In this document: positions 1 to 64,000 of the stretch, piece after piece
How positions within the stretch are numbered: the stretch's first letter is position 1
Layout of the letters: every line of letters starts with the position of its first letter
Source of the DNA: a virus
DNA length: 64,000 nucleotides
Virus record (IMG/VR): IMGVR_UViG_3300033128_000027
Span: 185-64,184 of that record
Reading direction: 5' to 3' (one strand)
The notes under the pieces: generated by a model
What the model saw: only the letters and a program-made list of their open reading frames with translations
Told to the model about the DNA's origin: nothing
The model's database searches: none
Position numbers and translations under genes: made by a program

Positions 1-1
1 A

Positions 2-448
2 TTTTCTCAATGCTATGTCTATGTACTCTAATATTCCACTGTCATCTAAGTTGTAATAAATTTCAATATTTTTCGTACTAACTTCAACAACCTTGTTTAT
101 TGCTTGGATTTTATTATTAATATGCTCGTTTAATAGAAATTTAATTTCTTTTATTATTGAGTCTCCTCTTAGAAAAATTGTGGATTCACTTGAATATTTA
201 AAATGTTTAACTTCTAAATATGAGATTAATTTATTCATCCATTCTTCTTTATTATTCAATTCTAATGGTTTATCATATATGTGTAATACAATAAAGTTGT
301 CGCCCCATCTTTTTGTGATGAAATACTTAGACATGTCGTCTATATGTTTTAGTTTTGATTTACTCGTTTTAACTTTTTCTCCCATTGATAGGCATAGTTC
401 TTTATAGTTTTTATACGTTTTCCCTACTTCTAATTTACTTGTATTCAT
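2..448 (-). CDS. Hypothetical protein, truncated by window edge; N-terminal paralog of the 385-aa protein
   Basis: Manual translation: GGAGG RBS then MNTSKLEVGKTYKNYKELCLSMGEKVKTSKSKLKHIDDMSKYF..., open to position 1; aligns with MNISKLQIGKEYKNYKVLCSELGEPIKSGKSK. Confidence 0.8.
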   Translation of the reverse strand, partial: MNTSKLEVGKTYKNYKELCLSMGEKVKTSKSKLKHIDDMSKYFITKRWGDNFIVLHIYDKPLELNNKEEWMNKLISYLEVKHFKYSSESTIFLRGDSIIKEIKFLLNEHINNKIQAINKVVEVSTKNIEIYYNLDDSGILEYIDIALRK

Positions 449-583
449 TAATACAAAACCTCCAATATAATAAATTTATGAGAAGACAAAGTGGTTTACT
501 TTGTCTGAACGCCAAGGAACTTTTGCGTTCTTTGCAAAAGTGGGCTGGCAAGCCTATTTTCTATTATTAAAATTTAAGTTGTG

Positions 584-653
584 AAAGTTGTCACCTATTT
601 GTTTTCCATTTATAAATAATAATAATTAAGGAGAGGTATTAGGTGACAACTTT
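584..653. repeat. Perfect 14-bp inverted repeat with 42-bp spacer
   Basis: AAAGTTGTCACCTA (584-597) / TAGGTGACAACTTT (640-653). Confidence 0.9.
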
Positions 654-666
654 TAATTTATTTATA

Positions 667-1824
667 TTAAGACTGAACATTTACCTCTTCCATATCATTA
701 AAGATGCTAATTGCTTTATTATATATTAACAGTTCCGATAATCTGTTCTGATTTTCTGCGTATGTATCTTTCATTCTCATATTTATTCTAGATGCTGCAG
801 CTATACTCTTTTTACTTGTATCAGTAATTAATGCTTTTTTATGTCTTCTTAATGAATTCGCCTGGAGTTTATTAATTACACTATCATTAACTATCTCTCT
901 GATATCTACATTTCCTTTTAATCTATTAATTTGGTATTCCATCATCTCATTCCATTCTTCATTAACGTATTCCTCTGTGAATGTTATTTCATAAGAATTA
1001 TAAAAAAAGTAAATGTTAGCTTTCTCCATAAGGATACTTCTTAATTCCTGATAGAATTCATCCTGTTTATTCTTTCTGAAAACCTCTTGAACATTGTCAC
1101 ATTTATATACAGTTTTTAGTAATCTTTTGCGTTCGGTAACTATTAGTTTTGCTTCCTCTTCTGTAGCTTTACGATGAATAAATTTACCTTTTGAGTTGAG
1201 TAGTTTAGCTTCTGAATTTACTTCTTCAAACTCGTTGTAAGTTTCCGTAACATCTAATTGAACTTCACCTAAATCATTATATGTTAGAGTTTCTAAATCA
1301 GCTTTACACACAGTTAAAGCACTATTCCAAATAATTAAACTTTCATTTTGAAGACTGTTAAGTGCTGATTCTATTGATCTTTTTAACATACTATCAGAAG
1401 TTGTAAAAAATTCTTGTACTTCATCAAGTCCCATATCGATATATTTTGCAAATCGTAACAGTTTTCTTTTTGCATATGTATAATTTGTATTTATCATATC
1501 TACACTTTTTAATAATTGATTAGCAGTTATGAATAAATGACCATCGTTATCACTGTTATTTAGTTCATCAAGTATTAAACTTCTAACTAAGTCAGTATGT
1601 TTATCCAGCTTTCTACCTTTAACCTTTGCATTGGATTGTGCAGGTAAATCAAAGACTTTACTTATTACAAATTTATTGCCTTTTTTCTCATAGCTAAAAT
1701 GATTCTTAAATTGTTCAAGCTGAAGTATTTTAGATTTACCAGATTTAATAGGTTCACCAAGCTCTGAACATAAAACTTTATAATTTTTATATTCTTTTCC
1801 TATTTGTAATTTACTTATATTCAT
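667..1824 (-). CDS. Hypothetical protein (385 aa), possible DNA-binding/replication protein
   Basis: Long ORF with GGAG RBS; Lys-rich N-terminal domain shared with neighbouring ORF; function is inference only. Confidence 0.75.
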   Translation of the reverse strand: MNISKLQIGKEYKNYKVLCSELGEPIKSGKSKILQLEQFKNHFSYEKKGNKFVISKVFDLPAQSNAKVKGRKLDKHTDLVRSLILDELNNSDNDGHLFITANQLLKSVDMINTNYTYAKRKLLRFAKYIDMGLDEVQEFFTTSDSMLKRSIESALNSLQNESLIIWNSALTVCKADLETLTYNDLGEVQLDVTETYNEFEEVNSEAKLLNSKGKFIHRKATEEEAKLIVTERKRLLKTVYKCDNVQEVFRKNKQDEFYQELRSILMEKANIYFFYNSYEITFTEEYVNEEWNEMMEYQINRLKGNVDIREIVNDSVINKLQANSLRRHKKALITDTSKKSIAAASRINMRMKDTYAENQNRLSELLIYNKAISIFNDMEEVNVQS

Positions 1825-1862
1825 TGATGGAATTTTACTCCTTTAGAATTTAATATGGTTGC

Positions 1863-2054
1863 TTATAATTTACTATTAGTCAATGACTTATATGTATTTA
1901 TGTAACTCGTTAACAAGTCTGTTCTTTTAAATAACGTAAATATACGTTGAGTTTTAGGATTAGATGCGATTGTATAATACGGTTGTTTATTTGTTCTAAG
2001 ATAATCTGCTAAGTCTAAGTCATAACAGAAGAATACTTCTTTTCTTATGTCCAT
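1863..2054 (-). CDS. Small phage protein, DUF5659-like
   Basis: FFCYDLDLADYLR...NPKTQRIFTLFKRTDLL pattern; GAAGGTG RBS. Confidence 0.6.
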   Translation of the reverse strand: MDIRKEVFFCYDLDLADYLRTNKQPYYTIASNPKTQRIFTLFKRTDLLTSYINTYKSLTNSKL

Positions 2055-2073
2055 TTAATTCACCTTCTTATAA

Positions 2074-2262
2074 TTATTTAAATAATATTTTATAATCTTT
2101 CCAGCTTAGACATTTACACATATTCAATTGATACTCTATTTGTTCCTTTACTACTGGATCAGTTTCATGTAATAGTAATGTATGTAACCTAGTTATCTCT
2201 TTTATGTTCTTTCGTCCCTGTTTAGGATAGTTACCCGAAATTGAATAAGTTAATCCGAACAT
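2074..2262 (-). CDS. Hypothetical protein (62 aa)
   Basis: ORF track; AGGTAGG RBS. Confidence 0.6.
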   Translation of the reverse strand: MFGLTYSISGNYPKQGRKNIKEITRLHTLLLHETDPVVKEQIEYQLNMCKCLSWKDYKILFK

Positions 2263-2397
2263 TATTACCTACCTTTCTATTAATTTATTATATATTAGCC
2301 CACTTGAAAAAGAATAGAACTCTACTCCTCTATTATATCATAAAAGCAACGTAACGAACATTAGTAATTTAATTTTATTTAAAGTTTTTACTAATGT

Positions 2398-2610
2398 TTA
2401 TCGCTGTCTTTTAGTCCTAGCATATTCTTCTAAATCAGACTTCAAATATAATCTTATCTTTCTATTCGTACCGTATTCTACAAATGGCTTGATTGAGCCT
2501 GCAGCAACTGATTGATTAAAGCCTGGCTTAGATTGTTTAGTAATCTGCATAGCTTCTTCTTGCATAACTAGGTTATTGTGTATCCATTGTTTGATTTTAT
2601 CATTGTTCAT
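2398..2610 (-). CDS. HTH_17/excisionase-like DNA-binding protein
   Basis: LVMQEEAMQITKQSKPGFNQSVAAGSIKPF...RLYLKSDL pattern; AGGAG RBS. Confidence 0.7.
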   Translation of the reverse strand: MNNDKIKQWIHNNLVMQEEAMQITKQSKPGFNQSVAAGSIKPFVEYGTNRKIRLYLKSDLEEYARTKRQR

Positions 2611-2676
2611 TTGTTAGTTCTCCTTTGTTAGTTATATACAGTTGATAATATGTCATATGGATAGATATGCAGATGG

Positions 2677-3789
2677 TTATTTACTAAGGTACTCCCATCC
2701 ATATTTAAATTCCCAGGATGGCTTGATATTACTATTATTGAATACATAATCGATATATTTTCGCATTGACCAAGACTTTCTATATTTAAACGTTGCTATT
2801 GCTTCCTGGTTATTGTTTGTGTAATTAATGGATACTTTCCCCTTATCAATAAGAATATTAGCGTAATCAGCTAACATATGAGTGTCTGGAATTGAGTCTA
2901 TTATAGTTTGTTTAGGTTTAGATGCTGTTTTGTTTAGCGTTGATTCGTCTGTAGTGTCCATAGTTGTATGATTATCTATATACAGTTTAATTCCTTTTAA
3001 CGCAGCTTCTAAGGATAAATACACAAAGTCAGATAGTTCATGATTGATTAATCCAGTGATATTATCTGTGAATGTAACATGATATTTATATATAGTCTCA
3101 CCTAATAGAACCGCTTTATGGTTATGTTTATCAAGTGAAGAGAATAATTCAATTTTATATTCGTTTGTTGTGTAGGTATCGACTAGAGTTTTTTCTTCTG
3201 TGTTGACTGGTGTTTCTTGTAGAAAGTGCCTTTTTATGAAGTCTTCAACATCAGAAATACTCCAGATTTCTTTTTCCGTATCTCTCACATTATTAGCTAA
3301 GTGGTTCTCTATTTGAATAAATTTGACTATAATTCCATCTTTAATCAATTGATCGAGATGTGAACCTTGTCTATATAATTCCATTTGATATAAATTATTT
3401 TCTCTATCCTCGATATATAAATTTTGATTTTTCAAGAAACATATCTTAATTTTTTTCATCTCTAGTTCTGAAATTATATTTTTAAAATCTACTGCAATGA
3501 TATTTGTTTCTTGAGTATCTTCAGAGATAACTTCTTCAAATACTTGAGGAGCTTCTGCAACTACGTATGTACCAATAATTAACTTATCTTCTTTACCAAA
3601 TGAGATAATAACTTGACCGTCAATTAATTGCATTTGCTTTGCCATTGTAGATAATCTAATTCCATTGTTAATAGTTGTAAAATATACTCTTCCGTTGCTA
3701 GTACGGTCAACTCTTAATGAAGTGTATTCTCTATCGTTATGTTTACCTGAGTGTTTGAATTCATTAGCGTTTAAAGTTACTTGGATCAT
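2677..3789 (-). CDS. Hypothetical modular phage protein (370 aa)
   Basis: ORF track; AGGAG RBS; promoter block upstream. Confidence 0.75.
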   Translation of the reverse strand: MIQVTLNANEFKHSGKHNDREYTSLRVDRTSNGRVYFTTINNGIRLSTMAKQMQLIDGQVIISFGKEDKLIIGTYVVAEAPQVFEEVISEDTQETNIIAVDFKNIISELEMKKIKICFLKNQNLYIEDRENNLYQMELYRQGSHLDQLIKDGIIVKFIQIENHLANNVRDTEKEIWSISDVEDFIKRHFLQETPVNTEEKTLVDTYTTNEYKIELFSSLDKHNHKAVLLGETIYKYHVTFTDNITGLINHELSDFVYLSLEAALKGIKLYIDNHTTMDTTDESTLNKTASKPKQTIIDSIPDTHMLADYANILIDKGKVSINYTNNNQEAIATFKYRKSWSMRKYIDYVFNNSNIKPSWEFKYGWEYLSK

Positions 3790-3837
3790 GTTAATCGTCT
3801 CCTTTAATTTTATATTTAATTCCTTATCTTTAATTAA

Positions 3838-3887
3838 ATTATAACATATTATTAGTTATATGTATATAAGTAATTTATTTATATTTA
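3838..3887 (-). promoter_or_regulatory. sigmaA-type promoter with 18-bp motif upstream (copy 1 of a 50-bp block)
   Basis: Minus strand TAAATATAAATAAATTAC, then TATACA-17-TATAAT with extended TG; 47/50 identical to 5090-5139. Confidence 0.7.
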
Positions 3888-4060
3888 GGTTATTTTTATA
3901 GATCCCTTTTCATTACGTAATATTCGTTTATTCTTCAATACTTCAAACCAAAATATATAATTAATTTTACCGTCTTGGATAGCTGAACCATCTAACCAAC
4001 TAAATAAGGAAACGTAATAATGATTACCCATATACACTAAACAGATCCGTCTATCATAGT

Positions 4061-4327
4061 CTAACTTTGTTTGATCTGATGAATATGTACATAAACTTCC
4101 TTGTCTAAGTATTTTATATACTCGTCTAATCCCTTCCACTCCTTTGTAAGCCATTCTTTAGGCTCATAATAGAAACATATATCGTTTAGTTGTTTGATTG
4201 ATTCATATGTCTTAAAGTAAGGCTGAAATAATTTAATAGTGTCATGGTCTATCATCTTACAGTTTTGAGAATATTGACATGTATTACAGAAACGTTTATT
4301 ACCTTGATAGGTTGTTATAAAAAACAC
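4061..4327 (-). CDS. Hypothetical protein (about 88 aa, Cys-containing; start uncertain)
   Basis: ORF track; AGGAGGTG nearby; CxxC motif. Confidence 0.45.
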   Translation of the reverse strand: MFFITTYQGNKRFCNTCQYSQNCKMIDHDTIKLFQPYFKTYESIKQLNDICFYYEPKEWLTKEWKGLDEYIKYLDKEVYVHIHQIKQS

Positions 4328-4347
4328 CTCCTTTTAATTTATTTATA

Positions 4348-5043
4348 TTATATTGCTAATAGTTCATATTCTTCTAGCTCATTTGATGTTAGTTGTCTAT
4401 TGTATGCTATAGCTCCATATCTTCCTATTGAATCATCAAGTTTAACATGTCCTTTAGGCTGACAATAAGGTGAGAACCCTCTTAAAGAGTATTGATACCA
4501 GTAATTTGATTCTTCTTGTTTAGTTGGTTTAGTTGATTCTATTTCAATTTTATCATTATAATTTATTTCTTTTATTTCTTGGATAATCGTATATTCAAAG
4601 TCTGAACCATCACAGTATACCTGAGCTTCCTCTAAAGTTTTGAATGAGATGTTAGCAACTGTATAGTAAACTTCTTCAGTATTCTCAATAGTGTTAGCTT
4701 CTTCTTGAATATCTTCAGTTATAACAACTTCCTCTGTTACAGTGTCATCATGTTTGTTTAAAGCTTCTTTGTTTATGTATAGTGAGATAGCTTTATTAGT
4801 GTACATTAAAGTAAGTTCAATTAAGTATGAGTCTTTATTGTAGAAAGGATTGTTATTTACAACTTTGATCCAAAAGTAGCAACCAGAATCAATTAGATTG
4901 TTTAGTTGTTCTTCAGTGATAACCTCAGCATCTTTAAGTTGTTTGTATGCTACCATATGTTTAGTGATATCTCTATTCCATTCATTAGTTGATAGTTCAG
5001 TTACTTCATATTGATTGAATACTAGAGTTTGTTTGTTGTTCAT
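4348..5043 (-). CDS. Phage protein with C-terminal DarA_C-like (defence against restriction A) domain
   Basis: C-terminus YWYQYSLRGFSPYCQPKG...YGAIAYNRQLTSNELEEYEL matches the DarA_C pattern as I recall it. Confidence 0.65.
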   Translation of the reverse strand: MNNKQTLVFNQYEVTELSTNEWNRDITKHMVAYKQLKDAEVITEEQLNNLIDSGCYFWIKVVNNNPFYNKDSYLIELTLMYTNKAISLYINKEALNKHDDTVTEEVVITEDIQEEANTIENTEEVYYTVANISFKTLEEAQVYCDGSDFEYTIIQEIKEINYNDKIEIESTKPTKQEESNYWYQYSLRGFSPYCQPKGHVKLDDSIGRYGAIAYNRQLTSNELEEYELLAI

Positions 5044-5089
5044 TTTAATGATCCCCTTTAAGTTTGATTTGTTATTATCTTATATACTT

Positions 5090-5139
5090 ATTATAACATA
5101 TAATTAAGTATATGTATATAAGTAATTTATTTATATTTA
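5090..5139 (-). promoter_or_regulatory. sigmaA-type promoter with 18-bp motif upstream (copy 2 of 50-bp block)
   Basis: Near-identical to 3838-3887; TATAAT -10 with TG. Confidence 0.7.
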
Positions 5140-5162
5140 AAATATTATCTAAAGGATATGAA

Positions 5163-5399
5163 TTATTTCACATCCTTATGTTTATACTTCCCTTTTGTTT
5201 CTTCTTTACGTTTTAGGACGTCTTCTTTAAAGAATAATCTTTCTCTATCCATAACTTTAATTGGTATAAGTATATCGCTATCAACTAATCTTTTTACATT
5301 TTGTCTAGTTGTGTTCAATATTTCAGTAGCTTCTTTCGTATTAACTATTTCTGTTTGAATAAACTTTATTAATTCCTCTTTGCTGTTAAACGTGTACAT
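5163..5399 (-). CDS. HTH_17/excisionase-like DNA-binding protein
   Basis: IVNTKEATEILNTTRQNVKRLVDSDILIPIK...RLFFKEDV; GAGGTGG RBS. Confidence 0.75.
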   Translation of the reverse strand: MYTFNSKEELIKFIQTEIVNTKEATEILNTTRQNVKRLVDSDILIPIKVMDRERLFFKEDVLKRKEETKGKYKHKDVK

Positions 5400-5430
5400 G
5401 TTTCCACCTCTTTAAGAAGGATAAGAAGGC

Positions 5431-5604
5431 TCATTTAGACACCTTCTTTTTGATAATAGAAAGGATTACTAATACTGTTCCTATACCTATGATGATGTCT
5501 GCTGCCGTTTGGAATGTACCTAGTGATGTATCAGATACAAAGCGAGTGATCCAATAAATGATCAAGACAGTTAGGAATAAATAATCTGATTTGAATATTT
5601 GCAT
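5431..5604 (-). CDS. Small two-TM membrane protein (57 aa, not in ORF track)
   Basis: Manual translation MQIFKSDYLFLTVLIIYWITRFVSDTSLGTFQTAADIIIGIGTVLVILSIIKKKVSK. Confidence 0.6.
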   Translation of the reverse strand: MQIFKSDYLFLTVLIIYWITRFVSDTSLGTFQTAADIIIGIGTVLVILSIIKKKVSK

Positions 5605-5678
5605 ATTGATTTGAGTTGTGGTATATATTATTTATTAACAAGGGAATCGGTGGCTAAACTTCTTCCCTTGTCGGTAAC

Positions 5679-5888
5679 CTACCTTCTTCTATGTGGAGAA
5701 GGTTTTCTTTTTCTCTTAGGTGGCTTATGTTTCTTTGGTTGCTTTCTCATACTTTTGATACGTGTAATCAATGATTCGTATGTAGCTATGATGTTTAGTA
5801 TCTTTTGTATAAGATTAGCAAACTTTTCTATCGTGTAGAATGTAGCACCTATGAGAGTGATAATGTAGAACAGTTTCTCATACCACAA
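5679..5888 (-). CDS. Small membrane peptide with very basic C-terminus (69 aa)
   Basis: AAGGAGGTGA RBS; N-terminal hydrophobic helix; KKHKPPKRKRKPSPHRRR tail. Confidence 0.75.
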   Translation of the reverse strand: MWYEKLFYIITLIGATFYTIEKFANLIQKILNIIATYESLITRIKSMRKQPKKHKPPKRKRKPSPHRRR

Positions 5889-5911
5889 CCTTATCTCACC
5901 TCCTTAATTAT

Positions 5912-5940
5912 ATTATACTATATTTGTTTACATATGTAAA
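5912..5940 (-). promoter_or_regulatory. sigmaA-type promoter
   Basis: TTTACA-17-TATAAT on minus strand upstream of the 69-aa gene. Confidence 0.7.
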
Positions 5941-6126
5941 TGATTAAATATAAATAAATTGAAATTATTTTGCGTATTATTTGTATTAATGATTATGTAT
6001 AGTACAGACTGATACAGTAAATGGATGATATGATAGTGATAAACTATATTGTGTACAATTTAATTATATAAGGTGAATATATTCTGTTCTATTGTAAGTA
6101 TAACACATAGATTCGTGCGGAACGGT

Positions 6127-6726
6127 TATCGGGCGACGGTGTAAAAAGTAACTATCAATCTAGAATTTATATCATTTTCAAATTTAAAATTTTACAAACT
6201 TTACCAATCAATAACCTTTTCATGCGTACGTAATAGCTGTTGAATTGATCAAATTTAACTTACATTTATTTCCTTTATCCCGATGGAATGGTTATTCTAT
6301 TGGGTTTTTTGAGTAAAAATAGGCTATTTTCTACTAATAAATGGTAATATAAAGGGGGCATAGTTTACATTTTTAACCCATTTATTACCTGGCAAAATAC
6401 CCCTAACACTTCCATCCACACACCGAACTTATTTTTCCATTTCATCTCAATTTATATCATTTTCACCCTATTTCTATCGGAAAGTCTATCGGAACACGTC
6501 GATAGAACCCTTGATATCATTGACTTTCTATTACCTCTCATTTTCTCAATTTCACCATTTTTACACCAAAAAGCGCCTCAAAGCCTTGTAGCTCTAAGGC
6601 GGAACGATACTCCACCTCGATAATCACTAATTTGCGTATCGAAAATATCTCACAAACCTTTATATATCAACTGTTCATCCCACTTTCCACCCTCATATTT
6701 ACCCTATCGACGATATACCTCTATCG
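6127..6726. repeat. Cluster of 10 TATCG/CGATA pentamers in a long non-coding region
   Basis: Copies at 6127, 6475, 6487, 6500, 6605, 6618, 6637, 6705, 6711, 6722. Confidence 0.75.
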
Positions 6727-6963
6727 GGAGGCTTATTTTACACTATTCCAATCCATCAAATTCCCACATACCATATACCTTTAAAAATAGCTAGATTTTA
6801 CCTTTACACTTTATTTCATTCATAAAACATCCTATATACTTTAATTTACTCTAATTTACTTCATATTACTACCTTATCTATTTTCACTATTTTCCATAAA
6901 AAATAGGCAGCTCATTATCTGAACCACCTGAAGTTAAATTGTTATGTAATTATTAATTAAAAG

Positions 6964-7788
6964 TCATTTCGTTTCTTTAATTGTTAATTTATTTTTATAA
7001 TCAATTAAGATACTCTTTGCTTCTTCTAAATCAGCAGTCAAACCAATTCTTTTTAATACACCATTCTCTCTAACTCTTACTTGCCATTTACTTGTCTTTT
7101 TTAACCACGTAATTCCTTTTATTCCAGATTGAAATTCAGATTTTCTCAATATGGGATTTTTTAGTAATTCTTCACCTGTCCAACCTCTCCTATATCTTTC
7201 TCCTACTAATCCAGATCTAAGATTATATTCTTTTTCCCATTCTGCACTTGTTTTAGTAATATTATTAATGGTAATTAAGGTATTGTTTCTTCTATTATTC
7301 TGTTGTGTAACCATATCAACCCATCTACAATTGTTCGGTTCATAGTTACCATTGACATTAATCCTATCTAAAGTGTATTTATCATTATAACCATTCCTCT
7401 TAGACCAATTGTAAAAATTTAGTACTCCATTTGCTTTATCCAACCACTCATCACAAACTGTAATACCTCTACCTCCGTAATTTTTATACTTCTGATTATT
7501 TTTGTTGTAACAACGCTGTTTCATTGTAGTCCATATGTTATAAATTCTTGTGTTTACCATATTGTGCTTAGTTGCATTTTTTATTTTTAATTCATCACGT
7601 AAACATCCACAGCTTCTGGTATTACCGTTGTTTAATTCCACTGCTAATTTATTTGTTTTGTTTCCACAGTCGCATTGACATGTCCACAGTAACATTCCTT
7701 TTTTATTTCGAAGTTTCTGTTCTACAGCAATTAATCTTCCAAACCTTTCTCCTTTACGAATAAAATGTTTTTTACTACCCATAATCAT
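6964..7788 (-). CDS. HNH homing endonuclease with C-terminal AP2-like domain
   Basis: CQCDCG...SCGC, MKQRC...YGGRGITVCDEW, TLDRINVNGNYEPNNCRW; GIKGITW...WQVRV AP2-like tail. Confidence 0.88.
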   Translation of the reverse strand: MIMGSKKHFIRKGERFGRLIAVEQKLRNKKGMLLWTCQCDCGNKTNKLAVELNNGNTRSCGCLRDELKIKNATKHNMVNTRIYNIWTTMKQRCYNKNNQKYKNYGGRGITVCDEWLDKANGVLNFYNWSKRNGYNDKYTLDRINVNGNYEPNNCRWVDMVTQQNNRRNNTLITINNITKTSAEWEKEYNLRSGLVGERYRRGWTGEELLKNPILRKSEFQSGIKGITWLKKTSKWQVRVRENGVLKRIGLTADLEEAKSILIDYKNKLTIKETK

Positions 7789-7809
7789 ATACTCCTTTTC
7801 AATTTAGTT

Positions 7810-9621
7810 TTATTTAATTATTCTTTCGCCAAAATACTCTTCAATGAATACAGATCCTTCTCCAATTTGACTCACATAAAGGTTCTTCTTACTGCGAGTA
7901 ACCGCAACATACCAGAGCCTACTTTCTTCATCTAACTTTGCCTTTTCATGGGGGAACTTCTTCTCTTCTACTCCAACTAAGAAACAATTTGAAAATTCAA
8001 GACCTTTTGAAGAATGTACACTCATTAATTTAACACTATTCTTCTTAGCTTTCTTACTCATGTTTGTACCATAAACATAATTGATAAACTCCTCTAAGTT
8101 GTCTGTCTTAACAAACCCTTTCAGTATGTTCATGTTTTTCAATCGTTCCTGGATTTCTTCCTCATTAGTATAAGTTTCATATATGTAGTTCGTTAATTTA
8201 AACAATTTAATTATATTATCAATCAAACTTTTAATTCCTATGTTACGTTCCTTCTGCATTCTCAACCTATTTATATTCTGTTCAAATTGATTCTTCTTCT
8301 CATAGTGCCATTTAGCATCAAACTTATAATCCAAGAAATTCTCATATAGAGATAGTCCATTCTTAGCAGATTGTTCTTGCACATCTTTCAATATCGTATT
8401 CTTAAAGAATTTTAATGAATCGTTCCTTAAATTCCAAACATTTATGAAAGCTGCGTCATCTTGCAAATTATGTACTAATCTTAAATAACTCATAATAGCC
8501 AGTATCTCTTTCCTTTGGAAAAATGAATCTGTAGATGTAATATCGTAGTCAATCTCCCTTACTCTAAGTTCATTTTCAATATGAGCAGCATGTGCATTCA
8601 TACGATATAATACAGATATTTCTTTTAACTCTTCTCCTTCTTCTATTAATCTCTCAATATGGTCAACTACTTTAATGGCTTCATCTTCTCTTGTTTGATA
8701 TGTATGTAATGTAATTTCTCCATCTTCTTCTGAGTTTGCAATAGAATCCTGGTAATGATCAAAGTTTTCAAAATAAGGTCGTATGAATTCATTTGCAGAG
8801 TTTACAATATTTCTAGAAGAACGGTAATTAATATCCAAGTGAAGAATCTTAGCATTCCAATCCTTTTGAAATTGCATCGCATACTCTAGATTTCCCGCTC
8901 TAAAGCTATAGATTGACTGGCGAATATCATACACTGCAAATATGTTCCCTTTCTTTGCTAACAATTTTAGTAACTCATTTTGTACAAGGTTTGAATCCTG
9001 ATGCTCGTCAATAAGAACATATGTATAATCCGTTAAATCTGGATTCTCCTTTAATACTTTATAGCATTCTAATAAGAAATCATCGAAATCACATAGTCGT
9101 TTCTTTTTCTTAAGTTCTTCGTATGTATGGTAAAACATTCTTAAAACTTCTTCTGTATAGTTTGTCTCTTTATAAACAAATTCATCATTCGGCATTCTCA
9201 TATAGTTCTTTTGATAAGAAATCCATGATAAAACTTCTGAAGTGTTCACCTTTGAATCAATTCGCTTAAACTCGTTTTCAATTTGCCAATCCTTAATTAA
9301 ATTTCTACTATTGATGTAACTCCCTGTTTTAGCTAAAATTCTTCCACATATAGCGTGAAATGTTCCTACGTGGATATCATTGAATCCCATTTTTGACAAT
9401 TTATTCTTCAACTCAGTGGCAGTTTTATTGGTGAAGCTAATAGCAAGAATCTCATTTTCTGGCACTCCATGAACATCAACTAAATTCCTAACCCTTTCTA
9501 AAATTATTCTCGTTTTCCCACTACCGGCTCCTGCAATTACACCAAAAGCTCCTTCTGTAACTTCAACTGCAGCTTTCTGTTGCTCATTCAGTTCAGTCAA
9601 ATAATCCTCTCCTTCATACAT
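7810..9621 (-). CDS. UvrD/PcrA-family SF1 DNA helicase
   Basis: AGAGSGKT, LIDEHQD, YDIRQSIYSFR, NYRS, MSVHSSKGLEF, YVAVTRSK motifs. Confidence 0.95.
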   Translation of the reverse strand: MYEGEDYLTELNEQQKAAVEVTEGAFGVIAGAGSGKTRIILERVRNLVDVHGVPENEILAISFTNKTATELKNKLSKMGFNDIHVGTFHAICGRILAKTGSYINSRNLIKDWQIENEFKRIDSKVNTSEVLSWISYQKNYMRMPNDEFVYKETNYTEEVLRMFYHTYEELKKKKRLCDFDDFLLECYKVLKENPDLTDYTYVLIDEHQDSNLVQNELLKLLAKKGNIFAVYDIRQSIYSFRAGNLEYAMQFQKDWNAKILHLDINYRSSRNIVNSANEFIRPYFENFDHYQDSIANSEEDGEITLHTYQTREDEAIKVVDHIERLIEEGEELKEISVLYRMNAHAAHIENELRVREIDYDITSTDSFFQRKEILAIMSYLRLVHNLQDDAAFINVWNLRNDSLKFFKNTILKDVQEQSAKNGLSLYENFLDYKFDAKWHYEKKNQFEQNINRLRMQKERNIGIKSLIDNIIKLFKLTNYIYETYTNEEEIQERLKNMNILKGFVKTDNLEEFINYVYGTNMSKKAKKNSVKLMSVHSSKGLEFSNCFLVGVEEKKFPHEKAKLDEESRLWYVAVTRSKKNLYVSQIGEGSVFIEEYFGERIIK

Positions 9622-9636
9622 TTTATATTAATAATT

Positions 9637-9654
9637 GTAATTTATTTATATTTA
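9637..9654 (-). promoter_or_regulatory. 18-bp repeated motif TAAATATAAATAAATTAC
   Basis: Perfect copy just upstream of the helicase start. Confidence 0.7.
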
Positions 9655-9844
9655 AAATACAATACTTAATTATAATTAAATTACAGTATGAATTATAGCT
9701 TGTGTATTAGCTTTATATAGTGTCCTAATAAATACCCTAGCATTTACACCTTCCCTACTTTAAATCCTCACAGTAAGTCTCCTGAATACCTTAGAATTGA
9801 TTATATAGACAAAGAAAATGGAGTGACAGTAATAAACCATCACT

Positions 9845-12232
9845 CTAAGCACTTTCACTATACATTGCTAATTCTATTTCCATTATTCTTTTCCTTACTT
9901 CTTCTACAGGAGTGCCATATTTCCTTGTATGTTTGGTAGTAATATCTGCATTATCATATTTAATTCCTCTTTTAACTGGAGGGGGTAACATTTTCACAAA
10001 AAAAGGATCTAATTGCATACCATTTATAAAAGGCATAAATATGGATTCGTAACGATTGGTTTTCATAGCTGTTTCCACTTCTATTGGCTGTAATTGTTCT
10101 TTTAAGTCATTGTATATCTTCCAATTAGTATTTTTAAATATGAAGTTATTACAACTACTAGATTTCATGATATTCCATAGTTTATCCGGTAGTTGACTTG
10201 GATTGTGGAATAACCAATTAATACACAATCTATACTTTGGACATTCAGCCATCATGGATTCAGCTAGTTCTTGGAAGCCATCGGACATAAACTGGTGTGG
10301 TTCATTGAATACAATCAATGTAGGATCATCAGTTTGGATAATTTTCTTAATCCAAAATACTTTCATTGTTAGTAAATACATAAGTATTTGAACACCTATA
10401 TCTCCAATATTTACTTTTTTCATTCTAAACAGAACTATTTTTCTTTCTCTAATCCATTTCTCAATATCAATATTCTTGTTAGGCTCCTGTGCAATCATAT
10501 GCTTAAAATGCGGATTACCTAAAATCATTTTCAGTCTAGTTTTTACAGTTGCTATTGCTTTTTCATTTTTAGCGTTTAAGAAATCATGATAATATTCTAA
10601 AGCTAGTAACTCATCTTCCTCTTTTACAATTTCATACATACTGTTTGCAAATTGTTTAGACTTTAGACAACAATACATATCGTAAAGATTACATTTACAT
10701 ACCTTGGCTATTAAAGAACAAATTTCTTGAGATGTTGTAGTATCTTCTAATCCTAATACTTTAGTGAAATTGTCCGCTATCACATTCATCCCATTAATTC
10801 CAATTAAATTTGCTACATCCTCTAATCCAAAATACACAGGGTTATTATAGTCACCTAGATTAATGTCGATTATCCTGTCACTAGTTAAGGATTCTAATAA
10901 AGAATCACACATTCCACGACCATTTCCTTTTTCATCAATTACATCTGGTATAATAGCTCCGGCATTTATTGTGTTAGCAAATTCAACTATCATATTAATA
11001 GCAGCAGTATCTTTTCCCATACGGGGAGAGCCGGTTAGAATATTTGTATTACACAATGCATCTAAGTTATCGCTTGGTAATCTTATCTCAACCTGTTTCC
11101 CTTTGTCTTCCGTATAACCAATTAAAATACCGTCCTTTTTAGTTAACATTTTATTCACAGACAATTCTTGTCTTTCGTCAATACCTAAGTCAAAGTCTTT
11201 TTGTATATTTCTTTCAGGCAATTTAATAAAGTGTTTAATTTCTTTTCTGGTCAACAAGAAGCGATTATTAAAGTTAAAGAAATAAGTCTCGATTTTTCTT
11301 CTTTCAACATATTTTTTATACCATTTATATAGTTTTTTGTTTTTAATTTGCATTTCAACTAGTTCATTGTCTCCATTTAGTTGTTTTAAAGCTAATATAA
11401 TCCCTCTTGAAATCATTTCTGACCTTCTAATACTCTCGCCATTTACTATTACTCTCAAACAACAATCAAACGCTGGATTTCCTAATTTAGAATTGCTTGA
11501 TTCAGAAACACTTTTACGTTTAGGAAGAGAAGAATTTCTTTTCTTAGCTTCTCTCCACCAATCAAACTCTGCAGGTTGAATGCCAAATTGTATAAAAACA
11601 TCTTCACCACTTCGAATGGATTGTGATTGTTCCATTAGTTCTCTTATAGGCTTTTCCTTTAAACGTTGATCAATTGATAGTGATAACCCAGGGGTATATT
11701 TAAGTTTTAAATCAAAACATACAGTATGGTTAGTTACGTTAGGTATAGGGTTACTAACATTTACCTTGGCTGCTTTATGCCATGTAAAATTCATAGTCTG
11801 AAGTGTTTCTTCTTCAATATTTTTTGGGAAAGTCACATAGTTGGAATATTCTTTATTAGTTATTTTTGTTTCAAAGAATAACTTATTTTGAACAGGAAGT
11901 GTAATTCCATCACTATCCATCTTGAATTGGTTGGTCATATGCGCTAATTCTTGAAAAGAGTCGGAAAGATAATCTAATAGGAGATGCACTTTATCGTTTT
12001 TAGTTGATGGAGTTGGTTTTATTTGATAAGTTACTAATTCTGGTTGTTTAATTTGGAAGTTGAATTTTATTTCAGGTATTTTGACTTCTTTATGCTGCAC
12101 TTCTTCAGGTATTTCTATCACTTGTTCAACTTTAGGAATAACTGTAAATTCCACCTTAATAGGAAATGTATTCTTAATTACTTTCTTTTTTATTAATGGA
12201 TCATTTAAATGCCCCAACATAATAATTTTCAT
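9845..12232 (-). CDS. VirB4/VirD4/FtsK-HerA-like ATPase with degenerate Walker motifs
   Basis: ILTGSPRMGKD (Walker A-like), IVFNEPHQF (Walker B-like); downstream of pilin-like gene. Confidence 0.7.
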   Translation of the reverse strand: MKIIMLGHLNDPLIKKKVIKNTFPIKVEFTVIPKVEQVIEIPEEVQHKEVKIPEIKFNFQIKQPELVTYQIKPTPSTKNDKVHLLLDYLSDSFQELAHMTNQFKMDSDGITLPVQNKLFFETKITNKEYSNYVTFPKNIEEETLQTMNFTWHKAAKVNVSNPIPNVTNHTVCFDLKLKYTPGLSLSIDQRLKEKPIRELMEQSQSIRSGEDVFIQFGIQPAEFDWWREAKKRNSSLPKRKSVSESSNSKLGNPAFDCCLRVIVNGESIRRSEMISRGIILALKQLNGDNELVEMQIKNKKLYKWYKKYVERRKIETYFFNFNNRFLLTRKEIKHFIKLPERNIQKDFDLGIDERQELSVNKMLTKKDGILIGYTEDKGKQVEIRLPSDNLDALCNTNILTGSPRMGKDTAAINMIVEFANTINAGAIIPDVIDEKGNGRGMCDSLLESLTSDRIIDINLGDYNNPVYFGLEDVANLIGINGMNVIADNFTKVLGLEDTTTSQEICSLIAKVCKCNLYDMYCCLKSKQFANSMYEIVKEEDELLALEYYHDFLNAKNEKAIATVKTRLKMILGNPHFKHMIAQEPNKNIDIEKWIRERKIVLFRMKKVNIGDIGVQILMYLLTMKVFWIKKIIQTDDPTLIVFNEPHQFMSDGFQELAESMMAECPKYRLCINWLFHNPSQLPDKLWNIMKSSSCNNFIFKNTNWKIYNDLKEQLQPIEVETAMKTNRYESIFMPFINGMQLDPFFVKMLPPPVKRGIKYDNADITTKHTRKYGTPVEEVRKRIMEIELAMYSESA

Positions 12233-12378
12233 AAGCCAATCACAGCCTTAATAACAGAGATCGCTTTAAGTAAAAAGTAATTATCGTTTGCTTCCACAGT
12301 GTAATAAATTCCATATGGAAATCCAATTAAATATCCAAATATAAATCCAATAATAGTAAAGACTATTTTCTTTAGCAT
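12229..12378 (-). CDS. Small membrane protein (49 aa, not in ORF track)
   Basis: GGGAGG RBS; MLKKIVFTIIGFIFGYLIGFPYGIYYTVEANDNYFLLKAISVIKAVIGL; overlaps both neighbours (TAATG, ATGA). Confidence 0.7.
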   Translation of the reverse strand: MLKKIVFTIIGFIFGYLIGFPYGIYYTVEANDNYFLLKAISVIKAVIGL

Positions 12379-12842
12379 TATCCTCCCACCTTTACACTAT
12401 CTTTGAAATTCATATTCTGGAATGCCTCTGTTAAAACATCATTCAACATATTTCCTATTATTGCAAATAACATAACTGCTGAAGGAATTAAGAAACATCC
12501 TGCAATTACAATGACTGAAGTCAATATGACTTGTTTACCTGCGTTACGTTTAAACAAAAATGTAATTACTCCGATAAAGAGTGCCAACGTCCCACAAACC
12601 ATACTAATATCCTTGAAAACATCCCATAAGGGTTGCATACTATTCCAAATGTTCATTCCACCAGTGGTAGAAGCAAATACTCTACTTTGAGACATCATCA
12701 CTCCCGATATCCCCCATAACCACGTTGCTAACTTTTTCATCTTCTTTGCTTCTTTTTTAGTCTTTGGTAAGTATTCGGATATATCTATAATTTCACGATG
12801 TATTTGTTCGTTGATTTCTTCGCCATTAATCCTTATGATCAT
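12378..12842 (-). CDS. TrbC/VirB2 pilin-like membrane protein
   Basis: Signal-like segment ending VFA, then two hydrophobic helices (ISMVCGTLALFIGVITFLF; VILTSVIVIAGCFLIPSAVMLF). Confidence 0.6.
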   Translation of the reverse strand: MIIRINGEEINEQIHREIIDISEYLPKTKKEAKKMKKLATWLWGISGVMMSQSRVFASTTGGMNIWNSMQPLWDVFKDISMVCGTLALFIGVITFLFKRNAGKQVILTSVIVIAGCFLIPSAVMLFAIIGNMLNDVLTEAFQNMNFKDSVKVGG

Positions 12843-12933
12843 TTTTCTTTTCCTCCATTCTTTTTACATGTTTAAAACCGAAAGCCCAGTAAACAATAGT
12901 TGTAAAAAGCATACCGAAAAAAGGAATCATCAT
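12826..12933 (-). CDS. Small membrane peptide (35 aa, not in ORF track)
   Basis: GGGTG RBS; MMIPFFGMLFTTIVYWAFGFKHVKRMEEKKNDHKD. Confidence 0.5.
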   Translation of the reverse strand: MMIPFFGMLFTTIVYWAFGFKHVKRMEEKKNDHKD

Positions 12934-13011
12934 TTCACCCACTTCAAAGAATAATTTAATTATATTTAGGAGATATTAAAAACAAGACAAGATGGAAAGG
13001 TGGAATCTAAG

Positions 13012-13077
13012 ATGATAACTGCGACTTTAATTGGGGTTGGTTTAACGTTGATTACAATTGGATTATTACCGTTCTAA
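13012..13077 (+). CDS. Tiny hydrophobic peptide (21 aa, not in ORF track)
   Basis: GAAAGGTGG RBS 8 nt upstream; MITATLIGVGLTLITIGLLPF; followed by IR AATTTTCCC...GGGAAAATT. Confidence 0.45.
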   Translation: MITATLIGVGLTLITIGLLPF

Positions 13078-13195
13078 ACAAGCTATCTAAAATTTTCCCT
13101 ACGTCAAAAGGTTTTATCCTTCGGGAAAATTATATGATTTGCATGTTGGAAAATATGACTGTTTTTATAAATTGAGTAATAATTACCCCTCCCTC

Positions 13196-13384
13196 TTATT
13201 TAGGAGGGGATAGTTTTAATTTTTCTAAAACAGTCTCAGGTGTCATTCCTTCTTTTATTAGTAAATCAATAGTAGAATACCACTCGATAATTATTCTTTT
13301 ACATTCTGTGCAGATACTTGGAAATTTGTTTACACCTTTATATTCTCGATTACACGATTTACATTTATGCTGATAAATTTTCAT
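13196..13384 (-). CDS. Small zinc-ribbon protein (62 aa)
   Basis: AGGAGTG RBS before MKIYQHKCKSCNREY...SICTEC; start revised from ORF track. Confidence 0.65.
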   Translation of the reverse strand: MKIYQHKCKSCNREYKGVNKFPSICTECKRIIIEWYSTIDLLIKEGMTPETVLEKLKLSPPK

Positions 13385-13404
13385 ATTATCACTCCTGCTG
13401 TGGC

Positions 13405-13454
13405 GAATATTTTCAAATATTGCTAGAAATAAATAGATATCAACGAAGATATTT
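13405..13454. repeat. tubC-like array (downstream copy)
   Basis: 35/50 identical to 14893-14942; roughly 10-bp periodic ATATT; shared GCTAGAAATA. Confidence 0.5.
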
Positions 13455-14561
13455 ATTAAAAACATCGGTAGGATTACTTTTTGCCTTAACGCTACTACTT
13501 CTTGCTGGAATTACGCTTTTCTTTCTAGCTTTTGGCTTATACTCAACAACTTTGATTTCATTAAGAGTATTCTCTTCTTCATCTGCTAATGTATCTAATT
13601 CTTGCATTCTTGAGTTAATCCAAGGTAGACCACTAAGGATAGAAATTACTTCTCCTCTTTTCTCTTTATAGTTTCCTTCAAAAAGATCATAAGGACGCTT
13701 ATTTTTAAAAACATTAAATATTTCATCATAATCCATAAGTTCCATTAAGTAGTCATCTCCATTGAAAATAACTCCCGCTCTAATTACTTGATCGTATTCA
13801 ATAGGAGCGAATATACTGTTAATCCATGATTCTTGTATTTTCTTAGCAAAATGATTAGTTGTTAATGCTGTCCCTGAAACATCCATCACTTTTGCTACAC
13901 CTATGACTGACACTCCTTTCACCGAGAATATTTGTCGCAAATCTTTTCTATCAATCACTCCATTTTCACTGCTTTTATTTGTGTATTCTAGCAGCTTATT
14001 AATCATTGAAATGAATTCCTCGTTAGTTTTCTTATAAATGATATTTTTAGAGATAAAAGTGTTACTATTGGTTAGGACTGTATTGTTGTCAATTGGAATA
14101 ACGCAAAAGTCTAAATCGGATAATTCACTAAGAGCCTCTAACGAATTTAGTTTATTATTGAGTGTTTCATTGTTGGCAGGTAAAATCGGACAAGCTACAA
14201 ATGTCTTATCAGGCATCTCGTTAGATAGTATTTCTAATAATAACGAGCTCATCCCTGAACCACTTCCCCCACCTGTACCGAATGGGACTAAAATAACTTC
14301 AATTGATGGTTTGGATAAATGCTTTTTAACAAAGTTTACAGTTGACTCCCAGTTATCTCTCATTAATTGTTTTGCTAATTCTCTATCTTTACCTACTCCT
14401 TCGCTACCTAATAAAGAGTGAATCATATCTTCAGGTATATTAGTAATTGATTTTAAATCAGTTTCTGAGTAATTTATCGCTACACTAGTGTAAAAATGCT
14501 TAGCTGCTAAATCAGCAATGTTTCCTCCCGCTTGCCCAAGACCTATGAATCCAAAATACAT
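13440..14561 (-). CDS. tubZ: TubZ-like tubulin/FtsZ-family partition GTPase
   Basis: FIGLGQAGGNIAD, GTGGGSGSG tubulin signature, IDNN, DRKDL T7 loop, basic C-terminal tail. Confidence 0.9.
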   Translation of the reverse strand: MYFGFIGLGQAGGNIADLAAKHFYTSVAINYSETDLKSITNIPEDMIHSLLGSEGVGKDRELAKQLMRDNWESTVNFVKKHLSKPSIEVILVPFGTGGGSGSGMSSLLLEILSNEMPDKTFVACPILPANNETLNNKLNSLEALSELSDLDFCVIPIDNNTVLTNSNTFISKNIIYKKTNEEFISMINKLLEYTNKSSENGVIDRKDLRQIFSVKGVSVIGVAKVMDVSGTALTTNHFAKKIQESWINSIFAPIEYDQVIRAGVIFNGDDYLMELMDYDEIFNVFKNKRPYDLFEGNYKEKRGEVISILSGLPWINSRMQELDTLADEEENTLNEIKVVEYKPKARKKSVIPARSSSVKAKSNPTDVFNKYLR

Positions 14562-14564
14562 ATA

Positions 14565-14888
14565 TTATTCCCCCTCATTTTCCAATTTGATTTGTAACGC
14601 TTCTATTCCTCTTGGTGTAACGAACATCTTAAATTCCTTTTCTTCTCTTACTATTTCAATAAATTTCATTGGTTCTAAACGATAAAGGCATTTTCTTAGT
14701 GTCGCTTCTGTGATCCTTGCATCACTGTTTAACATGTCTTCTGCAACTTTTCTTCTTTTGATTGATTTAAATTTCTCAGTTGCATTGTTCTCTGTTAAAT
14801 AACTGAGCAAAAAGAAATCCTTAACTGTTAGACTGTCTACTATTTCGTAAAAATAAGTATCGGTAATTATGACGACTACCTCCTTCAT
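14565..14888 (-). CDS. tubR: TubR-like winged-helix centromere-binding protein
   Basis: 107 aa directly upstream of tubZ (3-nt gap); wHTH-like pattern (TEATLRKCLYRLEPMKFIEIVRE...MFVTPRG). Confidence 0.7.
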   Translation of the reverse strand: MKEVVVIITDTYFYEIVDSLTVKDFFLLSYLTENNATEKFKSIKRRKVAEDMLNSDARITEATLRKCLYRLEPMKFIEIVREEKEFKMFVTPRGIEALQIKLENEGE

Positions 14889-14892
14889 CTTT

Positions 14893-14942
14893 AAATATTT
14901 TTGACTATCGCTAGAAATAGTTGAATATTTTCTATGATATTC
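14893..14942. repeat. tubC-like array (upstream copy)
   Basis: Immediately upstream of tubR; five 10-bp units AAATATTTTT/GACTATCGCT/AGAAATAGTT/GAATATTTTC/TATGATATTC. Confidence 0.55.
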
Positions 14943-15094
14943 GTCTATCTGATTTAGAGTATAAACTTAAAAACAAGCAGTACGCAAGAGAAAAATATAA
15001 ATTTAGCTGTACTTTTATAAAAATAATTGTACTTTTCTTAATAGACTTGCTATAATCATTTTAGACAAGTATATTTTAAAGGAGGGTAGAAACA

Positions 15095-15316
15095 ATGGGG
15101 GAACTTATAATGTTGGAATCAAAACTAAAGATAAAACTAGCAGAAGCTAATATGAGTAATACCGAACTTGCTCAAAGATTAGCTGTCAGCAAACAGACAA
15201 TAACTAATTGGAAAAATGGTCATAACAATCCACCGATTGAAACAGCATTCAAAATTGCTTACATATTGAATTGTAAAGTTGATGATTTATTTGTATACAT
15301 AGACGATGAAGAATAA
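15095..15316 (+). CDS. XRE-family HTH transcriptional regulator
   Basis: MSNTELAQRLAVSKQTITNWKNGHNNPPIETAFKIAYILNCKVDDLF. Confidence 0.92.
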   Translation: MGELIMLESKLKIKLAEANMSNTELAQRLAVSKQTITNWKNGHNNPPIETAFKIAYILNCKVDDLFVYIDDEE

Positions 15317-15452
15317 TTTGTTTCTTCCCTCTCATCGTTTTAAATATAATTAAATTGACAAAGACTTAATTTGTAATGTAAAATATAGACAAGGGATATT
15401 TTAATTTTTTACTTTTAAATATAATTAAATTACAAATAAGGAGGTGAAATGA

Positions 15453-15653
15453 ATGGTCAGCAAGATGAAACGACATACTTTAAGTGAGGTGATAAGTTAT
15501 GTTGAGGAAATGATGCTAGAAGGATCTGCTTCTTACGAAATGGAACTCTTTTATCAGGTGTTTAAGTGGCAAGGCGAATACATAGATACAAAGAAACATA
15601 GAAAGCTAATTAATGAGATTATTAGAGAAATGAATGAATGCAACGGTTTCTAA
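15453..15653 (+). CDS. Hypothetical protein (66 aa)
   Basis: AGGAGGTG RBS; TTGACA...TAAAAT promoter upstream. Confidence 0.7.
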   Translation: MVSKMKRHTLSEVISYVEEMMLEGSASYEMELFYQVFKWQGEYIDTKKHRKLINEIIREMNECNGF

Positions 15654-16552
15654 ATATAAATAAATTACAAACAGGAGGAAGAACCGGAATAAAAGTTATA
15701 AAAATTGAAAACCCTTATGGTTTTATTTACATAACAACAAATCTTATTAATGGAAAAAGATACATAGGTCAAAAACAATTCGATACTAAATCTAGGTGGA
15801 AATCTTATTTAGGAAGTGGTCTTTATCTAATTAAAGCTATAAATAAGTATGGGAAAGAAAACTTTATTAGAGATATAGTTGACATCGCCTTTTCTCAAGA
15901 TGAATTAAATGAAAAAGAAAAGTCATGGATTACAAACTATAATGCTGTAAAAAGCATTGATTTCTATAACCAAATTGAAGGTGGTATTTTATTAGACTCT
16001 TTAAATAGAAAAAATTCTATTAAATGTATATGTATAAATAATGGCATGGTTTTCAATTCGTTAGCAGCTGCTTCGATATGGTCTGGATATTCTGTAGTTA
16101 AAATTAAAAAGACACTACGTATAGTTAATAGATATGAAGACTATAAGAATAATATCTATATATTTAGATTGCTTAATAATCTAAATATATCTGAGCCTAT
16201 TTGTCGATTATGTGGTAAAAATTATACCAAAAACAGTAATGCTCAAATTATGTGTATTACCTGTTCCATCAAGAATGGAAAAAGGTCAAAAAACAATAAA
16301 GTTACAAATAAAAAGAAAACTAAACAATATTCAAGTCCTATGAACTTACTTACTAGGAAAAGTTTCCTGGTACTGAATTCAAATAACATTTTAACATTAA
16401 ATATTTATGATAAGTTAGACCAACAAAATCGACAAGTGACTCTATATAGTTTAGATGATTTTAATAATTTATTTAAAGGTCAAAAATTTTCACTTATTAA
16501 ACCTAATAAATTTGAAAATAATATGTTTCTTGTTGAAGTAATCGGTGTCTAA
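15638..16552 (+). CDS. GIY-YIG homing endonuclease (Seg-like, free-standing)
   Basis: YGFIYITTNLINGKRYIGQK, YLGSG, LNEKEKSWI, FYN. Confidence 0.9.
   Translation: MQRFLNINKLQTGGRTGIKVIKIENPYGFIYITTNLINGKRYIGQKQFDTKSRWKSYLGSGLYLIKAINKYGKENFIRDIVDIAFSQDELNEKEKSWITNYNAVKSIDFYNQIEGGILLDSLNRKNSIKCICINNGMVFNSLAAASIWSGYSVVKIKKTLRIVNRYEDYKNNIYIFRLLNNLNISEPICRLCGKNYTKNSNAQIMCITCSIKNGKRSKNNKVTNKKKTKQYSSPMNLLTRKSFLVLNSNNILTLNIYDKLDQQNRQVTLYSLDDFNNLFKGQKFSLIKPNKFENNMFLVEVIGV
15651..15668 (+). promoter_or_regulatory. 18-bp repeated motif TAAATATAAATAAATTAC
   Basis: Perfect copy directly before AGGAGG. Confidence 0.65.
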
Positions 16553-16573
16553 ATAAAAAAAGGAGGTAACTTA

Positions 16574-19351
16574 TTGAACAGTCATCAATACTACACTTTC
16601 AAATTCAACTCTTCTCGACTAAAAGAATTTAACTACGACATTCAATTAGATATTGAAAAAGCTATTGAATATGGAGAGTTAATTGCCCTGTTTGAAAATC
16701 AGTTTATAAGATCAATAAATTACATACATAATAGAAAAGTAAATATTAGTCTGGTGGAAAGCTTAAAGAAACAAAAAGATGACATTCTTAAGAATACTCA
16801 TTCTGATAGTAACGTAATAAAACTTAAAGAAATAAATCGACAATTACATGAGTTATTTTTCGTTCCAGAATATGTAACAATCGTGATGGAGAGTAATTCA
16901 CATTACAAATACATGTTTAAAAATAAGTTAAAAATTAATGGTAAGACATTTAGAAGGTTTAACTCTTCTGCTTCTCAGGCTCGAACTTCTACAGTGTTAT
17001 TTATTGAAGATGAAACAGCAGATAAGTTAGAGAAGATTATTGATAATGGTAGAGATTTAACAAAGAAACTTGTACCAAGCAAATTAAATGCTTATCGAGG
17101 ATTAGCTGGAAGTAGTACTCTAACTGTATCTGCTCCCAAATTTTGTGTAGTGCCGGACTATGAGAGCCCTACTGAAGTTAAGGTTAACTTTGTTACTGAG
17201 ACAGATAAACATGAAGATGATGAGATTGAAGTCAAAACTATCACTGAAATGTTTAACCGTTTTGATGGTCAAGGCATTATTAGTGTTGAATTAGCTACAA
17301 AATGGGCTGAAGAATTAGGATTGGATTATATACCTGCTCAATGGTGTTTGAGGAACAGCTTTTTAAAAGGTATGGTCTGTACCTTTGATATTAAGAAATT
17401 TATTCAAGAAGTTAATAATGGTAATTCATACATTAAAACATCCTACAAAGATAAAAATGGTAAAAATAAAATTGTGAATCTTAATGAATATGAACTAATA
17501 ATTTCGGAAAGTCAATTCAAACTTTGGGATTCGTGGAACTCTGTTGAAAATTATGCAAAGTGTTGCGAAGAAAATCATCTCCAATGGGGAGTATCCTTAC
17601 ATAGTCCTAAGAAGGACAAAGATTTACTTAAAATGAATTATCAATTTTTACAAACATTAAACTTAGATGAAGAAGCAATTGAGAAAGTATGCGGGAAATT
17701 TGTTGATTGGATTACTGGTGTTACTTCGAAAGATATTAATCAAACATTATTGTTTTTACTTGGTGATAATGTCAATGAAGATAAATTAAATCATTTCTTA
17801 GAAAATAGCGATAATAACTGGGTAAAAGCTTTGTTGTATCAACCCAAACTAATCCATGACAAATACATAAAAAAGAAAGTTTATGATTTGATTAAGAGAA
17901 AAATACAACATGCTTGTCTAGGTGAAATTTATGTAGATGGTAATTTCCAAACAATTGTTAGTGATCCTTACGCTCAAATGCAACATGTTTGTGGATTGGA
18001 AGTCACTGGATTATTAGGAAGAAATGAATACTATTCTAGCTATTGGAATGAAAAAGGTGTTAAAGTTGTCGATTCTATGAGAGCCCCCCTTACCTTTCGT
18101 AGTGAGCATGTATTATTGAATTTACAACAAAGTGAAGTACTGGATGATTGGTATAGGTATTGTTATACAGGTATATTAGTTAATGTTCACGGAGAAGAAA
18201 CAATGAGATGGGCAGGTTCTGATTTTGATTACGATATTATAGCAACAACTTCGGATGAAAGTATTATTAACGGAGTTTACAACGATGAATTACCTGTTAC
18301 TTACACGCCTCCTAAATCAGATAAAAAAATAGTAAATGATAAAGATCTATTTAAGTCAGATTTATTTAGTTTTGGAAGTATCATTGGTTCAATAACTAAC
18401 AAATCAACAAGTGGATTTGCCCTCCTTCCTACTTTAGATGAAAAATCTTTAGAATATGAAGTAACTATGAATCGAATAAAGATGTGTACAAAATTACAAT
18501 CTGCACAGATTGATAAAGCCAAAATTGGTAAACAGGTAAAAGGACTTCCTTCAAAGTGGCTGAAATATGAAAAAGTAACTGACGAAGATTCTCCAGAAAT
18601 TAAGCAAGCCAAAGAATTCAACAATAAATTACTGTTAGATAAACACCCTTACTTCTTTATTTATCTATATAAAGGAACTAGGAACAAGTATAAAAAACAT
18701 GTTGCTAGTTATAACATCACTTCTTTACAACGTTTTGGAATGGAATTGCATGATTTAAAAAAGGTGGATAGAAAAACACCAGAACAACATAAGTTTATTA
18801 AGCAGTTCGAACATTACTCACCCGTGATAGATAGTGATTGTGTAATGAATAATCTTTGTAAATACATAGAGTCTGTTGATTTTGGAATTAAAAATATATT
18901 AAAAATCCATGACGATAACGAGTCATATAAACTATTACAATCTGAGAATTTCAACATTGATAAAGAAAAGCTAGAACAAGTAATTAATCTACATAAGAGA
19001 TATAAAAAGAGTATCAATCAATTATCAGCTTTAAGCACATCGGCAGATAAAAACAAGTTTGATGAAAATAAGCAAGGTAAAGTACTAGGTCAATATGAAT
19101 CATTTCAACAAGATCTTTTGGAGATTTGTTCAAATGAACGAGAAGCTGCGGAGTACATGATTCATTTATTTTACATTGATTCCCCTATTGCTAATAAGGA
19201 ACTGCTTTGGAAAGTGTGTGGAAAGCAGATTGTAGATAATATTAAAAGTAAAACCACATCCTATACTGTCCCAATTAGTGATGAAAATGGCAATTATGAG
19301 TATTTGAACAAGAAATATACTTTAAAAAAGGTGGAATTATTAAATGTATAA
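16574..19351 (+). CDS. yonO: YonO-like single-subunit DNA-dependent RNA polymerase
   Basis: 925 aa; RFDGQGIIS, LRNSFLKG, MRAPLT, GSDFDYD metal-binding DxDxD; position ahead of late genes as in SPbeta. Confidence 0.88.
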   Translation: MNSHQYYTFKFNSSRLKEFNYDIQLDIEKAIEYGELIALFENQFIRSINYIHNRKVNISLVESLKKQKDDILKNTHSDSNVIKLKEINRQLHELFFVPEYVTIVMESNSHYKYMFKNKLKINGKTFRRFNSSASQARTSTVLFIEDETADKLEKIIDNGRDLTKKLVPSKLNAYRGLAGSSTLTVSAPKFCVVPDYESPTEVKVNFVTETDKHEDDEIEVKTITEMFNRFDGQGIISVELATKWAEELGLDYIPAQWCLRNSFLKGMVCTFDIKKFIQEVNNGNSYIKTSYKDKNGKNKIVNLNEYELIISESQFKLWDSWNSVENYAKCCEENHLQWGVSLHSPKKDKDLLKMNYQFLQTLNLDEEAIEKVCGKFVDWITGVTSKDINQTLLFLLGDNVNEDKLNHFLENSDNNWVKALLYQPKLIHDKYIKKKVYDLIKRKIQHACLGEIYVDGNFQTIVSDPYAQMQHVCGLEVTGLLGRNEYYSSYWNEKGVKVVDSMRAPLTFRSEHVLLNLQQSEVLDDWYRYCYTGILVNVHGEETMRWAGSDFDYDIIATTSDESIINGVYNDELPVTYTPPKSDKKIVNDKDLFKSDLFSFGSIIGSITNKSTSGFALLPTLDEKSLEYEVTMNRIKMCTKLQSAQIDKAKIGKQVKGLPSKWLKYEKVTDEDSPEIKQAKEFNNKLLLDKHPYFFIYLYKGTRNKYKKHVASYNITSLQRFGMELHDLKKVDRKTPEQHKFIKQFEHYSPVIDSDCVMNNLCKYIESVDFGIKNILKIHDDNESYKLLQSENFNIDKEKLEQVINLHKRYKKSINQLSALSTSADKNKFDENKQGKVLGQYESFQQDLLEICSNEREAAEYMIHLFYIDSPIANKELLWKVCGKQIVDNIKSKTTSYTVPISDENGNYEYLNKKYTLKKVELLNV

Positions 19352-20141
19352 ATATAACGAGAAAAAATATGTGGAACATATATTAAAAAATGGCTTTAGT
19401 TCTAAACATATTAATAATGAAATAAGATTATTAGCAATTCATTATAAAGAAAAAGGAATGACTGAAGAAGATCGTGAAAAAGAACTTTATGATTTCTGTG
19501 AGAAAAAAATGCAGTCATTTGATAGAGTTGAATACTTTAAAAAAATTAACTCAGCTTTAAATCATGCGAAAAAATTAGAGAGTAAACTAGTTGAAGTTGA
19601 TGAAATATACATTAATAAAAAAGAATTAAATTACATAGATATATTAGAACTGTCTCACGAATACAAAAGAATAATCTTCACCCTTCTCTCTTTAAATAAG
19701 TTAAATAAAGAAATTCAAAAACAGAGAGATCCTAAGAAATTAAATAATGAACATTACTTCGGTGGTTCAAACAAGAACTATAAAGAATTAATTGATGCTT
19801 CAAAAGTGCCAATGAAAAGCAAAAAAATACATAGTATCATTAGTGAATTAGCCTCATTAGGGATTGTTGAGATACGTGGGAATGGTTTTATTAAGTTGTC
19901 ATTCGTTTATGATTTAGAATATGGAGAAACTGTGATAACTATAAAAGATTATGAAGAGATTGGTTACTATTATGATTTATATAAAGGTACTAATCGAGTT
20001 AAAGAGTGTGAAGAGTGTAAAAAGCCAATTAAAGTAAACGGAAAATATAAAAAATATTGTCTTGCTTGCTCTAAAGAGAAAGAAAAAATTAGAAAGAAAG
20101 TGTGGAAAAAAGTTAACAAAAATAAAGGTAGCGAAGTTTAG
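19344..20141 (+). CDS. Hypothetical protein overlapping yonO, C-terminal Zn ribbon
   Basis: 8-nt overlap; CEECKK...YCLAC. Confidence 0.75.
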   Translation: MYKYNEKKYVEHILKNGFSSKHINNEIRLLAIHYKEKGMTEEDREKELYDFCEKKMQSFDRVEYFKKINSALNHAKKLESKLVEVDEIYINKKELNYIDILELSHEYKRIIFTLLSLNKLNKEIQKQRDPKKLNNEHYFGGSNKNYKELIDASKVPMKSKKIHSIISELASLGIVEIRGNGFIKLSFVYDLEYGETVITIKDYEEIGYYYDLYKGTNRVKECEECKKPIKVNGKYKKYCLACSKEKEKIRKKVWKKVNKNKGSEV

Positions 20142-20237
20142 AAACGCTGAATCCCTTGATATATCTAGGTTTTTAGCATACTAGGTAAAATTGTACTATA
20201 TGAATAGGAATACAATAAAACTATCATTTTATATTTT

Positions 20238-20255
20238 TAAATATAAATAAATTAC
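20238..20255 (+). promoter_or_regulatory. 18-bp repeated motif TAAATATAAATAAATTAC
   Basis: Perfect copy upstream of the phoH/late cluster, next to a TAAAA-N6-TTTTAT palindrome (20216-20232). Confidence 0.65.
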
Positions 20256-20338
20256 ACCAAGGATAGGTAAATAACATCCCCTCACTTCCCTCCTATCCTG
20301 CCATAAGAAATTAAAATACTAAATAAGGGGTTTTATTA

Positions 20339-21055
20339 ATGGGAAACAAATATGGTGACATTCGTTGGAAATGGTTAGCTGAAAAAGGTTTTAATGTTCT
20401 ATCAGATAAACATCAGTACGCTTATATGCAAAGTCTATGGAGTCCCGTTGATATTGTTCATGGATGTTTTTGTAATAGTCCGGCAGGCACAGGAAAAACA
20501 ACATTAGCTGTCTTAGCTGGTATTTATGAAGTTGAAAAAGGAACATATGATAAGTTAATTTACATAAGAAATACTGTTGCAGTTCGTGATCAAGGATTCT
20601 TACCTGGAACAACAGAAGCTAAAGAATCGCCTTTTATGCAACCATTAATTGATGCGATGGATTATGTCCACCCTTCCCTTTTTGAAAAGTGGTCTAATGG
20701 CGAAGAAGGAATTCCGAAAGTTTATGCCATGTCTAGTTCTTACAGCAGAGGTGTAACATTTAAGAACGCATATGTAGTAATTGACGAGAGTCAAAATTTT
20801 GATTTACATGAACTACAAACGCTTTTAACAAGAGTAGATTCTACCTGTAAGGTAGTAGTGATTGGTTCCACACTTCAGGTTGATAACACAAAGCTTAAAA
20901 GATATGGTGGTTTAACGCCATTTGAAGTTTATATGAAACATTTTGAAGGATTTAATGTTACATATCATAAATTGGAAACTAACTATCGTGGAGCGTTCAG
21001 TTTACTAGCTGATCAAGTTTTAGATACTGTAAATAGATTACAAGAGGTAAAATAG
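20339..21055 (+). CDS. phoH: PhoH-family ATPase
   Basis: SPAGTGKT, GFLPG, SRGVTF, VIDESQN, LLTRVD. Confidence 0.92.
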   Translation: MGNKYGDIRWKWLAEKGFNVLSDKHQYAYMQSLWSPVDIVHGCFCNSPAGTGKTTLAVLAGIYEVEKGTYDKLIYIRNTVAVRDQGFLPGTTEAKESPFMQPLIDAMDYVHPSLFEKWSNGEEGIPKVYAMSSSYSRGVTFKNAYVVIDESQNFDLHELQTLLTRVDSTCKVVVIGSTLQVDNTKLKRYGGLTPFEVYMKHFEGFNVTYHKLETNYRGAFSLLADQVLDTVNRLQEVK

Positions 21056-21140
21056 AATTTTAAAACGTAGAACTGTTAATTCTATAGTTTAATAGTAATT
21101 AGACTGTCTTTCTAATTAATTTTTAGAAAGGTGAATTATT

Positions 21141-21975
21141 GTGAATTCTAAAGAAATCATTGAAAAATATAACAGCGGAATAGGAATTTCAACGTTAGTC
21201 AAGAACTACAATGTTTCTCAAAATAAAATTTATCAAATTTTAAATAATAATAACGTATCGATTAGAAATAAAGGTGGACGTAAGACATCTTTGTCTAATC
21301 ATCAAATTACAGAAATCGTAGCTCTATATAATAAAGGATTTTCATTGAGTAAATTAGAAAGTAAATTTAAAATCAGCAAAGAGAGAATTAAGACTATTTT
21401 GAGAGAAAATGGCATTATAGTTAGAGGATATAATACATATAAAAATATACCTGTTGGTAGTAAATATAATAGGTTGACGTTGTTAGAAGAATTGAAAGAG
21501 AGAAAAAACAAGAAAATTCAATGGTTGGTTCAATGTGAATGTGGTAATCAGAAGGTAGTATTAAAACCAGACGTGCTTAGTAATAAGACTAAAAGTTGTG
21601 GATGTTTAAAAAAATGAAGGTCGTTTAGTATACGATGACCGTGTTGAGTTAGTTATGAGAAATTTATTTACCGAATACAAAAACAGTGCCCGAAAAAGAT
21701 TCTATCTTTTTGAACTAGACTTTATAGAGTTTAAACAAATAATTAACAAAAATTGTTACTACTGCAATTCCCCTCATTCATCAATAAGAACTGATGAAAA
21801 GACAGGGGTTAAAGTATCCTACATGGGAATAGATAGAAAGAACAATTCAGAAGGTTATAGTTTAGATAATACTGTTCCTTGTTGTATTACTTGTAACATT
21901 ATGAAAAAAGACATGGATATAGATGTATTTTTAAGCTTAATTGAAAAAATCTTTTTAAATACACAACAAAAATAA
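21141..21975 (+). pseudogene. HNH endonuclease split by a +1 frameshift in an A7 run
   Basis: ORF1 ends SCGCLKK* at A7 (21608-21614); removing one A fuses it to ORF2 with CYYC...GIDRKNN...NTVPCC..CN. Confidence 0.75.
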
Positions 21976-22061
21976 ATTAAATATACAAATTATACTTCTC
22001 CCCTTCTCACTCGATTAGGGGAATATTTTTGTTTAAGGATATAAAAGGAGGAGCTTTACAA

Positions 22062-22268
22062 ATGGCAAAAAAGAAAAATCTAGACACTAAGACAAGTAAT
22101 AGAGTTGGCATTCTTAATATTGATGATTTTACAGTTGTTAATATTGATGAAAAAGATGGTGGAGAATTCACCTATGATTTAAAGGAAATGCTGAAGCAAT
22201 TTGATGGCAGAAAAGTTTCTATTACTGTTTCATATGAAGATGACGCTCCTGTTATTGAGGAGGTCTAA
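22062..22268 (+). CDS. yonK: YonK-family protein
   Basis: GILNIDDFTV...EFTYDLKEMLKQFDGRKVSITV resembles SPbeta YonK; AGGAGG RBS; syntenic. Confidence 0.8.
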   Translation: MAKKKNLDTKTSNRVGILNIDDFTVVNIDEKDGGEFTYDLKEMLKQFDGRKVSITVSYEDDAPVIEEV

Positions 22269-22271
22269 TAG

Positions 22272-23510
22272 ATGACAGAATATAATTTTGATAGATTACA
22301 AGGTGAAACAGACTTCGATCATTTGAAACGTGTAGCAATTGATAAGCTAAACAAGTTACACAATATGGATTGGTTGGATGTTAAGGAAATGTTTAATTTC
22401 CAACACAGTGCTGAATCGCTCCGAAAGTATGCTTCTGGGTGGAAGTTGGAGATGGAAGCTAGAGAAATTGAACAGCTTAATTCTAATGAAGATATTCCTT
22501 ACAAAGAAACTACTGAAATTATGGCTAATGGTTCTCATAAATCTGACAAACTTTTAAGAATGACTTCTGAACAGTCAAAAGATGTTGATTACCTCCTCTC
22601 TGCTCATGGATTTGATAGTGAAGCATGGGAGCTAGTTAATGCTAAGAATAATATTTGGAATGTACATAGTAAGCAAGATGGTGTTCAAACTTTATATTCT
22701 AGTAAAATAACAGTTAAACCAAGGGTTTGTGGATTTGATTATGAGAAATTTCTAGAAAAGGCTAAAAAGGAAATTGTACCTGTACATATTAAAGAGAAAA
22801 CTTCTGATGGTACAGGATTATTAGAAATTCCTTTATTCGATATGCACTTTGGTGTAAATACATATAACGACTATTTAGTTGCGAAGGAAAATATTATCTC
22901 AAAGATTACAAGTAAGAAATGGGATAAGATTTTCTTTATAATTGGGCAAGATCTCTTGCACAATAATGGATTTGACGGTAAAACTTCTAGCGGTACTCCT
23001 ATTGAACAAGTTGATATGGATAAAGCTTGGGAGGATGCATTTAAATTCTATTGTGAGTTAATTAATCTAGCACAAGATAACTCACGAACAGTTGAATGCA
23101 GTTACTCTATTGCTAATCATGATGATTCTATGAGTTGGGCTTTTGTAAAATGTTTAGAAGTTAAATTCCCCGATGTTGAATTTGATACATCTAAGAAAGT
23201 TAGAAAATCATTTCAATGGAATGGAATCTTTATTGGTTATACTCATGGTCATAAAGGTGCTAATAGACTTCATGAAAACTTCCTATCTGATTTCGGTAAG
23301 CAAATGGCAATTGCTGATGTTGTGGAAATACACAGTGGACATCTGCATACTGAAGCAGCTAAGGATAAGTTTGGAGTGTTAGTTAGAACGTTGAGTACCA
23401 AGGGTAAGACAGACGATTGGCATGATTCTAATGGATTCATAGGAGCTCATAAGAGATTTCAATTGTTTGAGTACTCCCCTTCTACCCTCGATGCTATTTA
23501 TTATATTTAA
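22272..23510 (+). CDS. YonJ-like calcineurin-type metallophosphoesterase
   Basis: DMHFG, GQDLLH, ANHD, THGH, SGHLH motifs; follows yonK. Confidence 0.8.
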   Translation: MTEYNFDRLQGETDFDHLKRVAIDKLNKLHNMDWLDVKEMFNFQHSAESLRKYASGWKLEMEAREIEQLNSNEDIPYKETTEIMANGSHKSDKLLRMTSEQSKDVDYLLSAHGFDSEAWELVNAKNNIWNVHSKQDGVQTLYSSKITVKPRVCGFDYEKFLEKAKKEIVPVHIKEKTSDGTGLLEIPLFDMHFGVNTYNDYLVAKENIISKITSKKWDKIFFIIGQDLLHNNGFDGKTSSGTPIEQVDMDKAWEDAFKFYCELINLAQDNSRTVECSYSIANHDDSMSWAFVKCLEVKFPDVEFDTSKKVRKSFQWNGIFIGYTHGHKGANRLHENFLSDFGKQMAIADVVEIHSGHLHTEAAKDKFGVLVRTLSTKGKTDDWHDSNGFIGAHKRFQLFEYSPSTLDAIYYI

Positions 23511-23592
23511 TACTAAAAATAAATTACATAAGGTATGATAGTTTGTTAATAACTATCCGCTTCCTCCCTATTATATTCGTGGAGGTAATGAC

Positions 23593-23850
23593 ATGGAAGA
23601 TTATCCAAATTTAGTATTAATACCAGATAATTCTGAAACATTGGAAGATATAATTGAAGATTTTACTGAAATGATTAGTTATAACCTTAACAAAGGTGTT
23701 TCGGTGAAAGAGTTTTTAGAATTATTTGCAGAAGAAGTTTCCTATTGGTCATTAAAACAATACTTAATTACTTCAGCTAGACAAACACTATCTAATTTAG
23801 AAGAAGTTTGTCAGTTTGAAAATGACTTTTTAGAAGACTTAGACGAATAG
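23593..23850 (+). CDS. Acidic hypothetical protein (85 aa)
   Basis: GGAGG RBS; ORF track. Confidence 0.7.
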   Translation: MEDYPNLVLIPDNSETLEDIIEDFTEMISYNLNKGVSVKEFLELFAEEVSYWSLKQYLITSARQTLSNLEEVCQFENDFLEDLDE

Positions 23851-23897
23851 TTTAAAATTAAGGTTTTATTTTGACTTATACATACTTTATTCCCAAG

Positions 23898-23928
23898 GTC
23901 GAGGAGATTAATTTCTCCTCGGCTTTTT
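23898..23928 (+). terminator. Intrinsic terminator
   Basis: GTCGAGGAGA-TTAATT-TCTCCTCGGC then T run. Confidence 0.75.
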
Positions 23929-24066
23929 AATTTAATCCATTCCCAGTGAACATTTGCTGAGTATTTTTTTTTGGGTGTGCTTACACCTTCTTCTCCTTTT
24001 ATTGCTCGTTTAAGTGCTTTCTTGAAATGGATTAACTCTGGATTATTTTAGAAAGGAGATACAAGA

Positions 24067-25011
24067 ATGGCTACTAAGAAAGATCCAAATAAGTATTTAC
24101 GCTGTATGTCATGTGATAATGAAAAAATTAAAGAAACTAGTTTCTATAATACTAAGAATAAGCTATATGAGAAAATCGGGAAACTACCTATTTGTAAAGC
24201 TTGTTTGAAAAGTACTGTAAATTATGATGATATGGAAAGCATTTATTCGATATTAAGACAATTTGACATCATGTTTGATGTAACACATTGGGAGTCTGCT
24301 GAAAACAGTAAAACTGATACTTTTGCAACATATATGAGAATGGCTAATTCTCTTTCCAATTTCGATGGAAAAGGATGGAAACACAGTACATTTAACAACA
24401 CTCCTTCATCTTCTAATACAAAAATTACTGATTCACAAGAACTTTCACAAGATGAAGTTAATGAAAATATCGATATTGAACATTTGGAATATCTAAAAGA
24501 AAAGTATGGCTATGGATATCCTGATGACGAGTATTTCTTATTTGAAAAGAAATTCAACCAATTAAAACCGAGCTTCCAGTTAGTTACTACAATGCATGAA
24601 GAATGCTTAAGGGAATATTGTGTAAACAAAGTTAAGGAAACTTTAGCTAAAGCTAGAGGAGACTTCAAAGAAGCTAAAGATTGGGCTGCAATGGCTAAAG
24701 ATACTGCCGAAGCAGGTAAATTAAAACCTTCTCAAATGAGCAAAGCTGATTTATCACAAGGATTAGATGGTTTTGGACAGCTTGCGAGAATGGTCGAAGA
24801 GAAAGTTGACATTATACCAGTTTTACCCAAATTCACGTCACAGCCTAAAGATAAGCCAGATATTGTGTTATGGTGCTATATAAATTATGTTCGTGATTTA
24901 AAGGGGTTAGCAGAAGCAGATTATAAAGATATTTATGAATTTTACGAGATTAGAAGAAAAGATTACGAAAAACAAGAGTTAGATAGCGATCCTTCTATGA
25001 GGGAGGAATAA
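24067..25011 (+). CDS. Putative terminase small subunit (YonG position)
   Basis: Directly upstream of terminase large subunit; N-terminal CxxC...CxxC. Confidence 0.6.
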   Translation: MATKKDPNKYLRCMSCDNEKIKETSFYNTKNKLYEKIGKLPICKACLKSTVNYDDMESIYSILRQFDIMFDVTHWESAENSKTDTFATYMRMANSLSNFDGKGWKHSTFNNTPSSSNTKITDSQELSQDEVNENIDIEHLEYLKEKYGYGYPDDEYFLFEKKFNQLKPSFQLVTTMHEECLREYCVNKVKETLAKARGDFKEAKDWAAMAKDTAEAGKLKPSQMSKADLSQGLDGFGQLARMVEEKVDIIPVLPKFTSQPKDKPDIVLWCYINYVRDLKGLAEADYKDIYEFYEIRRKDYEKQELDSDPSMREE

Positions 25012-25013
25012 CT

Positions 25014-26795
25014 GTGTCTAACTATAAAAATTTCCAAAATGATAATTTTAAATATACGAAATCAAGTTCTAGACTTGATGATAACCCTAACTTTAACTCC
25101 CCTGTTCAACCAAATGAATATAAAATGGACTCATTTGAAAGAAATTTAGATAAATGGGTAGAGTTTGTTCAATGGTCAAGATGGTTCCCTGATTTATGGT
25201 ATGACTTAATAAAGCCTGAAAAAGGCGGAATGAGGCTAGATTTAGACCAGAGAGTGTTCCTACGTGCAATGAGTAGATTTGTTAGTACCTATGGAGTGTT
25301 CCCCCGTGGGTTTGGAAAAACTATGTTGGAATTAATGTCTATATATCACACATGTATATGGTTTCCTGATATTACAATTGCTATGTCAGCTCAAACAAAA
25401 GAGAATGCCGCATCAATTAGTGAAGAAAAACACAATGAAATAATGAAGTGGTTTCCATTGATGAAAAACGAGCTAGCTAAATCGCCTAGTTTCACAAAGG
25501 ATAGCGTTGAAGTTATTTTTAAATCAGGCGGTACTTATTCAATACTAGCAAATGCTCAATCTACAAAAGGACAGCGTAAAAGAAGATTAAACGTGGAAGA
25601 ATCAGCATTATTAAATAACGAATTATTCAAAGATGTATTGGAACCAGTTGTGAACGTACCAAGAAGGACTATCGGCGCTTTATCCGCCGTCAATCCATAT
25701 GAATTAAATGGAATGATTAATTATTTAACAACTTCTGGATATCGTGGATCTGATGAATTTAACAGAATATTAAATATGTTGGATGAAATGGCTGATTTGA
25801 AAGGTAAAATTGTCTTAGGGGCAAGTTGGGAGCTGCCTTGTCATTTCGGACGTGGGGAAACAAGAACTCAAATTCTAGCTAAAAAGAAAGATCCTACTAC
25901 TTCTGCCACTGCATTTGCCATGAACTATGAATCTAAATGGGTCGGAGCTACCGATGGAGCATTAATTAATATATCAAAGCTATTAAAAATTAGAACTTTA
26001 AAAAAAGCTGAGTTATTTTGTCCTAAAGATAAAAAAGGTAACTACGAGTTGAATGAATATATATTTGGCATTGACGTAGCACGAAGTAACTCCCAAAGTA
26101 ATAATAAAACTGCTATTGTAGTTTTGAAGATAATTAGAAGTAACAATGGAGTAATTAGACAAATTCAACTAGTAAATATTATAGAACCACCAAATGGACT
26201 TAGTTTTAAAGAACAAAGTATTATAGTTAAACGGTTGTTTTATAATTACGGTGGAAATTTGGATTTATCAAAATCTAGAGTTAAAGCAATAGTTATTGAT
26301 GGAAACGTAATTGGTAAAGGGTTAATTGATAGACTCTTAGAAGAAGTGACCGATACTGAAACAAATGAAGAACTTGGTTGCTTTGCTACTATCAATACTG
26401 ATCAAAAACCTGATGTACCTACTGCGCCAAAAGTAATTTATGATTTAACTGCACAAGGAATAAACGGTGATATAATCCGAGCATTTATTGATTATGTTGA
26501 AACTGAAAAGTTAAAAATGTTAAAGGTGTATGATGATATTAAGAACAAATCCACCTCTACTCAAGCTGATACAGATGAAGAAAGAGCGCATATACACACT
26601 CAATATTTAATAGATGAAGTTTCGAATTTAAAACTTAAATCCACTCAAAAATCCATAACTGTTGAACAGGTTCAAAAAAAGATAGACAAAGATAGATATT
26701 CTGCATTGGCGTATGCATTATATTACATATTCCTATTTTTAGAACGGGAAGAAGTTGTTGAGTATGATTCTGATGACGAAATAGTATACTTCTAA
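25014..26795 (+). CDS. yonF: Terminase large subunit
   Basis: FPRGFGKT Walker A, LNVEES Walker B, FGIDVAR and KDRYSAL nuclease motifs. Confidence 0.92.
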   Translation: MSNYKNFQNDNFKYTKSSSRLDDNPNFNSPVQPNEYKMDSFERNLDKWVEFVQWSRWFPDLWYDLIKPEKGGMRLDLDQRVFLRAMSRFVSTYGVFPRGFGKTMLELMSIYHTCIWFPDITIAMSAQTKENAASISEEKHNEIMKWFPLMKNELAKSPSFTKDSVEVIFKSGGTYSILANAQSTKGQRKRRLNVEESALLNNELFKDVLEPVVNVPRRTIGALSAVNPYELNGMINYLTTSGYRGSDEFNRILNMLDEMADLKGKIVLGASWELPCHFGRGETRTQILAKKKDPTTSATAFAMNYESKWVGATDGALINISKLLKIRTLKKAELFCPKDKKGNYELNEYIFGIDVARSNSQSNNKTAIVVLKIIRSNNGVIRQIQLVNIIEPPNGLSFKEQSIIVKRLFYNYGGNLDLSKSRVKAIVIDGNVIGKGLIDRLLEEVTDTETNEELGCFATINTDQKPDVPTAPKVIYDLTAQGINGDIIRAFIDYVETEKLKMLKVYDDIKNKSTSTQADTDEERAHIHTQYLIDEVSNLKLKSTQKSITVEQVQKKIDKDRYSALAYALYYIFLFLEREEVVEYDSDDEIVYF

Positions 26796-26831
26796 TATAA
26801 AATAAATAACAAAAAAGTTAGGAGGTGTAAG

Positions 26832-28355
26832 ATGACTGAGCAACTTATTAAAGAAATAGATATTGAATCGGAAGAATACAAAAGAGCCTTTAATGACTAT
26901 TCAGAATATGTGGGTACTTATATGGAAGGATTTGTAGCAAATTTATTTTCTAATGGGATAGTAACAGAAATCGGGGCAGATAAATTAAAAGAATACTTTT
27001 CAAACCCAGATAAATTCCAAAAAGAAATTGAAGATTTAGCCCAATATTATTACATTACTACTGCAGAAACGCATCAACTATTTGAGCTAGTTGAATCTTT
27101 ACCGACATTGAATTATAAATTAGACTCTTTCGATAAACCGAAAAACAACGACAAACACATATCTACTTTAAATAAGATACTACATAAAGTTAAACATAAA
27201 AAACTAACAAGAGACTTATTGAAACAGACAACTGCTGCAGGAACACTAGTCGGCATGTGGATTGGTGATAAATCAAAACCACACCCTTATATTTTTGATG
27301 AAATGAAGTATGTCTTCCCTGCGTATAGACAAAACGGCGATTGGTTATGCGTAATTGACATGGGTTGGTTTAGTGAAATGACAGATTTTAATCGCAACAT
27401 TCAATTTAGAAACCTATCCCCTTTCGTGACTAAATCTGATTATGATAAATACTTAGAAAATCCTATTGATTACCAATATAAAGATTTACCTCAAGATAGA
27501 ACTTTTACATTGAGAACTGGTACTTTAAAAAGAAACCAAAGTTTAGGAACTTCCTGGATTACTCCGGGATTATATGATGTTTTACATAAAAAGAAATTAA
27601 AAGATGTTGAAAGTTCTATAGCTAATAAAATTATTAATGCTGTAGCAGTATTAACTGTTGGTAGTGAAAAAAATCCTGAATATGCCAATATGAAATTAAA
27701 CCCAAAACTTAAAAAGAAAATCCATTCCGGAGTTAAAGCAGCGTTAGAGAAGAATCAACAAAACGGTGTTACAGTTGTAACGATACCTGAATATGCGGAT
27801 TTAACCTTCCCAGATGTTAAAGCAGATGGATTGGACGGCGATAAATTTGAACATATCAACAATGATATTCAGGCTGGCTATGGTATTTCTGGAGCGATAC
27901 TTAATGGTAATACAGGAAATTACTCTACTGCTAAATTGAACTTAGATACAATTTATAAGAGACTAGGCGTATTACTTGAAGATATTGAACAAGAAGTTTA
28001 TCAAAAATTGTTTAATTTAGTTCTCCCCTCCTCTCAATCAGATAATTATTATCTCGTTTATGACAAAGAAACTCCGTTGACACTAAAAGAAAAATTAGAT
28101 GTATTGATCAAACTTAATGATAAAGGTTGGTCTATTAAGCATGTTGTTGATCATTTGGCTGGCGTTTCATGGGAATCTTATCTTGAACAAACATTGTACG
28201 AGACTGAGGAACTTAAGTTACAAACTAAAATTAAACCTTATCAATCGACATATACAATGTCTGATAGTAACGGGGGTGCTCCTTCTGTTGAAGATCCGAC
28301 AAACGAAAACACTATTCAATCTAAAACTATAGATGGGAACAACTCCCCTACTTAG
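26832..28355 (+). CDS. yonE: Portal protein
   Basis: 507 aa after TerL; GISGAILNG..NYSTAKLN portal-like motif; SPbeta synteny. Confidence 0.8.
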   Translation: MTEQLIKEIDIESEEYKRAFNDYSEYVGTYMEGFVANLFSNGIVTEIGADKLKEYFSNPDKFQKEIEDLAQYYYITTAETHQLFELVESLPTLNYKLDSFDKPKNNDKHISTLNKILHKVKHKKLTRDLLKQTTAAGTLVGMWIGDKSKPHPYIFDEMKYVFPAYRQNGDWLCVIDMGWFSEMTDFNRNIQFRNLSPFVTKSDYDKYLENPIDYQYKDLPQDRTFTLRTGTLKRNQSLGTSWITPGLYDVLHKKKLKDVESSIANKIINAVAVLTVGSEKNPEYANMKLNPKLKKKIHSGVKAALEKNQQNGVTVVTIPEYADLTFPDVKADGLDGDKFEHINNDIQAGYGISGAILNGNTGNYSTAKLNLDTIYKRLGVLLEDIEQEVYQKLFNLVLPSSQSDNYYLVYDKETPLTLKEKLDVLIKLNDKGWSIKHVVDHLAGVSWESYLEQTLYETEELKLQTKIKPYQSTYTMSDSNGGAPSVEDPTNENTIQSKTIDGNNSPT

Positions 28356-28384
28356 TTATTTTCTCTCTTTAAGGAGGTGAGATA

Positions 28385-29815
28385 TTGGAAAAAAAGAGAG
28401 CATTATTTGATATTAAATTAAATTCTATCCAGGATACTGATAATCCGACTAAAAAAGAAGTCGAGTTTATACTACATGATTTCGAAGTTAGTCATAATAA
28501 TTCAATAATCTCAAAAGAGACTGCATTAAAGACCTTACATACTTTAAAAGATATGCCTATTGTTTGTAAATATCATCCAGTTTCAGTTAGTGGTGCAGAT
28601 GATGATGCTCTTGGCTCTCATGAACTTTATTTGGATCAAGACAGAAAATCTGGTGACACCATATTAGGATTGGATACAGTACCTATAGGAGTTTTTACTG
28701 AAGATGGTTACATATCGACTATTCTTGATGAAAATGGTCAAGAAAAAGAAGTTGTAATTGGTAAAGGAATATTATGGGCTTCTAGATTCCCTAATGTCAT
28801 TGGTTTACTAAAAGAATGGAACGATAGTGGAATTGATGTAGTTTCAAGTATGGAGATTCTATATGATAGTTACTTGTTTAAAGATGGAGTTGAAGAAATC
28901 CTTTCATATGTGTATGAAGGACACTGTATTTTGAACTCTGAAGAACGTGGTAATCATCAAAAAGTCTACCCTGCTTATGACGTTTCTAAGATAACAAAAT
29001 TAGTTGCTCAAGCAGTTAATCAAGAAAATATTGATAAACAATTGAACGACAAGGAGGTTAATAAAGTGGAAAAATTTAAGAAAGTGTTTGAATTATCGCA
29101 TAGTGATATACGATCAAAATTATATGCTAAATTGGATGCCACACTTGGCGAAAATGAAGATTCGTGGATTTCAGATGTATACGAAACTTACTTTATTGTG
29201 AATTTATATAGTTGGTCTGAAGAAAATTCGTATGATAAACACTTTAAGTTAAACTATACAAAATCAGAAAATGATGTTGAAATTGATTTTGATTCAAAAG
29301 TGGAAGTATTTCTAACTCGGAACTGGGAAGAGATTGTTCCTGAATCTGTTCAATCTCAACTCAACGAGAAAGATCGGACTATTACTGAGTTACAAACACA
29401 AGTTAATAGTTTAACAGAAACGAAAAATGATATTGAAAACAAATTCAATAGTGCTTCTGAAAAGGTTGTTGAACTAACTACTAAAGTTTCTGAATTAGAA
29501 CCTTTCAAGACTCAATTTGAAGCGAAACAAAATGAGGAAAAACTTAATGAGAAGAAAGAATTCTACTCTAAGAAATTTGAAGCATTGAAAGCAAGTGATA
29601 CATTTGCTTCAGATGAAGTTCAAGAACTATTAAATAAATCTATCTACGAAAATGAAGATGGTAAACAAGCAATCTTACAGTTAAACAGTATTTTAGTAGA
29701 TTTAGTAGTATTTGAACAAGCTAAACCAGAGGAAAGTATTATCAGAGAAGTTTCTAGTAAGAGAGAAAACCTCATTCCTGCTAGTGATGACTTTGATAGT
29801 AGATATTCAAAATAA
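28385..29815 (+). CDS. yonD: Prohead protease/scaffold protein
   Basis: N-terminal protease-like region (SSMEI), C-terminal coiled coil; between portal and capsid genes. Confidence 0.72.
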   Translation: MEKKRALFDIKLNSIQDTDNPTKKEVEFILHDFEVSHNNSIISKETALKTLHTLKDMPIVCKYHPVSVSGADDDALGSHELYLDQDRKSGDTILGLDTVPIGVFTEDGYISTILDENGQEKEVVIGKGILWASRFPNVIGLLKEWNDSGIDVVSSMEILYDSYLFKDGVEEILSYVYEGHCILNSEERGNHQKVYPAYDVSKITKLVAQAVNQENIDKQLNDKEVNKVEKFKKVFELSHSDIRSKLYAKLDATLGENEDSWISDVYETYFIVNLYSWSEENSYDKHFKLNYTKSENDVEIDFDSKVEVFLTRNWEEIVPESVQSQLNEKDRTITELQTQVNSLTETKNDIENKFNSASEKVVELTTKVSELEPFKTQFEAKQNEEKLNEKKEFYSKKFEALKASDTFASDEVQELLNKSIYENEDGKQAILQLNSILVDLVVFEQAKPEESIIREVSSKRENLIPASDDFDSRYSK

Positions 29816-29848
29816 AACAATTAAATTACAAATTGGAGGAATAAAACA

Positions 29849-30385
29849 ATGGCAAGTCGTATTTTAAAAGCCTTAACTGAGGTAGGCACTCATACTGTTG
29901 GTAACTTAAATTCTATGAAAATCAAAACACTAGCGCATGGTGCTTTAGTTGAAGGAGCAGATATTGATAACTTCACACTTGTTGAACTTGGTTTCAATGC
30001 TGATGGAGAACGTACTGCGAAACAATTATCAGCTATTGATAAGAAGGCATACTTAATTGCTACTCCTGAAGTGAGATATTTAGGTGAAGCAATGGTTGAT
30101 TTCTATAACGGGGTTGGAGAACGTGCGAGAATCGTAATTTTCGAACCAGGTTATACTCGATTTGAAACATCTGCGTTCACATTAAATACTGGCGTTTCTG
30201 CGGTTGCTAAAGGACAGGTTGCTCACTTTGATCCTGCTACTAAGAAATTTATTATTTCTGAAGTTGGATCAGCTCATGAAGATTACGCAGGATCTTCTGC
30301 TAAGTTCTTAGTAGTAAATAGTGAAGATGACATGGAATACACTTTAGGTGCTGCAACTGTGCGTCTTGAAGTAATTGAAGCCTAA
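29849..30385 (+). CDS. Head decoration/minor capsid protein (YonC position)
   Basis: Synteny; 178 aa. Confidence 0.6.
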   Translation: MASRILKALTEVGTHTVGNLNSMKIKTLAHGALVEGADIDNFTLVELGFNADGERTAKQLSAIDKKAYLIATPEVRYLGEAMVDFYNGVGERARIVIFEPGYTRFETSAFTLNTGVSAVAKGQVAHFDPATKKFIISEVGSAHEDYAGSSAKFLVVNSEDDMEYTLGAATVRLEVIEA

Positions 30386-30416
30386 TTTTAAAAATAACTT
30401 ATAAGGAGATTTAATA

Positions 30417-31433
30417 ATGACACTTGATAACTCAAAATTAAAAGGCTTGTTTAGCCGTGTATACAATAACAAAATGGAAGAAAAGGATTCAACTGATATT
30501 AAAGCTTATATTACTAAAGTATTCGGCGATGGTTCACAAACTCCAGATCCTTCTGCATTGCATCAATTTAACACTTTAGTTGTAGAAATGGCAGATGAAA
30601 TTGCAAAACCTATGGTGACTAACCTTCTTTCTTTATTTGCTAAAGTGGAAAATCGTAATCGCGGTGATTTAGTAGAATTAAAGATTCCACAAAAGAACAA
30701 AGCTAAGGTAGTTTGGTCTGCTGTTGGTTCTGGTGTAGATTTAGTACGTGTAGAAGGTAAAAAGTCTATTGTAGCAGTTCCTGTTCACCTATCTACTGGT
30801 TTCTATTATGAGCCACTTGATTTAGTTAAGGAATCAGAAGAATATTTCCGCAAATTAATCAATGACGTTGCTAATGCAAAAGTACGTTTATTCCTTGATA
30901 AGATCAATGAGCTTACTGCTACAGCTATTACAAGTGGTAAGATCCCAGGTAAAAACGTTGTAACAGGTGCTAACTTGACAATTGCACAATACAATAAAGT
31001 GGCTTCTGTACTTCAACGTTATGGTGGTCGTCCTGTATTTGTTGCAGATGCTTTATTGATTGACTATTTTGCTATGCAACAAGCTACAGATTCTACTTTG
31101 AAAAACCTTTTAACTGATGGTATTAAAGATGAATTATTAACAGCATTAAATCCAGCAACTATCGCTCGTACTACTGCGGTCAACTTGGTAAACCCATTCA
31201 CTGATGCTACTAACTCTAAAGTTGAGCTTCCAGTAAATAAAGGTTACATGTTTGCCGGTGGAGTAGAACAAAAACCATTCTCTATCGTTGAGTATGGTGG
31301 ATTACGTCAACAAACTGCTACAGATATTGAAGATGAAAGAGTTATGATGAAAATTACTCAAGATGTTGCAGTTAACCTATTATTTGGTGAGGCTATCGGG
31401 ATTATTGAAGAGCAATCTGCAGTTACTTTATAA
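30417..31433 (+). CDS. yonB: Major capsid protein
   Basis: 338 aa, strong RBS, followed by hairpin; SPbeta synteny. Confidence 0.78.
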   Translation: MTLDNSKLKGLFSRVYNNKMEEKDSTDIKAYITKVFGDGSQTPDPSALHQFNTLVVEMADEIAKPMVTNLLSLFAKVENRNRGDLVELKIPQKNKAKVVWSAVGSGVDLVRVEGKKSIVAVPVHLSTGFYYEPLDLVKESEEYFRKLINDVANAKVRLFLDKINELTATAITSGKIPGKNVVTGANLTIAQYNKVASVLQRYGGRPVFVADALLIDYFAMQQATDSTLKNLLTDGIKDELLTALNPATIARTTAVNLVNPFTDATNSKVELPVNKGYMFAGGVEQKPFSIVEYGGLRQQTATDIEDERVMMKITQDVAVNLLFGEAIGIIEEQSAVTL

Positions 31434-31508
31434 TTTTTTATAAAAATAAATTACAAGGGGTAAGAAAAAACTTACTCCTTTCTTAGGATAATAAGGAGGA
31501 TATTTTAT

Positions 31509-31973
31509 ATGACAGATAAAGTTAAATTAGGTAGATATAGAAACACATCTTATTTTGTTAGATATGATGGGGATGGATCAAATCGTCAGTATACATGGAA
31601 TGGTAGTAAAAATGGTAAACCTGATGTAAAAGAAGTACCTCGTGAGGTAGTTGAATGGTTAACTATGAGTACTATTTGTTTTGACAAAGGCGAATTGGTA
31701 ATTATGGATCAGAATGAAACTACAACGGAACTAAAAGATGGTATCGCAGAGATTGAAACATATGAAAACAACACTCACTCTCATGAAGAAATTAAAAAAT
31801 TATTAGAAGGCAATATCAATAAAATGAAAGCATCTTTAAACAAAATTACCGTTGATTCAGAAAAACAATTTGTTCTAGAAGTTGCTGCTACACTAAAAGA
31901 TGATTTAACTAAAGGTAAAATTGATTTCTTAGCTAATTGGATGAATATTGACCCTTCTCTTCTATTCGAATAA
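31509..31973 (+). CDS. Virion morphogenesis protein (YonA position)
   Basis: Synteny; AGGAGG RBS. Confidence 0.6.
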
Positions 31974-31986
31974 GGAGTGATGATAA

Positions 31987-32382
31987 ATGACTTCTTATGA
32001 TGAAATTTGGACTACCTTTCTAAATAATTGTAAAGTATCCGATTTAGATTTACCTCAAACGAATAAAGCAATTTATGAATCTATCAGAAATGCAGTCATG
32101 TATATGAATAACAGACTGAGAACAGACCTAATTTGCGATGATGTTAAAGAAACGCTAAATAAAGAAATAACACAAGATCACCTTTTGATTTTAGCAAACT
32201 ATATTCGTTATATATTTTTAATTAACCAAAAGACATACTTTGAGAATCTTTGGCAGCCTTTCTCGAAAGATGTAGGCTTAAAAAACTTCAGCACTCAACT
32301 TAACTCTCTTAAATCATCTATTGAACTCCAAGATAAAACTATTGACCGTTTAATCATGAATACGGAGGTTGATTTCTTATGA
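31987..32382 (+). CDS. Head-tail connector-like protein (YomZ position)
   Basis: Synteny. Confidence 0.55.
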   Translation: MTSYDEIWTTFLNNCKVSDLDLPQTNKAIYESIRNAVMYMNNRLRTDLICDDVKETLNKEITQDHLLILANYIRYIFLINQKTYFENLWQPFSKDVGLKNFSTQLNSLKSSIELQDKTIDRLIMNTEVDFL

Positions 32383-32627
32383 GCAACCTTAAAGTAAAAA
32401 TAATTAAAAATGACGGAACTATTGAGATTGAATCGTTGTATGCTTATTGTTCAAGAATTAGTAAGAGAAATAATTCAATCTTATATAAGTTGGAGAATTA
32501 TCTAGGTAAAAGATTATTAGATGAGCCGGATTTGGTTGAATTGAGAGATATTATCCTTACTGTTAGCGCTGATGTTTCCAAGATAAGTCAACTAGTCATT
32601 TGTGGTGATGAAGATGAAGGATTATAG
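32379..32627 (+). CDS. Hypothetical virion-module protein
   Basis: ATGA overlap; synteny. Confidence 0.6.
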   Translation: MSNLKVKIIKNDGTIEIESLYAYCSRISKRNNSILYKLENYLGKRLLDEPDLVELRDIILTVSADVSKISQLVICGDEDEGL

Positions 32628-33285
32628 TAATTATCACAACATAAATACCAATGATAAAATACATCGAGACGGAATGACCTTATTAGAACATTCTCTTAAT
32701 GGTTTTGAATCTTATGAAGCATTTGTAGATAGCTATCCTACTCCTATTAGAGTATTGATTTATCAAAAATACGATTCTGATAGTGAAACTAAAAGAGTTA
32801 TCGGGCATATTGCAGATATAGAACGTGGGAACATATTAAACATCAATAAGCAAGATTGGTTAGTTGTGACAATTCCAGAGGATAACAAAATTTATCGAAA
32901 AGCAGATATGAAGATTTGTAACTCCTTCTTCCCCGCCATTACTGATAAAACGAAAGTTTTAATGCGGGATGATCAAGGAAATGTCATTCGAGATAAGTTT
33001 GGAGATCCTGTTTATCAATGGGTTGGTGGAGAAGAATTCTTAGTACCCTGTATTGTGGAATCTAGTATAAAAGATAGAGAGAAAAATAGTCAGCTAAATC
33101 TTCCTGATGGTCGAATTGTTATAACAATGAAATATCAACCAATTTCCAATGTTAAAGATAACTCTGAGTTTATGATGTATGACAATACTTACAAAATTGT
33201 CAACGTTGATAAAACTAAGGTGATTAATGAGGTTGGATTAATGACAATTACGGCTGATATTATACCAAGCGAGGTGACTTCATAA
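32602..33285 (+). CDS. Head closure/neck-like protein (YomX position)
   Basis: Synteny; IERGNILNINKQDWLV beta-rich pattern. Confidence 0.55.
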   Translation: MVMKMKDYSNYHNINTNDKIHRDGMTLLEHSLNGFESYEAFVDSYPTPIRVLIYQKYDSDSETKRVIGHIADIERGNILNINKQDWLVVTIPEDNKIYRKADMKICNSFFPAITDKTKVLMRDDQGNVIRDKFGDPVYQWVGGEEFLVPCIVESSIKDREKNSQLNLPDGRIVITMKYQPISNVKDNSEFMMYDNTYKIVNVDKTKVINEVGLMTITADIIPSEVTS

Positions 33286-33794
33286 TGGGCTTATATGATG
33301 ACATCCTCAACACATTTATACATATTAGGAAAGATGAAGACTTATTAAGATTATTAACTCTTAAACCAGAGAATTTTGCTGAAGGTATTCCTGACCCCCT
33401 ATCCCCTACTCTACCAAATATTATAGACAAACCGCCTGAAGAATTATCTGATATTCAAAATAAGCATATTATGAAGTCAGTGAAAGTTGATGATTTGGAG
33501 CCTATAAAATTGTGCAGATTATTTATTTATCCAGGAAGAAGAACTCCTGAACGAAATAATTACGCTACTGCAGATCAAGAAATACATATTGATATACTAT
33601 GTCATGTTGATTATGAGAATGGAGATTTTCGTTCCTCTAGAATTACTGATAGGTTAAACGACTTACTAGTAAATGCAAAAGTTAAAGGTGTGTTTGGGAA
33701 ATTAGAGTATGTTGGTGGGAATATAATATCAGGTGTACCTAGAAATTATGTTGGTTACAAGTGCGTATATGAGTTTGGAAGTTTTAGAAAATGA
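33285..33794 (+). CDS. Tail terminator-like protein (YomW position)
   Basis: Synteny; IHIDILCH...ITDRLNDLL. Confidence 0.55.
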   Translation: MGLYDDILNTFIHIRKDEDLLRLLTLKPENFAEGIPDPLSPTLPNIIDKPPEELSDIQNKHIMKSVKVDDLEPIKLCRLFIYPGRRTPERNNYATADQEIHIDILCHVDYENGDFRSSRITDRLNDLLVNAKVKGVFGKLEYVGGNIISGVPRNYVGYKCVYEFGSFRK

Positions 33795-34531
33795 GTGATG
33801 ATCTGAAAATATTAAAAGGCTCCCCTATTCAGTTAATCGATAATATTTTTGTTCATCCTCTCACTCTCGGAGAAATCTCTGAATTGGGCGAAGATTTATA
33901 TGTTCTCTGTTTGAACGGATTATTAATGAGTAAAAACCACATACCTATTAACGAACTAAGTTATGAAGAAAGAGTTTCTCATTCCAAATTAACAGAATAT
34001 CAGTTTTTTATTCAGTTACTAGAAGTAGATTTGAATATGAGAGAAATTGTGACTAATGCAATTAGAGTCTTTTTAAGGACTGATTCATTTTTCGACGAAG
34101 CAACTAGAAATTTTTATTTAATTAATAATAACAACCATCTTCCTTTGAAAGAGGAAGATTTTTTACGTTTAAGAGATGTTTTATCTAAACAGAACTTCAG
34201 AAGTGATTCTGCTGAAAATTATAAACCTGCCAATAAAAAAGCTAACGCATTACTTGAAAGATTAAACAAAGTTAAAAGTGAAATTCAAAAAAAGACTGGT
34301 AATGACAGTTTAACTTTAGCAGATACAATTTCTATTGTTGCGAGTAATAGTAAAAATATTAGTATTTTAAATGTTTGGGAGTTAACAGTTAACCAATTAT
34401 ATCTTGAGTATTTAAGACTAGTGCTTTGGGACAACTATCATAACGATTATATCCATCTACCTCATATGTCTGAAAAAGATAGGAAAGAAATGAAGCATTG
34501 GGTAGTTGGTAATAATAAAATTAAATTATAA
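33791..34531 (+). CDS. Hypothetical tail-module protein (YomV position)
   Basis: Synteny. Confidence 0.6.
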   Translation: MSDDLKILKGSPIQLIDNIFVHPLTLGEISELGEDLYVLCLNGLLMSKNHIPINELSYEERVSHSKLTEYQFFIQLLEVDLNMREIVTNAIRVFLRTDSFFDEATRNFYLINNNNHLPLKEEDFLRLRDVLSKQNFRSDSAENYKPANKKANALLERLNKVKSEIQKKTGNDSLTLADTISIVASNSKNISILNVWELTVNQLYLEYLRLVLWDNYHNDYIHLPHMSEKDRKEMKHWVVGNNKIKL

Positions 34532-34546
34532 TGGAGGAATTATCCA

Positions 34547-35311
34547 ATGGGTTTACAATATGGGATTAAGGAAGTATTAGACGTTAATATCGTCGACTTT
34601 AAAACAAAGAATCCTGTTGCTTTTGTTGATTATGCACAAGCAACAACTAATGAAGTTACAGGAGAAAGATTGGATTTAACTGGCGGACGTGGTAATGCTA
34701 AGCAGATGTCTTTTGATCACTCAAAAGCAGGTACTTTTACATTAACAGTTCCTTTGGTGGATTTAAATTTACTAGCACTTTTAACTGGAGAAGAGTTAGG
34801 TAAAGGTGTTGGTTCAATCTTTAAACGAGAAGTATTAAAAATAACTGAAACTGACGGAGCTCCTTCCGTTACATTATCAGAAACTCCTGTTGGAGACGTA
34901 AAATTATATAAATTGAAAGGTCTACGTGACACCGGGGAAGAGTTAACAATTACTGGTGTAACAGCTAAAGAAGTGGATATTTCTACTCCTGCTGTAAATG
35001 GTGAAGAAGTTATTGCTTTCTATCAATACGCAGCCCCTGCAACTTCTAATAGAGTTAGTATTAAATCAACTAAATTCCCTAAGACTGTGGCGATTTATGG
35101 AACAGGTTTAGCTAGAAACCAAGAAGATGATAGTGATTACCCTTGTCATGTGACTGTTTACAAGGCAAAACCTCAACAAAACATGACTTTTACTATGAGT
35201 GGTACTGAAGCTACTAATCTTGAAATTGTCTTTGATATGTATGAAGTCAAAGATGCTTCAGGTGAAGGTACTTATATTGACTACATTTTCGAAAATGACG
35301 ATGAAGCTTAA
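34547..35311 (+). CDS. Major tail (tube) protein
   Basis: 254 aa, strong RBS, followed by terminator; GGRGNAKQMSFD and LEIVFDM patterns. Confidence 0.72.
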   Translation: MGLQYGIKEVLDVNIVDFKTKNPVAFVDYAQATTNEVTGERLDLTGGRGNAKQMSFDHSKAGTFTLTVPLVDLNLLALLTGEELGKGVGSIFKREVLKITETDGAPSVTLSETPVGDVKLYKLKGLRDTGEELTITGVTAKEVDISTPAVNGEEVIAFYQYAAPATSNRVSIKSTKFPKTVAIYGTGLARNQEDDSDYPCHVTVYKAKPQQNMTFTMSGTEATNLEIVFDMYEVKDASGEGTYIDYIFENDDEA

Positions 35312-35330
35312 TACATAAATAAATTTTATT

Positions 35331-35356
35331 GAGGATTCTTCGGAGTCCTCTTTTTT
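35331..35356 (+). terminator. Intrinsic terminator
   Basis: GAGGATTC-TTCG-GAGTCCTC-TTTTTT. Confidence 0.85.
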
Positions 35357-35382
35357 AGGATTAAAAGGAGGAAAATAATAAC

Positions 35383-35919
35383 ATGGGTAAATCCACCGAT
35401 TTGAAATTAACTAAGAAGAAAGTCAAAGAAGTACACGAAACAGAAAAATACGAACTTAATGACGGTTCTACTATCACATTTTATCCTCTCTTCCCTCATA
35501 CAAAAATATTAGAATTGCATGAGGATCTTCAAAATATCTTGGCTACAAAAGATGAAAATATAAATCTAAGTGAAAAGTTAACTTTTTCATTATTGCATTT
35601 TTTTATTATTAAGCATTTTACCCATTTTAAATCTCAATTGAAAGCTAAAACTTTCAATGAGGTGTTAGGTGAAATTGATGCCTTAATTGATTTACGTGTA
35701 GATAATGGAGATAGTGCTTTTGAATTTATTATGAACGAATTATTCTTACAAACAGAGATAAATAAAGTTTATCAATACACAGCTAAACACATTGCACAAT
35801 TTGAATATGTAGAAAAATTACAAAATATGGTTCAAGAACACCTATTTAAGTTAGATCTGAAAAATGCTGATTTAATTGAGTCGGCTTTTAAGCAAAAGAA
35901 ACAAATACCTATGGTGTAG
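35383..35919 (+). CDS. Putative tail assembly chaperone
   Basis: Follows tail tube gene; helical. Confidence 0.5.
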   Translation: MGKSTDLKLTKKKVKEVHETEKYELNDGSTITFYPLFPHTKILELHEDLQNILATKDENINLSEKLTFSLLHFFIIKHFTHFKSQLKAKTFNEVLGEIDALIDLRVDNGDSAFEFIMNELFLQTEINKVYQYTAKHIAQFEYVEKLQNMVQEHLFKLDLKNADLIESAFKQKKQIPMV

Positions 35920-35934
35920 TTGGGATTGATGTAA

Positions 35935-36423
35935 ATGGCTACTGACACATTTGATAGTCTAGCAAAGCTATTAAAACATGTTGAAAAGAATCACTTTAGA
36001 CCAGTAATGGAAACCGTTATGGCTGAAATGGTCAAAGACGAGGAACAGAAAGCTATTGATAATACAGTATATGATGCTTATAAACCAGGAACTGAAGATG
36101 GTGAGCCATGGGTTTATGAACGTAGACGGGATAAAGGTGGCTTACGTTCTAGAGATAACATGAAAGTTGATGTTAAGCGTGTTGGGGATGGTATTGAATT
36201 ATCTGTTGAGAACATAACTAAAGGTGCAAATGGTTATGAAATAGCTGAGGGAATTGAGTATGGTACTGGATATGAATATACATCTAACCGTGATGGTACT
36301 GCTGATCAATATACCTCCCCTCGCCCATTCACTCAGGAAGCAGAGAAGGAAATTTTAAGTAGAGACTTACATACGAAAACAATGAAACAATCACTTAAAG
36401 CTCGTGGATTAGATATTGAATAA
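35935..36423 (+). CDS. HK97 gp10-like tail completion protein (YomN position)
   Basis: IEYGTGY...SPRPFTQEA motif. Confidence 0.6.
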   Translation: MATDTFDSLAKLLKHVEKNHFRPVMETVMAEMVKDEEQKAIDNTVYDAYKPGTEDGEPWVYERRRDKGGLRSRDNMKVDVKRVGDGIELSVENITKGANGYEIAEGIEYGTGYEYTSNRDGTADQYTSPRPFTQEAEKEILSRDLHTKTMKQSLKARGLDIE

Positions 36424-36441
36424 TTTATAGGAGGTGAGAAA

Positions 36442-37449
36442 TTGGGTAAAATTGAAAAGAATATGCTTCGTGATAGAGCCCCTAAATTACCAGAAGTGAC
36501 GGATGAAATGTGGAAATTAGTTAATGCAGAGTATCGTGAATTAGTAGAAGAATTTGTTTCAGTACAAAACCACTCTCCAGCTACTAAAAAGCAATATATA
36601 TCGGGTCTTAGGCAATTTGGCTATTACGTATATGACGCTATGAATAACAAAGCTCTACATAAAATAACTAAACGTGACTTTTTAAGATACATGAGTTATT
36701 TACGTGATAACCGAAAAATGTCTTCTAGTGCAATTAGTTTTAAGAAAGCTTGTGTTTCTAGTCTTTGTAATTATATCGAGAATGTAATTGTTGGTGAAGA
36801 TGACTTTAAGGATTATAAATTGTTCAGAAACTTCACTCGTGGTCTTCCTCCAATACCCAAAAATAAGGTATATGATAAGGTTAAAGTTACATATGAAGAA
36901 TACAAGGAAATGATGTCGGTTTTAGAAAATGATGAAAACTATTTAGGTATGGCTTGGTTATCCACCGCCTTTAATGTAGGTGCTAGACGTTCAGAAATAA
37001 TTCAATTCAAAACTGAGATCACTAGTTATAATTTCCCTGATGATGCTACTTTTGTTTATAGCCATAATGTTCGTCTGAAAGGACGTGGAGAAGACGGAAA
37101 AATAGAACCTTACATGATTAATCGAGAGGCATTAGATTATATAAATCTATGGTTAGATAAGCGTGGGTATGATCATGAGTATATTTTTACAACTAAATAT
37201 AATGGTAGTATAGATCAGATGTCAGCTTCTTGGGCTGACTATTTTTGTGCAAACACATTGTCAGACATATTAGGTAGACGGATTAATCCTCACTTATTTA
37301 AAGCTTCTTGTGTCACATATCTATTGGAGCAAGGTGTAAAACTTGAATTAGTCTCTAAATATGTTGCCCACCATGAAAACGTGGCTACAACTATTGCTCA
37401 TTATGACTTGCGTGATTTCGAAGAAGAAAAGAATAAAATATTTGGTTAA
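36442..37449 (+). CDS. yomM: Tyrosine recombinase within the tail module
   Basis: VGARRSE, LKGRG, NPHLFKAS, VAHHENVATTIAHY; position as SPbeta yomM. Confidence 0.88.
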   Translation: MGKIEKNMLRDRAPKLPEVTDEMWKLVNAEYRELVEEFVSVQNHSPATKKQYISGLRQFGYYVYDAMNNKALHKITKRDFLRYMSYLRDNRKMSSSAISFKKACVSSLCNYIENVIVGEDDFKDYKLFRNFTRGLPPIPKNKVYDKVKVTYEEYKEMMSVLENDENYLGMAWLSTAFNVGARRSEIIQFKTEITSYNFPDDATFVYSHNVRLKGRGEDGKIEPYMINREALDYINLWLDKRGYDHEYIFTTKYNGSIDQMSASWADYFCANTLSDILGRRINPHLFKASCVTYLLEQGVKLELVSKYVAHHENVATTIAHYDLRDFEEEKNKIFG

Positions 37450-37572
37450 TGGGAGTTATATTATGCTCCCTCCCTTCTCCCCTATTGTGCATACAAGAAG
37501 ACACTGGACAATTCCAATGTCTTCTTGTGTTTACGATAAGTTAAAAGTGCTGTTTTATTAGATGTTTATTTA

Positions 37573-37857
37573 CTAGTCATCTTTTTTAATATTCGATTGC
37601 ATTTTTATACCCATAGGTCTCAAATGACTATAATTTTCATTTTCTTCAATGATAAATAATTCATCAACCGTAACACCTAATACTCTACTAATAGAAACTA
37701 ATGTATTGATATCATACCTTGTTTGGCTATCGAATCTGCTAATAGTTGGTTCACCTACCCCAACTGCTTTAGCGAATTCTTTTTGGTTAGGATATTCACT
37801 TTGCTCAAGTAATTCTTTAAGCCTACCTTTAGCAACAAATCTTGTACGCTGACTCAT
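37573..37857 (-). CDS. XRE-family HTH regulator
   Basis: NQKEFAKAVGVGEPTISRFD...LVSISRVLGVTVDELF; GGGGAGG RBS gives start 37857. Confidence 0.85.
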   Translation of the reverse strand: MSQRTRFVAKGRLKELLEQSEYPNQKEFAKAVGVGEPTISRFDSQTRYDINTLVSISRVLGVTVDELFIIEENENYSHLRPMGIKMQSNIKKDD

Positions 37858-37893
37858 ATTTCCTCCCCAATCGTGCAACTCTTTATCTTTATG

Positions 37894-37968
37894 ATTACAT
37901 ATTACTCATTTGAAATATAATTGTCAATAAAGTCTTGACTAAATAATTTCATATATGTAATATGTAAT
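37894..37968. promoter_or_regulatory. Back-to-back divergent promoters inside a perfect 12-bp inverted repeat
   Basis: TTGACA-17-TAATAT (minus) and TTGACT-17-TAATAT (plus); ATTACATATTAC / GTAATATGTAAT. Confidence 0.75.
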
Positions 37969-37986
37969 TAACAACTAGAATTACAA

Positions 37987-38241
37987 ATGTGTAATTACAA
38001 ATTTATTATAAAAGGGAGAAAGATGAGAATGGCTTATGCTATGGGAAAAGTTGAATTTCTAGTAGGAATACAAATTGAGAGCGATAATGAGGAGGTTATA
38101 TTGGAACAAGCTAATTACAAATTTTCACCTGATTTAAATGTTGGTTATGAATTGTATAGGATCGATTATAAAGGTAAGCGTCATAAAATGGACATTTGTG
38201 AAATAGTTGGCGAAGGAATTTTAGATACTGTTGAAGAGTAA
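37987..38241 (+). CDS. Hypothetical protein (up to 84 aa)
   Basis: ORF track; promoter upstream; true start may be later (GGGAG RBS). Confidence 0.6.
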   Translation: MCNYKFIIKGRKMRMAYAMGKVEFLVGIQIESDNEEVILEQANYKFSPDLNVGYELYRIDYKGKRHKMDICEIVGEGILDTVEE

Positions 38242-38514
38242 GAGAGAAATATTTTAATTATTACATAGAGAGAAACGGTCATGGGTATTATGGAAAGTTT
38301 AATATTTGACAGTGGTGCAGCATACTGATCATATGCGAAGAAAGATGACGAATCCCCACTCTTCATCTCCCCTGTCCTATTTACTAATTAGAGTGATGGT
38401 TAATTTCCCAGGCAACCGCAACAACCGACAAAATGTTCTTTATTTCGAATAATTTCCTCCCCGCTATTCTCTTAATATGGTAAAATAGACAGAATGATGG
38501 GAGGTGTAAATTTA

Positions 38515-39129
38515 ATGCAACAATTAATTAACGGTGGTATTTACAATGTGAATTATAAAGGGGCACAAAGCTCAGAATTCAGCGGAAAACACCCTTCTAT
38601 TATAGTTAGAACATTAAAAGAGGATCAAATCTACCTTGTTGTACCACTTACTTCTTATACGAAAGAAAAAATGAACAAAATTAGGAAGTTTGGGTCTGGG
38701 AAAAAGTTATCATCAACTAATTCTATAGCTAGAATTGATAAGATGCAGATCATGCACAAAAGAGATATCAAAAATAGATGGTTAGTTAATGGAAAAGCTT
38801 TAAAGGTAACTCCAGAGGAATTCACTGAATTGAATAAAAAGGTATTAGAGTATATTACCTTGTCAAAACAAAAGGCTGAGAAAGAATATGATAAGTATCT
38901 AAAAGCTTATAATAACGTAAATCGTTATTTAAGGCAGTTTGTTGATGATGAAGTTACCCAAGAAAATTTCTTTGCTATTAGTACTAATAATGGCAGATCA
39001 AAAATAACTTGTAATAAGAAAGACCTATATTGGTTGACTAATAGTGATATAGTAGAAATAACTAAAAATCTTTTTGGAGTAAACGCTACTATTCAATACG
39101 ATAATAATCTATTAATTATTGAATATTAG
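38515..39129 (+). CDS. PemK/MazF-fold endoribonuclease-like protein with C-terminal extension
   Basis: GIYNVNY...EFSGKHPSIIV...YLVVPLTS...SIARIDKMQIM; GGGAGGTG RBS; TGGTAAAAT extended -10. Confidence 0.75.
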   Translation: MQQLINGGIYNVNYKGAQSSEFSGKHPSIIVRTLKEDQIYLVVPLTSYTKEKMNKIRKFGSGKKLSSTNSIARIDKMQIMHKRDIKNRWLVNGKALKVTPEEFTELNKKVLEYITLSKQKAEKEYDKYLKAYNNVNRYLRQFVDDEVTQENFFAISTNNGRSKITCNKKDLYWLTNSDIVEITKNLFGVNATIQYDNNLLIIEY

Positions 39130-39130
39130 T

Positions 39131-39159
39131 TTGACAATCTTTTGGCAAAATGATAATAT
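39131..39159 (+). promoter_or_regulatory. Strong sigmaA promoter directly after the toxin stop codon
   Basis: TTGACA-17-TAATAT with TG extended -10. Confidence 0.8.
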
Positions 39160-39164
39160 GAATT

Positions 39165-39308
39165 TAAGGAAGGGTAGCGATAGCATAAAACCAGCCTTGT
39201 TACATAAAAATTGAGAACTGTAGAAGGGTATTCTTTTTTGAAGTAAAACCAGCTACAATATTACGAATGAAAGAGATTAAAAGTTATTTTTAGTCTCTTT
39301 TCTCATTT
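39165..39308 (+). ncRNA. Candidate non-coding RNA with two GAAGGG...CCAGC repeats
   Basis: Promoter upstream, terminator hairpin 39270-39300, no ORF; repeats at 39169-39195 and 39223-39253. Confidence 0.55.
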
Positions 39309-39344
39309 TACAGGAATAATTTAATTTGTTTTTGGGTATAGATT

Positions 39345-39440
39345 AAATAACGGTATGGGTGGAAGGGCAGTTTTTTAACGTAAGTCCAGCCACGGTATAC
39401 CTGGATTGAAACTCCACCTTTACTTGGTGGGGTTTTTTAT
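39345..39440 (+). ncRNA. Candidate second RNA unit with third repeat
   Basis: Repeat 39362-39390 then terminator CTCCACC/GGTGGGG plus T run; promoter not clearly identified. Confidence 0.4.
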
Positions 39441-39525
39441 GTTCTCTCCCCCTTCCCTATAGTTACAATTTACATGTGATGTGATATTATGGAAGTAACT
39501 ATATTTACGAGGGTGATGAACTAAT

Positions 39526-40233
39526 ATGAGCAGTAAACAAAGAAATTCTATTTGGATAATATATGGTATTATATCTTGTTCGTTTTTATTTATAGATACT
39601 TGGGAACCGTTTGGTGTGATGTTGCTCATATTAGGTGGTATATTGTTGGCTTTTAGACCGTCTCGAAACAGAAATCGTAAACTTGCTGAAGAAAACATGA
39701 ATAAAAACCGTATTTTAACTGAATATGACAAAGAATTCAATGCTGATCATTCTTACTCTACAATTGATGAAAAAATTGCAGTAAATGAAGAATTACAAAT
39801 GTTTAAAATTTATAAGTTTGATAAAGAAAAACAGATAGTTGAAAGTAAGATTAAATTTGATCAAATTATGGACTCTGAAATCAAAATGGATAATGATACT
39901 ATTTTCAAAGCATCCAGAAGTAATCAAATTGGAGGAGCTATTATTGGCGGTATGGTTGCAGGTGGAGTTGGTGCAATTATTGGCGGATCTTCCCCTACTA
40001 CATCTAAAATTGAGAAAGTGAAAGCAATACAATTAAAAATTAGAATAGACGATTTTAAAAATCCTAATCTTACTTTTGATTTTCTACCCACTCCTAAGCA
40101 AATGGGTGTCAATACATTCGAAGGATTCGATAAGAATGGCATTGAATATAAAACAGCTTATGAACGTGCAGAGTTTTGGCATAGTTTATTAGAAATAGCT
40201 ATACGAAAAACAAATAATAAAGTATCTGTCTAG
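39526..40233 (+). CDS. Membrane protein with glycine zipper (moron, possible superinfection exclusion)
   Basis: Two N-terminal TM helices; IGGAIIGGMVAGGVGAIIG; own terminator. Confidence 0.7.
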   Translation: MSSKQRNSIWIIYGIISCSFLFIDTWEPFGVMLLILGGILLAFRPSRNRNRKLAEENMNKNRILTEYDKEFNADHSYSTIDEKIAVNEELQMFKIYKFDKEKQIVESKIKFDQIMDSEIKMDNDTIFKASRSNQIGGAIIGGMVAGGVGAIIGGSSPTTSKIEKVKAIQLKIRIDDFKNPNLTFDFLPTPKQMGVNTFEGFDKNGIEYKTAYERAEFWHSLLEIAIRKTNNKVSV

Positions 40234-40263
40234 AGGTGTTCTGATAAGAGCATCTCTTTTTTT
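40232..40263 (+). terminator. Intrinsic terminator
   Basis: AGAGGTGTTCT-GATA-AGAGCATCTCT plus T run. Confidence 0.75.
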
Positions 40264-40293
40264 TATGCACTTTTTTAGAAAGGAGATGTCTTA

Positions 40294-43200
40294 ATGTCAG
40301 ATTTAAAACTTAGAATTATAGGTACTTTGAATTCTAAAGCTACTATTACCGAAGTAAATAAAGTAATATCCAAAATAGAAAAAGATTTATCAAAGATTAA
40401 ACTAAATATCCAGCTTGATGATAAAGTAGCAAAGTCTCTTTCAGATTATGCTAAAGCTATGGAAAACTATAAGAATATCTCTTCTCAATTGAATAGAGTT
40501 CTTAAAGAAGAAAAAACAATTACTAAAGATGTGAATGGCGTTACAAAAGAAAGGATTTCTCAACAGTTAAAAAGTGGAGAAATTATTCAAAAAGAAATAA
40601 CTCGTCTTAATAATAAGAATAAAGCTACTCAAAAGGAAATCGAAAATACAAATAAATTACAAGTAGCGTATGATAAACTTGGTCAAAAACAAAAACAAGT
40701 CACTACTCAGACCAATAATGGTACTTCTACTTCTAATCAATTTAAGAATGGATTCACAAATACAACTGTAAATTCTAATGTTAATGGCGATGTTACCTCT
40801 GTTAAAACTGTACAGAACCTAGACCAAGAAAGAAAAGCAACTGAAACATTAATAAATAGTAAAAATAAATTAAAAGATACTCTTAGACTTTTAAACAGTG
40901 AAGGTAAAATATCTTCTGATAGTTTATCTAGATTAAATAATGCAGTTAATAGTGCTAAGAATATTGAACAATTAAATAGACTTAAACAAAACATTGATAA
41001 CGTTAATAAAGTTAGAGAAATGCAAAATAAGTTAATACTTGCTCAACGTGAAGCTGAATTAAAAGTAAATAACTTTAAAGCTAATTCTAATTTAAATTCA
41101 ACGCAAACAGCTCAGTTGAATGCTTACTTACAGTCAATAAACTCATTAACAGCTAGAACTCCTCAATTAAATCAAAGATTACGTGAAATGTCCTTAAGAT
41201 TTAATGAAATAACCTCAGAAGCAAGAAATGCAGGTGCTCAAGCTAGAACATTTGGAGAAAGAGTGCAATCGGCATTTAGCTTTATTTCAGTTGGCATGCT
41301 TACATATGGGGCATTTTATGGATTTGTTAATACTATTAAAGACATGACAAATCAAGTGGTTGAACTTGATACAAAAATGACCAATTTACGAAGAGTGATG
41401 GATTTACCAGACTATAAATTTAATGATTTAATGAAGGAATCTATTGCTCTAGGTGATCAACTCTCGAATAAAATCGGTGACATACTTGATATGTATGGCG
41501 GCTTTGGTCGTATGGGATATGATGAAAATCAGTTGACGGCTGTATCACGCACTGCTCAAATCCTACAGAATGTCTCGGATTTAACTCCAGATGATACTGT
41601 CAATACTCTTACTGCAGCAATGCTCAATTTCAATATAGCTGCGGAAGATTCTGCGCAAATTGCTGATAAATTGAACGAAGTCGATTAATTGTAGTCGCCT
41701 ATGTTAGTGATAGCATAGTGAAAACTCGGTGAACCTAGAAATCTAGGGTGTGTTCTGATGAACGCTAACGGTGAAACTCTAAGTCTGAAAAGATATGACA
41801 ATACCGTGCCAAGCTTGGAAGGAAACTTTCTTGAAGGTGTAACGACTAGAATATACCTCCTACGTCTTTTGATATGGAGATGAAATTCGTACTATATAAG
41901 TGAAATTCTTATATGGGAAGTGCCGAGGTTGTGATTTGATCACTACAAGAGATAGTCTAATCCCCTCTTAAAAATATGTGGAAACACAGGGTAAAAATGA
42001 ACAATTACGCAGTCACTACTCTTGATTTAGCAAATTCTATTCGTAAAGCAGGTAGTACTGCATCTACCTTCAATGTAGAATTAAATGATTTAATCGGTTA
42101 CACAACAGCCATTGCAAGTACCACAAGGGAAAGTGGAAATATTGTCGGTAAATGTCGAATTGCTGACATTAAATCTCTTCTGATTGACTTGGAACCCCTA
42201 ACGTTTAGACGAGGGAGACAGGGCGCAAGCGTAATTGCAGCGTGAACGACTAAGTGAAGAGACATTCTTAATAGAATGAAGCGATAGTCTGAACTTCTAT
42301 GGAGACATAGAGAGTAAGGTTGAAGTGCCTTACCGCCATATAATTAACTATGGTCAGTAACCTTTATTGGTGAAAGTAACAGAGTGAACTCTTTAAAAAC
42401 TATTTTCGCTAGATTAACAAATAATTCTCAAGCAATTGGTGCATTAAATGATATTGGTATTTCAATAAATGATGCTAATGGAAAACTAAAGCCAACTGGT
42501 CAAATTTTAGATGAGATTGCGGCTAAATGGAACACCCTATCTGATGCTGAAAAACAAAATGTGGGTGTAAAAGGTGCTGGCATGTATCAACTATCGAGGT
42601 TTAATGCCTTAATGAACAACTACTCGATAGCGCAAGAAGCATCTGAAACAGCAGCTAATAGTTTTGGCTCGGCAATGCGTGAACAAGAAAAATATTCAGA
42701 ATCTCTACAAGCTCGTATTAACCGCCTTTCTAACGCATTTACATCTTTGGCAGTAAGTGCTGGAGATGCACTAATATCTGATACTTTAATTGTGGCTACT
42801 GAAGAATTTGGTGACTTTCTAAAAACTACTGGCGATGTAATAGATGTAATTGGAGTATTACCTATTGTAATGGGAACTGCTGGTGTTGCAACAGTATTAC
42901 TAAGTAAGAATGTTCGAGGAATGTCTACTGCCCTTCTTACTGGAAATGTTTCTCTAGCTGGTACTGCAACTTCTTTATTTGGTTTGGAAGCTGGTATGTC
43001 AAGAGCAGCTATAGCTACTGCTGTATTTAAAACAGCATTACGTGGTTTAATGGTGGCTACTGGCGTAGGTGCTATATTAACTGTTTTAGGTTTTGCGATT
43101 GAGAAAATAACAAACCACTTTGCCGAAGCTAAACAAAAACAACAAGAATATGAACAAATTCAGAATACAACGGTTGAGTCATTAACAGCTAATAAACAAG

Positions 43201-46200
43201 CAACTGATGAATTATTAAAGAAATATCAAGAATTAACTGAAGCTAAAAACTCAGGCAGTTTTAATAGTGATAAAGAAAAAGAGTATTTACAAGTATCACA
43301 ACAACTTGCGGGTCTCCTCCCTTCTCTTGTTGATCATTATGACTCTCAAGGAAATGCTGTCTTAAAAGTTGGAGATGCACTTAAACAAGAAATTGAGTAT
43401 ACTAAAGAACTTGTTCGTCAAAAGAAAGAATTACAACAGGAAGAAGCTAAAGATAATATACAATCTGCATTAAAATCTGTAGATAAAATAGACAATAAAA
43501 TTGATAAAAAGAATCGAATTCTTGATCACAAAGCTGGAGTTAGTGGTGTAAATTATTCAGCCAAAGATAAGAAAAAGATTGAAATTGAAATTACTGAATT
43601 AAAACGTCAATACAATGAGCAACAAATGAAATTACGTGAAGAGTTGCAGAAAACTGTAGACTCTTATTTTACTGACATAACTATTGACACTTCTATTACT
43701 GCTAAAGTAAACAGTGTTATTAGTTCACTTGATGTTTCTGGTGCATCTGCTGAAGAATTAAATACTTTTGCAACCAATGTAGCTTCTGCTATGAAGAAAA
43801 TGCAAAATGCTGTAACTAATAATGATGAGAATGCATATAAGATTGCTAAAGCTGATTTAGATGATCTACTTACTTCTTATAATGTTGCTGAAGGTGGTTC
43901 AAGAAATCTAGAATTATCCTTCCAACAAGTAAAAGACAGTATAAATGGTGTTTCAGATGCAGCTAAAGGTCAAAAAGTCATTTGGGATGAGAATGGTGAA
44001 GTTGTCGGGGAAGTTTCGGGTGAATACGAAGATTTATCATCTAGACTCCAAGATGCTAAAGGTGATTTCGAAGCTATAAGAGATATCATACTTGAAACTG
44101 CTAAAGCTGGTGATTACCAAGCTGCTATAACAGCGAGTATGACAGACGCCTACACTTCCTTATCTGATGAAATTTCGCCACTCAATGATTTACTCGAAAA
44201 AACTGCTGAAGGTAAATCTATCACTTCTAATGAAGCCATGCAACTTATCGCTAAAGAAAAAGACTTGGCTTCTGCAATCAGCGTGGAAAATGGTCAAATT
44301 AAAATCAACCGAGAAGCAGTCCTTAAACTTCGTGATGCTAAAGTAGCTTCATATAAACAAATGATTGATGCACAAAAACGTGAAGTTCAAGCTCAATCGG
44401 AAGGTTTAAAAGTTAAACTTAAAAACTTTGGTGTTGAAGTAAAAGGTATTCTAACCGTTGCACAAGCAAATGAAGCGTTGGCTAAAGCTGAGGAAGAACG
44501 TGCTCGTAAAATGGCTGGATTAAATTCTGACCAAACTGGAGCTATGCACGGTTCTACTGTTGTTCAGAATCAATATGAAGGTATCACTTCTGGTATCAAC
44601 GACATTAAATCAGCATATGAGGCTCTAGACCAAATGTCCGCTATCGCTTCAGCAGGATTAACTGAAGTTGGCACATCTGCAGAATCTTCCTCTGATAAAA
44701 CAAGCAAAGCTAACGAAAAATCTACATATACAACTGATAAATATAAGCAGAAAATGGAAGAGTTAGGTCTTGCTTTAGCTAAAGTGGATAAAATTAAAAG
44801 TGAATATCCACAGCGTTCTAAGAAATACCAGGATGCAATTAAACAGGAAATCAAACTTAAAGAACAGCAATTGAAGTTAATGAATGCTGAAGTTAATAGC
44901 CTTAACAAGCAAATTAAATCAGGAAATATAGTTGCTAAAGGTACTAAGACAACTATAAGTACCACTTCCCCTTCTACTTCCAACTATGTAAGTGGAGGAA
45001 GTACTGAAGCGTCTGTTTGGAATTTCTTTAAGTCTAAAGGTTTCTCTGATTCTGCAACTGCTGGTATTATGGGAAATTTACGTCAAGAATCTGGTTTTTC
45101 AACCACTGCTGTTAATAGGTCATCAGGTGCTACTGGTATCGCTCAATGGTTAGGTGGGCGTTTAAGTGGACTTAAAAACTTTGCTGGATCTCAAGGTACT
45201 AGCTATACTAACCTTAACACTCAACTTGAATGGTTATGGAAAGAATTAAACGGTGCAGATCCTACAACAAAGTCCATCATTAATAAAAATGGTGGTATGA
45301 ATGCTTTCATGAATATGGGAGTTAACGATGCTGCCCTTCTATTCGAAAAAGCGTTTGAACGTTCAGGTGGTGATGCTCTAGGTAATCGTCAAAAGTATGC
45401 CAACAGTATATATACGAAATATGCCGGTACTACCCCTACTGGCTCAGCTAGTGCAGATACATCAAGTACTGTAGCAGATAAAGCACAAGCTATTGACCAA
45501 GCTAAGTCTGACGTATTGAGTATGCAAGAAGAAGCATTACAGATACAGCAACAAATCAACGATCTTAATATGGAGCTAGTTAACTCTGTTCTTGCTGGTA
45601 TCGGCTACAAAAAAGCTGCACTCGAAGATGACTTGGCGCAAATTGATCTTGTACAAAGTTATGAAACAGAGTCTTCTAATAAGTGGACAGATGCCCAACT
45701 AAAGAAAGAAAAGCTACTTCGTAAACAACTTGGTTATGAACAAGAAGCTATGAAGTATCTGAAAGAGCAAATCAAAAACAACAAAGCCTTAACAGAAGCA
45801 CAAAAAGCTCAATTATCAGATGATTTACTTCAACGTACTCAAGATATGATTTCTCTTGAAACTCAGCTATTAGACCAACGTAAGCAAATGGCTGATACGA
45901 TTGTCGATACTTACAAACAAGCTGCGGAATCTATTAAAGACACTCGTCTTAAGACAATTGATAAAATGATTGATGCAATTAATAAGAAAGATGATGATGA
46001 ATCATATGCAAAAGATTTAGCTAAGAAGCAAAGTGAACGTCAAAAGATATTAGATGATATTGCGAAATATTCTTTAGATGACTCATTTGCAGGTATCGCT
46101 AAAGTTAAAGAGCTGCAAGATCAATTGGCTGAAATGGATGAATCCTTAGCCGACATGCAATCCGACAGAGAAAAACAACTTAGAATCGATAATCTAAATA

Positions 46201-46820
46201 CTCAAAAGGATTCTATTCAAGAGGAATTTGACAATCTTGTAAATGATGAACGTAAGTTTGCTAAAATGCGCTCTGATATTATCAATGGAAATGCTAGTCA
46301 AATTCAAAAAGATTTGAATAAGTATTTCAGTAATATTAAAGCTAATTCTAGCATTATGGGTAAGGCTCTATCTAATAATCTAATAGATTTAATCAATCAA
46401 GCTAACCGATATTTAAACGGTAAAGATTATAAGCCTATTAAGATTGCTTCTGCAGCTAAAGGTGGAATATTGCCTTCTTGGGGTAATGAAGGCAAAGCAA
46501 TGGTTGTCCATGAAGAAGAAATGATCTCTACAAAACACGACACGAAGAATTTACTTACAGCTATGGAACAAGCTAAAGATTTGACCAGTTCTTTAAAAGG
46601 TTTAGAAGTTGGTAAAACATTAGCAAGTGCGGCTTTGAATTTACAGACAAGTTTTAAATTACCTACTATCCCCTCCCTTTCCTCTTCTGTATATACTGGA
46701 GGAGATAATCATTACCATGTAACATTTGGTGACTTGAAGGTGACAGGTGATCAAAACGGAGCTAAAACATTATTAAATACATTCGTTAACGGAGTAAGAA
46801 AATTAGGTGGAAATATTTAA
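40294..46820 (+). CDS. Tape measure protein, join(40294..41685,42000..42149,42387..46820), 1991 aa, with phage tail lysozyme domain
   Basis: Removing two introns gives DKLNEVD|NNYAVTT...RESGNIVG|NSLKTIFAR; lysozyme motif GIMGNLRQESG...GIAQW near 45000-45425; YomI position. Confidence 0.9.
41686..41999 (+). ncRNA. Group I self-splicing intron 1 (314 nt, no ORF)
   Basis: Exon ends in U, intron ends in G; IGS GTCGCCT with U.G pair; P10 TAATTGT/ACAATTA; P3 CTCGG/CCGAG; P7 GACTA(41844)/TAGTC(41953); GAAA-capped P9. Confidence 0.9.
42150..42386 (+). ncRNA. Group I self-splicing intron 2 (237 nt, no ORF)
   Basis: Exon ends in U, intron ends in G; IGS GCTGAC; P3 TCTCTTC/GAAGAGA; P7 GACTA(42248)/TAGTC(42285); P8 CATTCT/AGAATG. 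Confidence 0.88.
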
Positions 46821-46829
46821 TCATACTTT

Positions 46830-46857
46830 GAGTCAGCCTTAATTGGTTGGCTCTTTA
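46830..46857 (+). terminator. Intrinsic terminator
   Basis: GAGTCAGCC-TTAATT-GGTTGGCTC-TTT. Confidence 0.7.
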
Positions 46858-46876
46858 TATATGGAGGTGAAAAACA

Positions 46877-47641
46877 GTGATTAGGGAAAGTTTATATTTT
46901 GAATTTGCGGGTGTGCGTTCAACTAGATTTAACATTATGAATGTGTCTGTAAGTAACAGTTTATTTAATGAACCATTAATGAGTAATCGAACAATAAATG
47001 AAGTGTCGATTCGTGGTCGAGATAAGCCTTATTTTATAGATATCGAAAAATCCCCTCTCTCCTTTCAATTAAGTTTTTACTTTGATGATAAGTGGGACGA
47101 TAAACAAATACATGAAGTAATTAAATGGTTGAATGTTGACTATTACCAGCCTCTATCTTTCAGTGAAAATCTAGATAAAGTTTATTATTGTATGCCTGTA
47201 GAATCAACTGAACTTATTCATAATGGTTTAAAGCAAGGTTATATCACACTAACCATGCGCTGTGACTCTCCATATGTCTATGGTAGACAATCTACTACTC
47301 GATGGTATGAATGTAAGAATTCACCTACTACTTTAGAAATAATAAATCTAGGACATGAAACGATATATCCTTTAATTTATATAAGTAAATTGGATGACGG
47401 AAATGTAGAAATTACGAATTTAAGTAGAGCTAATAATGTTCTGAAAATAGTCTCATTAAATAAGAATGAAAAAGTTATGATAAATGGGGAAAATCAAATC
47501 ATTGAAACTAATTTACCTAACATATATAGGTATGATAATTTCAATGATTTTTATTTACCTCTTTATGTAGGGAAGAATCGGATTCAGATATCGGGAAAAT
47601 GTAAAATTAAATTTCAATATCGCTTTAAATTTGTTTCATAG
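46877..47641 (+). CDS. Distal tail protein (Dit)
   Basis: After tape measure; GYITLTMRCDSPYVYG, PLYVGKNRIQI Dit-like motifs. Confidence 0.82.
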   Translation: MIRESLYFEFAGVRSTRFNIMNVSVSNSLFNEPLMSNRTINEVSIRGRDKPYFIDIEKSPLSFQLSFYFDDKWDDKQIHEVIKWLNVDYYQPLSFSENLDKVYYCMPVESTELIHNGLKQGYITLTMRCDSPYVYGRQSTTRWYECKNSPTTLEIINLGHETIYPLIYISKLDDGNVEITNLSRANNVLKIVSLNKNEKVMINGENQIIETNLPNIYRYDNFNDFYLPLYVGKNRIQISGKCKIKFQYRFKFVS

Positions 47642-47654
47642 GAGGTGAAAATAA

Positions 47655-50600
47655 TTGGGGAAAATAGCCGATATTTCTAAATGGCAAGGAACGATAAATT
47701 GGTCTAAAGCAAAAAATGAGTTGGATTATGTTTTCATTCGAGTCCAGTATGGATCTAATTTAATTGATTCTAAGTATAAAGAGTATGTTGCTGGTGCTAA
47801 ACAATATAAAATACCCTTTGGTCACTACGCATATGCTCAATATGTTTCTGTGAGCGATGCCGTTCAAGAAGCTAAAGATTTTTGGAAACGTTCAGACAAA
47901 AACGCTACCACTTTTGTTATTGATGTTGAAGAAATTACAACTAGGAATTCAAGCGACTTAGTTCCAGCGACTCAAGCTTTTATTGATTATTTACATAGTC
48001 AAGGTGCTAAAAAGGTTGGGTTATATTCAGGTGATTCTTTCTATAAGACTAATAAATTATCAAGAGTTAAAGCAGATTTCTTATGGATTGCAAGATATGG
48101 TGTGAACAATGGTAAGCCTAGTACTAAACCTTCTATTGCATGTGATTTATGGCAATACACATCTACTGGGTCAGTGTCTGGCATATCAGGTGATGTCGAT
48201 TTAAATGCACTATATGGTTCTAAACCACTATCTTACTTTACATCGTCTTCTGTTTCTACACCTGTTCCAACACCAGAGCCAGAGCCTGAAAAACCGCCAA
48301 TTGAGGAGCCTGAACCTCCTATTGTTCCTGAATTACCGGAAGAACCAGATGATGATGGTAGTAATGGTGACGATGTTGAGCAACCTGATGATGATACAGA
48401 TGGAGTAATTAAGCCTCCAATAGAAATACCATATGAAAAAGAGTTAGTTAATCCTAATAGCTTAATTAGTTCTTATATTGTTAGAAATGGAGAAAATGTA
48501 GCTAATCCCCAATTGTTCTTAGCTACTCCTACTGGAAATGTGATTGCAGATTTATCTGAATCGTACAATAGAAAGTTGACATTAAATTTTACAACACCAA
48601 ATGAACTATCCTTCTCTCTTCCTTATGAAATAGAGGTATTAAATAAATTGGTTTCAAATAAAACAGTGAGTTTATTAAGAGAGAGATTTTTAATAAAGTT
48701 ACTTTTTGCTGGTGTAGAGTCATGGTATATTATTACTCAAAAACAGCCCTCTTCATCAGATAGCGACTTAATTAATGTTCAGTGTTTTTCACTAGAGTAT
48801 GAATTAAGATATCGTAAAATGTTGAATTACCAAGCTGTATCTTATAACTGCCTCCAAGTGTTAAATGATGTTTTAAAAGACACTAATTGGAGCATTGGAT
48901 ATATAAACGATGAATTCAATTTGAAATATCATCAATTTGATGTGTCTAGCAGTAGTAAATTAGATTTTATCAATGATATATGTAAAAAATTTAATGCTTA
49001 TGTAATTTACGATACTGTCAACAAAAAGGTACATATTTGTAAGGAAGAAGAAGTTTCTATTTATAAAGGTTTTTGGGTTGAATATGGTAAATATCTTCAG
49101 AACATTGAACAAACAGATGAAATTGAGGATATAGTTACAAGATTGCATGTTAGTGGTGCTAATGATGTATCCATTAATTCGGTTAATCCAACTGGACAAT
49201 CGTATATTGATAACTTTTCTTATTTTCTTTATCCGTTTGATATGGATACTCAAGGCAATATAACAAATCACAGCTATTATATGTCTGATGAACTATGCCT
49301 TGCATTAATCAACTATAATAAACTAGTAGAAAATAACACAGGCACTTTCAGTAAATTACTAGAAAAAAAATCAAATTTACAAAAGGAATTAGCGGATATA
49401 AATGCTAAACTTAGAACATTAGAAAACGAGTTAACGATTATATTAGACAATATTCAAATAGCAAAAGATGGTGGAGAATCAACTGCCTCATTGAATCAGC
49501 AGCGGGATAATAAAGAATCTCAAATATCATCTCAGAAAAAGCAATTATCTTCTAAACAGGCTGAAATAACCAATGTTGATGTTGAGCTTTCTAAATTAAA
49601 TTTATTATTAAAATTAGAAAACAATATTGCTGATAACCTTTTAATAGAATTGAGGAACTTTATTTTCGAGGGCGAATATTCAGATGACAGTCAAATAAAT
49701 GATGCTGATTTGTATGAATCTGCCATTACGGAATTAAAAAATATTAGTTCCCCTCCTATTAATATTTCAATGGGGATAATAAATTTCTTTGCTGTCCTTG
49801 AAGAAAAACATAATTGGAATCGTTTATGTATTGGTGACATTATTAAAATTAAACATAAAAAAATAGGAATAGATGTCAGAGTAACCGTTGATTCTTTAGC
49901 ATTTGATTTTGATAATTATTCGATTAGCATTAACGTTACTAATACTAAGAGACCTAAATCCGACGAAGAAAGATTAATAAATGCTCTTTATACTATTGAT
50001 AAGGTTAATACTGATTACAATAAACGGAAGCGCAATTGGAATAATATTGCTACAAATTTTAATTCTCGAAATGATCGTATTTCAGTTACACCTAATAGTC
50101 CAACCAACGTAACTATTGCACATAAAATTAACGATAATGGGTCTGCTGATTTAACAATAAACTGGAATTATAATGATTACGAAAAGACTAAAAAAGATGC
50201 AGATAACATAGATGGATTTATTGTTTACATGTATTCAGATATATCAAACGAACGCTATGTATTCGGATCAACAATTGCAAAAGAAACTATAATATCGGTT
50301 AATTACTCTATTAAAACATACACCTTTCCAAGCGTCCCTCCTAATCGTTTTTATACATTGGGGGTTCGAGCCTATAGACATGTTGATGATGACATTAACA
50401 TAGATGGGATTATTTTTTCTGACTTAGTAACTCCTTCTGACGTAAATCAAAACCCTTATCAACCAAGTGAATTAACGGTTGTCAATGGATTACTCTACGG
50501 AAAGGTAAACGGGGCAATTTATGTTACTTCAGATGTTGAACCAGAAGAAGCTGAGGTAAACAAGACTGTATGGGTAAATCCTTCAACTTTAGAACAATCA

Positions 50601-51131
50601 GTGCTAACCGAAACTGGATATAAACCTCTTTCGTCAGGGAATGCTAATTCTGTTTCGGGTTATCCAACTGATATTAACGATGTACCAAATTCTATTCCAG
50701 TTAGAGATTCAAAAGGCTTGATAAACGCATCCATTACAGGAAATGCTAATTCCGTTGGAAATCGTAGACCTGGAGTTTCAAATGGGTTAGCAACCTTAGA
50801 TTCAACTGCAAATGTTCCTTTAATACAGTTAGGCAATGCATCAAGGTTTGCTAGTGGCAGCTATGTCGGAGACGGAACACAAGGTAAATTAATAGCACTT
50901 CCCTTCTCCCCTTCTTTGGTTAAATTATATACAACTAACTCAACAGATGTAAGTTTATTCATTCCGTCTTCAGAAGGCGGTTTTTTATTTGGACAAAATA
51001 GTGTTCTCATTTCCCCCATATCTATTGCGAATGGGAAATTAGATAGCGGTGGTTTCTTCACTGGCAATTCAACTGAATGCTATGGAAATAAATTAAATGT
51101 CATTTACTACTGGGAAGCATACAAATCTTAA
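47655..51131 (+). CDS. Tal/baseplate hub protein with N-terminal GH25 muramidase
   Basis: IADISKWQG, FVIDVEE, WIARYG, LWQYTSTG, GDVDLN (GH25); Pro/Glu/Asp linker; then prophage-tail domain (IVTRLHVSG) and coiled coil. Confidence 0.85.
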   Translation: MGKIADISKWQGTINWSKAKNELDYVFIRVQYGSNLIDSKYKEYVAGAKQYKIPFGHYAYAQYVSVSDAVQEAKDFWKRSDKNATTFVIDVEEITTRNSSDLVPATQAFIDYLHSQGAKKVGLYSGDSFYKTNKLSRVKADFLWIARYGVNNGKPSTKPSIACDLWQYTSTGSVSGISGDVDLNALYGSKPLSYFTSSSVSTPVPTPEPEPEKPPIEEPEPPIVPELPEEPDDDGSNGDDVEQPDDDTDGVIKPPIEIPYEKELVNPNSLISSYIVRNGENVANPQLFLATPTGNVIADLSESYNRKLTLNFTTPNELSFSLPYEIEVLNKLVSNKTVSLLRERFLIKLLFAGVESWYIITQKQPSSSDSDLINVQCFSLEYELRYRKMLNYQAVSYNCLQVLNDVLKDTNWSIGYINDEFNLKYHQFDVSSSSKLDFINDICKKFNAYVIYDTVNKKVHICKEEEVSIYKGFWVEYGKYLQNIEQTDEIEDIVTRLHVSGANDVSINSVNPTGQSYIDNFSYFLYPFDMDTQGNITNHSYYMSDELCLALINYNKLVENNTGTFSKLLEKKSNLQKELADINAKLRTLENELTIILDNIQIAKDGGESTASLNQQRDNKESQISSQKKQLSSKQAEITNVDVELSKLNLLLKLENNIADNLLIELRNFIFEGEYSDDSQINDADLYESAITELKNISSPPINISMGIINFFAVLEEKHNWNRLCIGDIIKIKHKKIGIDVRVTVDSLAFDFDNYSISINVTNTKRPKSDEERLINALYTIDKVNTDYNKRKRNWNNIATNFNSRNDRISVTPNSPTNVTIAHKINDNGSADLTINWNYNDYEKTKKDADNIDGFIVYMYSDISNERYVFGSTIAKETIISVNYSIKTYTFPSVPPNRFYTLGVRAYRHVDDDINIDGIIFSDLVTPSDVNQNPYQPSELTVVNGLLYGKVNGAIYVTSDVEPEEAEVNKTVWVNPSTLEQSVLTETGYKPLSSGNANSVSGYPTDINDVPNSIPVRDSKGLINASITGNANSVGNRRPGVSNGLATLDSTANVPLIQLGNASRFASGSYVGDGTQGKLIALPFSPSLVKLYTTNSTDVSLFIPSSEGGFLFGQNSVLISPISIANGKLDSGGFFTGNSTECYGNKLNVIYYWEAYKS

Positions 51132-51149
51132 ATAAGGAGGTCGATATAT

Positions 51150-54149
51150 GTGAGTTGGGATGATGAAATAATTAATTACAACGACCCCATTGTCTTTTTA
51201 AGTAGGAAAGGCGATGCAACCGATCCATACAAACGTATTATTGAGACTGTTCAAATTGTGAACGGAAGAGCTGTTTTACGTGAGGTTCCCGAGCAAACTA
51301 GAGAAGTCACAATCACAAGTCCAGATAAAACGTGGTATGAAGTTGAAGATGAAGCTTTAGAAAATAATTACTACCAAGTAGACTACATACAAGGTGTAGT
51401 CTTTTTTACTGCGGAAAATAACGATAAAAGTGTTACCGTAGAATATTTCGGTAAAGGAGCATATTATACTCCTGATACAAGGATTTATTTAACAGGAGAT
51501 AAAAAGTTCACGAATGTTGCATTGAAATTCAAAGATTTAGATCGTGCAGATTTAGAACAAAAAAATCGTGTTGATGAATTAATTACAGGTGTTCCCCAAC
51601 CATCGGAAGTAGTTGATAATCGTATTGATAGAAATGGGAAAGAATACAAAACCATGCGGGATAGAACTAATGCGCTTCAAGAATCTATAGAAGATGCTTA
51701 TATTGGTGCAGACGGAAGAACATATGCTTCTTTGAAACACCGCAATGACACACAGGATGCCACTATTGAAGCACATGAAGTCAAAATTGAGGCATTCGAT
51801 ATTCTAACAAAAAAGATTAAAAACAGAGTGTCAATTTATGAATATGAAGATTTAATCCCTAATAAGAACACTGCTTCCTCTCCTGCTTTTTGGGATTGGA
51901 CGGAAGCTATTAGGACTGCATTAGGTGATGGGAATGTAGAATTATACTTTCCTGCCGGTACATACAGAACTAGACAAGTAAATATTCCTTCCTTCACTTA
52001 TATTTATGGGGATGGTTTATACAATACTCATATTTTGTTAATTGAAAATGCTCCTGTTGGAGAACACCTATTTACTAACTCCGATAAAGTCAATAACGGC
52101 AATTCTTACATACGTATTGAAGACTTGGAATTAGATTGGAATAGAGAAAGATTAGGATCTGGTTACACAATTCCAGCGGGTCCGACTTCTTCTGGTTTAA
52201 TGTTAGCTAACACTCAATTTGCATGGATAAATCGAGTATTTTCTAAGAACGGTGGTTTACATTGTTTTGATATTACTTCTCCGGAGTATAACCGAACAAG
52301 TGGACAAAATAGCCCTGCTTATTATCAACCAAAAGGTTGCTCAAATATATGGCTTGATAGTTGTATTGCTACTGGAGCAGGTGATGATAACTTCACTACT
52401 CATTTCAGCGAGTATATTTATTTTAATAATTGCTATTCATACGCCCCTCTTGGAAATGTACATGAAGAAGGTGCGGCTAACAGCAATAACTTTGAAATAG
52501 ATGACGGATCAAGAAATATTTGGGTAACAAATTGTACGGCTATTGGTGGAGTTCGTGGATTTGAAATAAAGGCGCATGTATATGCCCCTGCTGCTAGAAA
52601 TATTACACTAGATAACTGTAAATCTATCAATAGTATTCGTTCATTTGATTTACGTCATATTGGACACCATACAGACGATGAACCAATTTCACCAAATGCT
52701 TTTGATGTTACTTTAAATAATTGCACGGCTATTAATCCTAAAACGGGTTCTCTATATGCTTCGTTGAGACCACGCGCATTGGTTGTTTCTGCATATCGAA
52801 ATGTTAATATTAATAATTTTACTGCTATCGGTGAATCTTCTAATTTAACTACTGGTGATTCTGTAATTGTCTTCCAGTATAAATCAGGATTGATAAATGT
52901 AAATAACGTTAAAGTGAGTGGATTCAAAAATGCGGATAATGATTTATATATAACTGGCGGTGCACAAAAAGCCGACAATATAAATGTAAGTAATATGACA
53001 AGTTATGAATCTGCGAAAAACGGTATTTATTTAGGAAGCCAAGTTACAAATGCTGATATTTCTAAGGTAGCATTATATAAAACTAGTAATAGTGGGACTG
53101 GTGTTGTTGCTATTAACTCACAAAATAATCTGCTAGGCTTAACAGTTACTGGATATAGTAAACAAGCAACTATCGCAGGGGTAGATCACACCACTCCCCC
53201 TTCTCGTATTCGTAATGGATTAGTTGTAGCCAGTTCATCAGGAGCAGCTAAATCTGATACGGCATTTATTGCAGCAAGTACGGCTAATTCGATTGCCAGC
53301 GGTAGTAAAAATGCAATTATTTCTTCTTCTAACGTTGACACAACAGGAGAATACAATGCGATTATTTCATCATCTGGAGATTCGCAATTGAAGAATACTC
53401 GTGGAGCTATTATAGCTTCCAATGGATCTAAAATAACAAATACGGATGCTTATGAATCAGTTGTATTGGCTTCTAATAACGTTATAAATCCTAGAAGTAA
53501 TACAGTAGTATTGGGTCATGGATGGACTCCATCAACTGCTAATCGAAATATTGAATTAGATGCGGCAAACGGTACTATTAAAGCCACAGGCGCTATTACA
53601 GGCTCCTCCTCTTTTAGTGACTACGCTGAGTATTTTGAAAGTATAGATGGCAACAGTATTCCAAGTGGGACTCTTGTTACCTTAGATCAAGGGTTTATTC
53701 GTATTGCTAAAGATGGAGACGATATGCTAGGAGTAATTTCTGAAACTGCAGGAAGTGTATTAGGTGAATCTTCATTCTATTGGCAAGGTAAATACTTAAG
53801 AAATGACTTTGGAGGATTAATTTATGAAGAAGTTGTACTTACTGAAGTCAATGCAGATACAGGTTCAACGACTAATCGTTTAGCTTTATTGCCTAAAGAG
53901 AATCCTAATTATAAGGAATCGGACAACTATCTTCCCCGTTCTGAAAGACCTGAATGGAACATTGTAGGATTAGTTGGTCAGGTATATGTAAGAATTGATG
54001 GAACAGTTAAGCAAGGCGATTACATAAAACCATCTGATGGAATTGCAACAATGTCAGTTGAACGTGGTCAAGGATGGAAAGTTATGAAAATAACTAAGCC
54101 GTATATTGAATCAATTGGCTATGGAATTGCATTGGTATTTATCAGATAA
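51150..54149 (+). CDS. Tail spike: pectate-lyase-like beta-helix with C-terminal Peptidase_G2-type chaperone
   Basis: YFPAGTY, DDNF, NNFEIDDGS beta-helix; SDYAEYFES...NIVGLVGQVYVR as in phi29 gp12-type spikes; YomE position. Confidence 0.85.
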   Translation: MSWDDEIINYNDPIVFLSRKGDATDPYKRIIETVQIVNGRAVLREVPEQTREVTITSPDKTWYEVEDEALENNYYQVDYIQGVVFFTAENNDKSVTVEYFGKGAYYTPDTRIYLTGDKKFTNVALKFKDLDRADLEQKNRVDELITGVPQPSEVVDNRIDRNGKEYKTMRDRTNALQESIEDAYIGADGRTYASLKHRNDTQDATIEAHEVKIEAFDILTKKIKNRVSIYEYEDLIPNKNTASSPAFWDWTEAIRTALGDGNVELYFPAGTYRTRQVNIPSFTYIYGDGLYNTHILLIENAPVGEHLFTNSDKVNNGNSYIRIEDLELDWNRERLGSGYTIPAGPTSSGLMLANTQFAWINRVFSKNGGLHCFDITSPEYNRTSGQNSPAYYQPKGCSNIWLDSCIATGAGDDNFTTHFSEYIYFNNCYSYAPLGNVHEEGAANSNNFEIDDGSRNIWVTNCTAIGGVRGFEIKAHVYAPAARNITLDNCKSINSIRSFDLRHIGHHTDDEPISPNAFDVTLNNCTAINPKTGSLYASLRPRALVVSAYRNVNINNFTAIGESSNLTTGDSVIVFQYKSGLINVNNVKVSGFKNADNDLYITGGAQKADNINVSNMTSYESAKNGIYLGSQVTNADISKVALYKTSNSGTGVVAINSQNNLLGLTVTGYSKQATIAGVDHTTPPSRIRNGLVVASSSGAAKSDTAFIAASTANSIASGSKNAIISSSNVDTTGEYNAIISSSGDSQLKNTRGAIIASNGSKITNTDAYESVVLASNNVINPRSNTVVLGHGWTPSTANRNIELDAANGTIKATGAITGSSSFSDYAEYFESIDGNSIPSGTLVTLDQGFIRIAKDGDDMLGVISETAGSVLGESSFYWQGKYLRNDFGGLIYEEVVLTEVNADTGSTTNRLALLPKENPNYKESDNYLPRSERPEWNIVGLVGQVYVRIDGTVKQGDYIKPSDGIATMSVERGQGWKVMKITKPYIESIGYGIALVFIR

Positions 54150-54273
54150 CAATAAAAGAGACTGTCAACGGTTGAGGTTAAACAGTCTCTTTAAGCACGA
54201 ATGCTTGTCTTTATTATATCAAAGCGAGGCGATATATGACAAGAACATATAGATAGTTTGGAGTGAATCAATT

Positions 54274-54681
54274 GTGGCAGAATCTATTGAAGCTATACAA
54301 GTTGAAATAGAACATATGAAAAAGGATATCGATGAGGTAAAAGCTGATGTAAAAGAGACAAAAACAATGTTAACAAAAAATATAAATCAGCTAACACTAA
54401 CTCAAATACAACAAACAGAAATTTTAAAAAATCAAGAACGACAGAATGCTGAAATGAAAGAAGATATCAACGGCTTAAAAACACATGTTGATTCAGAAAT
54501 TGGTAATTTGAGAAATGATTTTAAAGAAACAACAAATACTCATACAAAGTGGTATCAGACTTACTTAACTGATAATACAAGTAAGGTATTTAGAATATTT
54601 ATGTTCATTATTATAATCGTTTCAGGAGTAAAAATAGCTATTTCTGATATTCCTAAAATTTTGCAATCATTTGGCTTATAA
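54274..54681 (+). CDS. XhlA/BhlA-like holin-associated protein
   Basis: Coiled coil plus single C-terminal TM helix after tail genes. Confidence 0.5.
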   Translation: MAESIEAIQVEIEHMKKDIDEVKADVKETKTMLTKNINQLTLTQIQQTEILKNQERQNAEMKEDINGLKTHVDSEIGNLRNDFKETTNTHTKWYQTYLTDNTSKVFRIFMFIIIIVSGVKIAISDIPKILQSFGL

Positions 54682-54756
54682 AATTAACAGCGACGCATTT
54701 GTCTACAAATAAAATGCGTCTTTTATTAAATAAATATAATTTAAGGAGGAATACAT

Positions 54757-56583
54757 ATGTCATTATATTATCCTAACGTCTCCCCTAACTATGTATTTCC
54801 TAGAAATCCTGACCAGTATATTCAACTTATTCAAACAAAAATAGTTAAATATAACAAAATTACACTTAAAGAAATACCTAGTTATAGGCATTCATTTGTT
54901 GTAAAAAAACTAGACGGAACAATAATGAATAGAGTAGACGGTAACCCTTCTTCATCTAATCAATTTAGGGTTGATTTTGTAACTGGTGATGTATTCTTCC
55001 ACTCTACTATGGAAGGTAAAGAAATCGAAGTAAGTTATACAGGAACTGGTCAGGTGAATTTTGGGGCTAATAAAATAATTGTAAATACAAGTCCTACTAA
55101 TGAAGAAGAAGTAACAGTACAAGACATATTAGATACTCAAGAGGATATTTATACACAAGTTACAGATGTTAAAACCACCATTGAGCGCAACCAAATTGTT
55201 AAGTTAGATGATTTTAATTACTTGAAGGATACTACATATCAATCACCTAAAGAATTCAATTGGATTTCTATTGCTAATCAAGACACATTCATAATCGACA
55301 CTGGAAAGTTTACCGAAAAAAGTTTGATTGATTTATCTATTGGGAATGTACCTCAATCATCTGATAATTTCATCTTAGAAAATGATAAAACAATTAAACT
55401 ACTTAATCCCCTTCCTGCTGGTGTTAAAGTTTATGTAAAATGGTCGGAAGGTAAAAAAGTTGTGAATAATTCAGTTGATGTTACAGATATATATGCCGAA
55501 ATAAATAAAACGAATAATAGGTTATATAAAACTGCAACCCAATTATCTATTGTTGAACGCAAAAAAGCTGATCAGTCTGATGTTGAAACTATTCTTGCAG
55601 CAGTGGTTTCAGGAGCACCTAAAGGATTTTTTAATACTCTTTCTTCTCTTCAAAATGCTTATCCGAATGGAACAGATGGCATTTTTTTAGTACTCGAAGA
55701 CGGACATATATATATATGGATTAATTCTTCTTGGCAAGATGCAGGAGTTTACCAAGGGATTGAAGTTGGAAACAAAACTATCACACCCAATAAACTTAAT
55801 AACGAATTAAGAACCATTCTTGGGATTGATAATGTATACCCAGATACATATTTCAGTAAGACAATAGAACAAACTCTCTCAGAATCAAATTATTTTATAG
55901 ACTTGGAAAAAGTTGGTTTAATCACTAAAATTTCAAAAGGCTATGAATTAAAAGTTGATACACAATCTACCATAAAAACTTATCTAAGTGAATTAAAATT
56001 CGGTATGGTCTTAAATGGAGACACAATTAGTGGCGGAGAGCACTTAAATATAGGAATTAAAATCTTAAGTGATAGTAATTTTTCATCGCCTGTAAAATTA
56101 GGAGTTGCATTTTATGATTCTAGTGGGAATGTACTGACCAGTTACTATCTACAAAAAAAGGAGAATCATTACCGACTAGAAAATCAAGAAATTCCTTTAA
56201 ATGCAAAAACGATGAACTTCACAGTACAGCTTGATGTTAGAGGATTCACAACAGATTTTGTTGATTCATTTTCATTCACAGAGTTAGTGATTAACAAAGG
56301 GAGTAAAATCACTAATCCGCTAGGGTTAGCTGGAAGAGTAAAAGATTTAGAGAATGACAGCAATTTTTTAGGTACGACTATTCTTAATCGAGATAAAGAC
56401 GGTCTACTTAAAACTGTAACTAATGACATATCTAGTGTTGAAATACTAAGAAATACCAATGGCTATGTCACATCTATACTTAAAAAATGGGTTAATGGAA
56501 AGGCTCAAACGACTGTTATTAATAGAGATGCTAATAACGTTGTAACTAGCATAGTCACAAGTGAAGGAGAGTCTTTATTATGA
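54757..56583 (+). CDS. Second receptor-binding/tail fibre-like protein
   Basis: N-terminus similar to that of the 999-aa spike; SGAPKG...AYPNG...GHIYIW..SWQDAGVYQG module. Confidence 0.6.
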   Translation: MSLYYPNVSPNYVFPRNPDQYIQLIQTKIVKYNKITLKEIPSYRHSFVVKKLDGTIMNRVDGNPSSSNQFRVDFVTGDVFFHSTMEGKEIEVSYTGTGQVNFGANKIIVNTSPTNEEEVTVQDILDTQEDIYTQVTDVKTTIERNQIVKLDDFNYLKDTTYQSPKEFNWISIANQDTFIIDTGKFTEKSLIDLSIGNVPQSSDNFILENDKTIKLLNPLPAGVKVYVKWSEGKKVVNNSVDVTDIYAEINKTNNRLYKTATQLSIVERKKADQSDVETILAAVVSGAPKGFFNTLSSLQNAYPNGTDGIFLVLEDGHIYIWINSSWQDAGVYQGIEVGNKTITPNKLNNELRTILGIDNVYPDTYFSKTIEQTLSESNYFIDLEKVGLITKISKGYELKVDTQSTIKTYLSELKFGMVLNGDTISGGEHLNIGIKILSDSNFSSPVKLGVAFYDSSGNVLTSYYLQKKENHYRLENQEIPLNAKTMNFTVQLDVRGFTTDFVDSFSFTELVINKGSKITNPLGLAGRVKDLENDSNFLGTTILNRDKDGLLKTVTNDISSVEILRNTNGYVTSILKKWVNGKAQTTVINRDANNVVTSIVTSEGESLL

Positions 56584-57158
56584 ACGATTTTACAATGACA
56601 GAGATTACAAATCCAATATTGAATGTGTCTGCATCCAGTCAGTATACATATGGCTGGGTAGCAGGTGCAAATAATGTTACATCTTTCAAAGGAAATTTAA
56701 CTGATTTTATTTTTGCCAAAGGTGAGAACGAAGGTTCTTTAGGTAGAGGCGTGGTTTTAAATCCTTCAAACCCAGCTTCTGCAGTACCTTATCTAGGATA
56801 TTTAGCATTTACATCAGGACAGCCTACATGGATTGGTATACCTATTGCTTCTAAAGGATTTAGAACTTTTCATGCATCGCTTCAAAGCTCAATGAACCAA
56901 GACTTCGATATTAGCGCTTATTTACTTCCTGAAATAAGCGGTGATTTTAATGGAGGAAACATTGCTAATAGGTTACTTATTCAAACTTTATTCACATCAG
57001 AAATTCTCTCCAATGGAGCGACTTTAAATTTCGGACCCGGAGGGATAGATAAACAACTCTATTCGCCTTTACCTCTTGGTTATCTAGTCATTAAAGTATC
57101 ACCTACAACTATTCCTACAGACGGTGTATTGAGATTTGGAGTTGAAAGACAAAAATGA
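56580..57158 (+). CDS. Hypothetical beta-rich protein (192 aa)
   Basis: ATGA overlaps both sides. Confidence 0.7.
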   Translation: MNDFTMTEITNPILNVSASSQYTYGWVAGANNVTSFKGNLTDFIFAKGENEGSLGRGVVLNPSNPASAVPYLGYLAFTSGQPTWIGIPIASKGFRTFHASLQSSMNQDFDISAYLLPEISGDFNGGNIANRLLIQTLFTSEILSNGATLNFGPGGIDKQLYSPLPLGYLVIKVSPTTIPTDGVLRFGVERQK

Positions 57159-58246
57159 TGCTATATGATCCCTTTTCTATAAATTATTTACCAAATAAAA
57201 AAAATGATTATTTAATAGTAACTGGAAATTTCAGATACCCTAGCACGATTGATGATATTTCAAACTTATATGCTCATTATGCATTTAAAAAGTCAGAAAC
57301 AACTTTACCTATTGTAATTTTAATGCATGGTTATACTCAAGATTCTAATTCTATGACAACGCAAATTATGAAAGATATGGCTGAATATGGTTTCTTCGCA
57401 TGTGCAGTTGGTATGAGGGCAAGGGATGGAGCAACAGGTAATGTAGATGTAAGCGGAAGAGAATTGTACGATATCATAGACGCAGTTGAATATGTAAAAC
57501 AAAAATTTTCAACAGTTATTGACGAGAATCAAATACATGTTGCTGGATACAGTGGTGGTGGAGGAAATGTATTTGGTCTTGCTGCTAAGTTTCCAGATTA
57601 CTTTAATTCCCTAATTTCTCATTTCGGTATCTCTGATTATGGTTACGACACAATTAACAGCTGGTGGGCAACAAATCCAAGTAGAAGAACCTCTTTAGAA
57701 AATTGGATAGGTTTTAATCCGACCAATAATTTAGGCGCTTATTATTCAAGAGCACACCAATATGGGGTAGCCAAAAATTTAAAAAGTGGTTTCTTATGGA
57801 TGTTCCATGATTCTGAGGACACAAACGTCCCCCCTGTTCAATCGCAAATTGTTAAAGAACAGATGGATATACATAATCGCAAAAACTATTATCTAAGTAT
57901 TACAACTCCTAGCGATAACCCAAGATGGATTCATGCAAGTCCAGGTGAAAATGATCCTGTAAGATTCACAAGGGATTATTGGGGGTCACCAATTATTGAT
58001 AAACAATATCCTCAATGGTCTGTGAATGAAAGTGGTGAAATGTTGATTCAAGGATACTTAAAGACAAAAAGGTTCGAGATATGGTTGGAAACTGGTCAAG
58101 AACATGTGGCTGAACTTGCTTATGATGTAACTACAGGCTCTTACACAATTAACCCTCTAAGTGGAACAATTGAGGTATCTATAAAACAAGGTAATAGCTC
58201 GGCGTCTCAAACTATAAATGAACTTACAACAATTATTGTATCATAG
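57155..58246 (+). CDS. Alpha/beta-hydrolase (esterase/peptidase)
   Basis: VILMHGY, GYSGGG nucleophile elbow, FHDSEDTNVP. Confidence 0.85.
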   Translation: MMLYDPFSINYLPNKKNDYLIVTGNFRYPSTIDDISNLYAHYAFKKSETTLPIVILMHGYTQDSNSMTTQIMKDMAEYGFFACAVGMRARDGATGNVDVSGRELYDIIDAVEYVKQKFSTVIDENQIHVAGYSGGGGNVFGLAAKFPDYFNSLISHFGISDYGYDTINSWWATNPSRRTSLENWIGFNPTNNLGAYYSRAHQYGVAKNLKSGFLWMFHDSEDTNVPPVQSQIVKEQMDIHNRKNYYLSITTPSDNPRWIHASPGENDPVRFTRDYWGSPIIDKQYPQWSVNESGEMLIQGYLKTKRFEIWLETGQEHVAELAYDVTTGSYTINPLSGTIEVSIKQGNSSASQTINELTTIIVS

Positions 58247-58436
58247 AAGGGGAATCTTCATATTTAGGTTAGCAAAATAAAATGCTACTTCCCTCTCCCC
58301 TACTCTATTGATTAAATAGGATATTACTTTTATTGTAGAACAATTCAATAATTTTACTTTAGAGAATCGTATTTTGACGGTTCTCTTTTTAATCATGCGA
58401 GAAATACAAATGAAAATAGAACGGAGTTGATGAACT

Positions 58437-60710
58437 TTGGCAGATTTAGAAAATCTCGATAAAATACCAAAGTTTATGTTAGGAGATGATGTACAGCAAG
58501 AATTTGAAAAAACTACAACGCGATTGGAGACCAACGCAATACGAATTGAGGATATAAACACAAACGTATTAGCGTTGGGTGCAAAAGGAGACGGAATAAC
58601 AGATGAAACAACTGTACTCCAAAACATATTTAATTCGTTACCATTTGGATCAAGAGTTAGTTTTCCGCATAAAAGAATTTTTAAAATTACAAGACCATTA
58701 ATTATCAATCGAGACAATATTCATATTGATTTTAATGGTTCAAAATTGTTGTACGCCGGAACAGAAGATTTAGATAGTGATAATGGTATAGGTAGAATGT
58801 ATGGTGCTATTACTGTGCGTGGCAGTCTTATTGAGTCAACAAAAACAAATGTGGTGGATATTATCTCTAACGAAGGTATTATTGATCAAGAATTTTACGT
58901 AAACGGTGATAACTATAAAGGCTTAAAACAACCGTTTACGCAAATAACAAAAGTAGTCACTTCTTTAACTAATGCAGCTGCTATTTTTACAAAAGGCGAT
59001 TACGTTTCTGTTAACGTAAAAAATCATAGTGGTACATGGGATAAAAGTTATGGTGACAACCCATCTATGTTGAATGTAATTGCGCGTGTTCTCTATGTTG
59101 ATAATGCTAATGTGTATGTAGATGTTTGTTCAGACTTACGCTTTAATCCTGATAAAGTAAATGGGACAATCACTTTATTGTCACCAGTAGACAACATAAC
59201 AATAGAAAATTTAGTTTATGAAGATATAAATGACACGCCTATTCCTGCAACTATTACTGATAACAGGGAACGTGATTCCTGGGTAGGTGGAATAAGTGTA
59301 AGATATGCAAGTAATTTTACCCTTAATAATTTTAAAGCTTCTCGTCATCGGTTTCCAGCATTAATGTTGAGAAGTGTATACAATCCAATCGTTAATAATT
59401 TTGTTGCTAGTTATCCACGTACAGTGACAGCTGGGTGCGGGTACGGTATGCAGATTGGATCTAGTACCCACGGTTCTATTAAAAATGTTCGAGGCTACGG
59501 ATTACGTCATTTAGTTGATTTTGCTTCAAGCGGACATATGCGGGTAGAAAATGCAAGAATGCCAAATGACTGGCATGGAGCGTTCGACTGCCACGGGATG
59601 GGCGAGTTTGATATTACTTATGTTAATTGCGTGGGTAACTTCTTAGCAAGTAATGGAATAAATGAATTTCCGGATATGGTAGGAAATATTTCGCTTGATA
59701 ATTGTAAAGGTAGTTTACAAATGGCTTGGGTTCAAAAAATCCATGTGAATAATTCACTAATTTATATGGATGCCAAACGTATTACAAGAAGTCCTCATGT
59801 TGAAATAATTAATAGTAAATTAATGTTCAAACGAACAAAGTACAATTTTGTTGCAGCAGATCGTGGAGTTTACATGCAGACTGCTTTTATTATTGATAAC
59901 TCATCTATCGAAATAACAAATATGAATAATCCTTGGCAAGAGTGGACAAATAGATTATTTGAGGTTGATGCTTACAAAAAGGTAAGAATTAGCAATATAC
60001 CGTTCGTAAGAAATCTCCGTGATGATGTAATGTTAATCAGTTTAGCAAAATGTACGGATACTACTATTAACGATAATATGCTAACTAATTTAGGATTTCA
60101 TTTAACAAATACAACGAGCATTGATGATAATACAATAATTGCGAATAATTCTATGGCTGGTGGAGTTTTAAGAATTAAAGGTAACAAAATAGATGAATCA
60201 ATCAATGCCTCGGACTCTAAAAACTTTTTTACCATTACTAATGTTGATGATATGTCTTCATTTCTTATCATTCTTGATTCTAACTTGTTTTACTCAATGG
60301 GTAAAACAAGATGGATACGCACAGAAATCAACTCGTTTAGCGTCAATATTGTTGCAGTTAATAACCTTTTCCGAGGAAAAGTAGGTGCTTATTACACCGC
60401 TGGTTCAAGGACTCCTACTTTTATTACCACTGTAGGAAATATCGACCTATCAGAAACAGATGAACCAACAAAATTGAAAAATTACAATGTTACAGGACTT
60501 GGTATAGATATACCATCTGGTTGGTATGAATACAAATACTCTTTTATAACTGGACGTATACAGCCCGATACTAATTATATGGTAGATGTCACTCCTGAAT
60601 GGGATTGTGGTAACTGGTGGCTCGAAGCAAAATCGACAACTGGTTTTACATTAAAATTTAGTAAATCTCCACCTGTTAATTCTAGAATAACTATGCATGT
60701 GACTAGGTAA
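58437..60710 (+). CDS. Pectate-lyase-like beta-helix depolymerase
   Basis: LGAKGDGITDET motif, GCGYG, AFDCHG; short beta-sandwich C-terminus. Confidence 0.82.
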   Translation: MADLENLDKIPKFMLGDDVQQEFEKTTTRLETNAIRIEDINTNVLALGAKGDGITDETTVLQNIFNSLPFGSRVSFPHKRIFKITRPLIINRDNIHIDFNGSKLLYAGTEDLDSDNGIGRMYGAITVRGSLIESTKTNVVDIISNEGIIDQEFYVNGDNYKGLKQPFTQITKVVTSLTNAAAIFTKGDYVSVNVKNHSGTWDKSYGDNPSMLNVIARVLYVDNANVYVDVCSDLRFNPDKVNGTITLLSPVDNITIENLVYEDINDTPIPATITDNRERDSWVGGISVRYASNFTLNNFKASRHRFPALMLRSVYNPIVNNFVASYPRTVTAGCGYGMQIGSSTHGSIKNVRGYGLRHLVDFASSGHMRVENARMPNDWHGAFDCHGMGEFDITYVNCVGNFLASNGINEFPDMVGNISLDNCKGSLQMAWVQKIHVNNSLIYMDAKRITRSPHVEIINSKLMFKRTKYNFVAADRGVYMQTAFIIDNSSIEITNMNNPWQEWTNRLFEVDAYKKVRISNIPFVRNLRDDVMLISLAKCTDTTINDNMLTNLGFHLTNTTSIDDNTIIANNSMAGGVLRIKGNKIDESINASDSKNFFTITNVDDMSSFLIILDSNLFYSMGKTRWIRTEINSFSVNIVAVNNLFRGKVGAYYTAGSRTPTFITTVGNIDLSETDEPTKLKNYNVTGLGIDIPSGWYEYKYSFITGRIQPDTNYMVDVTPEWDCGNWWLEAKSTTGFTLKFSKSPPVNSRITMHVTR

Positions 60711-60728
60711 AGAAAGGAGTGCTTAAAA

Positions 60729-61103
60729 TTGGCGCTTGTTATGAATTATAATTATGAGTTAACTTACATCAACACAAAAATACAATTAGATCCTAAATTC
60801 AAGTCTGAATTTAATGAAGTTAAAGAACAGATAACAGAAACTCTAGTTGTAAAAGATGCGTATTTTCAAATAGTCAAAATTGAAGGAAATAAGGAAAAAA
60901 TGGATATTGTCTTATCAGTTTACAAAGATAACACTAAAAAGTACGTTTTAGAAACAAGAGTATATTCATTTAACCCTTCTGTTTCGTTTGACTCTCCAAA
61001 TAATTTTAAACAAGGGTACGAATATCTAAAAACATTACCAGAATTTGATGGAGCAATTGACGTTTTAGAAGACGAAGATTATCAAACTTATTCAATTAGT
61101 TAA
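60729..61103 (+). CDS. Phage tail-associated/assembly-like small protein
   Basis: KQGYEYLKTLPEFDGAIDV C-terminal motif typical after phage fibre genes. Confidence 0.55.
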   Translation: MALVMNYNYELTYINTKIQLDPKFKSEFNEVKEQITETLVVKDAYFQIVKIEGNKEKMDIVLSVYKDNTKKYVLETRVYSFNPSVSFDSPNNFKQGYEYLKTLPEFDGAIDVLEDEDYQTYSIS

Positions 61104-61216
61104 ATAGAAGCATGTTAAAAGGTGACTTTTATTGTAAGTCCCCTCCTCTATACTTTAATTTAGTAATTTTAGAGTTTTCGTAATACGAAGACTCTTTATT
61201 TTTTTTATAAGGAGGT

Positions 61217-61507
61217 TTGATCATGACGGTTCAAATTGGTTCTGGTTTTATGGGTGCAGAAGATATCCTTACCTCTACAGAAAATACAGAAATTGTACCT
61301 CCAACAGACGAAAAATGGATAAATGTTAAATTTAGTTTTTATAAGTTTTCTTTTAAGAATTATCAAGATTGTCATATAGTTGTTAACGGCTCTAGACAAT
61401 TTAGAGAAGCTGGGCAAGGTTTTACTTCCAATGAGGTTGATCCTAAAATATATAGTTTCAAAATAGAGGAGCCTGGAATTCAGTATATTTGGTCTGCTGC
61501 ATACTAG
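61217..61507 (+). CDS. Hypothetical protein (96 aa)
   Basis: AGGAGG RBS. Confidence 0.7.
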   Translation: MIMTVQIGSGFMGAEDILTSTENTEIVPPTDEKWINVKFSFYKFSFKNYQDCHIVVNGSRQFREAGQGFTSNEVDPKIYSFKIEEPGIQYIWSAAY

Positions 61508-61523
61508 CAAAGGAGGTGAATTT

Positions 61524-62882
61524 ATGTCTGGTTTTTATTTAGACCCTAACAATTCAGATTCAAAAATAAAAAATATTAATAAAAAGATCGAAGGGTTTAT
61601 CTCTTTAGAAATGTTTGGCGCTAAAATCGATGAAGAATCACCTGGTTATGATAGTACTGCAGCATTCATTAAAGCAATTAACTTTTTCAACGGAGGAAGT
61701 GGAAAATTAAAGCTTTCGAAAGGCACATATAACTTTTCAAGTCAGTTAAATTTAGGAGGAATAATCCTTGAAGGTTCAGGGATACAAGCCACTAAGTTAA
61801 GACTTACTAAATCATTAGGCACTAACGTTCCAGCTATAATTACCAACCCTAGTACTTTACGAAGAGAATGTACCTTAAGAGATTTTAGTTTAGTTGGTAA
61901 AGGCAGTTGGGTCATTGGCACTAAAAATGCTAATGGTGATGGTATACAAATTATAGGTTCACAAAAGATTGAAAATGTTCGAGTTGAGCGGTTTGATAAA
62001 GGTGTAATAATAGATACAATTGGTGGTCATTGTAGTTTAGTGAACGTTAAAAGTACCAATAATTTTTACAATCTATTCATACAAAAGGATAATGGAGATA
62101 ATTTTTATTTTGACTGTGATTTTTCAGGTGCTCAAATGGCAAGTATTGGGATTTCTTCTGACGCGAATATGTCTGGTGGAGGCACTATCCTTAGAACTCA
62201 TGTAGGATTTGCTCCTTATGGAATATATCAGGAACAGGGAACAGCTACAAATAAAGATTTTTTAGTAGATGTATTATTTGATCACGTAAGATTTGAATCT
62301 ATCGGTAATGCTGCCATATACACTGAACAGTACTCCAATATAAACGGAAGTGGCATAAGTAATTCAAAATTTATTGATGTTGGTTTTTCATGGAATTCAT
62401 CTTATAAAATCCAATCAAGAGTCGCAGAATCATCGGTGGTCGTGGGATACTGTCATGATGTTATAATATACGAACCAGGACTTAATCCTTTTAAAGGAAA
62501 TGGTTCTAATAAAGCTTTTAAGATAGCACAAAATACTGCACGTTGGATTGGTAAATTCAATGTATCTGACTTCCCATTTACCAATTTGCTATATCCAAAC
62601 GACATTACAATTAAATCTCTTAATGGGAGCACTTCGGGTAGTATGAGATTGCACCAAAGTATCGCAAGTCCTGATATTAAAACATACGTAGTTAGACTAT
62701 CGAACTTTAAACATGATGCAGATGCCAACCTTACCTTATCATTTGATATCCCGTTTGTAACTAACCCGTATATTCTAAATCCAACCGACATCCCAATATC
62801 TGTTACTCGAAATGATATCACTATTTCTAAAATAGCTTCGGGCTTGGTTTACAATTCTAATATTATTATTCAAGGGGTTTAA
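61524..62882 (+). CDS. Pectate-lyase-like beta-helix protein
   Basis: LEMFGAK...DSTAAFIKAI...LSKGTY...GSG. Confidence 0.78.
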   Translation: MSGFYLDPNNSDSKIKNINKKIEGFISLEMFGAKIDEESPGYDSTAAFIKAINFFNGGSGKLKLSKGTYNFSSQLNLGGIILEGSGIQATKLRLTKSLGTNVPAIITNPSTLRRECTLRDFSLVGKGSWVIGTKNANGDGIQIIGSQKIENVRVERFDKGVIIDTIGGHCSLVNVKSTNNFYNLFIQKDNGDNFYFDCDFSGAQMASIGISSDANMSGGGTILRTHVGFAPYGIYQEQGTATNKDFLVDVLFDHVRFESIGNAAIYTEQYSNINGSGISNSKFIDVGFSWNSSYKIQSRVAESSVVVGYCHDVIIYEPGLNPFKGNGSNKAFKIAQNTARWIGKFNVSDFPFTNLLYPNDITIKSLNGSTSGSMRLHQSIASPDIKTYVVRLSNFKHDADANLTLSFDIPFVTNPYILNPTDIPISVTRNDITISKIASGLVYNSNIIIQGV

Positions 62883-62953
62883 TTTAAAAAACATTGGATA
62901 ATATTGGTTAGACCATTGTATAATTATTGTATTAACCAAAGGGGTGGTATGAA

Positions 62954-63703
62954 TTGAAAATTGTTTCTTGTGGGGACTCTATTACCCAAGGTCTAGGGGT
63001 TAGTGATCATTCGTACATTGATTTAATTGCTCAAAAATTCAACAATATTGCTAATTTGGAAACAGAATTGTTTAATTTCGCAGGAAGTGCTATGCAAATT
63101 AAAGAATCTGCTTATAAGCTTGAAGATATTATATCTTTAAATCCTAACTATGTATTTGTTATGCATGGGATAACTGAATCAATTGTTCGTCCTACTAATA
63201 ATTCTTTGAAATTTATGCCTAAAAAATATAGAAAAATTGGTTGGTTAGACCCAAGACCGTATTTTTCTTCAAAATTATTTAAAGGTAAATATCAAAAAAT
63301 AGAGTCTGCTCTTAGATGGAGAGTCAAGAATAAATTGATTGAATACGATGGTGGGATGCAATTGACTCCACTGGAAGACTTTAAGATTTACTTTAGTCAG
63401 TTTATTGAGAGTTTGGTTAATAATACTAAAGCAGATATTATTCTCGTATCACATTGTGGTATAGATGAACGTTATTATCCCTGCTCCCTCTCTTCTTTGG
63501 AAAAATACAAGGGATGGATTTTTGATTATTTTACTAAATTCGAGAATAGAATAAAGCTTGTAGATGTATCAATTCTTTTAAATAAATGGGACGATTATTT
63601 TTCTGATCACTTCCACCCTAATCAAAGCGGTCATGAAAAAATTGCTGATTACATTTACGATACTATATCGCTTCAATCATTAGATTTAGTTACAAATTTA
63701 TGA
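62954..63703 (+). CDS. SGNH/GDSL hydrolase
   Basis: GDSITQG block I, DHFHPN block V; TATAAT upstream. Confidence 0.88.
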   Translation: MKIVSCGDSITQGLGVSDHSYIDLIAQKFNNIANLETELFNFAGSAMQIKESAYKLEDIISLNPNYVFVMHGITESIVRPTNNSLKFMPKKYRKIGWLDPRPYFSSKLFKGKYQKIESALRWRVKNKLIEYDGGMQLTPLEDFKIYFSQFIESLVNNTKADIILVSHCGIDERYYPCSLSSLEKYKGWIFDYFTKFENRIKLVDVSILLNKWDDYFSDHFHPNQSGHEKIADYIYDTISLQSLDLVTNL

Positions 63704-63732
63704 GTTCTCTATTTGTTTAGAGAACTCTTTTT
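63702..63732. terminator. Terminator between convergent genes
   Basis: GAGTTCTCTA / TAGAGAACTC then T run. Confidence 0.75.
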
Positions 63733-63736
63733 GTCA

Positions 63737-64000
63737 TTAAATTATTTTGAATTTTCTTAGCAGCGAGACATAGGTGTTTCCTTGCTGTTTTGGAAGTATT
63801 ATTGGTCTCTGTATATTTCCAATTACATATTTTCCATAAGGTAGTTTGTTAAATATTATAGCTACTAGTATGGACGTAGATAGAGCTATTAAAAATATAA
63901 ACATTGTAAACAGATATATATTTAAAAACGAAAGTTTATTTATTAGAGGACTTAGTACATTGATTAATGCAATATGTAATAAGTATATACTAAATGAACA
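63737..64000 (-). CDS. Acyltransferase-3 family membrane protein, C-terminal part (start beyond window; not in ORF track)
   Basis: Manual translation CSFSIYLLHIALINVL...ILVAIIFNKLPYGKYVIG...KFKII*; SFxIYLxH and KLPYGKYVIG are typical AT3 C-terminal motifs. Confidence 0.78.
   Translation of the reverse strand, partial: CSFSIYLLHIALINVLSPLINKLSFLNIYLFTMFIFLIALSTSILVAIIFNKLPYGKYVIGNIQRPIILPKQQGNTYVSLLRKFKII

Follow-up and report, generated by a model that had tools for sequence, protein, structure and literature searches.

Introduction

Group I introns have been known in phage tape-measure genes since 2008, when Tourasse and Kolsto reported them at three sites in the tape-measure genes of Bacillus cereus-group prophages (PMC2504315). 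The introns described there (TMP-IVS1, IVS2, IVS3a and IVS3b) occur up to two per gene, fall into classes IA1 and IA2 and mostly lack endonuclease genes; related introns have adapted to different sites, and a tape-measure intron is also listed in Lactobacillus phage JCL1032 (PMC2504315). Barth et al. (2023) called the tape measure a frequently interrupted gene and demonstrated splicing of the tape-measure intron of Vibrio phage ICP1 by RNA-seq and RT-PCR (PMC10448857). A sequence-only reading of the DNA studied here had described phage group I introns as best known in genes of DNA metabolism, with some in late genes, a view that misses the tape-measure introns documented in both of these papers.

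Here we analyze a 64,000-nt stretch of viral DNA (the window), which makes up nearly all of a 64.2-kb IMG/VR record of about 49% estimated completeness and whose tail genes are similar to those of Bacillus phage SPbeta. We conclude that a tape-measure gene homologous to YomI, from an SPbeta-like Bacillus phage or prophage, is very probably split within PF10145 by two unrelated, endonuclease-free group I introns and spliced to encode a 1991-aa protein, with catalysis predicted from the RNA folds. Like the TMP-IVS introns, these are small, include an IA-type intron, interrupt a Bacillus prophage tape-measure gene in which several sites can be occupied and two introns can coexist, have P1 helices adapted to different sites, and show presence/absence polymorphism (PMC2504315). 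In contrast to the TMP-IVS introns, they reside in an SPbeta-like lineage with a YomI-type tape measure, lie only 150 nt apart within PF10145, and include one member that lacks P7.1 and P7.2. A search of the plasmid collection, intended to map the IVS1-3 sites of B. cereus onto this protein, did not return pBWB404.

Other systems share parts of this arrangement. As in ICP1, an essential tape-measure gene is interrupted and rejoined at the RNA level, as predicted from sequence in the present case, but an HNH endonuclease gene lies within the ICP1 intron and none within the window introns. Short exons between neighboring introns are also found in phage SIOphi and in Twort orf142, a tail tube protein gene with three group I introns; the Twort introns resemble one another, whereas those of the window belong to different families. 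The window case is therefore a clean new example of introns in a gene already known to harbor them, and what is specific to it is the SPbeta-like lineage, the spacing of 150 nt, the combination of introns from two unrelated families, and a conversion signature.

Results

A tape-measure gene in three colinear pieces

The ORF list of the window contains three plus-strand ORFs at 40294-41688, 41976-42245 and 42384-46820. Removal of the two introns listed in Table 1 joins three exons in frame into a 1991-aa product without an internal stop. In a BLASTP alignment with the uninterrupted YomI protein of SPbeta (2285 aa, locus L001), the joined product crosses both junctions without a gap, YomI carries identical residues at both (KLNEVD/NNYAV and SGNIVG/NSLKT), and exon 2 is identical at 49 of 50 positions. 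The PF10145 domain (phage minor tail protein) runs colinearly over the three exons: profile positions 6-85 lie at the C-terminal end of exon 1, which ends in U41685, the 5′ splice-site U, and positions 87-132 and 136-196 follow in exons 2 and 3. Shifting either boundary by a single base breaks the frame or alters a conserved residue. Because the YomI alignment is gap-free, the domain is colinear and the boundaries tolerate no shift, the coordinates and the 1991-aa length proposed in the sequence-only reading are correct.

Table 1. Predicted features of the split tape-measure locus, in window coordinates
Feature	Position	Strand	Description
Tape-measure exon 1	40294..41685	+	464 codons; aligns with YomI residues 5-473
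Intron 1	41686..41999	+	314 nt, IA-like; helices P1, P2, P3-P9, P7.1, P7.2 and P10 verified
Internal guide sequence, intron 1	41692..41699	+	3′ strand of P1; G41694 pairs with U41685; P1 7/8 canonical
Insert between P7 and P3 3′ strand, intron 1	41849..41919	+	71 nt; equivalent hairpins in homologues
P7.1 hairpin, intron 1	41857-60/41876-79	+	script-checked pairs
P7.2 hairpin, intron 1	41892-900/41908-916	+	script-checked pairs
Exon 2	42000..42149	+	150 nt, 50 codons; ends in U42149; most conserved core of PF10145
Intron 2	42150..42386	+	237 nt, compact; no P2, P7.1 or P7.2; helices verified
Internal guide sequence, intron 2	42160..42168	+	G42162 pairs with U42149; P1 9/9 canonical
Exon 3	42387..46820	+	1477 codons plus stop; remainder of PF10145 and PF18013 tail-lysozyme domain

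An in-frame TAA at 41686-41688 opens intron 1, in agreement with the earlier prediction that unspliced RNA would stop at 41688 and yield a 464-aa fragment. The exon frame continues 32 codons into intron 2 and stops at 42243-42245. An intein and translational read-through were both considered and rejected on account of these two stops.

All 25 SPbeta-type records matched in the phage collection have an uninterrupted yomI, and the only introns mentioned in a review of SPbeta are those of the reductase genes. A megablast search of 41000-43200 against isolated phages gave no match, exact-protein look-ups matched only the same element, and a scan of genome contigs with the start of exon 3 identified a single locus, in Lysinibacillus.

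Both inserts contain a group I core

Secondary structures of the two inserts were built by hand, and every helix was checked by script for canonical pairs. The conserved core, consisting of the P3-P8 and P4-P6 domains, the P3/P7 pseudoknot and P9, is present and canonical in both, and alignments of homologues of each intron recover the core helices with compensatory changes. At each 5′ splice site P1 contains the expected U.G wobble (U41685.G41694 and U42149.G42162), and the introns end in G41999 and G42386, respectively. Both junctions are fixed by the YomI alignment, and the one at site 1 is fixed independently by an intron-less allele described below. Compared with shuffled controls, both introns fold more stably (MFE z-scores of -2.40 and -2.46). 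All of the features listed in the sequence-only reading, namely a U at the 5′ site, a terminal G, an internal guide sequence, P3 and P7, were thus confirmed for both inserts, with every helix canonical.

Profile searches gave a weaker signal. In a local search of 41400-42700, the Rfam Intron_gpI model produced two full-model-length matches, at 42140-42312 for intron 2 (36.0 bits, E 3e-7) and at 41676-41981 for intron 1 (28.0 bits, E 8e-5). An Infernal search with this model had been suggested as a check, and its outcome is mixed: both inserts match locally, but both score below the gathering score of RF00028 (Intron_gpI), which is 50 bits. Over the whole window, Rfam returned no matches either at the gathering threshold or at E <= 0.1, the latter because both introns are filtered out in a search of that size, and an RF00028 search of the virus record likewise returned none. 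The generic model under-scores short phage introns with unusual peripheral parts. For comparison, the homologue that Geobacillus virus E3 carries at the site of intron 1 scores 48.7 bits, and the two introns in the homologous tape-measure gene of another locus (L005) score 86 and 81.6 bits. The match to intron 2 ends 74 nt before the 3′ splice site because of a conserved tail that follows P9, which is also retained by an intron in the P22-like coat gene of MW202674.

Neither intron contains an endonuclease gene. The sole ORF inside them, at 41758-41883 (41 aa), overlaps the P4-P7 core of intron 1 and has no support. A search of the window with two P7 strand motifs found only these two introns.

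Two introns of different architecture

In intron 1, P10 is formed by 41688-41692 and 42001-42005 at the start of exon 2 (5/6 pairs). P2 is an 8 bp helix with a GUGA loop, P3 combines 41725-29/41923-27 with 41763-65/41920-22, P7 is GACUA/UAGUC, P9 is closed by a GAAA loop, and P4, P5, P6 and P8 are all present; two further hairpins (41734-47 and 41752-63) lie inside the 5′ strand of P3. Paired P7.1 and P7.2 elements between P7 and the 3′ strand of P3 are a hallmark of subgroup IA in the Michel-Westhof nomenclature, and intron 1, which has both and in this respect resembles IA2 introns, can be assigned from its fold as IA-like.

Intron 2 has a 7 bp P3, contains P4, P5, P6 and P8, and has P7 strands identical to those of intron 1. 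It lacks P2, and the gap between P7 and the 3′ strand of P3 is 3 nt (42253-42255), compared with 71 nt in intron 1, leaving it without the P7.1/P7.2 pair of IA2-like introns; the sequence-only reading had likewise placed a long insert at this position in intron 1 alone. P9 of intron 2 has a GAGA loop and is followed by three more hairpins. Its P10 is weak (4/6 pairs, not contiguous), and an internal copy of exon sequence at 42151-57 pairs with guide positions 42164-70 (7/7), forming a hairpin that could compete with P1. Ribosomes could also enter the core of this intron, since the in-frame stop lies 32 codons in. Sequence similarity between the two introns is confined to a 12-nt core motif. 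Taken together, these folds support the identification of the inserts as group I introns of different types that are unrelated to each other.

Relatives of each intron and covariation of the cores

Intron 1 has a homologous counterpart in Geobacillus virus E3 (NC_029073), whose tape-measure gene is interrupted at the identical codon junction (EVD/NNF). The E3 intron shares P2-P5, P7, P9, the two extra hairpins in the 5′ strand of P3, and P7.1/P7.2 with intron 1, and differs from it in the sequences of P6a and P8 and in its higher profile score. E3 has no intron at the second site of the window. In GenBank the E3 intron is unannotated and the gene appears as two CDSs, GP42 (tape measure 'N-terminal') and GP43 ('C-terminal'); the literature searched contained no description of it. 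A close relative of intron 1 occurs in the tape-measure gene of an IMG/VR phage (L006), 16 nt upstream of window site 2, in the Ser codon of TRES/GN, where P3 is CUCUG/CAGAG rather than the CUCGG/CCGAG of intron 1. A fourth homologue (L014) lies in an unrelated gene. In an RNAalifold consensus of the four homologues, 29 of 60 pairs are compensatory, including pairs in P2, P3, P4 and both extra hairpins.

Relatives of intron 2 share its P3-P7 core and occupy different host genes. They split the MW202674 coat gene and the ribonucleotide reductase gene of phage CRP-118, and Nitratidesulfovibrio phage SRB7757 carries one in unannotated DNA. Next to the annotated intron in the major head gene of Tuc2009 there is a weaker match, limited to 45 nt of the P3-P5 region (window 42171-42215); the Tuc2009 intron contains an HNH ORF, unlike the window copy. 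HNH-type ORFs do occur among the relatives of intron 2. A core-motif search places the family on at least 77 contigs of IMG/VR. Of 67 usable members, 64 keep every P3 pair, using 14 distinct duplexes; the mean is 6.93 of 7 pairs observed versus 5.27 when partners are shuffled. By these comparisons each intron belongs to a phage intron family that is widespread and shows compensatory base changes. In tblastn searches with the spliced tape measure, no tape-measure host gene was found among the 77 loci of the intron 2 family, nor among the at least 116 loci listed for the intron 1 core family.

The presence of intron 1 alone in E3 fits independent gain of the two introns. The proposal in the sequence-only reading that they belong to different subgroups and were acquired independently is supported by this distribution, by their different relatives, and by the 12-nt motif being all that they have in common. 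Across relatives of the gene, the PF10145 region is interrupted at no fewer than five distinct sites within approximately 250 codons.

Alleles in other DNA

No run recorded as RNA contained the region; four DNA runs yielded informative contigs. In two metagenomes, a gene approximately 91% identical to that of the window is represented by contigs that follow the window sequence to 41685 and then continue with AACAACTAT (encoding NNY). This intron-less allele is joined at exactly the predicted base, which lends independent support to the 5′ boundary of intron 1. Another run, X14, which had been guessed to be RNA and is probably DNA, contained no splice joint. Two contig joints, 41426 to 41659 and 42006 to 42160, were also observed, each with a shorter side of only 30-32 nt; these may represent contigs of relatives with diverged exons.

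Run X5 carries both introns in an independent variant of the gene that differs from the window at 26 or more exon positions. All 26 listed differences are synonymous and 23 fall at third codon positions, indicating that the split gene is under purifying selection, which would only make sense if the exons are joined. The differences are unevenly distributed. In a comparison confined to assembled contigs of this one run and to listed differences, the block comprising intron 1, exon 2 and intron 2 shows 3-6 differences in 678 nt, versus at least 26 in the 607 nt of exon flanking it (Fisher p ~1e-4), and the exon differences closest to the introns are 30 and 53 nt away from them. The far lower divergence of the block than of its flanks suggests a recent recombination event that exchanged it between diverged relatives.

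Discussion

We propose that each intron folds into a group I core within the late pre-mRNA, where its guide sequence would pair with the end of the upstream exon and place a U.G wobble at the cleavage site. Free guanosine would attack at the 5′ site, and the freed exon end would then attack after the terminal G of the intron. Ligation of the three exons would generate an mRNA for a 1991-aa tape measure of about 220 kDa that carries the junction peptides LNEVDNNYAVTTLDLANSIR and ESGNIVGNSLK. In unspliced RNA, translation would end after 464 aa at the UAA that opens intron 1, and if intron 1 alone were removed it would end at the stop at 42243-42245. As the first codon of intron 1, this UAA would keep ribosomes off the first ribozyme, and intron 2 would have no such protection. 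Splicing of intron 2 may be the more sensitive step, because ribosomes are not excluded from it and because its internal copy of exon sequence pairs with the guide.

It is conceivable, although we consider it rather unlikely, that the introns cannot catalyze their own removal unaided, and that their splicing in infected cells requires a host or phage factor or particular intracellular conditions. There is precedent for such a requirement in that four of eight Bacillus phage introns tested were spliced only in vivo, and for this reason we do not claim protein-independent catalysis (PMC11878797). The weak P10 of intron 2, together with the hairpin that competes for its guide sequence, is also in line with a need for assistance. 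The cores of both introns are nevertheless complete and have GNRA loops in L2 and L9 of intron 1 and in L9 of intron 2; GNRA loops at these positions are typical of self-folding phage introns.

We regard it as highly improbable that the inserts are decayed relics that no longer splice, whether in a pseudogene of a defective prophage or between three polypeptides that assemble like the products of endonuclease-split genes-in-pieces. Rfam scores under threshold and a record that represents only about half of a genome could be read as signs of decay, but all of the core helices are intact, the pieces abut against YomI with no residue gained or lost, and the listed exon differences from the X5 variant are without exception synonymous. 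Three separate polypeptides are further disfavored by exon 2, which encodes the middle of one domain and has no plausible start of its own except for an AUG that happens to end intron 1.

There is similarly little chance that exon 1 is sometimes joined to exon 3, yielding a separately functioning in-frame isoform of 1941 aa. In its favor are the length of exon 2, exactly 150 nt, and the documented skipping between neighboring group I introns in Twort orf142 and phage SIOphi (PMC3073962, PMC11878797). Against it, two introns unrelated to each other cannot form a hybrid core, the P10 guide of intron 1 finds 5/6 pairs in exon 2 but 3/6 in exon 3, and the 50 aa that would be lost are the most conserved part of the protein. 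The sequence-only reading was right that skipping would keep the frame, shorten the protein by 50 aa and have a precedent; the same three observations make it unlikely to matter here. If it did occur, the phage would have a second tape measure that lacks the PF10145 core and plays a separate part in tail assembly or DNA injection, and group I introns from different families would be splicing a virion protein alternatively.

Removal of both introns with ligation of all three exons has direct consequences for annotation. The three ORFs should be joined as one tape-measure CDS, and the same correction applies to GP42/GP43 of E3 and to several split coat and reductase genes. The window case leaves the known picture of phage group I introns unchanged, and within it the SPbeta-like lineage joins the phages with intron-bearing tape-measure genes, in which introns have landed repeatedly in the conserved PF10145 segment. 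The movement of endonuclease-free introns between phages was left open in the 2008 survey (PMC2504315); the low divergence of the block that spans intron 1, exon 2 and intron 2 hints that such introns still move between phages by recombination.

Results

The group I intron that divides the tape-measure gene at the EVD|NN junction (intron 1) has relatives in the tape-measure genes of other phages. The tape measure of Geobacillus virus E3 is annotated as two coding sequences, GP42 ('N-terminal') and GP43 ('C-terminal'), and the stretch separating them is a group I intron, a homologue of intron 1 that occupies the corresponding EVD|NN junction; no description of it was found in the literature searched. 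A close relative, in the 132.6-kb record, occupies a different site, inside the Ser codon of TRES|GN and 16 nt upstream of the position of intron 2 in the window (the IVG|NSL junction). Its P3 helix is compensated (CUCUG/CAGAG), and the element represents the intron 1 lineage, retargeted through the P1 helix.

Related tape-measure genes are interrupted at further positions. Two introns in a single homologue, both exceeding the Rfam threshold, occupy two more sites, which map close to residues 340 and 586 when placed on the spliced protein of the window. The insert in a Lysinibacillus prophage codes for a predicted product of 546 aa that resembles a homing endonuclease and has DUF4379 zinc-finger and NUMOD1 domains; an Rfam group I search of this insert gave no match at E <= 0.01.

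Members of the intron 2 family are found in other kinds of genes. The coat gene of MW202674.1 and the ribonucleotide reductase gene of CRP-118 are each annotated as two coding sequences, and in both cases an unannotated intron of this family fills the gap. In the window itself, the 82-aa ORF is an annotation artefact, called because the introns were unrecognised: the final three bases of intron 1 supply its AUG start, and it extends through exon 2 into intron 2.

Features of the window and of related loci (L numbers, loci from other genomes)
Feature	Location	Record	Remarks
E3 tape-measure intron	L002:5997-6294 (~33508-33805 of NC_029073)	Geobacillus virus E3, NC_029073	Rfam 48.7 bits
Close intron 1 relative	L006:2681-2983	IMGVR_UViG_3300011497_000002 (132.6 kb)	in YomI-like tape-measure gene
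Group I intron, tape-measure homologue	L005:2149-2411	IMGVR_UViG_3300009410_000009	Rfam 86 bits
Group I intron, same homologue	L005:3205-3410	IMGVR_UViG_3300009410_000009	Rfam 81.6 bits
2.2-kb insert, prophage tape-measure gene	L013:372-2565	Lysinibacillus zambalensis NZ_JBEGDG010000007.1	interruption at ~residue 369
Intron-2-family intron, P22-like coat gene	L017:1494-1710	MW202674.1	
Intron-2-family intron, ribonucleotide reductase gene	L018:1495-1894	Roseobacter phage CRP-118	
82-aa ORF	41997-42245	window	called by gene callers in public assemblies
PF18013 tail-lysozyme domain of tape measure	45003-45422	window	exon 3 residues 873-1012

In intron 1, the 5' strand of P3 carries two inserted hairpins (41734-41763), a peripheral element whose fold, though not its sequence, is conserved across the four homologues. 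In intron 2, an internal copy of exon sequence (AAUGUCG, 42151-42157) pairs at 7/7 positions with the intron's own guide sequence (42164-42170); this alternative hairpin would be a competitor of P1 or would keep the guide bound once splicing is complete. The coat-gene homologue shows no evident counterpart.

Discussion

Alignment with YomI, the SPbeta tape measure that some records annotate as a transglycosylase, is lost from about residue 1437 and regained only at residue 1550, so the wall-degrading module of the window's tape measure may have been swapped.

Contigs from two metagenome runs link 41426 to 41659 and 42006 to 42160, with 30-32 nt on the shorter side of the joint, and may come from relatives in which exon divergence prevented alignment. 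In related DNA from three runs (X3, X4 and X5), the introns and exon 2 (41686-42386) are <1% diverged, in contrast to ~4-11% for the flanking exons, and all 26 exon differences listed for X5 are synonymous. This pattern suggests that the whole intron cassette has recently been exchanged between diverged phages, which themselves lack an intron-encoded endonuclease.

Follow-up and report, generated by a model that had tools for sequence, protein, structure and literature searches.

Textbook Tal proteins bear their enzyme at the C-terminus, and those of the lactococcal phages Tuc2009 and TP901-1 are among the classical tail-associated lysins. The window studied here, a stretch of 64,000 nucleotides of viral DNA (positions 185 to 64,184 of IMG/VR record IMGVR_UViG_3300033128_000027), holds a gene in which a GH25 muramidase domain precedes a Tal-type hub in the same reading frame. 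The locus raises the question of what such an enzyme does at the N-terminus of a tail-tip protein: whether it serves entry of the virion, exit of the progeny, or both, and whether the fusion is genuine.

Gene and Genomic Setting

The source record is a fragment of 64,207 bases with a CheckV completeness of 49%, and an Rfam scan of the window returned zero families over threshold. The gene occupies 47655-51131 on the + strand as one uninterrupted ORF of 1158 codons that opens on TTG, has its stop codon at 51129-51131, and lies 13 kb from the end of the record. Its surroundings are as follows.

40294..46820, + strand: tape-measure gene in three exon-like ORFs (40294-41688, 41976-42245, 42384-46820)
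46877..47641, + strand: distal tail protein (Dit), directly 5′ (Pfam DUF6558, Sipho_tail and SPP1_Dit; phrog_33, E 6e-33)
47640..47657, + strand: ribosome-binding site AGGAGGTG (47640-47647), spacer of 7 nt, start codon TTG (47655-47657)
51150..54149, + strand: tailspike/pre-neck-appendage-like protein with an autoproteolytic Peptidase_G2 C-terminal domain (PF11962, E 2e-82; phrog_4775)
54274..54681, + strand: 135-aa coiled-coil protein with a C-terminal membrane segment (hydrophobic residues 101-119)

Read from the sequence, the ribosome-binding site is strong and overlaps the Dit stop codon TAG (47639-47641), and the start is supported by homologues that open with the identical MGKIADISKW, one of which (L003) likewise starts on TTG. 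The PhageMin_Tail profile is divided among the three tape-measure ORFs (profile positions 6-85, 87-134 and 136-196), and the last of them carries a lysin module of its own, Phage_lysozyme2 (PF18013, residues 874-1013, E 1.2e-32). The gene order of tape measure, Dit, GH25/hub gene and tailspike is the standard Tal position and is the same in SPbeta and phi105, while a Peptidase_G2-type tailspike is also the neighbour in phi105 and in the complete IMG/VR provirus G001. The 135-aa coiled-coil protein, probably the "holin-like gene" of the initial annotation, belongs to no Pfam or PHROG family but is 50% identical to L003:16638-17078, and its position is kept in G001, there outside the lysis cassette. 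Taken together, the phage is likely an SPbeta-like siphophage of the Bacillus type, with this gene encoding its tail-tip hub (Tal).

Domain Architecture of the Fusion Protein

The protein can be divided into the following parts, all on the + strand.

47670..48185, + strand: GH25 muramidase catalytic domain, residues 6-177 (Pfam PF01183, Glyco_hydro_25)
48246..48407, + strand: low-complexity linker of Pro-, Glu- and Asp-rich composition, residues about 198-251
48408..48494, + strand: conserved junction of 29 aa, residues about 252-280 (PPxEIPYDKxLVNPNSxISSYIVR; alignment A1)
48495..50054, + strand: gp27/Tal-type baseplate hub of the YomG family, residues 281-800 (Pfam, PHROG, AF2 and Foldseek)
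49287-49610, + strand: long helical-hairpin insertion in the hub, residues about 545-652
50055..51131, + strand: C-terminal extension, residues 801-1158 (Pfam; AF2 pLDDT 73.5; Foldseek)

That GH25, linker and hub lie in one ORF, as the initial annotation had proposed, is borne out by the 1158 open codons, by Pfam matches to both GH25 and YOMG_N, and by the AF2/Foldseek hub fold. The enzyme domain covers profile positions 2-180 of the 180 in PF01183 (E 3.3e-30; score 106 bits, cut-off 27), and its best PDB sequence matches are the Bacillus phage endolysins LambdaBa04 (3HMC, E 2.5e-62) and PlyB (2NW0, E 1.9e-53), to whose solved catalytic domains it is 58% identical. Its nearest free relatives, at 65% identity, are endolysins of the GH25+LysM and GH25+SH3 types, which supports the endolysin character claimed for the domain. 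The acidic residues D6, D90, E92 and D182 have identical counterparts at the aligned positions of 3HMC and 2NW0 and are invariant in 8/8 fusion proteins; following the GH25 literature we take them to be the catalytic ones (N-terminal Asp, DxE motif and C-terminal Asp). The domain is under strong purifying selection (dN/dS about 0.05 at dS 1.8, against L003), and across the eight fusion clusters it is the best-conserved part of the protein, at 80-93% identity, the hub reaching 53-90% and the linker 21-79%. These features predict an intact muramidase of the PlyB/LambdaBa04 endolysin type, and Pfam finds no cell-wall-binding domain (LysM, SH3 or PG_binding) anywhere in the 1158 aa.

The linker, PEPEPEKPPIEEPEPP...DDD, is roughly 55 aa long and is presumed from its composition to be a disordered tether. 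Some fusion homologues replace it with a Gly/Ser/Thr-rich stretch of other length, so that it is PE-rich in the window protein and GST-rich in P0007 and P0008, and the alignment contains no cleavage motif conserved across the clade in this variable part. The junction that follows occurs in the clade-A fusions and is mostly missing from the non-fused relatives P0010 and P0011; its residues I258, N266 and N268 are invariant in alignment A2. A tblastn match starting at query residue 252 had placed a junction-like sequence 5′ of SPbeta yomG; it was rejected as a spurious extension over the yomG ribosome-binding site, and a stop codon lies just 5′ of the stretch.

Within the hub and C-terminal part, all three YomG-family Pfam domains are present (PF24049, E 3e-23; PF24058, E 6e-43; PF24060, E 5e-14), in the order YOMG_N at residues 289-377, DUF7359 at 801-922 and DUF7361 at 1065-1157. 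The hub matches the minor tail protein family phrog_6211 (E 1.6e-177) and is 38-41% identical to YomG of the SPbeta group over 76-78% of the query (41% for SPbeta YomG). A PDB sequence search returned only the GH25 matches and weak FN3 noise, thus being uninformative on the hub, and a fold search was required. The AF2 model of residues 276-800 has a pLDDT of 81, and Foldseek matched it with probability 1.00 and E values of 3e-14 to 4e-6 to the monocin tip, the Tal of 80alpha and NF5, Listeria gp18, Mu gp44, T4 gp27 and VgrG (entries 9j1k_L, 6v8i_AE, 9m7n_A, 3gs9, 1wru and 1k28). On this model, the hub fold would consist of two tail-tube-like domains with insertions. It starts at about residue 281, unlike the N-terminal hubs of solved and most homologous Tal, an N-terminal position being a typical and not a strictly defining feature. 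The C-terminal extension comprises the FN3-like DUF7359, a poorly predicted stretch and the small beta domain DUF7361; Foldseek relates it to FN3 domains, T5 pb4 and DT57C straight-fibre proteins, and no hydrolase domain was found in residues 801-1158.

Distribution and Origins

The GH25+YomG fusion recurs in 8 protein clusters at 90% identity, including isolate genomes of Niallia alba and N. taxi, and further independent assemblies with the uninterrupted fusion are G001 and one truncated metagenome contig. The combination is rare all the same, with 3 representatives among 1.84 billion and 0/50,697 phage records. A scan of genome contigs for more fusion contexts gave only an unrelated GH25, and a contig scan using a downstream gene of the window gave no relatives.

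The general design is far more common than this particular pairing. An N-terminal GH73 on a Tal hub occurs in phi105 gp18 and in more than 100 Bacillus clusters, prophages of Peribacillus carry an N-terminal GH25 on Tal, and in P0050 a YomG hub bears another GH25 subtype that is unrelated to the first; all N-terminal lysin-Tal types compared have low-complexity linkers. YomG hubs gained GH25 at least twice, and judging from sequence comparison the N-terminal lysin-linker-Tal arrangement evolved several times over, each time from other hydrolases or hubs, and is widespread in Bacillus prophages. The GH25+YomG fusion is therefore a new version of an existing design, and the architecture suspected at the outset of being unusual is so in its rare pairing (8 clusters), but not in its hydrolase-linker-Tal order, which is common in Bacillus prophages. 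Literature searches gave nothing specific on YomG, GH25 virion lysins or phi105 gp18, and brought up no functional or structural study and no proteomic or enzymatic data on N-terminal lysin-Tal proteins.

Proposed Function and Alternative Explanations

We consider the protein to be, with good probability, a virion-associated lysin tethered to the Tal hub and acting in entry, lysis being carried out by a separate cassette; this agrees with the initial annotation, whose "unusual virion lysin on a flexible arm" fits the evidence best. We infer that the GH25 domain is present in the virion, is exposed outside the baseplate and has its role in entry. An endolysin-derived GH25 would have been grafted onto the N-terminus of the hub, which would take the place of the usual cell-wall-binding domain. 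With Tal forming a trimer below the Dit hexamer, the baseplate of every virion would bear three GH25 modules on tethers. During adsorption these modules would locally cleave the glycan strands of the thick Gram-positive wall, complementing the lysin of the tape measure and helping tail tip and tape measure to get to the membrane, and the host would eventually be lysed by a separate holin-endolysin cassette past the end of the fragment. According to reviews, a wall-binding domain is typically missing in virion lysins (PMC6116005, PMC8310338), which supports this reading.

A competing idea, put forward in the initial annotation, is that the endolysin function is also performed by the GH25-Tal, or by a piece of it with the GH25 domain that is set free. 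The ancestry of the domain is indeed that of endolysins, and the 64-kb record contains no Amidase_2, Amidase_3, Holin_SPP1 or second GH25, nor did Pfam searches of the other large ORFs find a lysin besides Phage_lysozyme2 in the tape measure. The earlier statement that no separate endolysin lies nearby thus holds for the record, but the record is about half a genome, so that the absence means little and was discarded as evidence for dual use. The complete provirus G001, whose fusion is 73% identical, has an Amidase_2 endolysin, a Holin_SPP1 gene and a 93-aa ORF about 7 kb 3′ of it, a layout equal to the SPbeta arrangement yomG...yomC-yomB-yomA; in SPbeta the lysis cassette sits 3′ of the tail genes, where the present record stops (PMC8270828). 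Likewise, phi105 encodes its holin (gp23) and its amidase endolysin (gp24) separately from its N-terminal GH73-Tal (gp18). By analogy with this one complete relative and by synteny with SPbeta and phi105, the present phage would have a separate endolysin of its own. Nor does the gene look like that of an endolysin, its neighbours being Dit and the tailspike and its product being neither small and modular nor equipped with a wall-binding domain, and there is no adjacent holin, internal start or conserved cleavage motif. A separate hub-only product was rejected, since no in-frame ATG, GTG or TTG occurs between residues about 249 and 290. Dual use is very unlikely, and the GH25-Tal is most probably not the phage's exit lysin.

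Processing of the linker at assembly or infection, by which GH25 would be lost from mature virions or freed at the cell surface, is somewhat easier to imagine, as the linker is long, presumably disordered and accessible to proteases. Lactococcal Tal, for example that of Tuc2009, undergo proteolytic processing that changes lysin display, and the autoproteolytic Peptidase_G2 of the adjoining tailspike means that processing does happen in this tail module. The variable linker, however, lacks a motif conserved across the clade, and several independent lineages would hardly have retained, at a dN/dS of about 0.05, a fused domain that the virion loses, so that we regard this as unlikely. That the GH25 fold is a non-catalytic module, binding peptidoglycan for adhesion or aiding assembly, is highly improbable: purifying selection cannot by itself tell binding from catalysis, and virion proteins may adsorb via wall-binding modules such as LysM (PMC8310338), but the four acidic residues aligning with the DxE and flanking Asp of solved GH25 are all invariant, and the use of GH73 at the same position in other lineages argues that wall cleavage is the selected property. 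Mis-assembly, or loss of the stop codon that would have separated an endolysin gene from a Tal gene, can be practically dismissed. Nothing was found in its favour beyond the caution that gp18 is given as two ORFs in an older record of phi105, so that mis-calling is easy, whereas the independent assemblies, isolate genomes included, and selection across the whole frame speak for a true fusion, as the initial annotation had assumed.

The tethered display of GH25 nevertheless faces a structural difficulty. In solved baseplates the C-terminal domains of Dit clasp the exterior of the hub (80alpha, PMC7048315; NF5, PMC12917162), and an N-terminal extension of 280 aa must exit the Dit-Tal interface in a position where solved Tal start at residue 2-3. 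An alternative and unlikely mode of delivery is that the three GH25 modules are not displayed on the outside but kept at or within the Dit-Tal cavity, from which they would be driven out before the tape measure as the hub opens, or that they are set free as enzymes when the linker is cut, with the junction of residues 252-280 serving as a latch. If this were true, the whole N-terminal lysin-Tal class, phi105 gp18 and relatives, would represent an undescribed mechanism of wall penetration.

On the reading favoured here, the gene is in practice to be annotated as a Tal that bears GH25 as a tethered lysin of the virion, and not as the endolysin. Virion-associated lysins attract study both as enzybiotics and for their part in determining infection of thick-walled or stationary-phase Gram-positive cells, and phages of the Bacillus group have repeatedly built an enzyme-tether-hub protein, for which two or more families of glycosidase and of hub have been used. 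The structural question thereby raised is the route of the N-terminal extension out of the Dit-Tal interface, for which phi105, a tractable B. subtilis phage, can serve as a model.

Comparison with Known Systems

The closest likeness in design is phi105 gp18 (YP_009829892, "tail protein with endopeptidase domain"; Bacillus prophage homologues about 570 aa), where one ORF following Dit likewise encodes an N-terminal peptidoglycan glycosidase and a Tal hub joined by a Pro/acidic low-complexity linker, in a locus that shares the tape measure, Dit, lysin-Tal and Peptidase_G2-type tailspike, with holin and amidase endolysin downstream. It differs in having a GH73 glucosaminidase, a shorter linker (about 30-60 aa), a short Prophage_tailD1 + Prophage_tail hub and no long C-terminal extension. 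PF06605 and PF18994 have no match in the window protein at E <= 0.01 (P0005 and P0050 match PF06605 weakly), and the protein is thus best regarded on its domains as an analogue in design of gp18, not as a member of its family.

The family relationship lies with SPbeta YomG, a minor tail protein of 875 aa that is homologous to window residues 276-1157 (38-41% identity), shares YOMG_N, DUF7359 and DUF7361, and occupies the same place following yomI (tape measure) and yomH (Dit). YomG and 15/15 of the non-fused representatives listed begin with the hub, at residue 3-17, without an N-terminal enzyme. Tal proteins of 80alpha (gp59) and NF5 (gp17) likewise combine a gp27-like trimeric hub beneath Dit, to which the fold match was obtained, with a wall-degrading module, but in these the enzyme is C-terminal and Tal is modelled from residue 2-3 (PMC7048315, PMC12917162), whereas the protein studied here has its enzyme at the N-terminus and ends in an FN3-like, non-enzymatic part.

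The enzyme, in turn, is shared with PlyB (2NW0), LambdaBa04 (3HMC) and the free GH25+LysM and GH25+SH3 endolysins P0046 and P0047, which have the same acidic residues in a catalytic domain 55-65% identical and also carry GH25 at the N-terminus of a modular protein; these endolysins, however, are about 270-350 aa long, with C-terminal wall-binding domains and an adjacent holin, where the present protein has a 900-aa hub instead. Finally, the C-terminal GH25-Tal P0020-P0024 (e.g., of a Liquorilactobacillus hordei prophage) also join GH25 and a Prophage_tail-type hub in one protein, but in reversed order, with GH25 at residues about 445-635, and their GH25 domains form a separate clade.

Gene Neighborhood and Domain Organization

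The source IMG/VR virus record comprises 64,207 bases, is 49% complete according to CheckV, and is covered nearly in full by the window, whose gene content is SPbeta-like. The fusion gene is a single unbroken frame of 1158 codons (47655-51131, + strand), and its TTG start sits 7 nt past AGGAGGTG, which overlaps the stop codon of the upstream gene for the distal tail protein (Dit). The tape-measure gene, with its own Phage_lysozyme2 module, lies 5′ of both, and a Peptidase_G2-type tailspike gene lies downstream. The product is organized as follows:

Residues 6-177, Glyco_hydro_25 (Pfam, E 3.3e-30)
Residues about 198-251, linker rich in Pro, Glu, and Asp
Residues 289-377, YOMG_N (Pfam)
Residues 801-922, DUF7359 (Pfam)
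Residues 1065-1157, DUF7361 (Pfam)

These domains and the single frame bear out, as written, the initial annotation's observation that GH25, a linker, and the hub of the tail-tip protein (Tal) share one ORF. A PDB sequence search with the fusion protein returned matches for GH25 only and none for the hub part, and residues 276-800 were therefore tested by predicted fold, modeled from a 30-sequence alignment (pLDDT 81). In Foldseek, this hub model matched the monocin tip (E 3e-14) and 80alpha Tal (6v8i; E 3e-13) with a probability of 1.00, as it did the NF5 tail-associated lysin (9m7n), Listeria gp18 (3gs9), Mu gp44, T4 gp27, and VgrG, confirming the Tal hub identity proposed earlier; the model also contains an inserted helical hairpin of about 110 residues. 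The C-terminal 358 residues (pLDDT 73.5) were modeled as an FN3-like domain and a small beta domain, resembling FN3 modules and the T5 pb4 and DT57C straight-fibre proteins in Foldseek, and GH25 is therefore the sole enzymatic module of the protein.

Elsewhere in the window, where an Rfam scan at gathering thresholds gave no match, the PhageMin_Tail profile is divided (6-85, 87-134, and 136-196) over three successive ORFs (40294-42384), consistent with two intervening sequences in the tape-measure gene. The tape measure at 42384-46820 carries Phage_lysozyme2 (PF18013) in the same place where that of G001, a complete provirus with the same fusion, carries SLT and Peptidase_M23 (CwlP-like; L003:4588-9165 in the provirus sequence), and lysin modules have apparently been swapped in both tape measure and Tal within this phage group. 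A 231-aa ORF in the early region (4348-5043, - strand) may have an anti-restriction function, judging from its match to DarA_C (defence against restriction A, C-terminal; E 7e-7). A long series of probable fibre or depolymerase genes, far larger than in G001, occupies 54757-63703 and includes:

Within 54757-63703, a 608-aa protein
Within 54757-63703, ORFs of 757 aa and 452 aa with beta-helix-like repeats and no Pfam match
57155-58246, alpha/beta hydrolase or S9-like protein
62954-63703, SGNH/GDSL hydrolase, convergent with an acyltransferase fragment at the record end

Origin and Selection of the GH25 Domain

The window GH25 shares 58% identity with the LambdaBa04 GH25 endolysin (3HMC; E 2.5e-62) in the catalytic domain, and PlyB (2NW0) was also close in the PDB sequence search. 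Among the 1.84 billion representatives searched, the free proteins closest to the window domain (65% identity) are conventional modular endolysins with the architectures GH25+LysM, GH25+SH3_3, and GH25+glucosaminidase+LysM, and the look-alikes in IMG/VR are genes of about 320 aa located after small ORFs. In the GH25 domain tree, the 10 rows of the window clade form a monophyletic group (SH-aLRT 98) that falls within the free endolysins. Across eight fusion clusters, identity to the window protein is 80-93% in the GH25 region, 21-79% in the linker, 53-90% in the hub, and 46-87% in the C-terminal part. Between the window and the provirus copy, GH25 shows a dN of 0.093, half that of the hub, with a dS of 1.81 and dN/dS of 0.05. 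By this sequence comparison, strong purifying selection maintains the domain as an enzyme, and it is no relic.

Recurrence of the Fusion

Eight clusters at 90% identity have the identical architecture, some of them from the genomes of Niallia alba and N. taxi isolates (RefSeq name "GH25 family lysozyme"), and it recurs in the complete 178-kb IMG/VR provirus G001 (73% identity) and in one truncated metagenome contig. An assembly artefact, which the initial annotation had allowed for, is ruled out by this recurrence in isolates and a complete provirus. The combination of GH25 and YomG-type hub is rare: both parts are combined in only 3 representatives of 1.84 billion searched and in none of 50,697 phage records, where YomG of the SPbeta group aligns solely from residue 252-276 onward, and the YomG-type hubs among the matches listed (n = 15) begin at their own residue 3-17. 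A second GH25-YomG fusion from the representative library (P0050, 1176 aa) has a Pro/Ile/Lys/Glu-rich linker and a GH25 of a different subfamily, only 35% identical to that of the window. Its hub is 43% identical to the window hub and thus no closer than unfused hubs (48-50%), which points to an independent acquisition of GH25 or a module replacement.

The GH25 of P0050 and that of P0027 are separated from the window clade by a branch with 100% support, and together with the distance of the P0050 hub this indicates at least two to three origins of the design or exchanges of its enzyme. P0027 (690 aa) consists of an N-terminal GH25, Prophage_tailD1, and Prophage_tail, and a search for its relatives led to a large family of proteins of about 570 aa (>100 clusters, one of them on 166 contigs) in B. 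licheniformis, B. subtilis, B. pumilus, B. safensis, B. atrophaeus, and others. In these, a GH73 glucosaminidase at the N-terminus (residues 11-150) is followed by a Pro/acidic linker and the hub seen in P0027. Versions with GH25 are found in Peribacillus frigoritolerans and P. simplex. Every N-terminal lysin-Tal fusion examined contains a low-complexity linker of 30-110 aa. The window fusion belongs to this N-terminal-lysin design, common in Bacillus prophages, and the earlier reading of the architecture as unusual holds only for the GH25-YomG pairing. C-terminal GH25-Tal fusions also exist (P0020-P0024), whereas the window GH25 is N-terminal. Precomputed Pfam lists give PF26674 for GH25-YomG fusions and phi105-type GH73/GH25-Tal proteins (P0002-P0004, P0007, P0027, P0196, and many others), and also for some unfused hubs (P0204, P0254).

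Virion Lysin or Endolysin

The initial annotation had proposed either a virion lysin or a dual-use endolysin domain, of which the former is now favored. The fusion is most probably a virion-associated lysin: the top of the Tal trimer would bear three tethered GH25 modules, which would add to the action of the tape-measure lysin as the wall is penetrated. Service as the endolysin as well might be suggested by the record itself, in which no Amidase_2, Amidase_3, Holin_SPP1, or second GH25 was found and no lysin appeared when the other large ORFs were scanned with Pfam; however, this says little because the record, 49% complete, stops 13 kb after Tal. Downstream of the fusion gene, G001 has the tailspike gene, a counterpart of window ORF 54274-54681, fibre genes, and lysis genes (an Amidase_2 endolysin of 386 aa, Holin_SPP1, and an ORF of 93 aa). 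The arrangement in SPbeta is the same, yomG-yomF-yomE-yomD-yomC (endolysin)-yomB-yomA (PMC8270828), and phi105 likewise keeps a separate holin-endolysin cassette beside its N-terminal lysin-Tal, making a dual role very improbable.

Release of GH25 by processing of the linker is somewhat less improbable, although still unlikely, given that the variable linker has no conserved cleavage motif among the fusion homologues compared; no in-frame start codon lies close to the beginning of the hub either. A non-catalytic binding role is likewise very improbable, as D6, D90, E92, and D182, which align with the conserved acidic residues of GH25, are invariant in all fusion homologues.

The ORF at 54274-54681, probably the "holin-like gene" of the initial annotation, and its counterpart at L003:16638-17078 (50% identity) encode a coiled-coil protein of 135-146 aa with a C-terminal membrane segment, directly after the tailspike in both phages. 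The window protein has no Pfam or PHROG family, and it is probably not the holin, since its G001 counterpart does not lie next to the endolysin.

In solved baseplates, the Tal chain is modeled from residue 2-3 and the C-terminal domains of Dit grip the hub exterior (PMC7048315; PMC12917162), so that the structural question for the fusion is by which route its 280-residue N-terminal extension exits past the Dit grip. A 29-residue junction segment (252-280), which the fusions conserve and which the unfused relatives P0010 and P0011 lack for the most part, may run along the Dit-Tal interface. Linkers are longest in the SPbeta-type fusions, in which Tal is extended far at its distal end, and a long linker would fit an enzyme that needs to reach the wall at tail-tip level.

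Comparison with phi105

Among cultured phages, phi105 carries a member of the N-terminal lysin-Tal family, gp18, in which a GH73 glucosaminidase at the N-terminus is joined to a Tal hub and which is 68% identical over 100% of P0217, a homologous protein. It is encoded at 9001-10704 of NC_048631, and in the older records AB016282 / NC_004167 (13837-15538) it is divided into ORF39 ("endolysin") and ORF40 ("tail protein"), matching in two pieces, probably due to a frameshift in the old sequence. A literature search found no published functional or structural study of the N-terminal lysin-Tal design, gp18 included, for which gp18 is a tractable model. The phi105 order is tape measure gp16, Dit gp17, gp18, and pre-neck-appendage-like gp19, with holin gp23 and amidase endolysin gp24 further on, and the local synteny of tape measure, Dit, lysin-Tal, and appendage or tailspike matches that of the window. 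The Tal-borne virion lysin is an already known kind, to which this SPbeta-like phage adds a new form with GH25 on a YomG-type hub.
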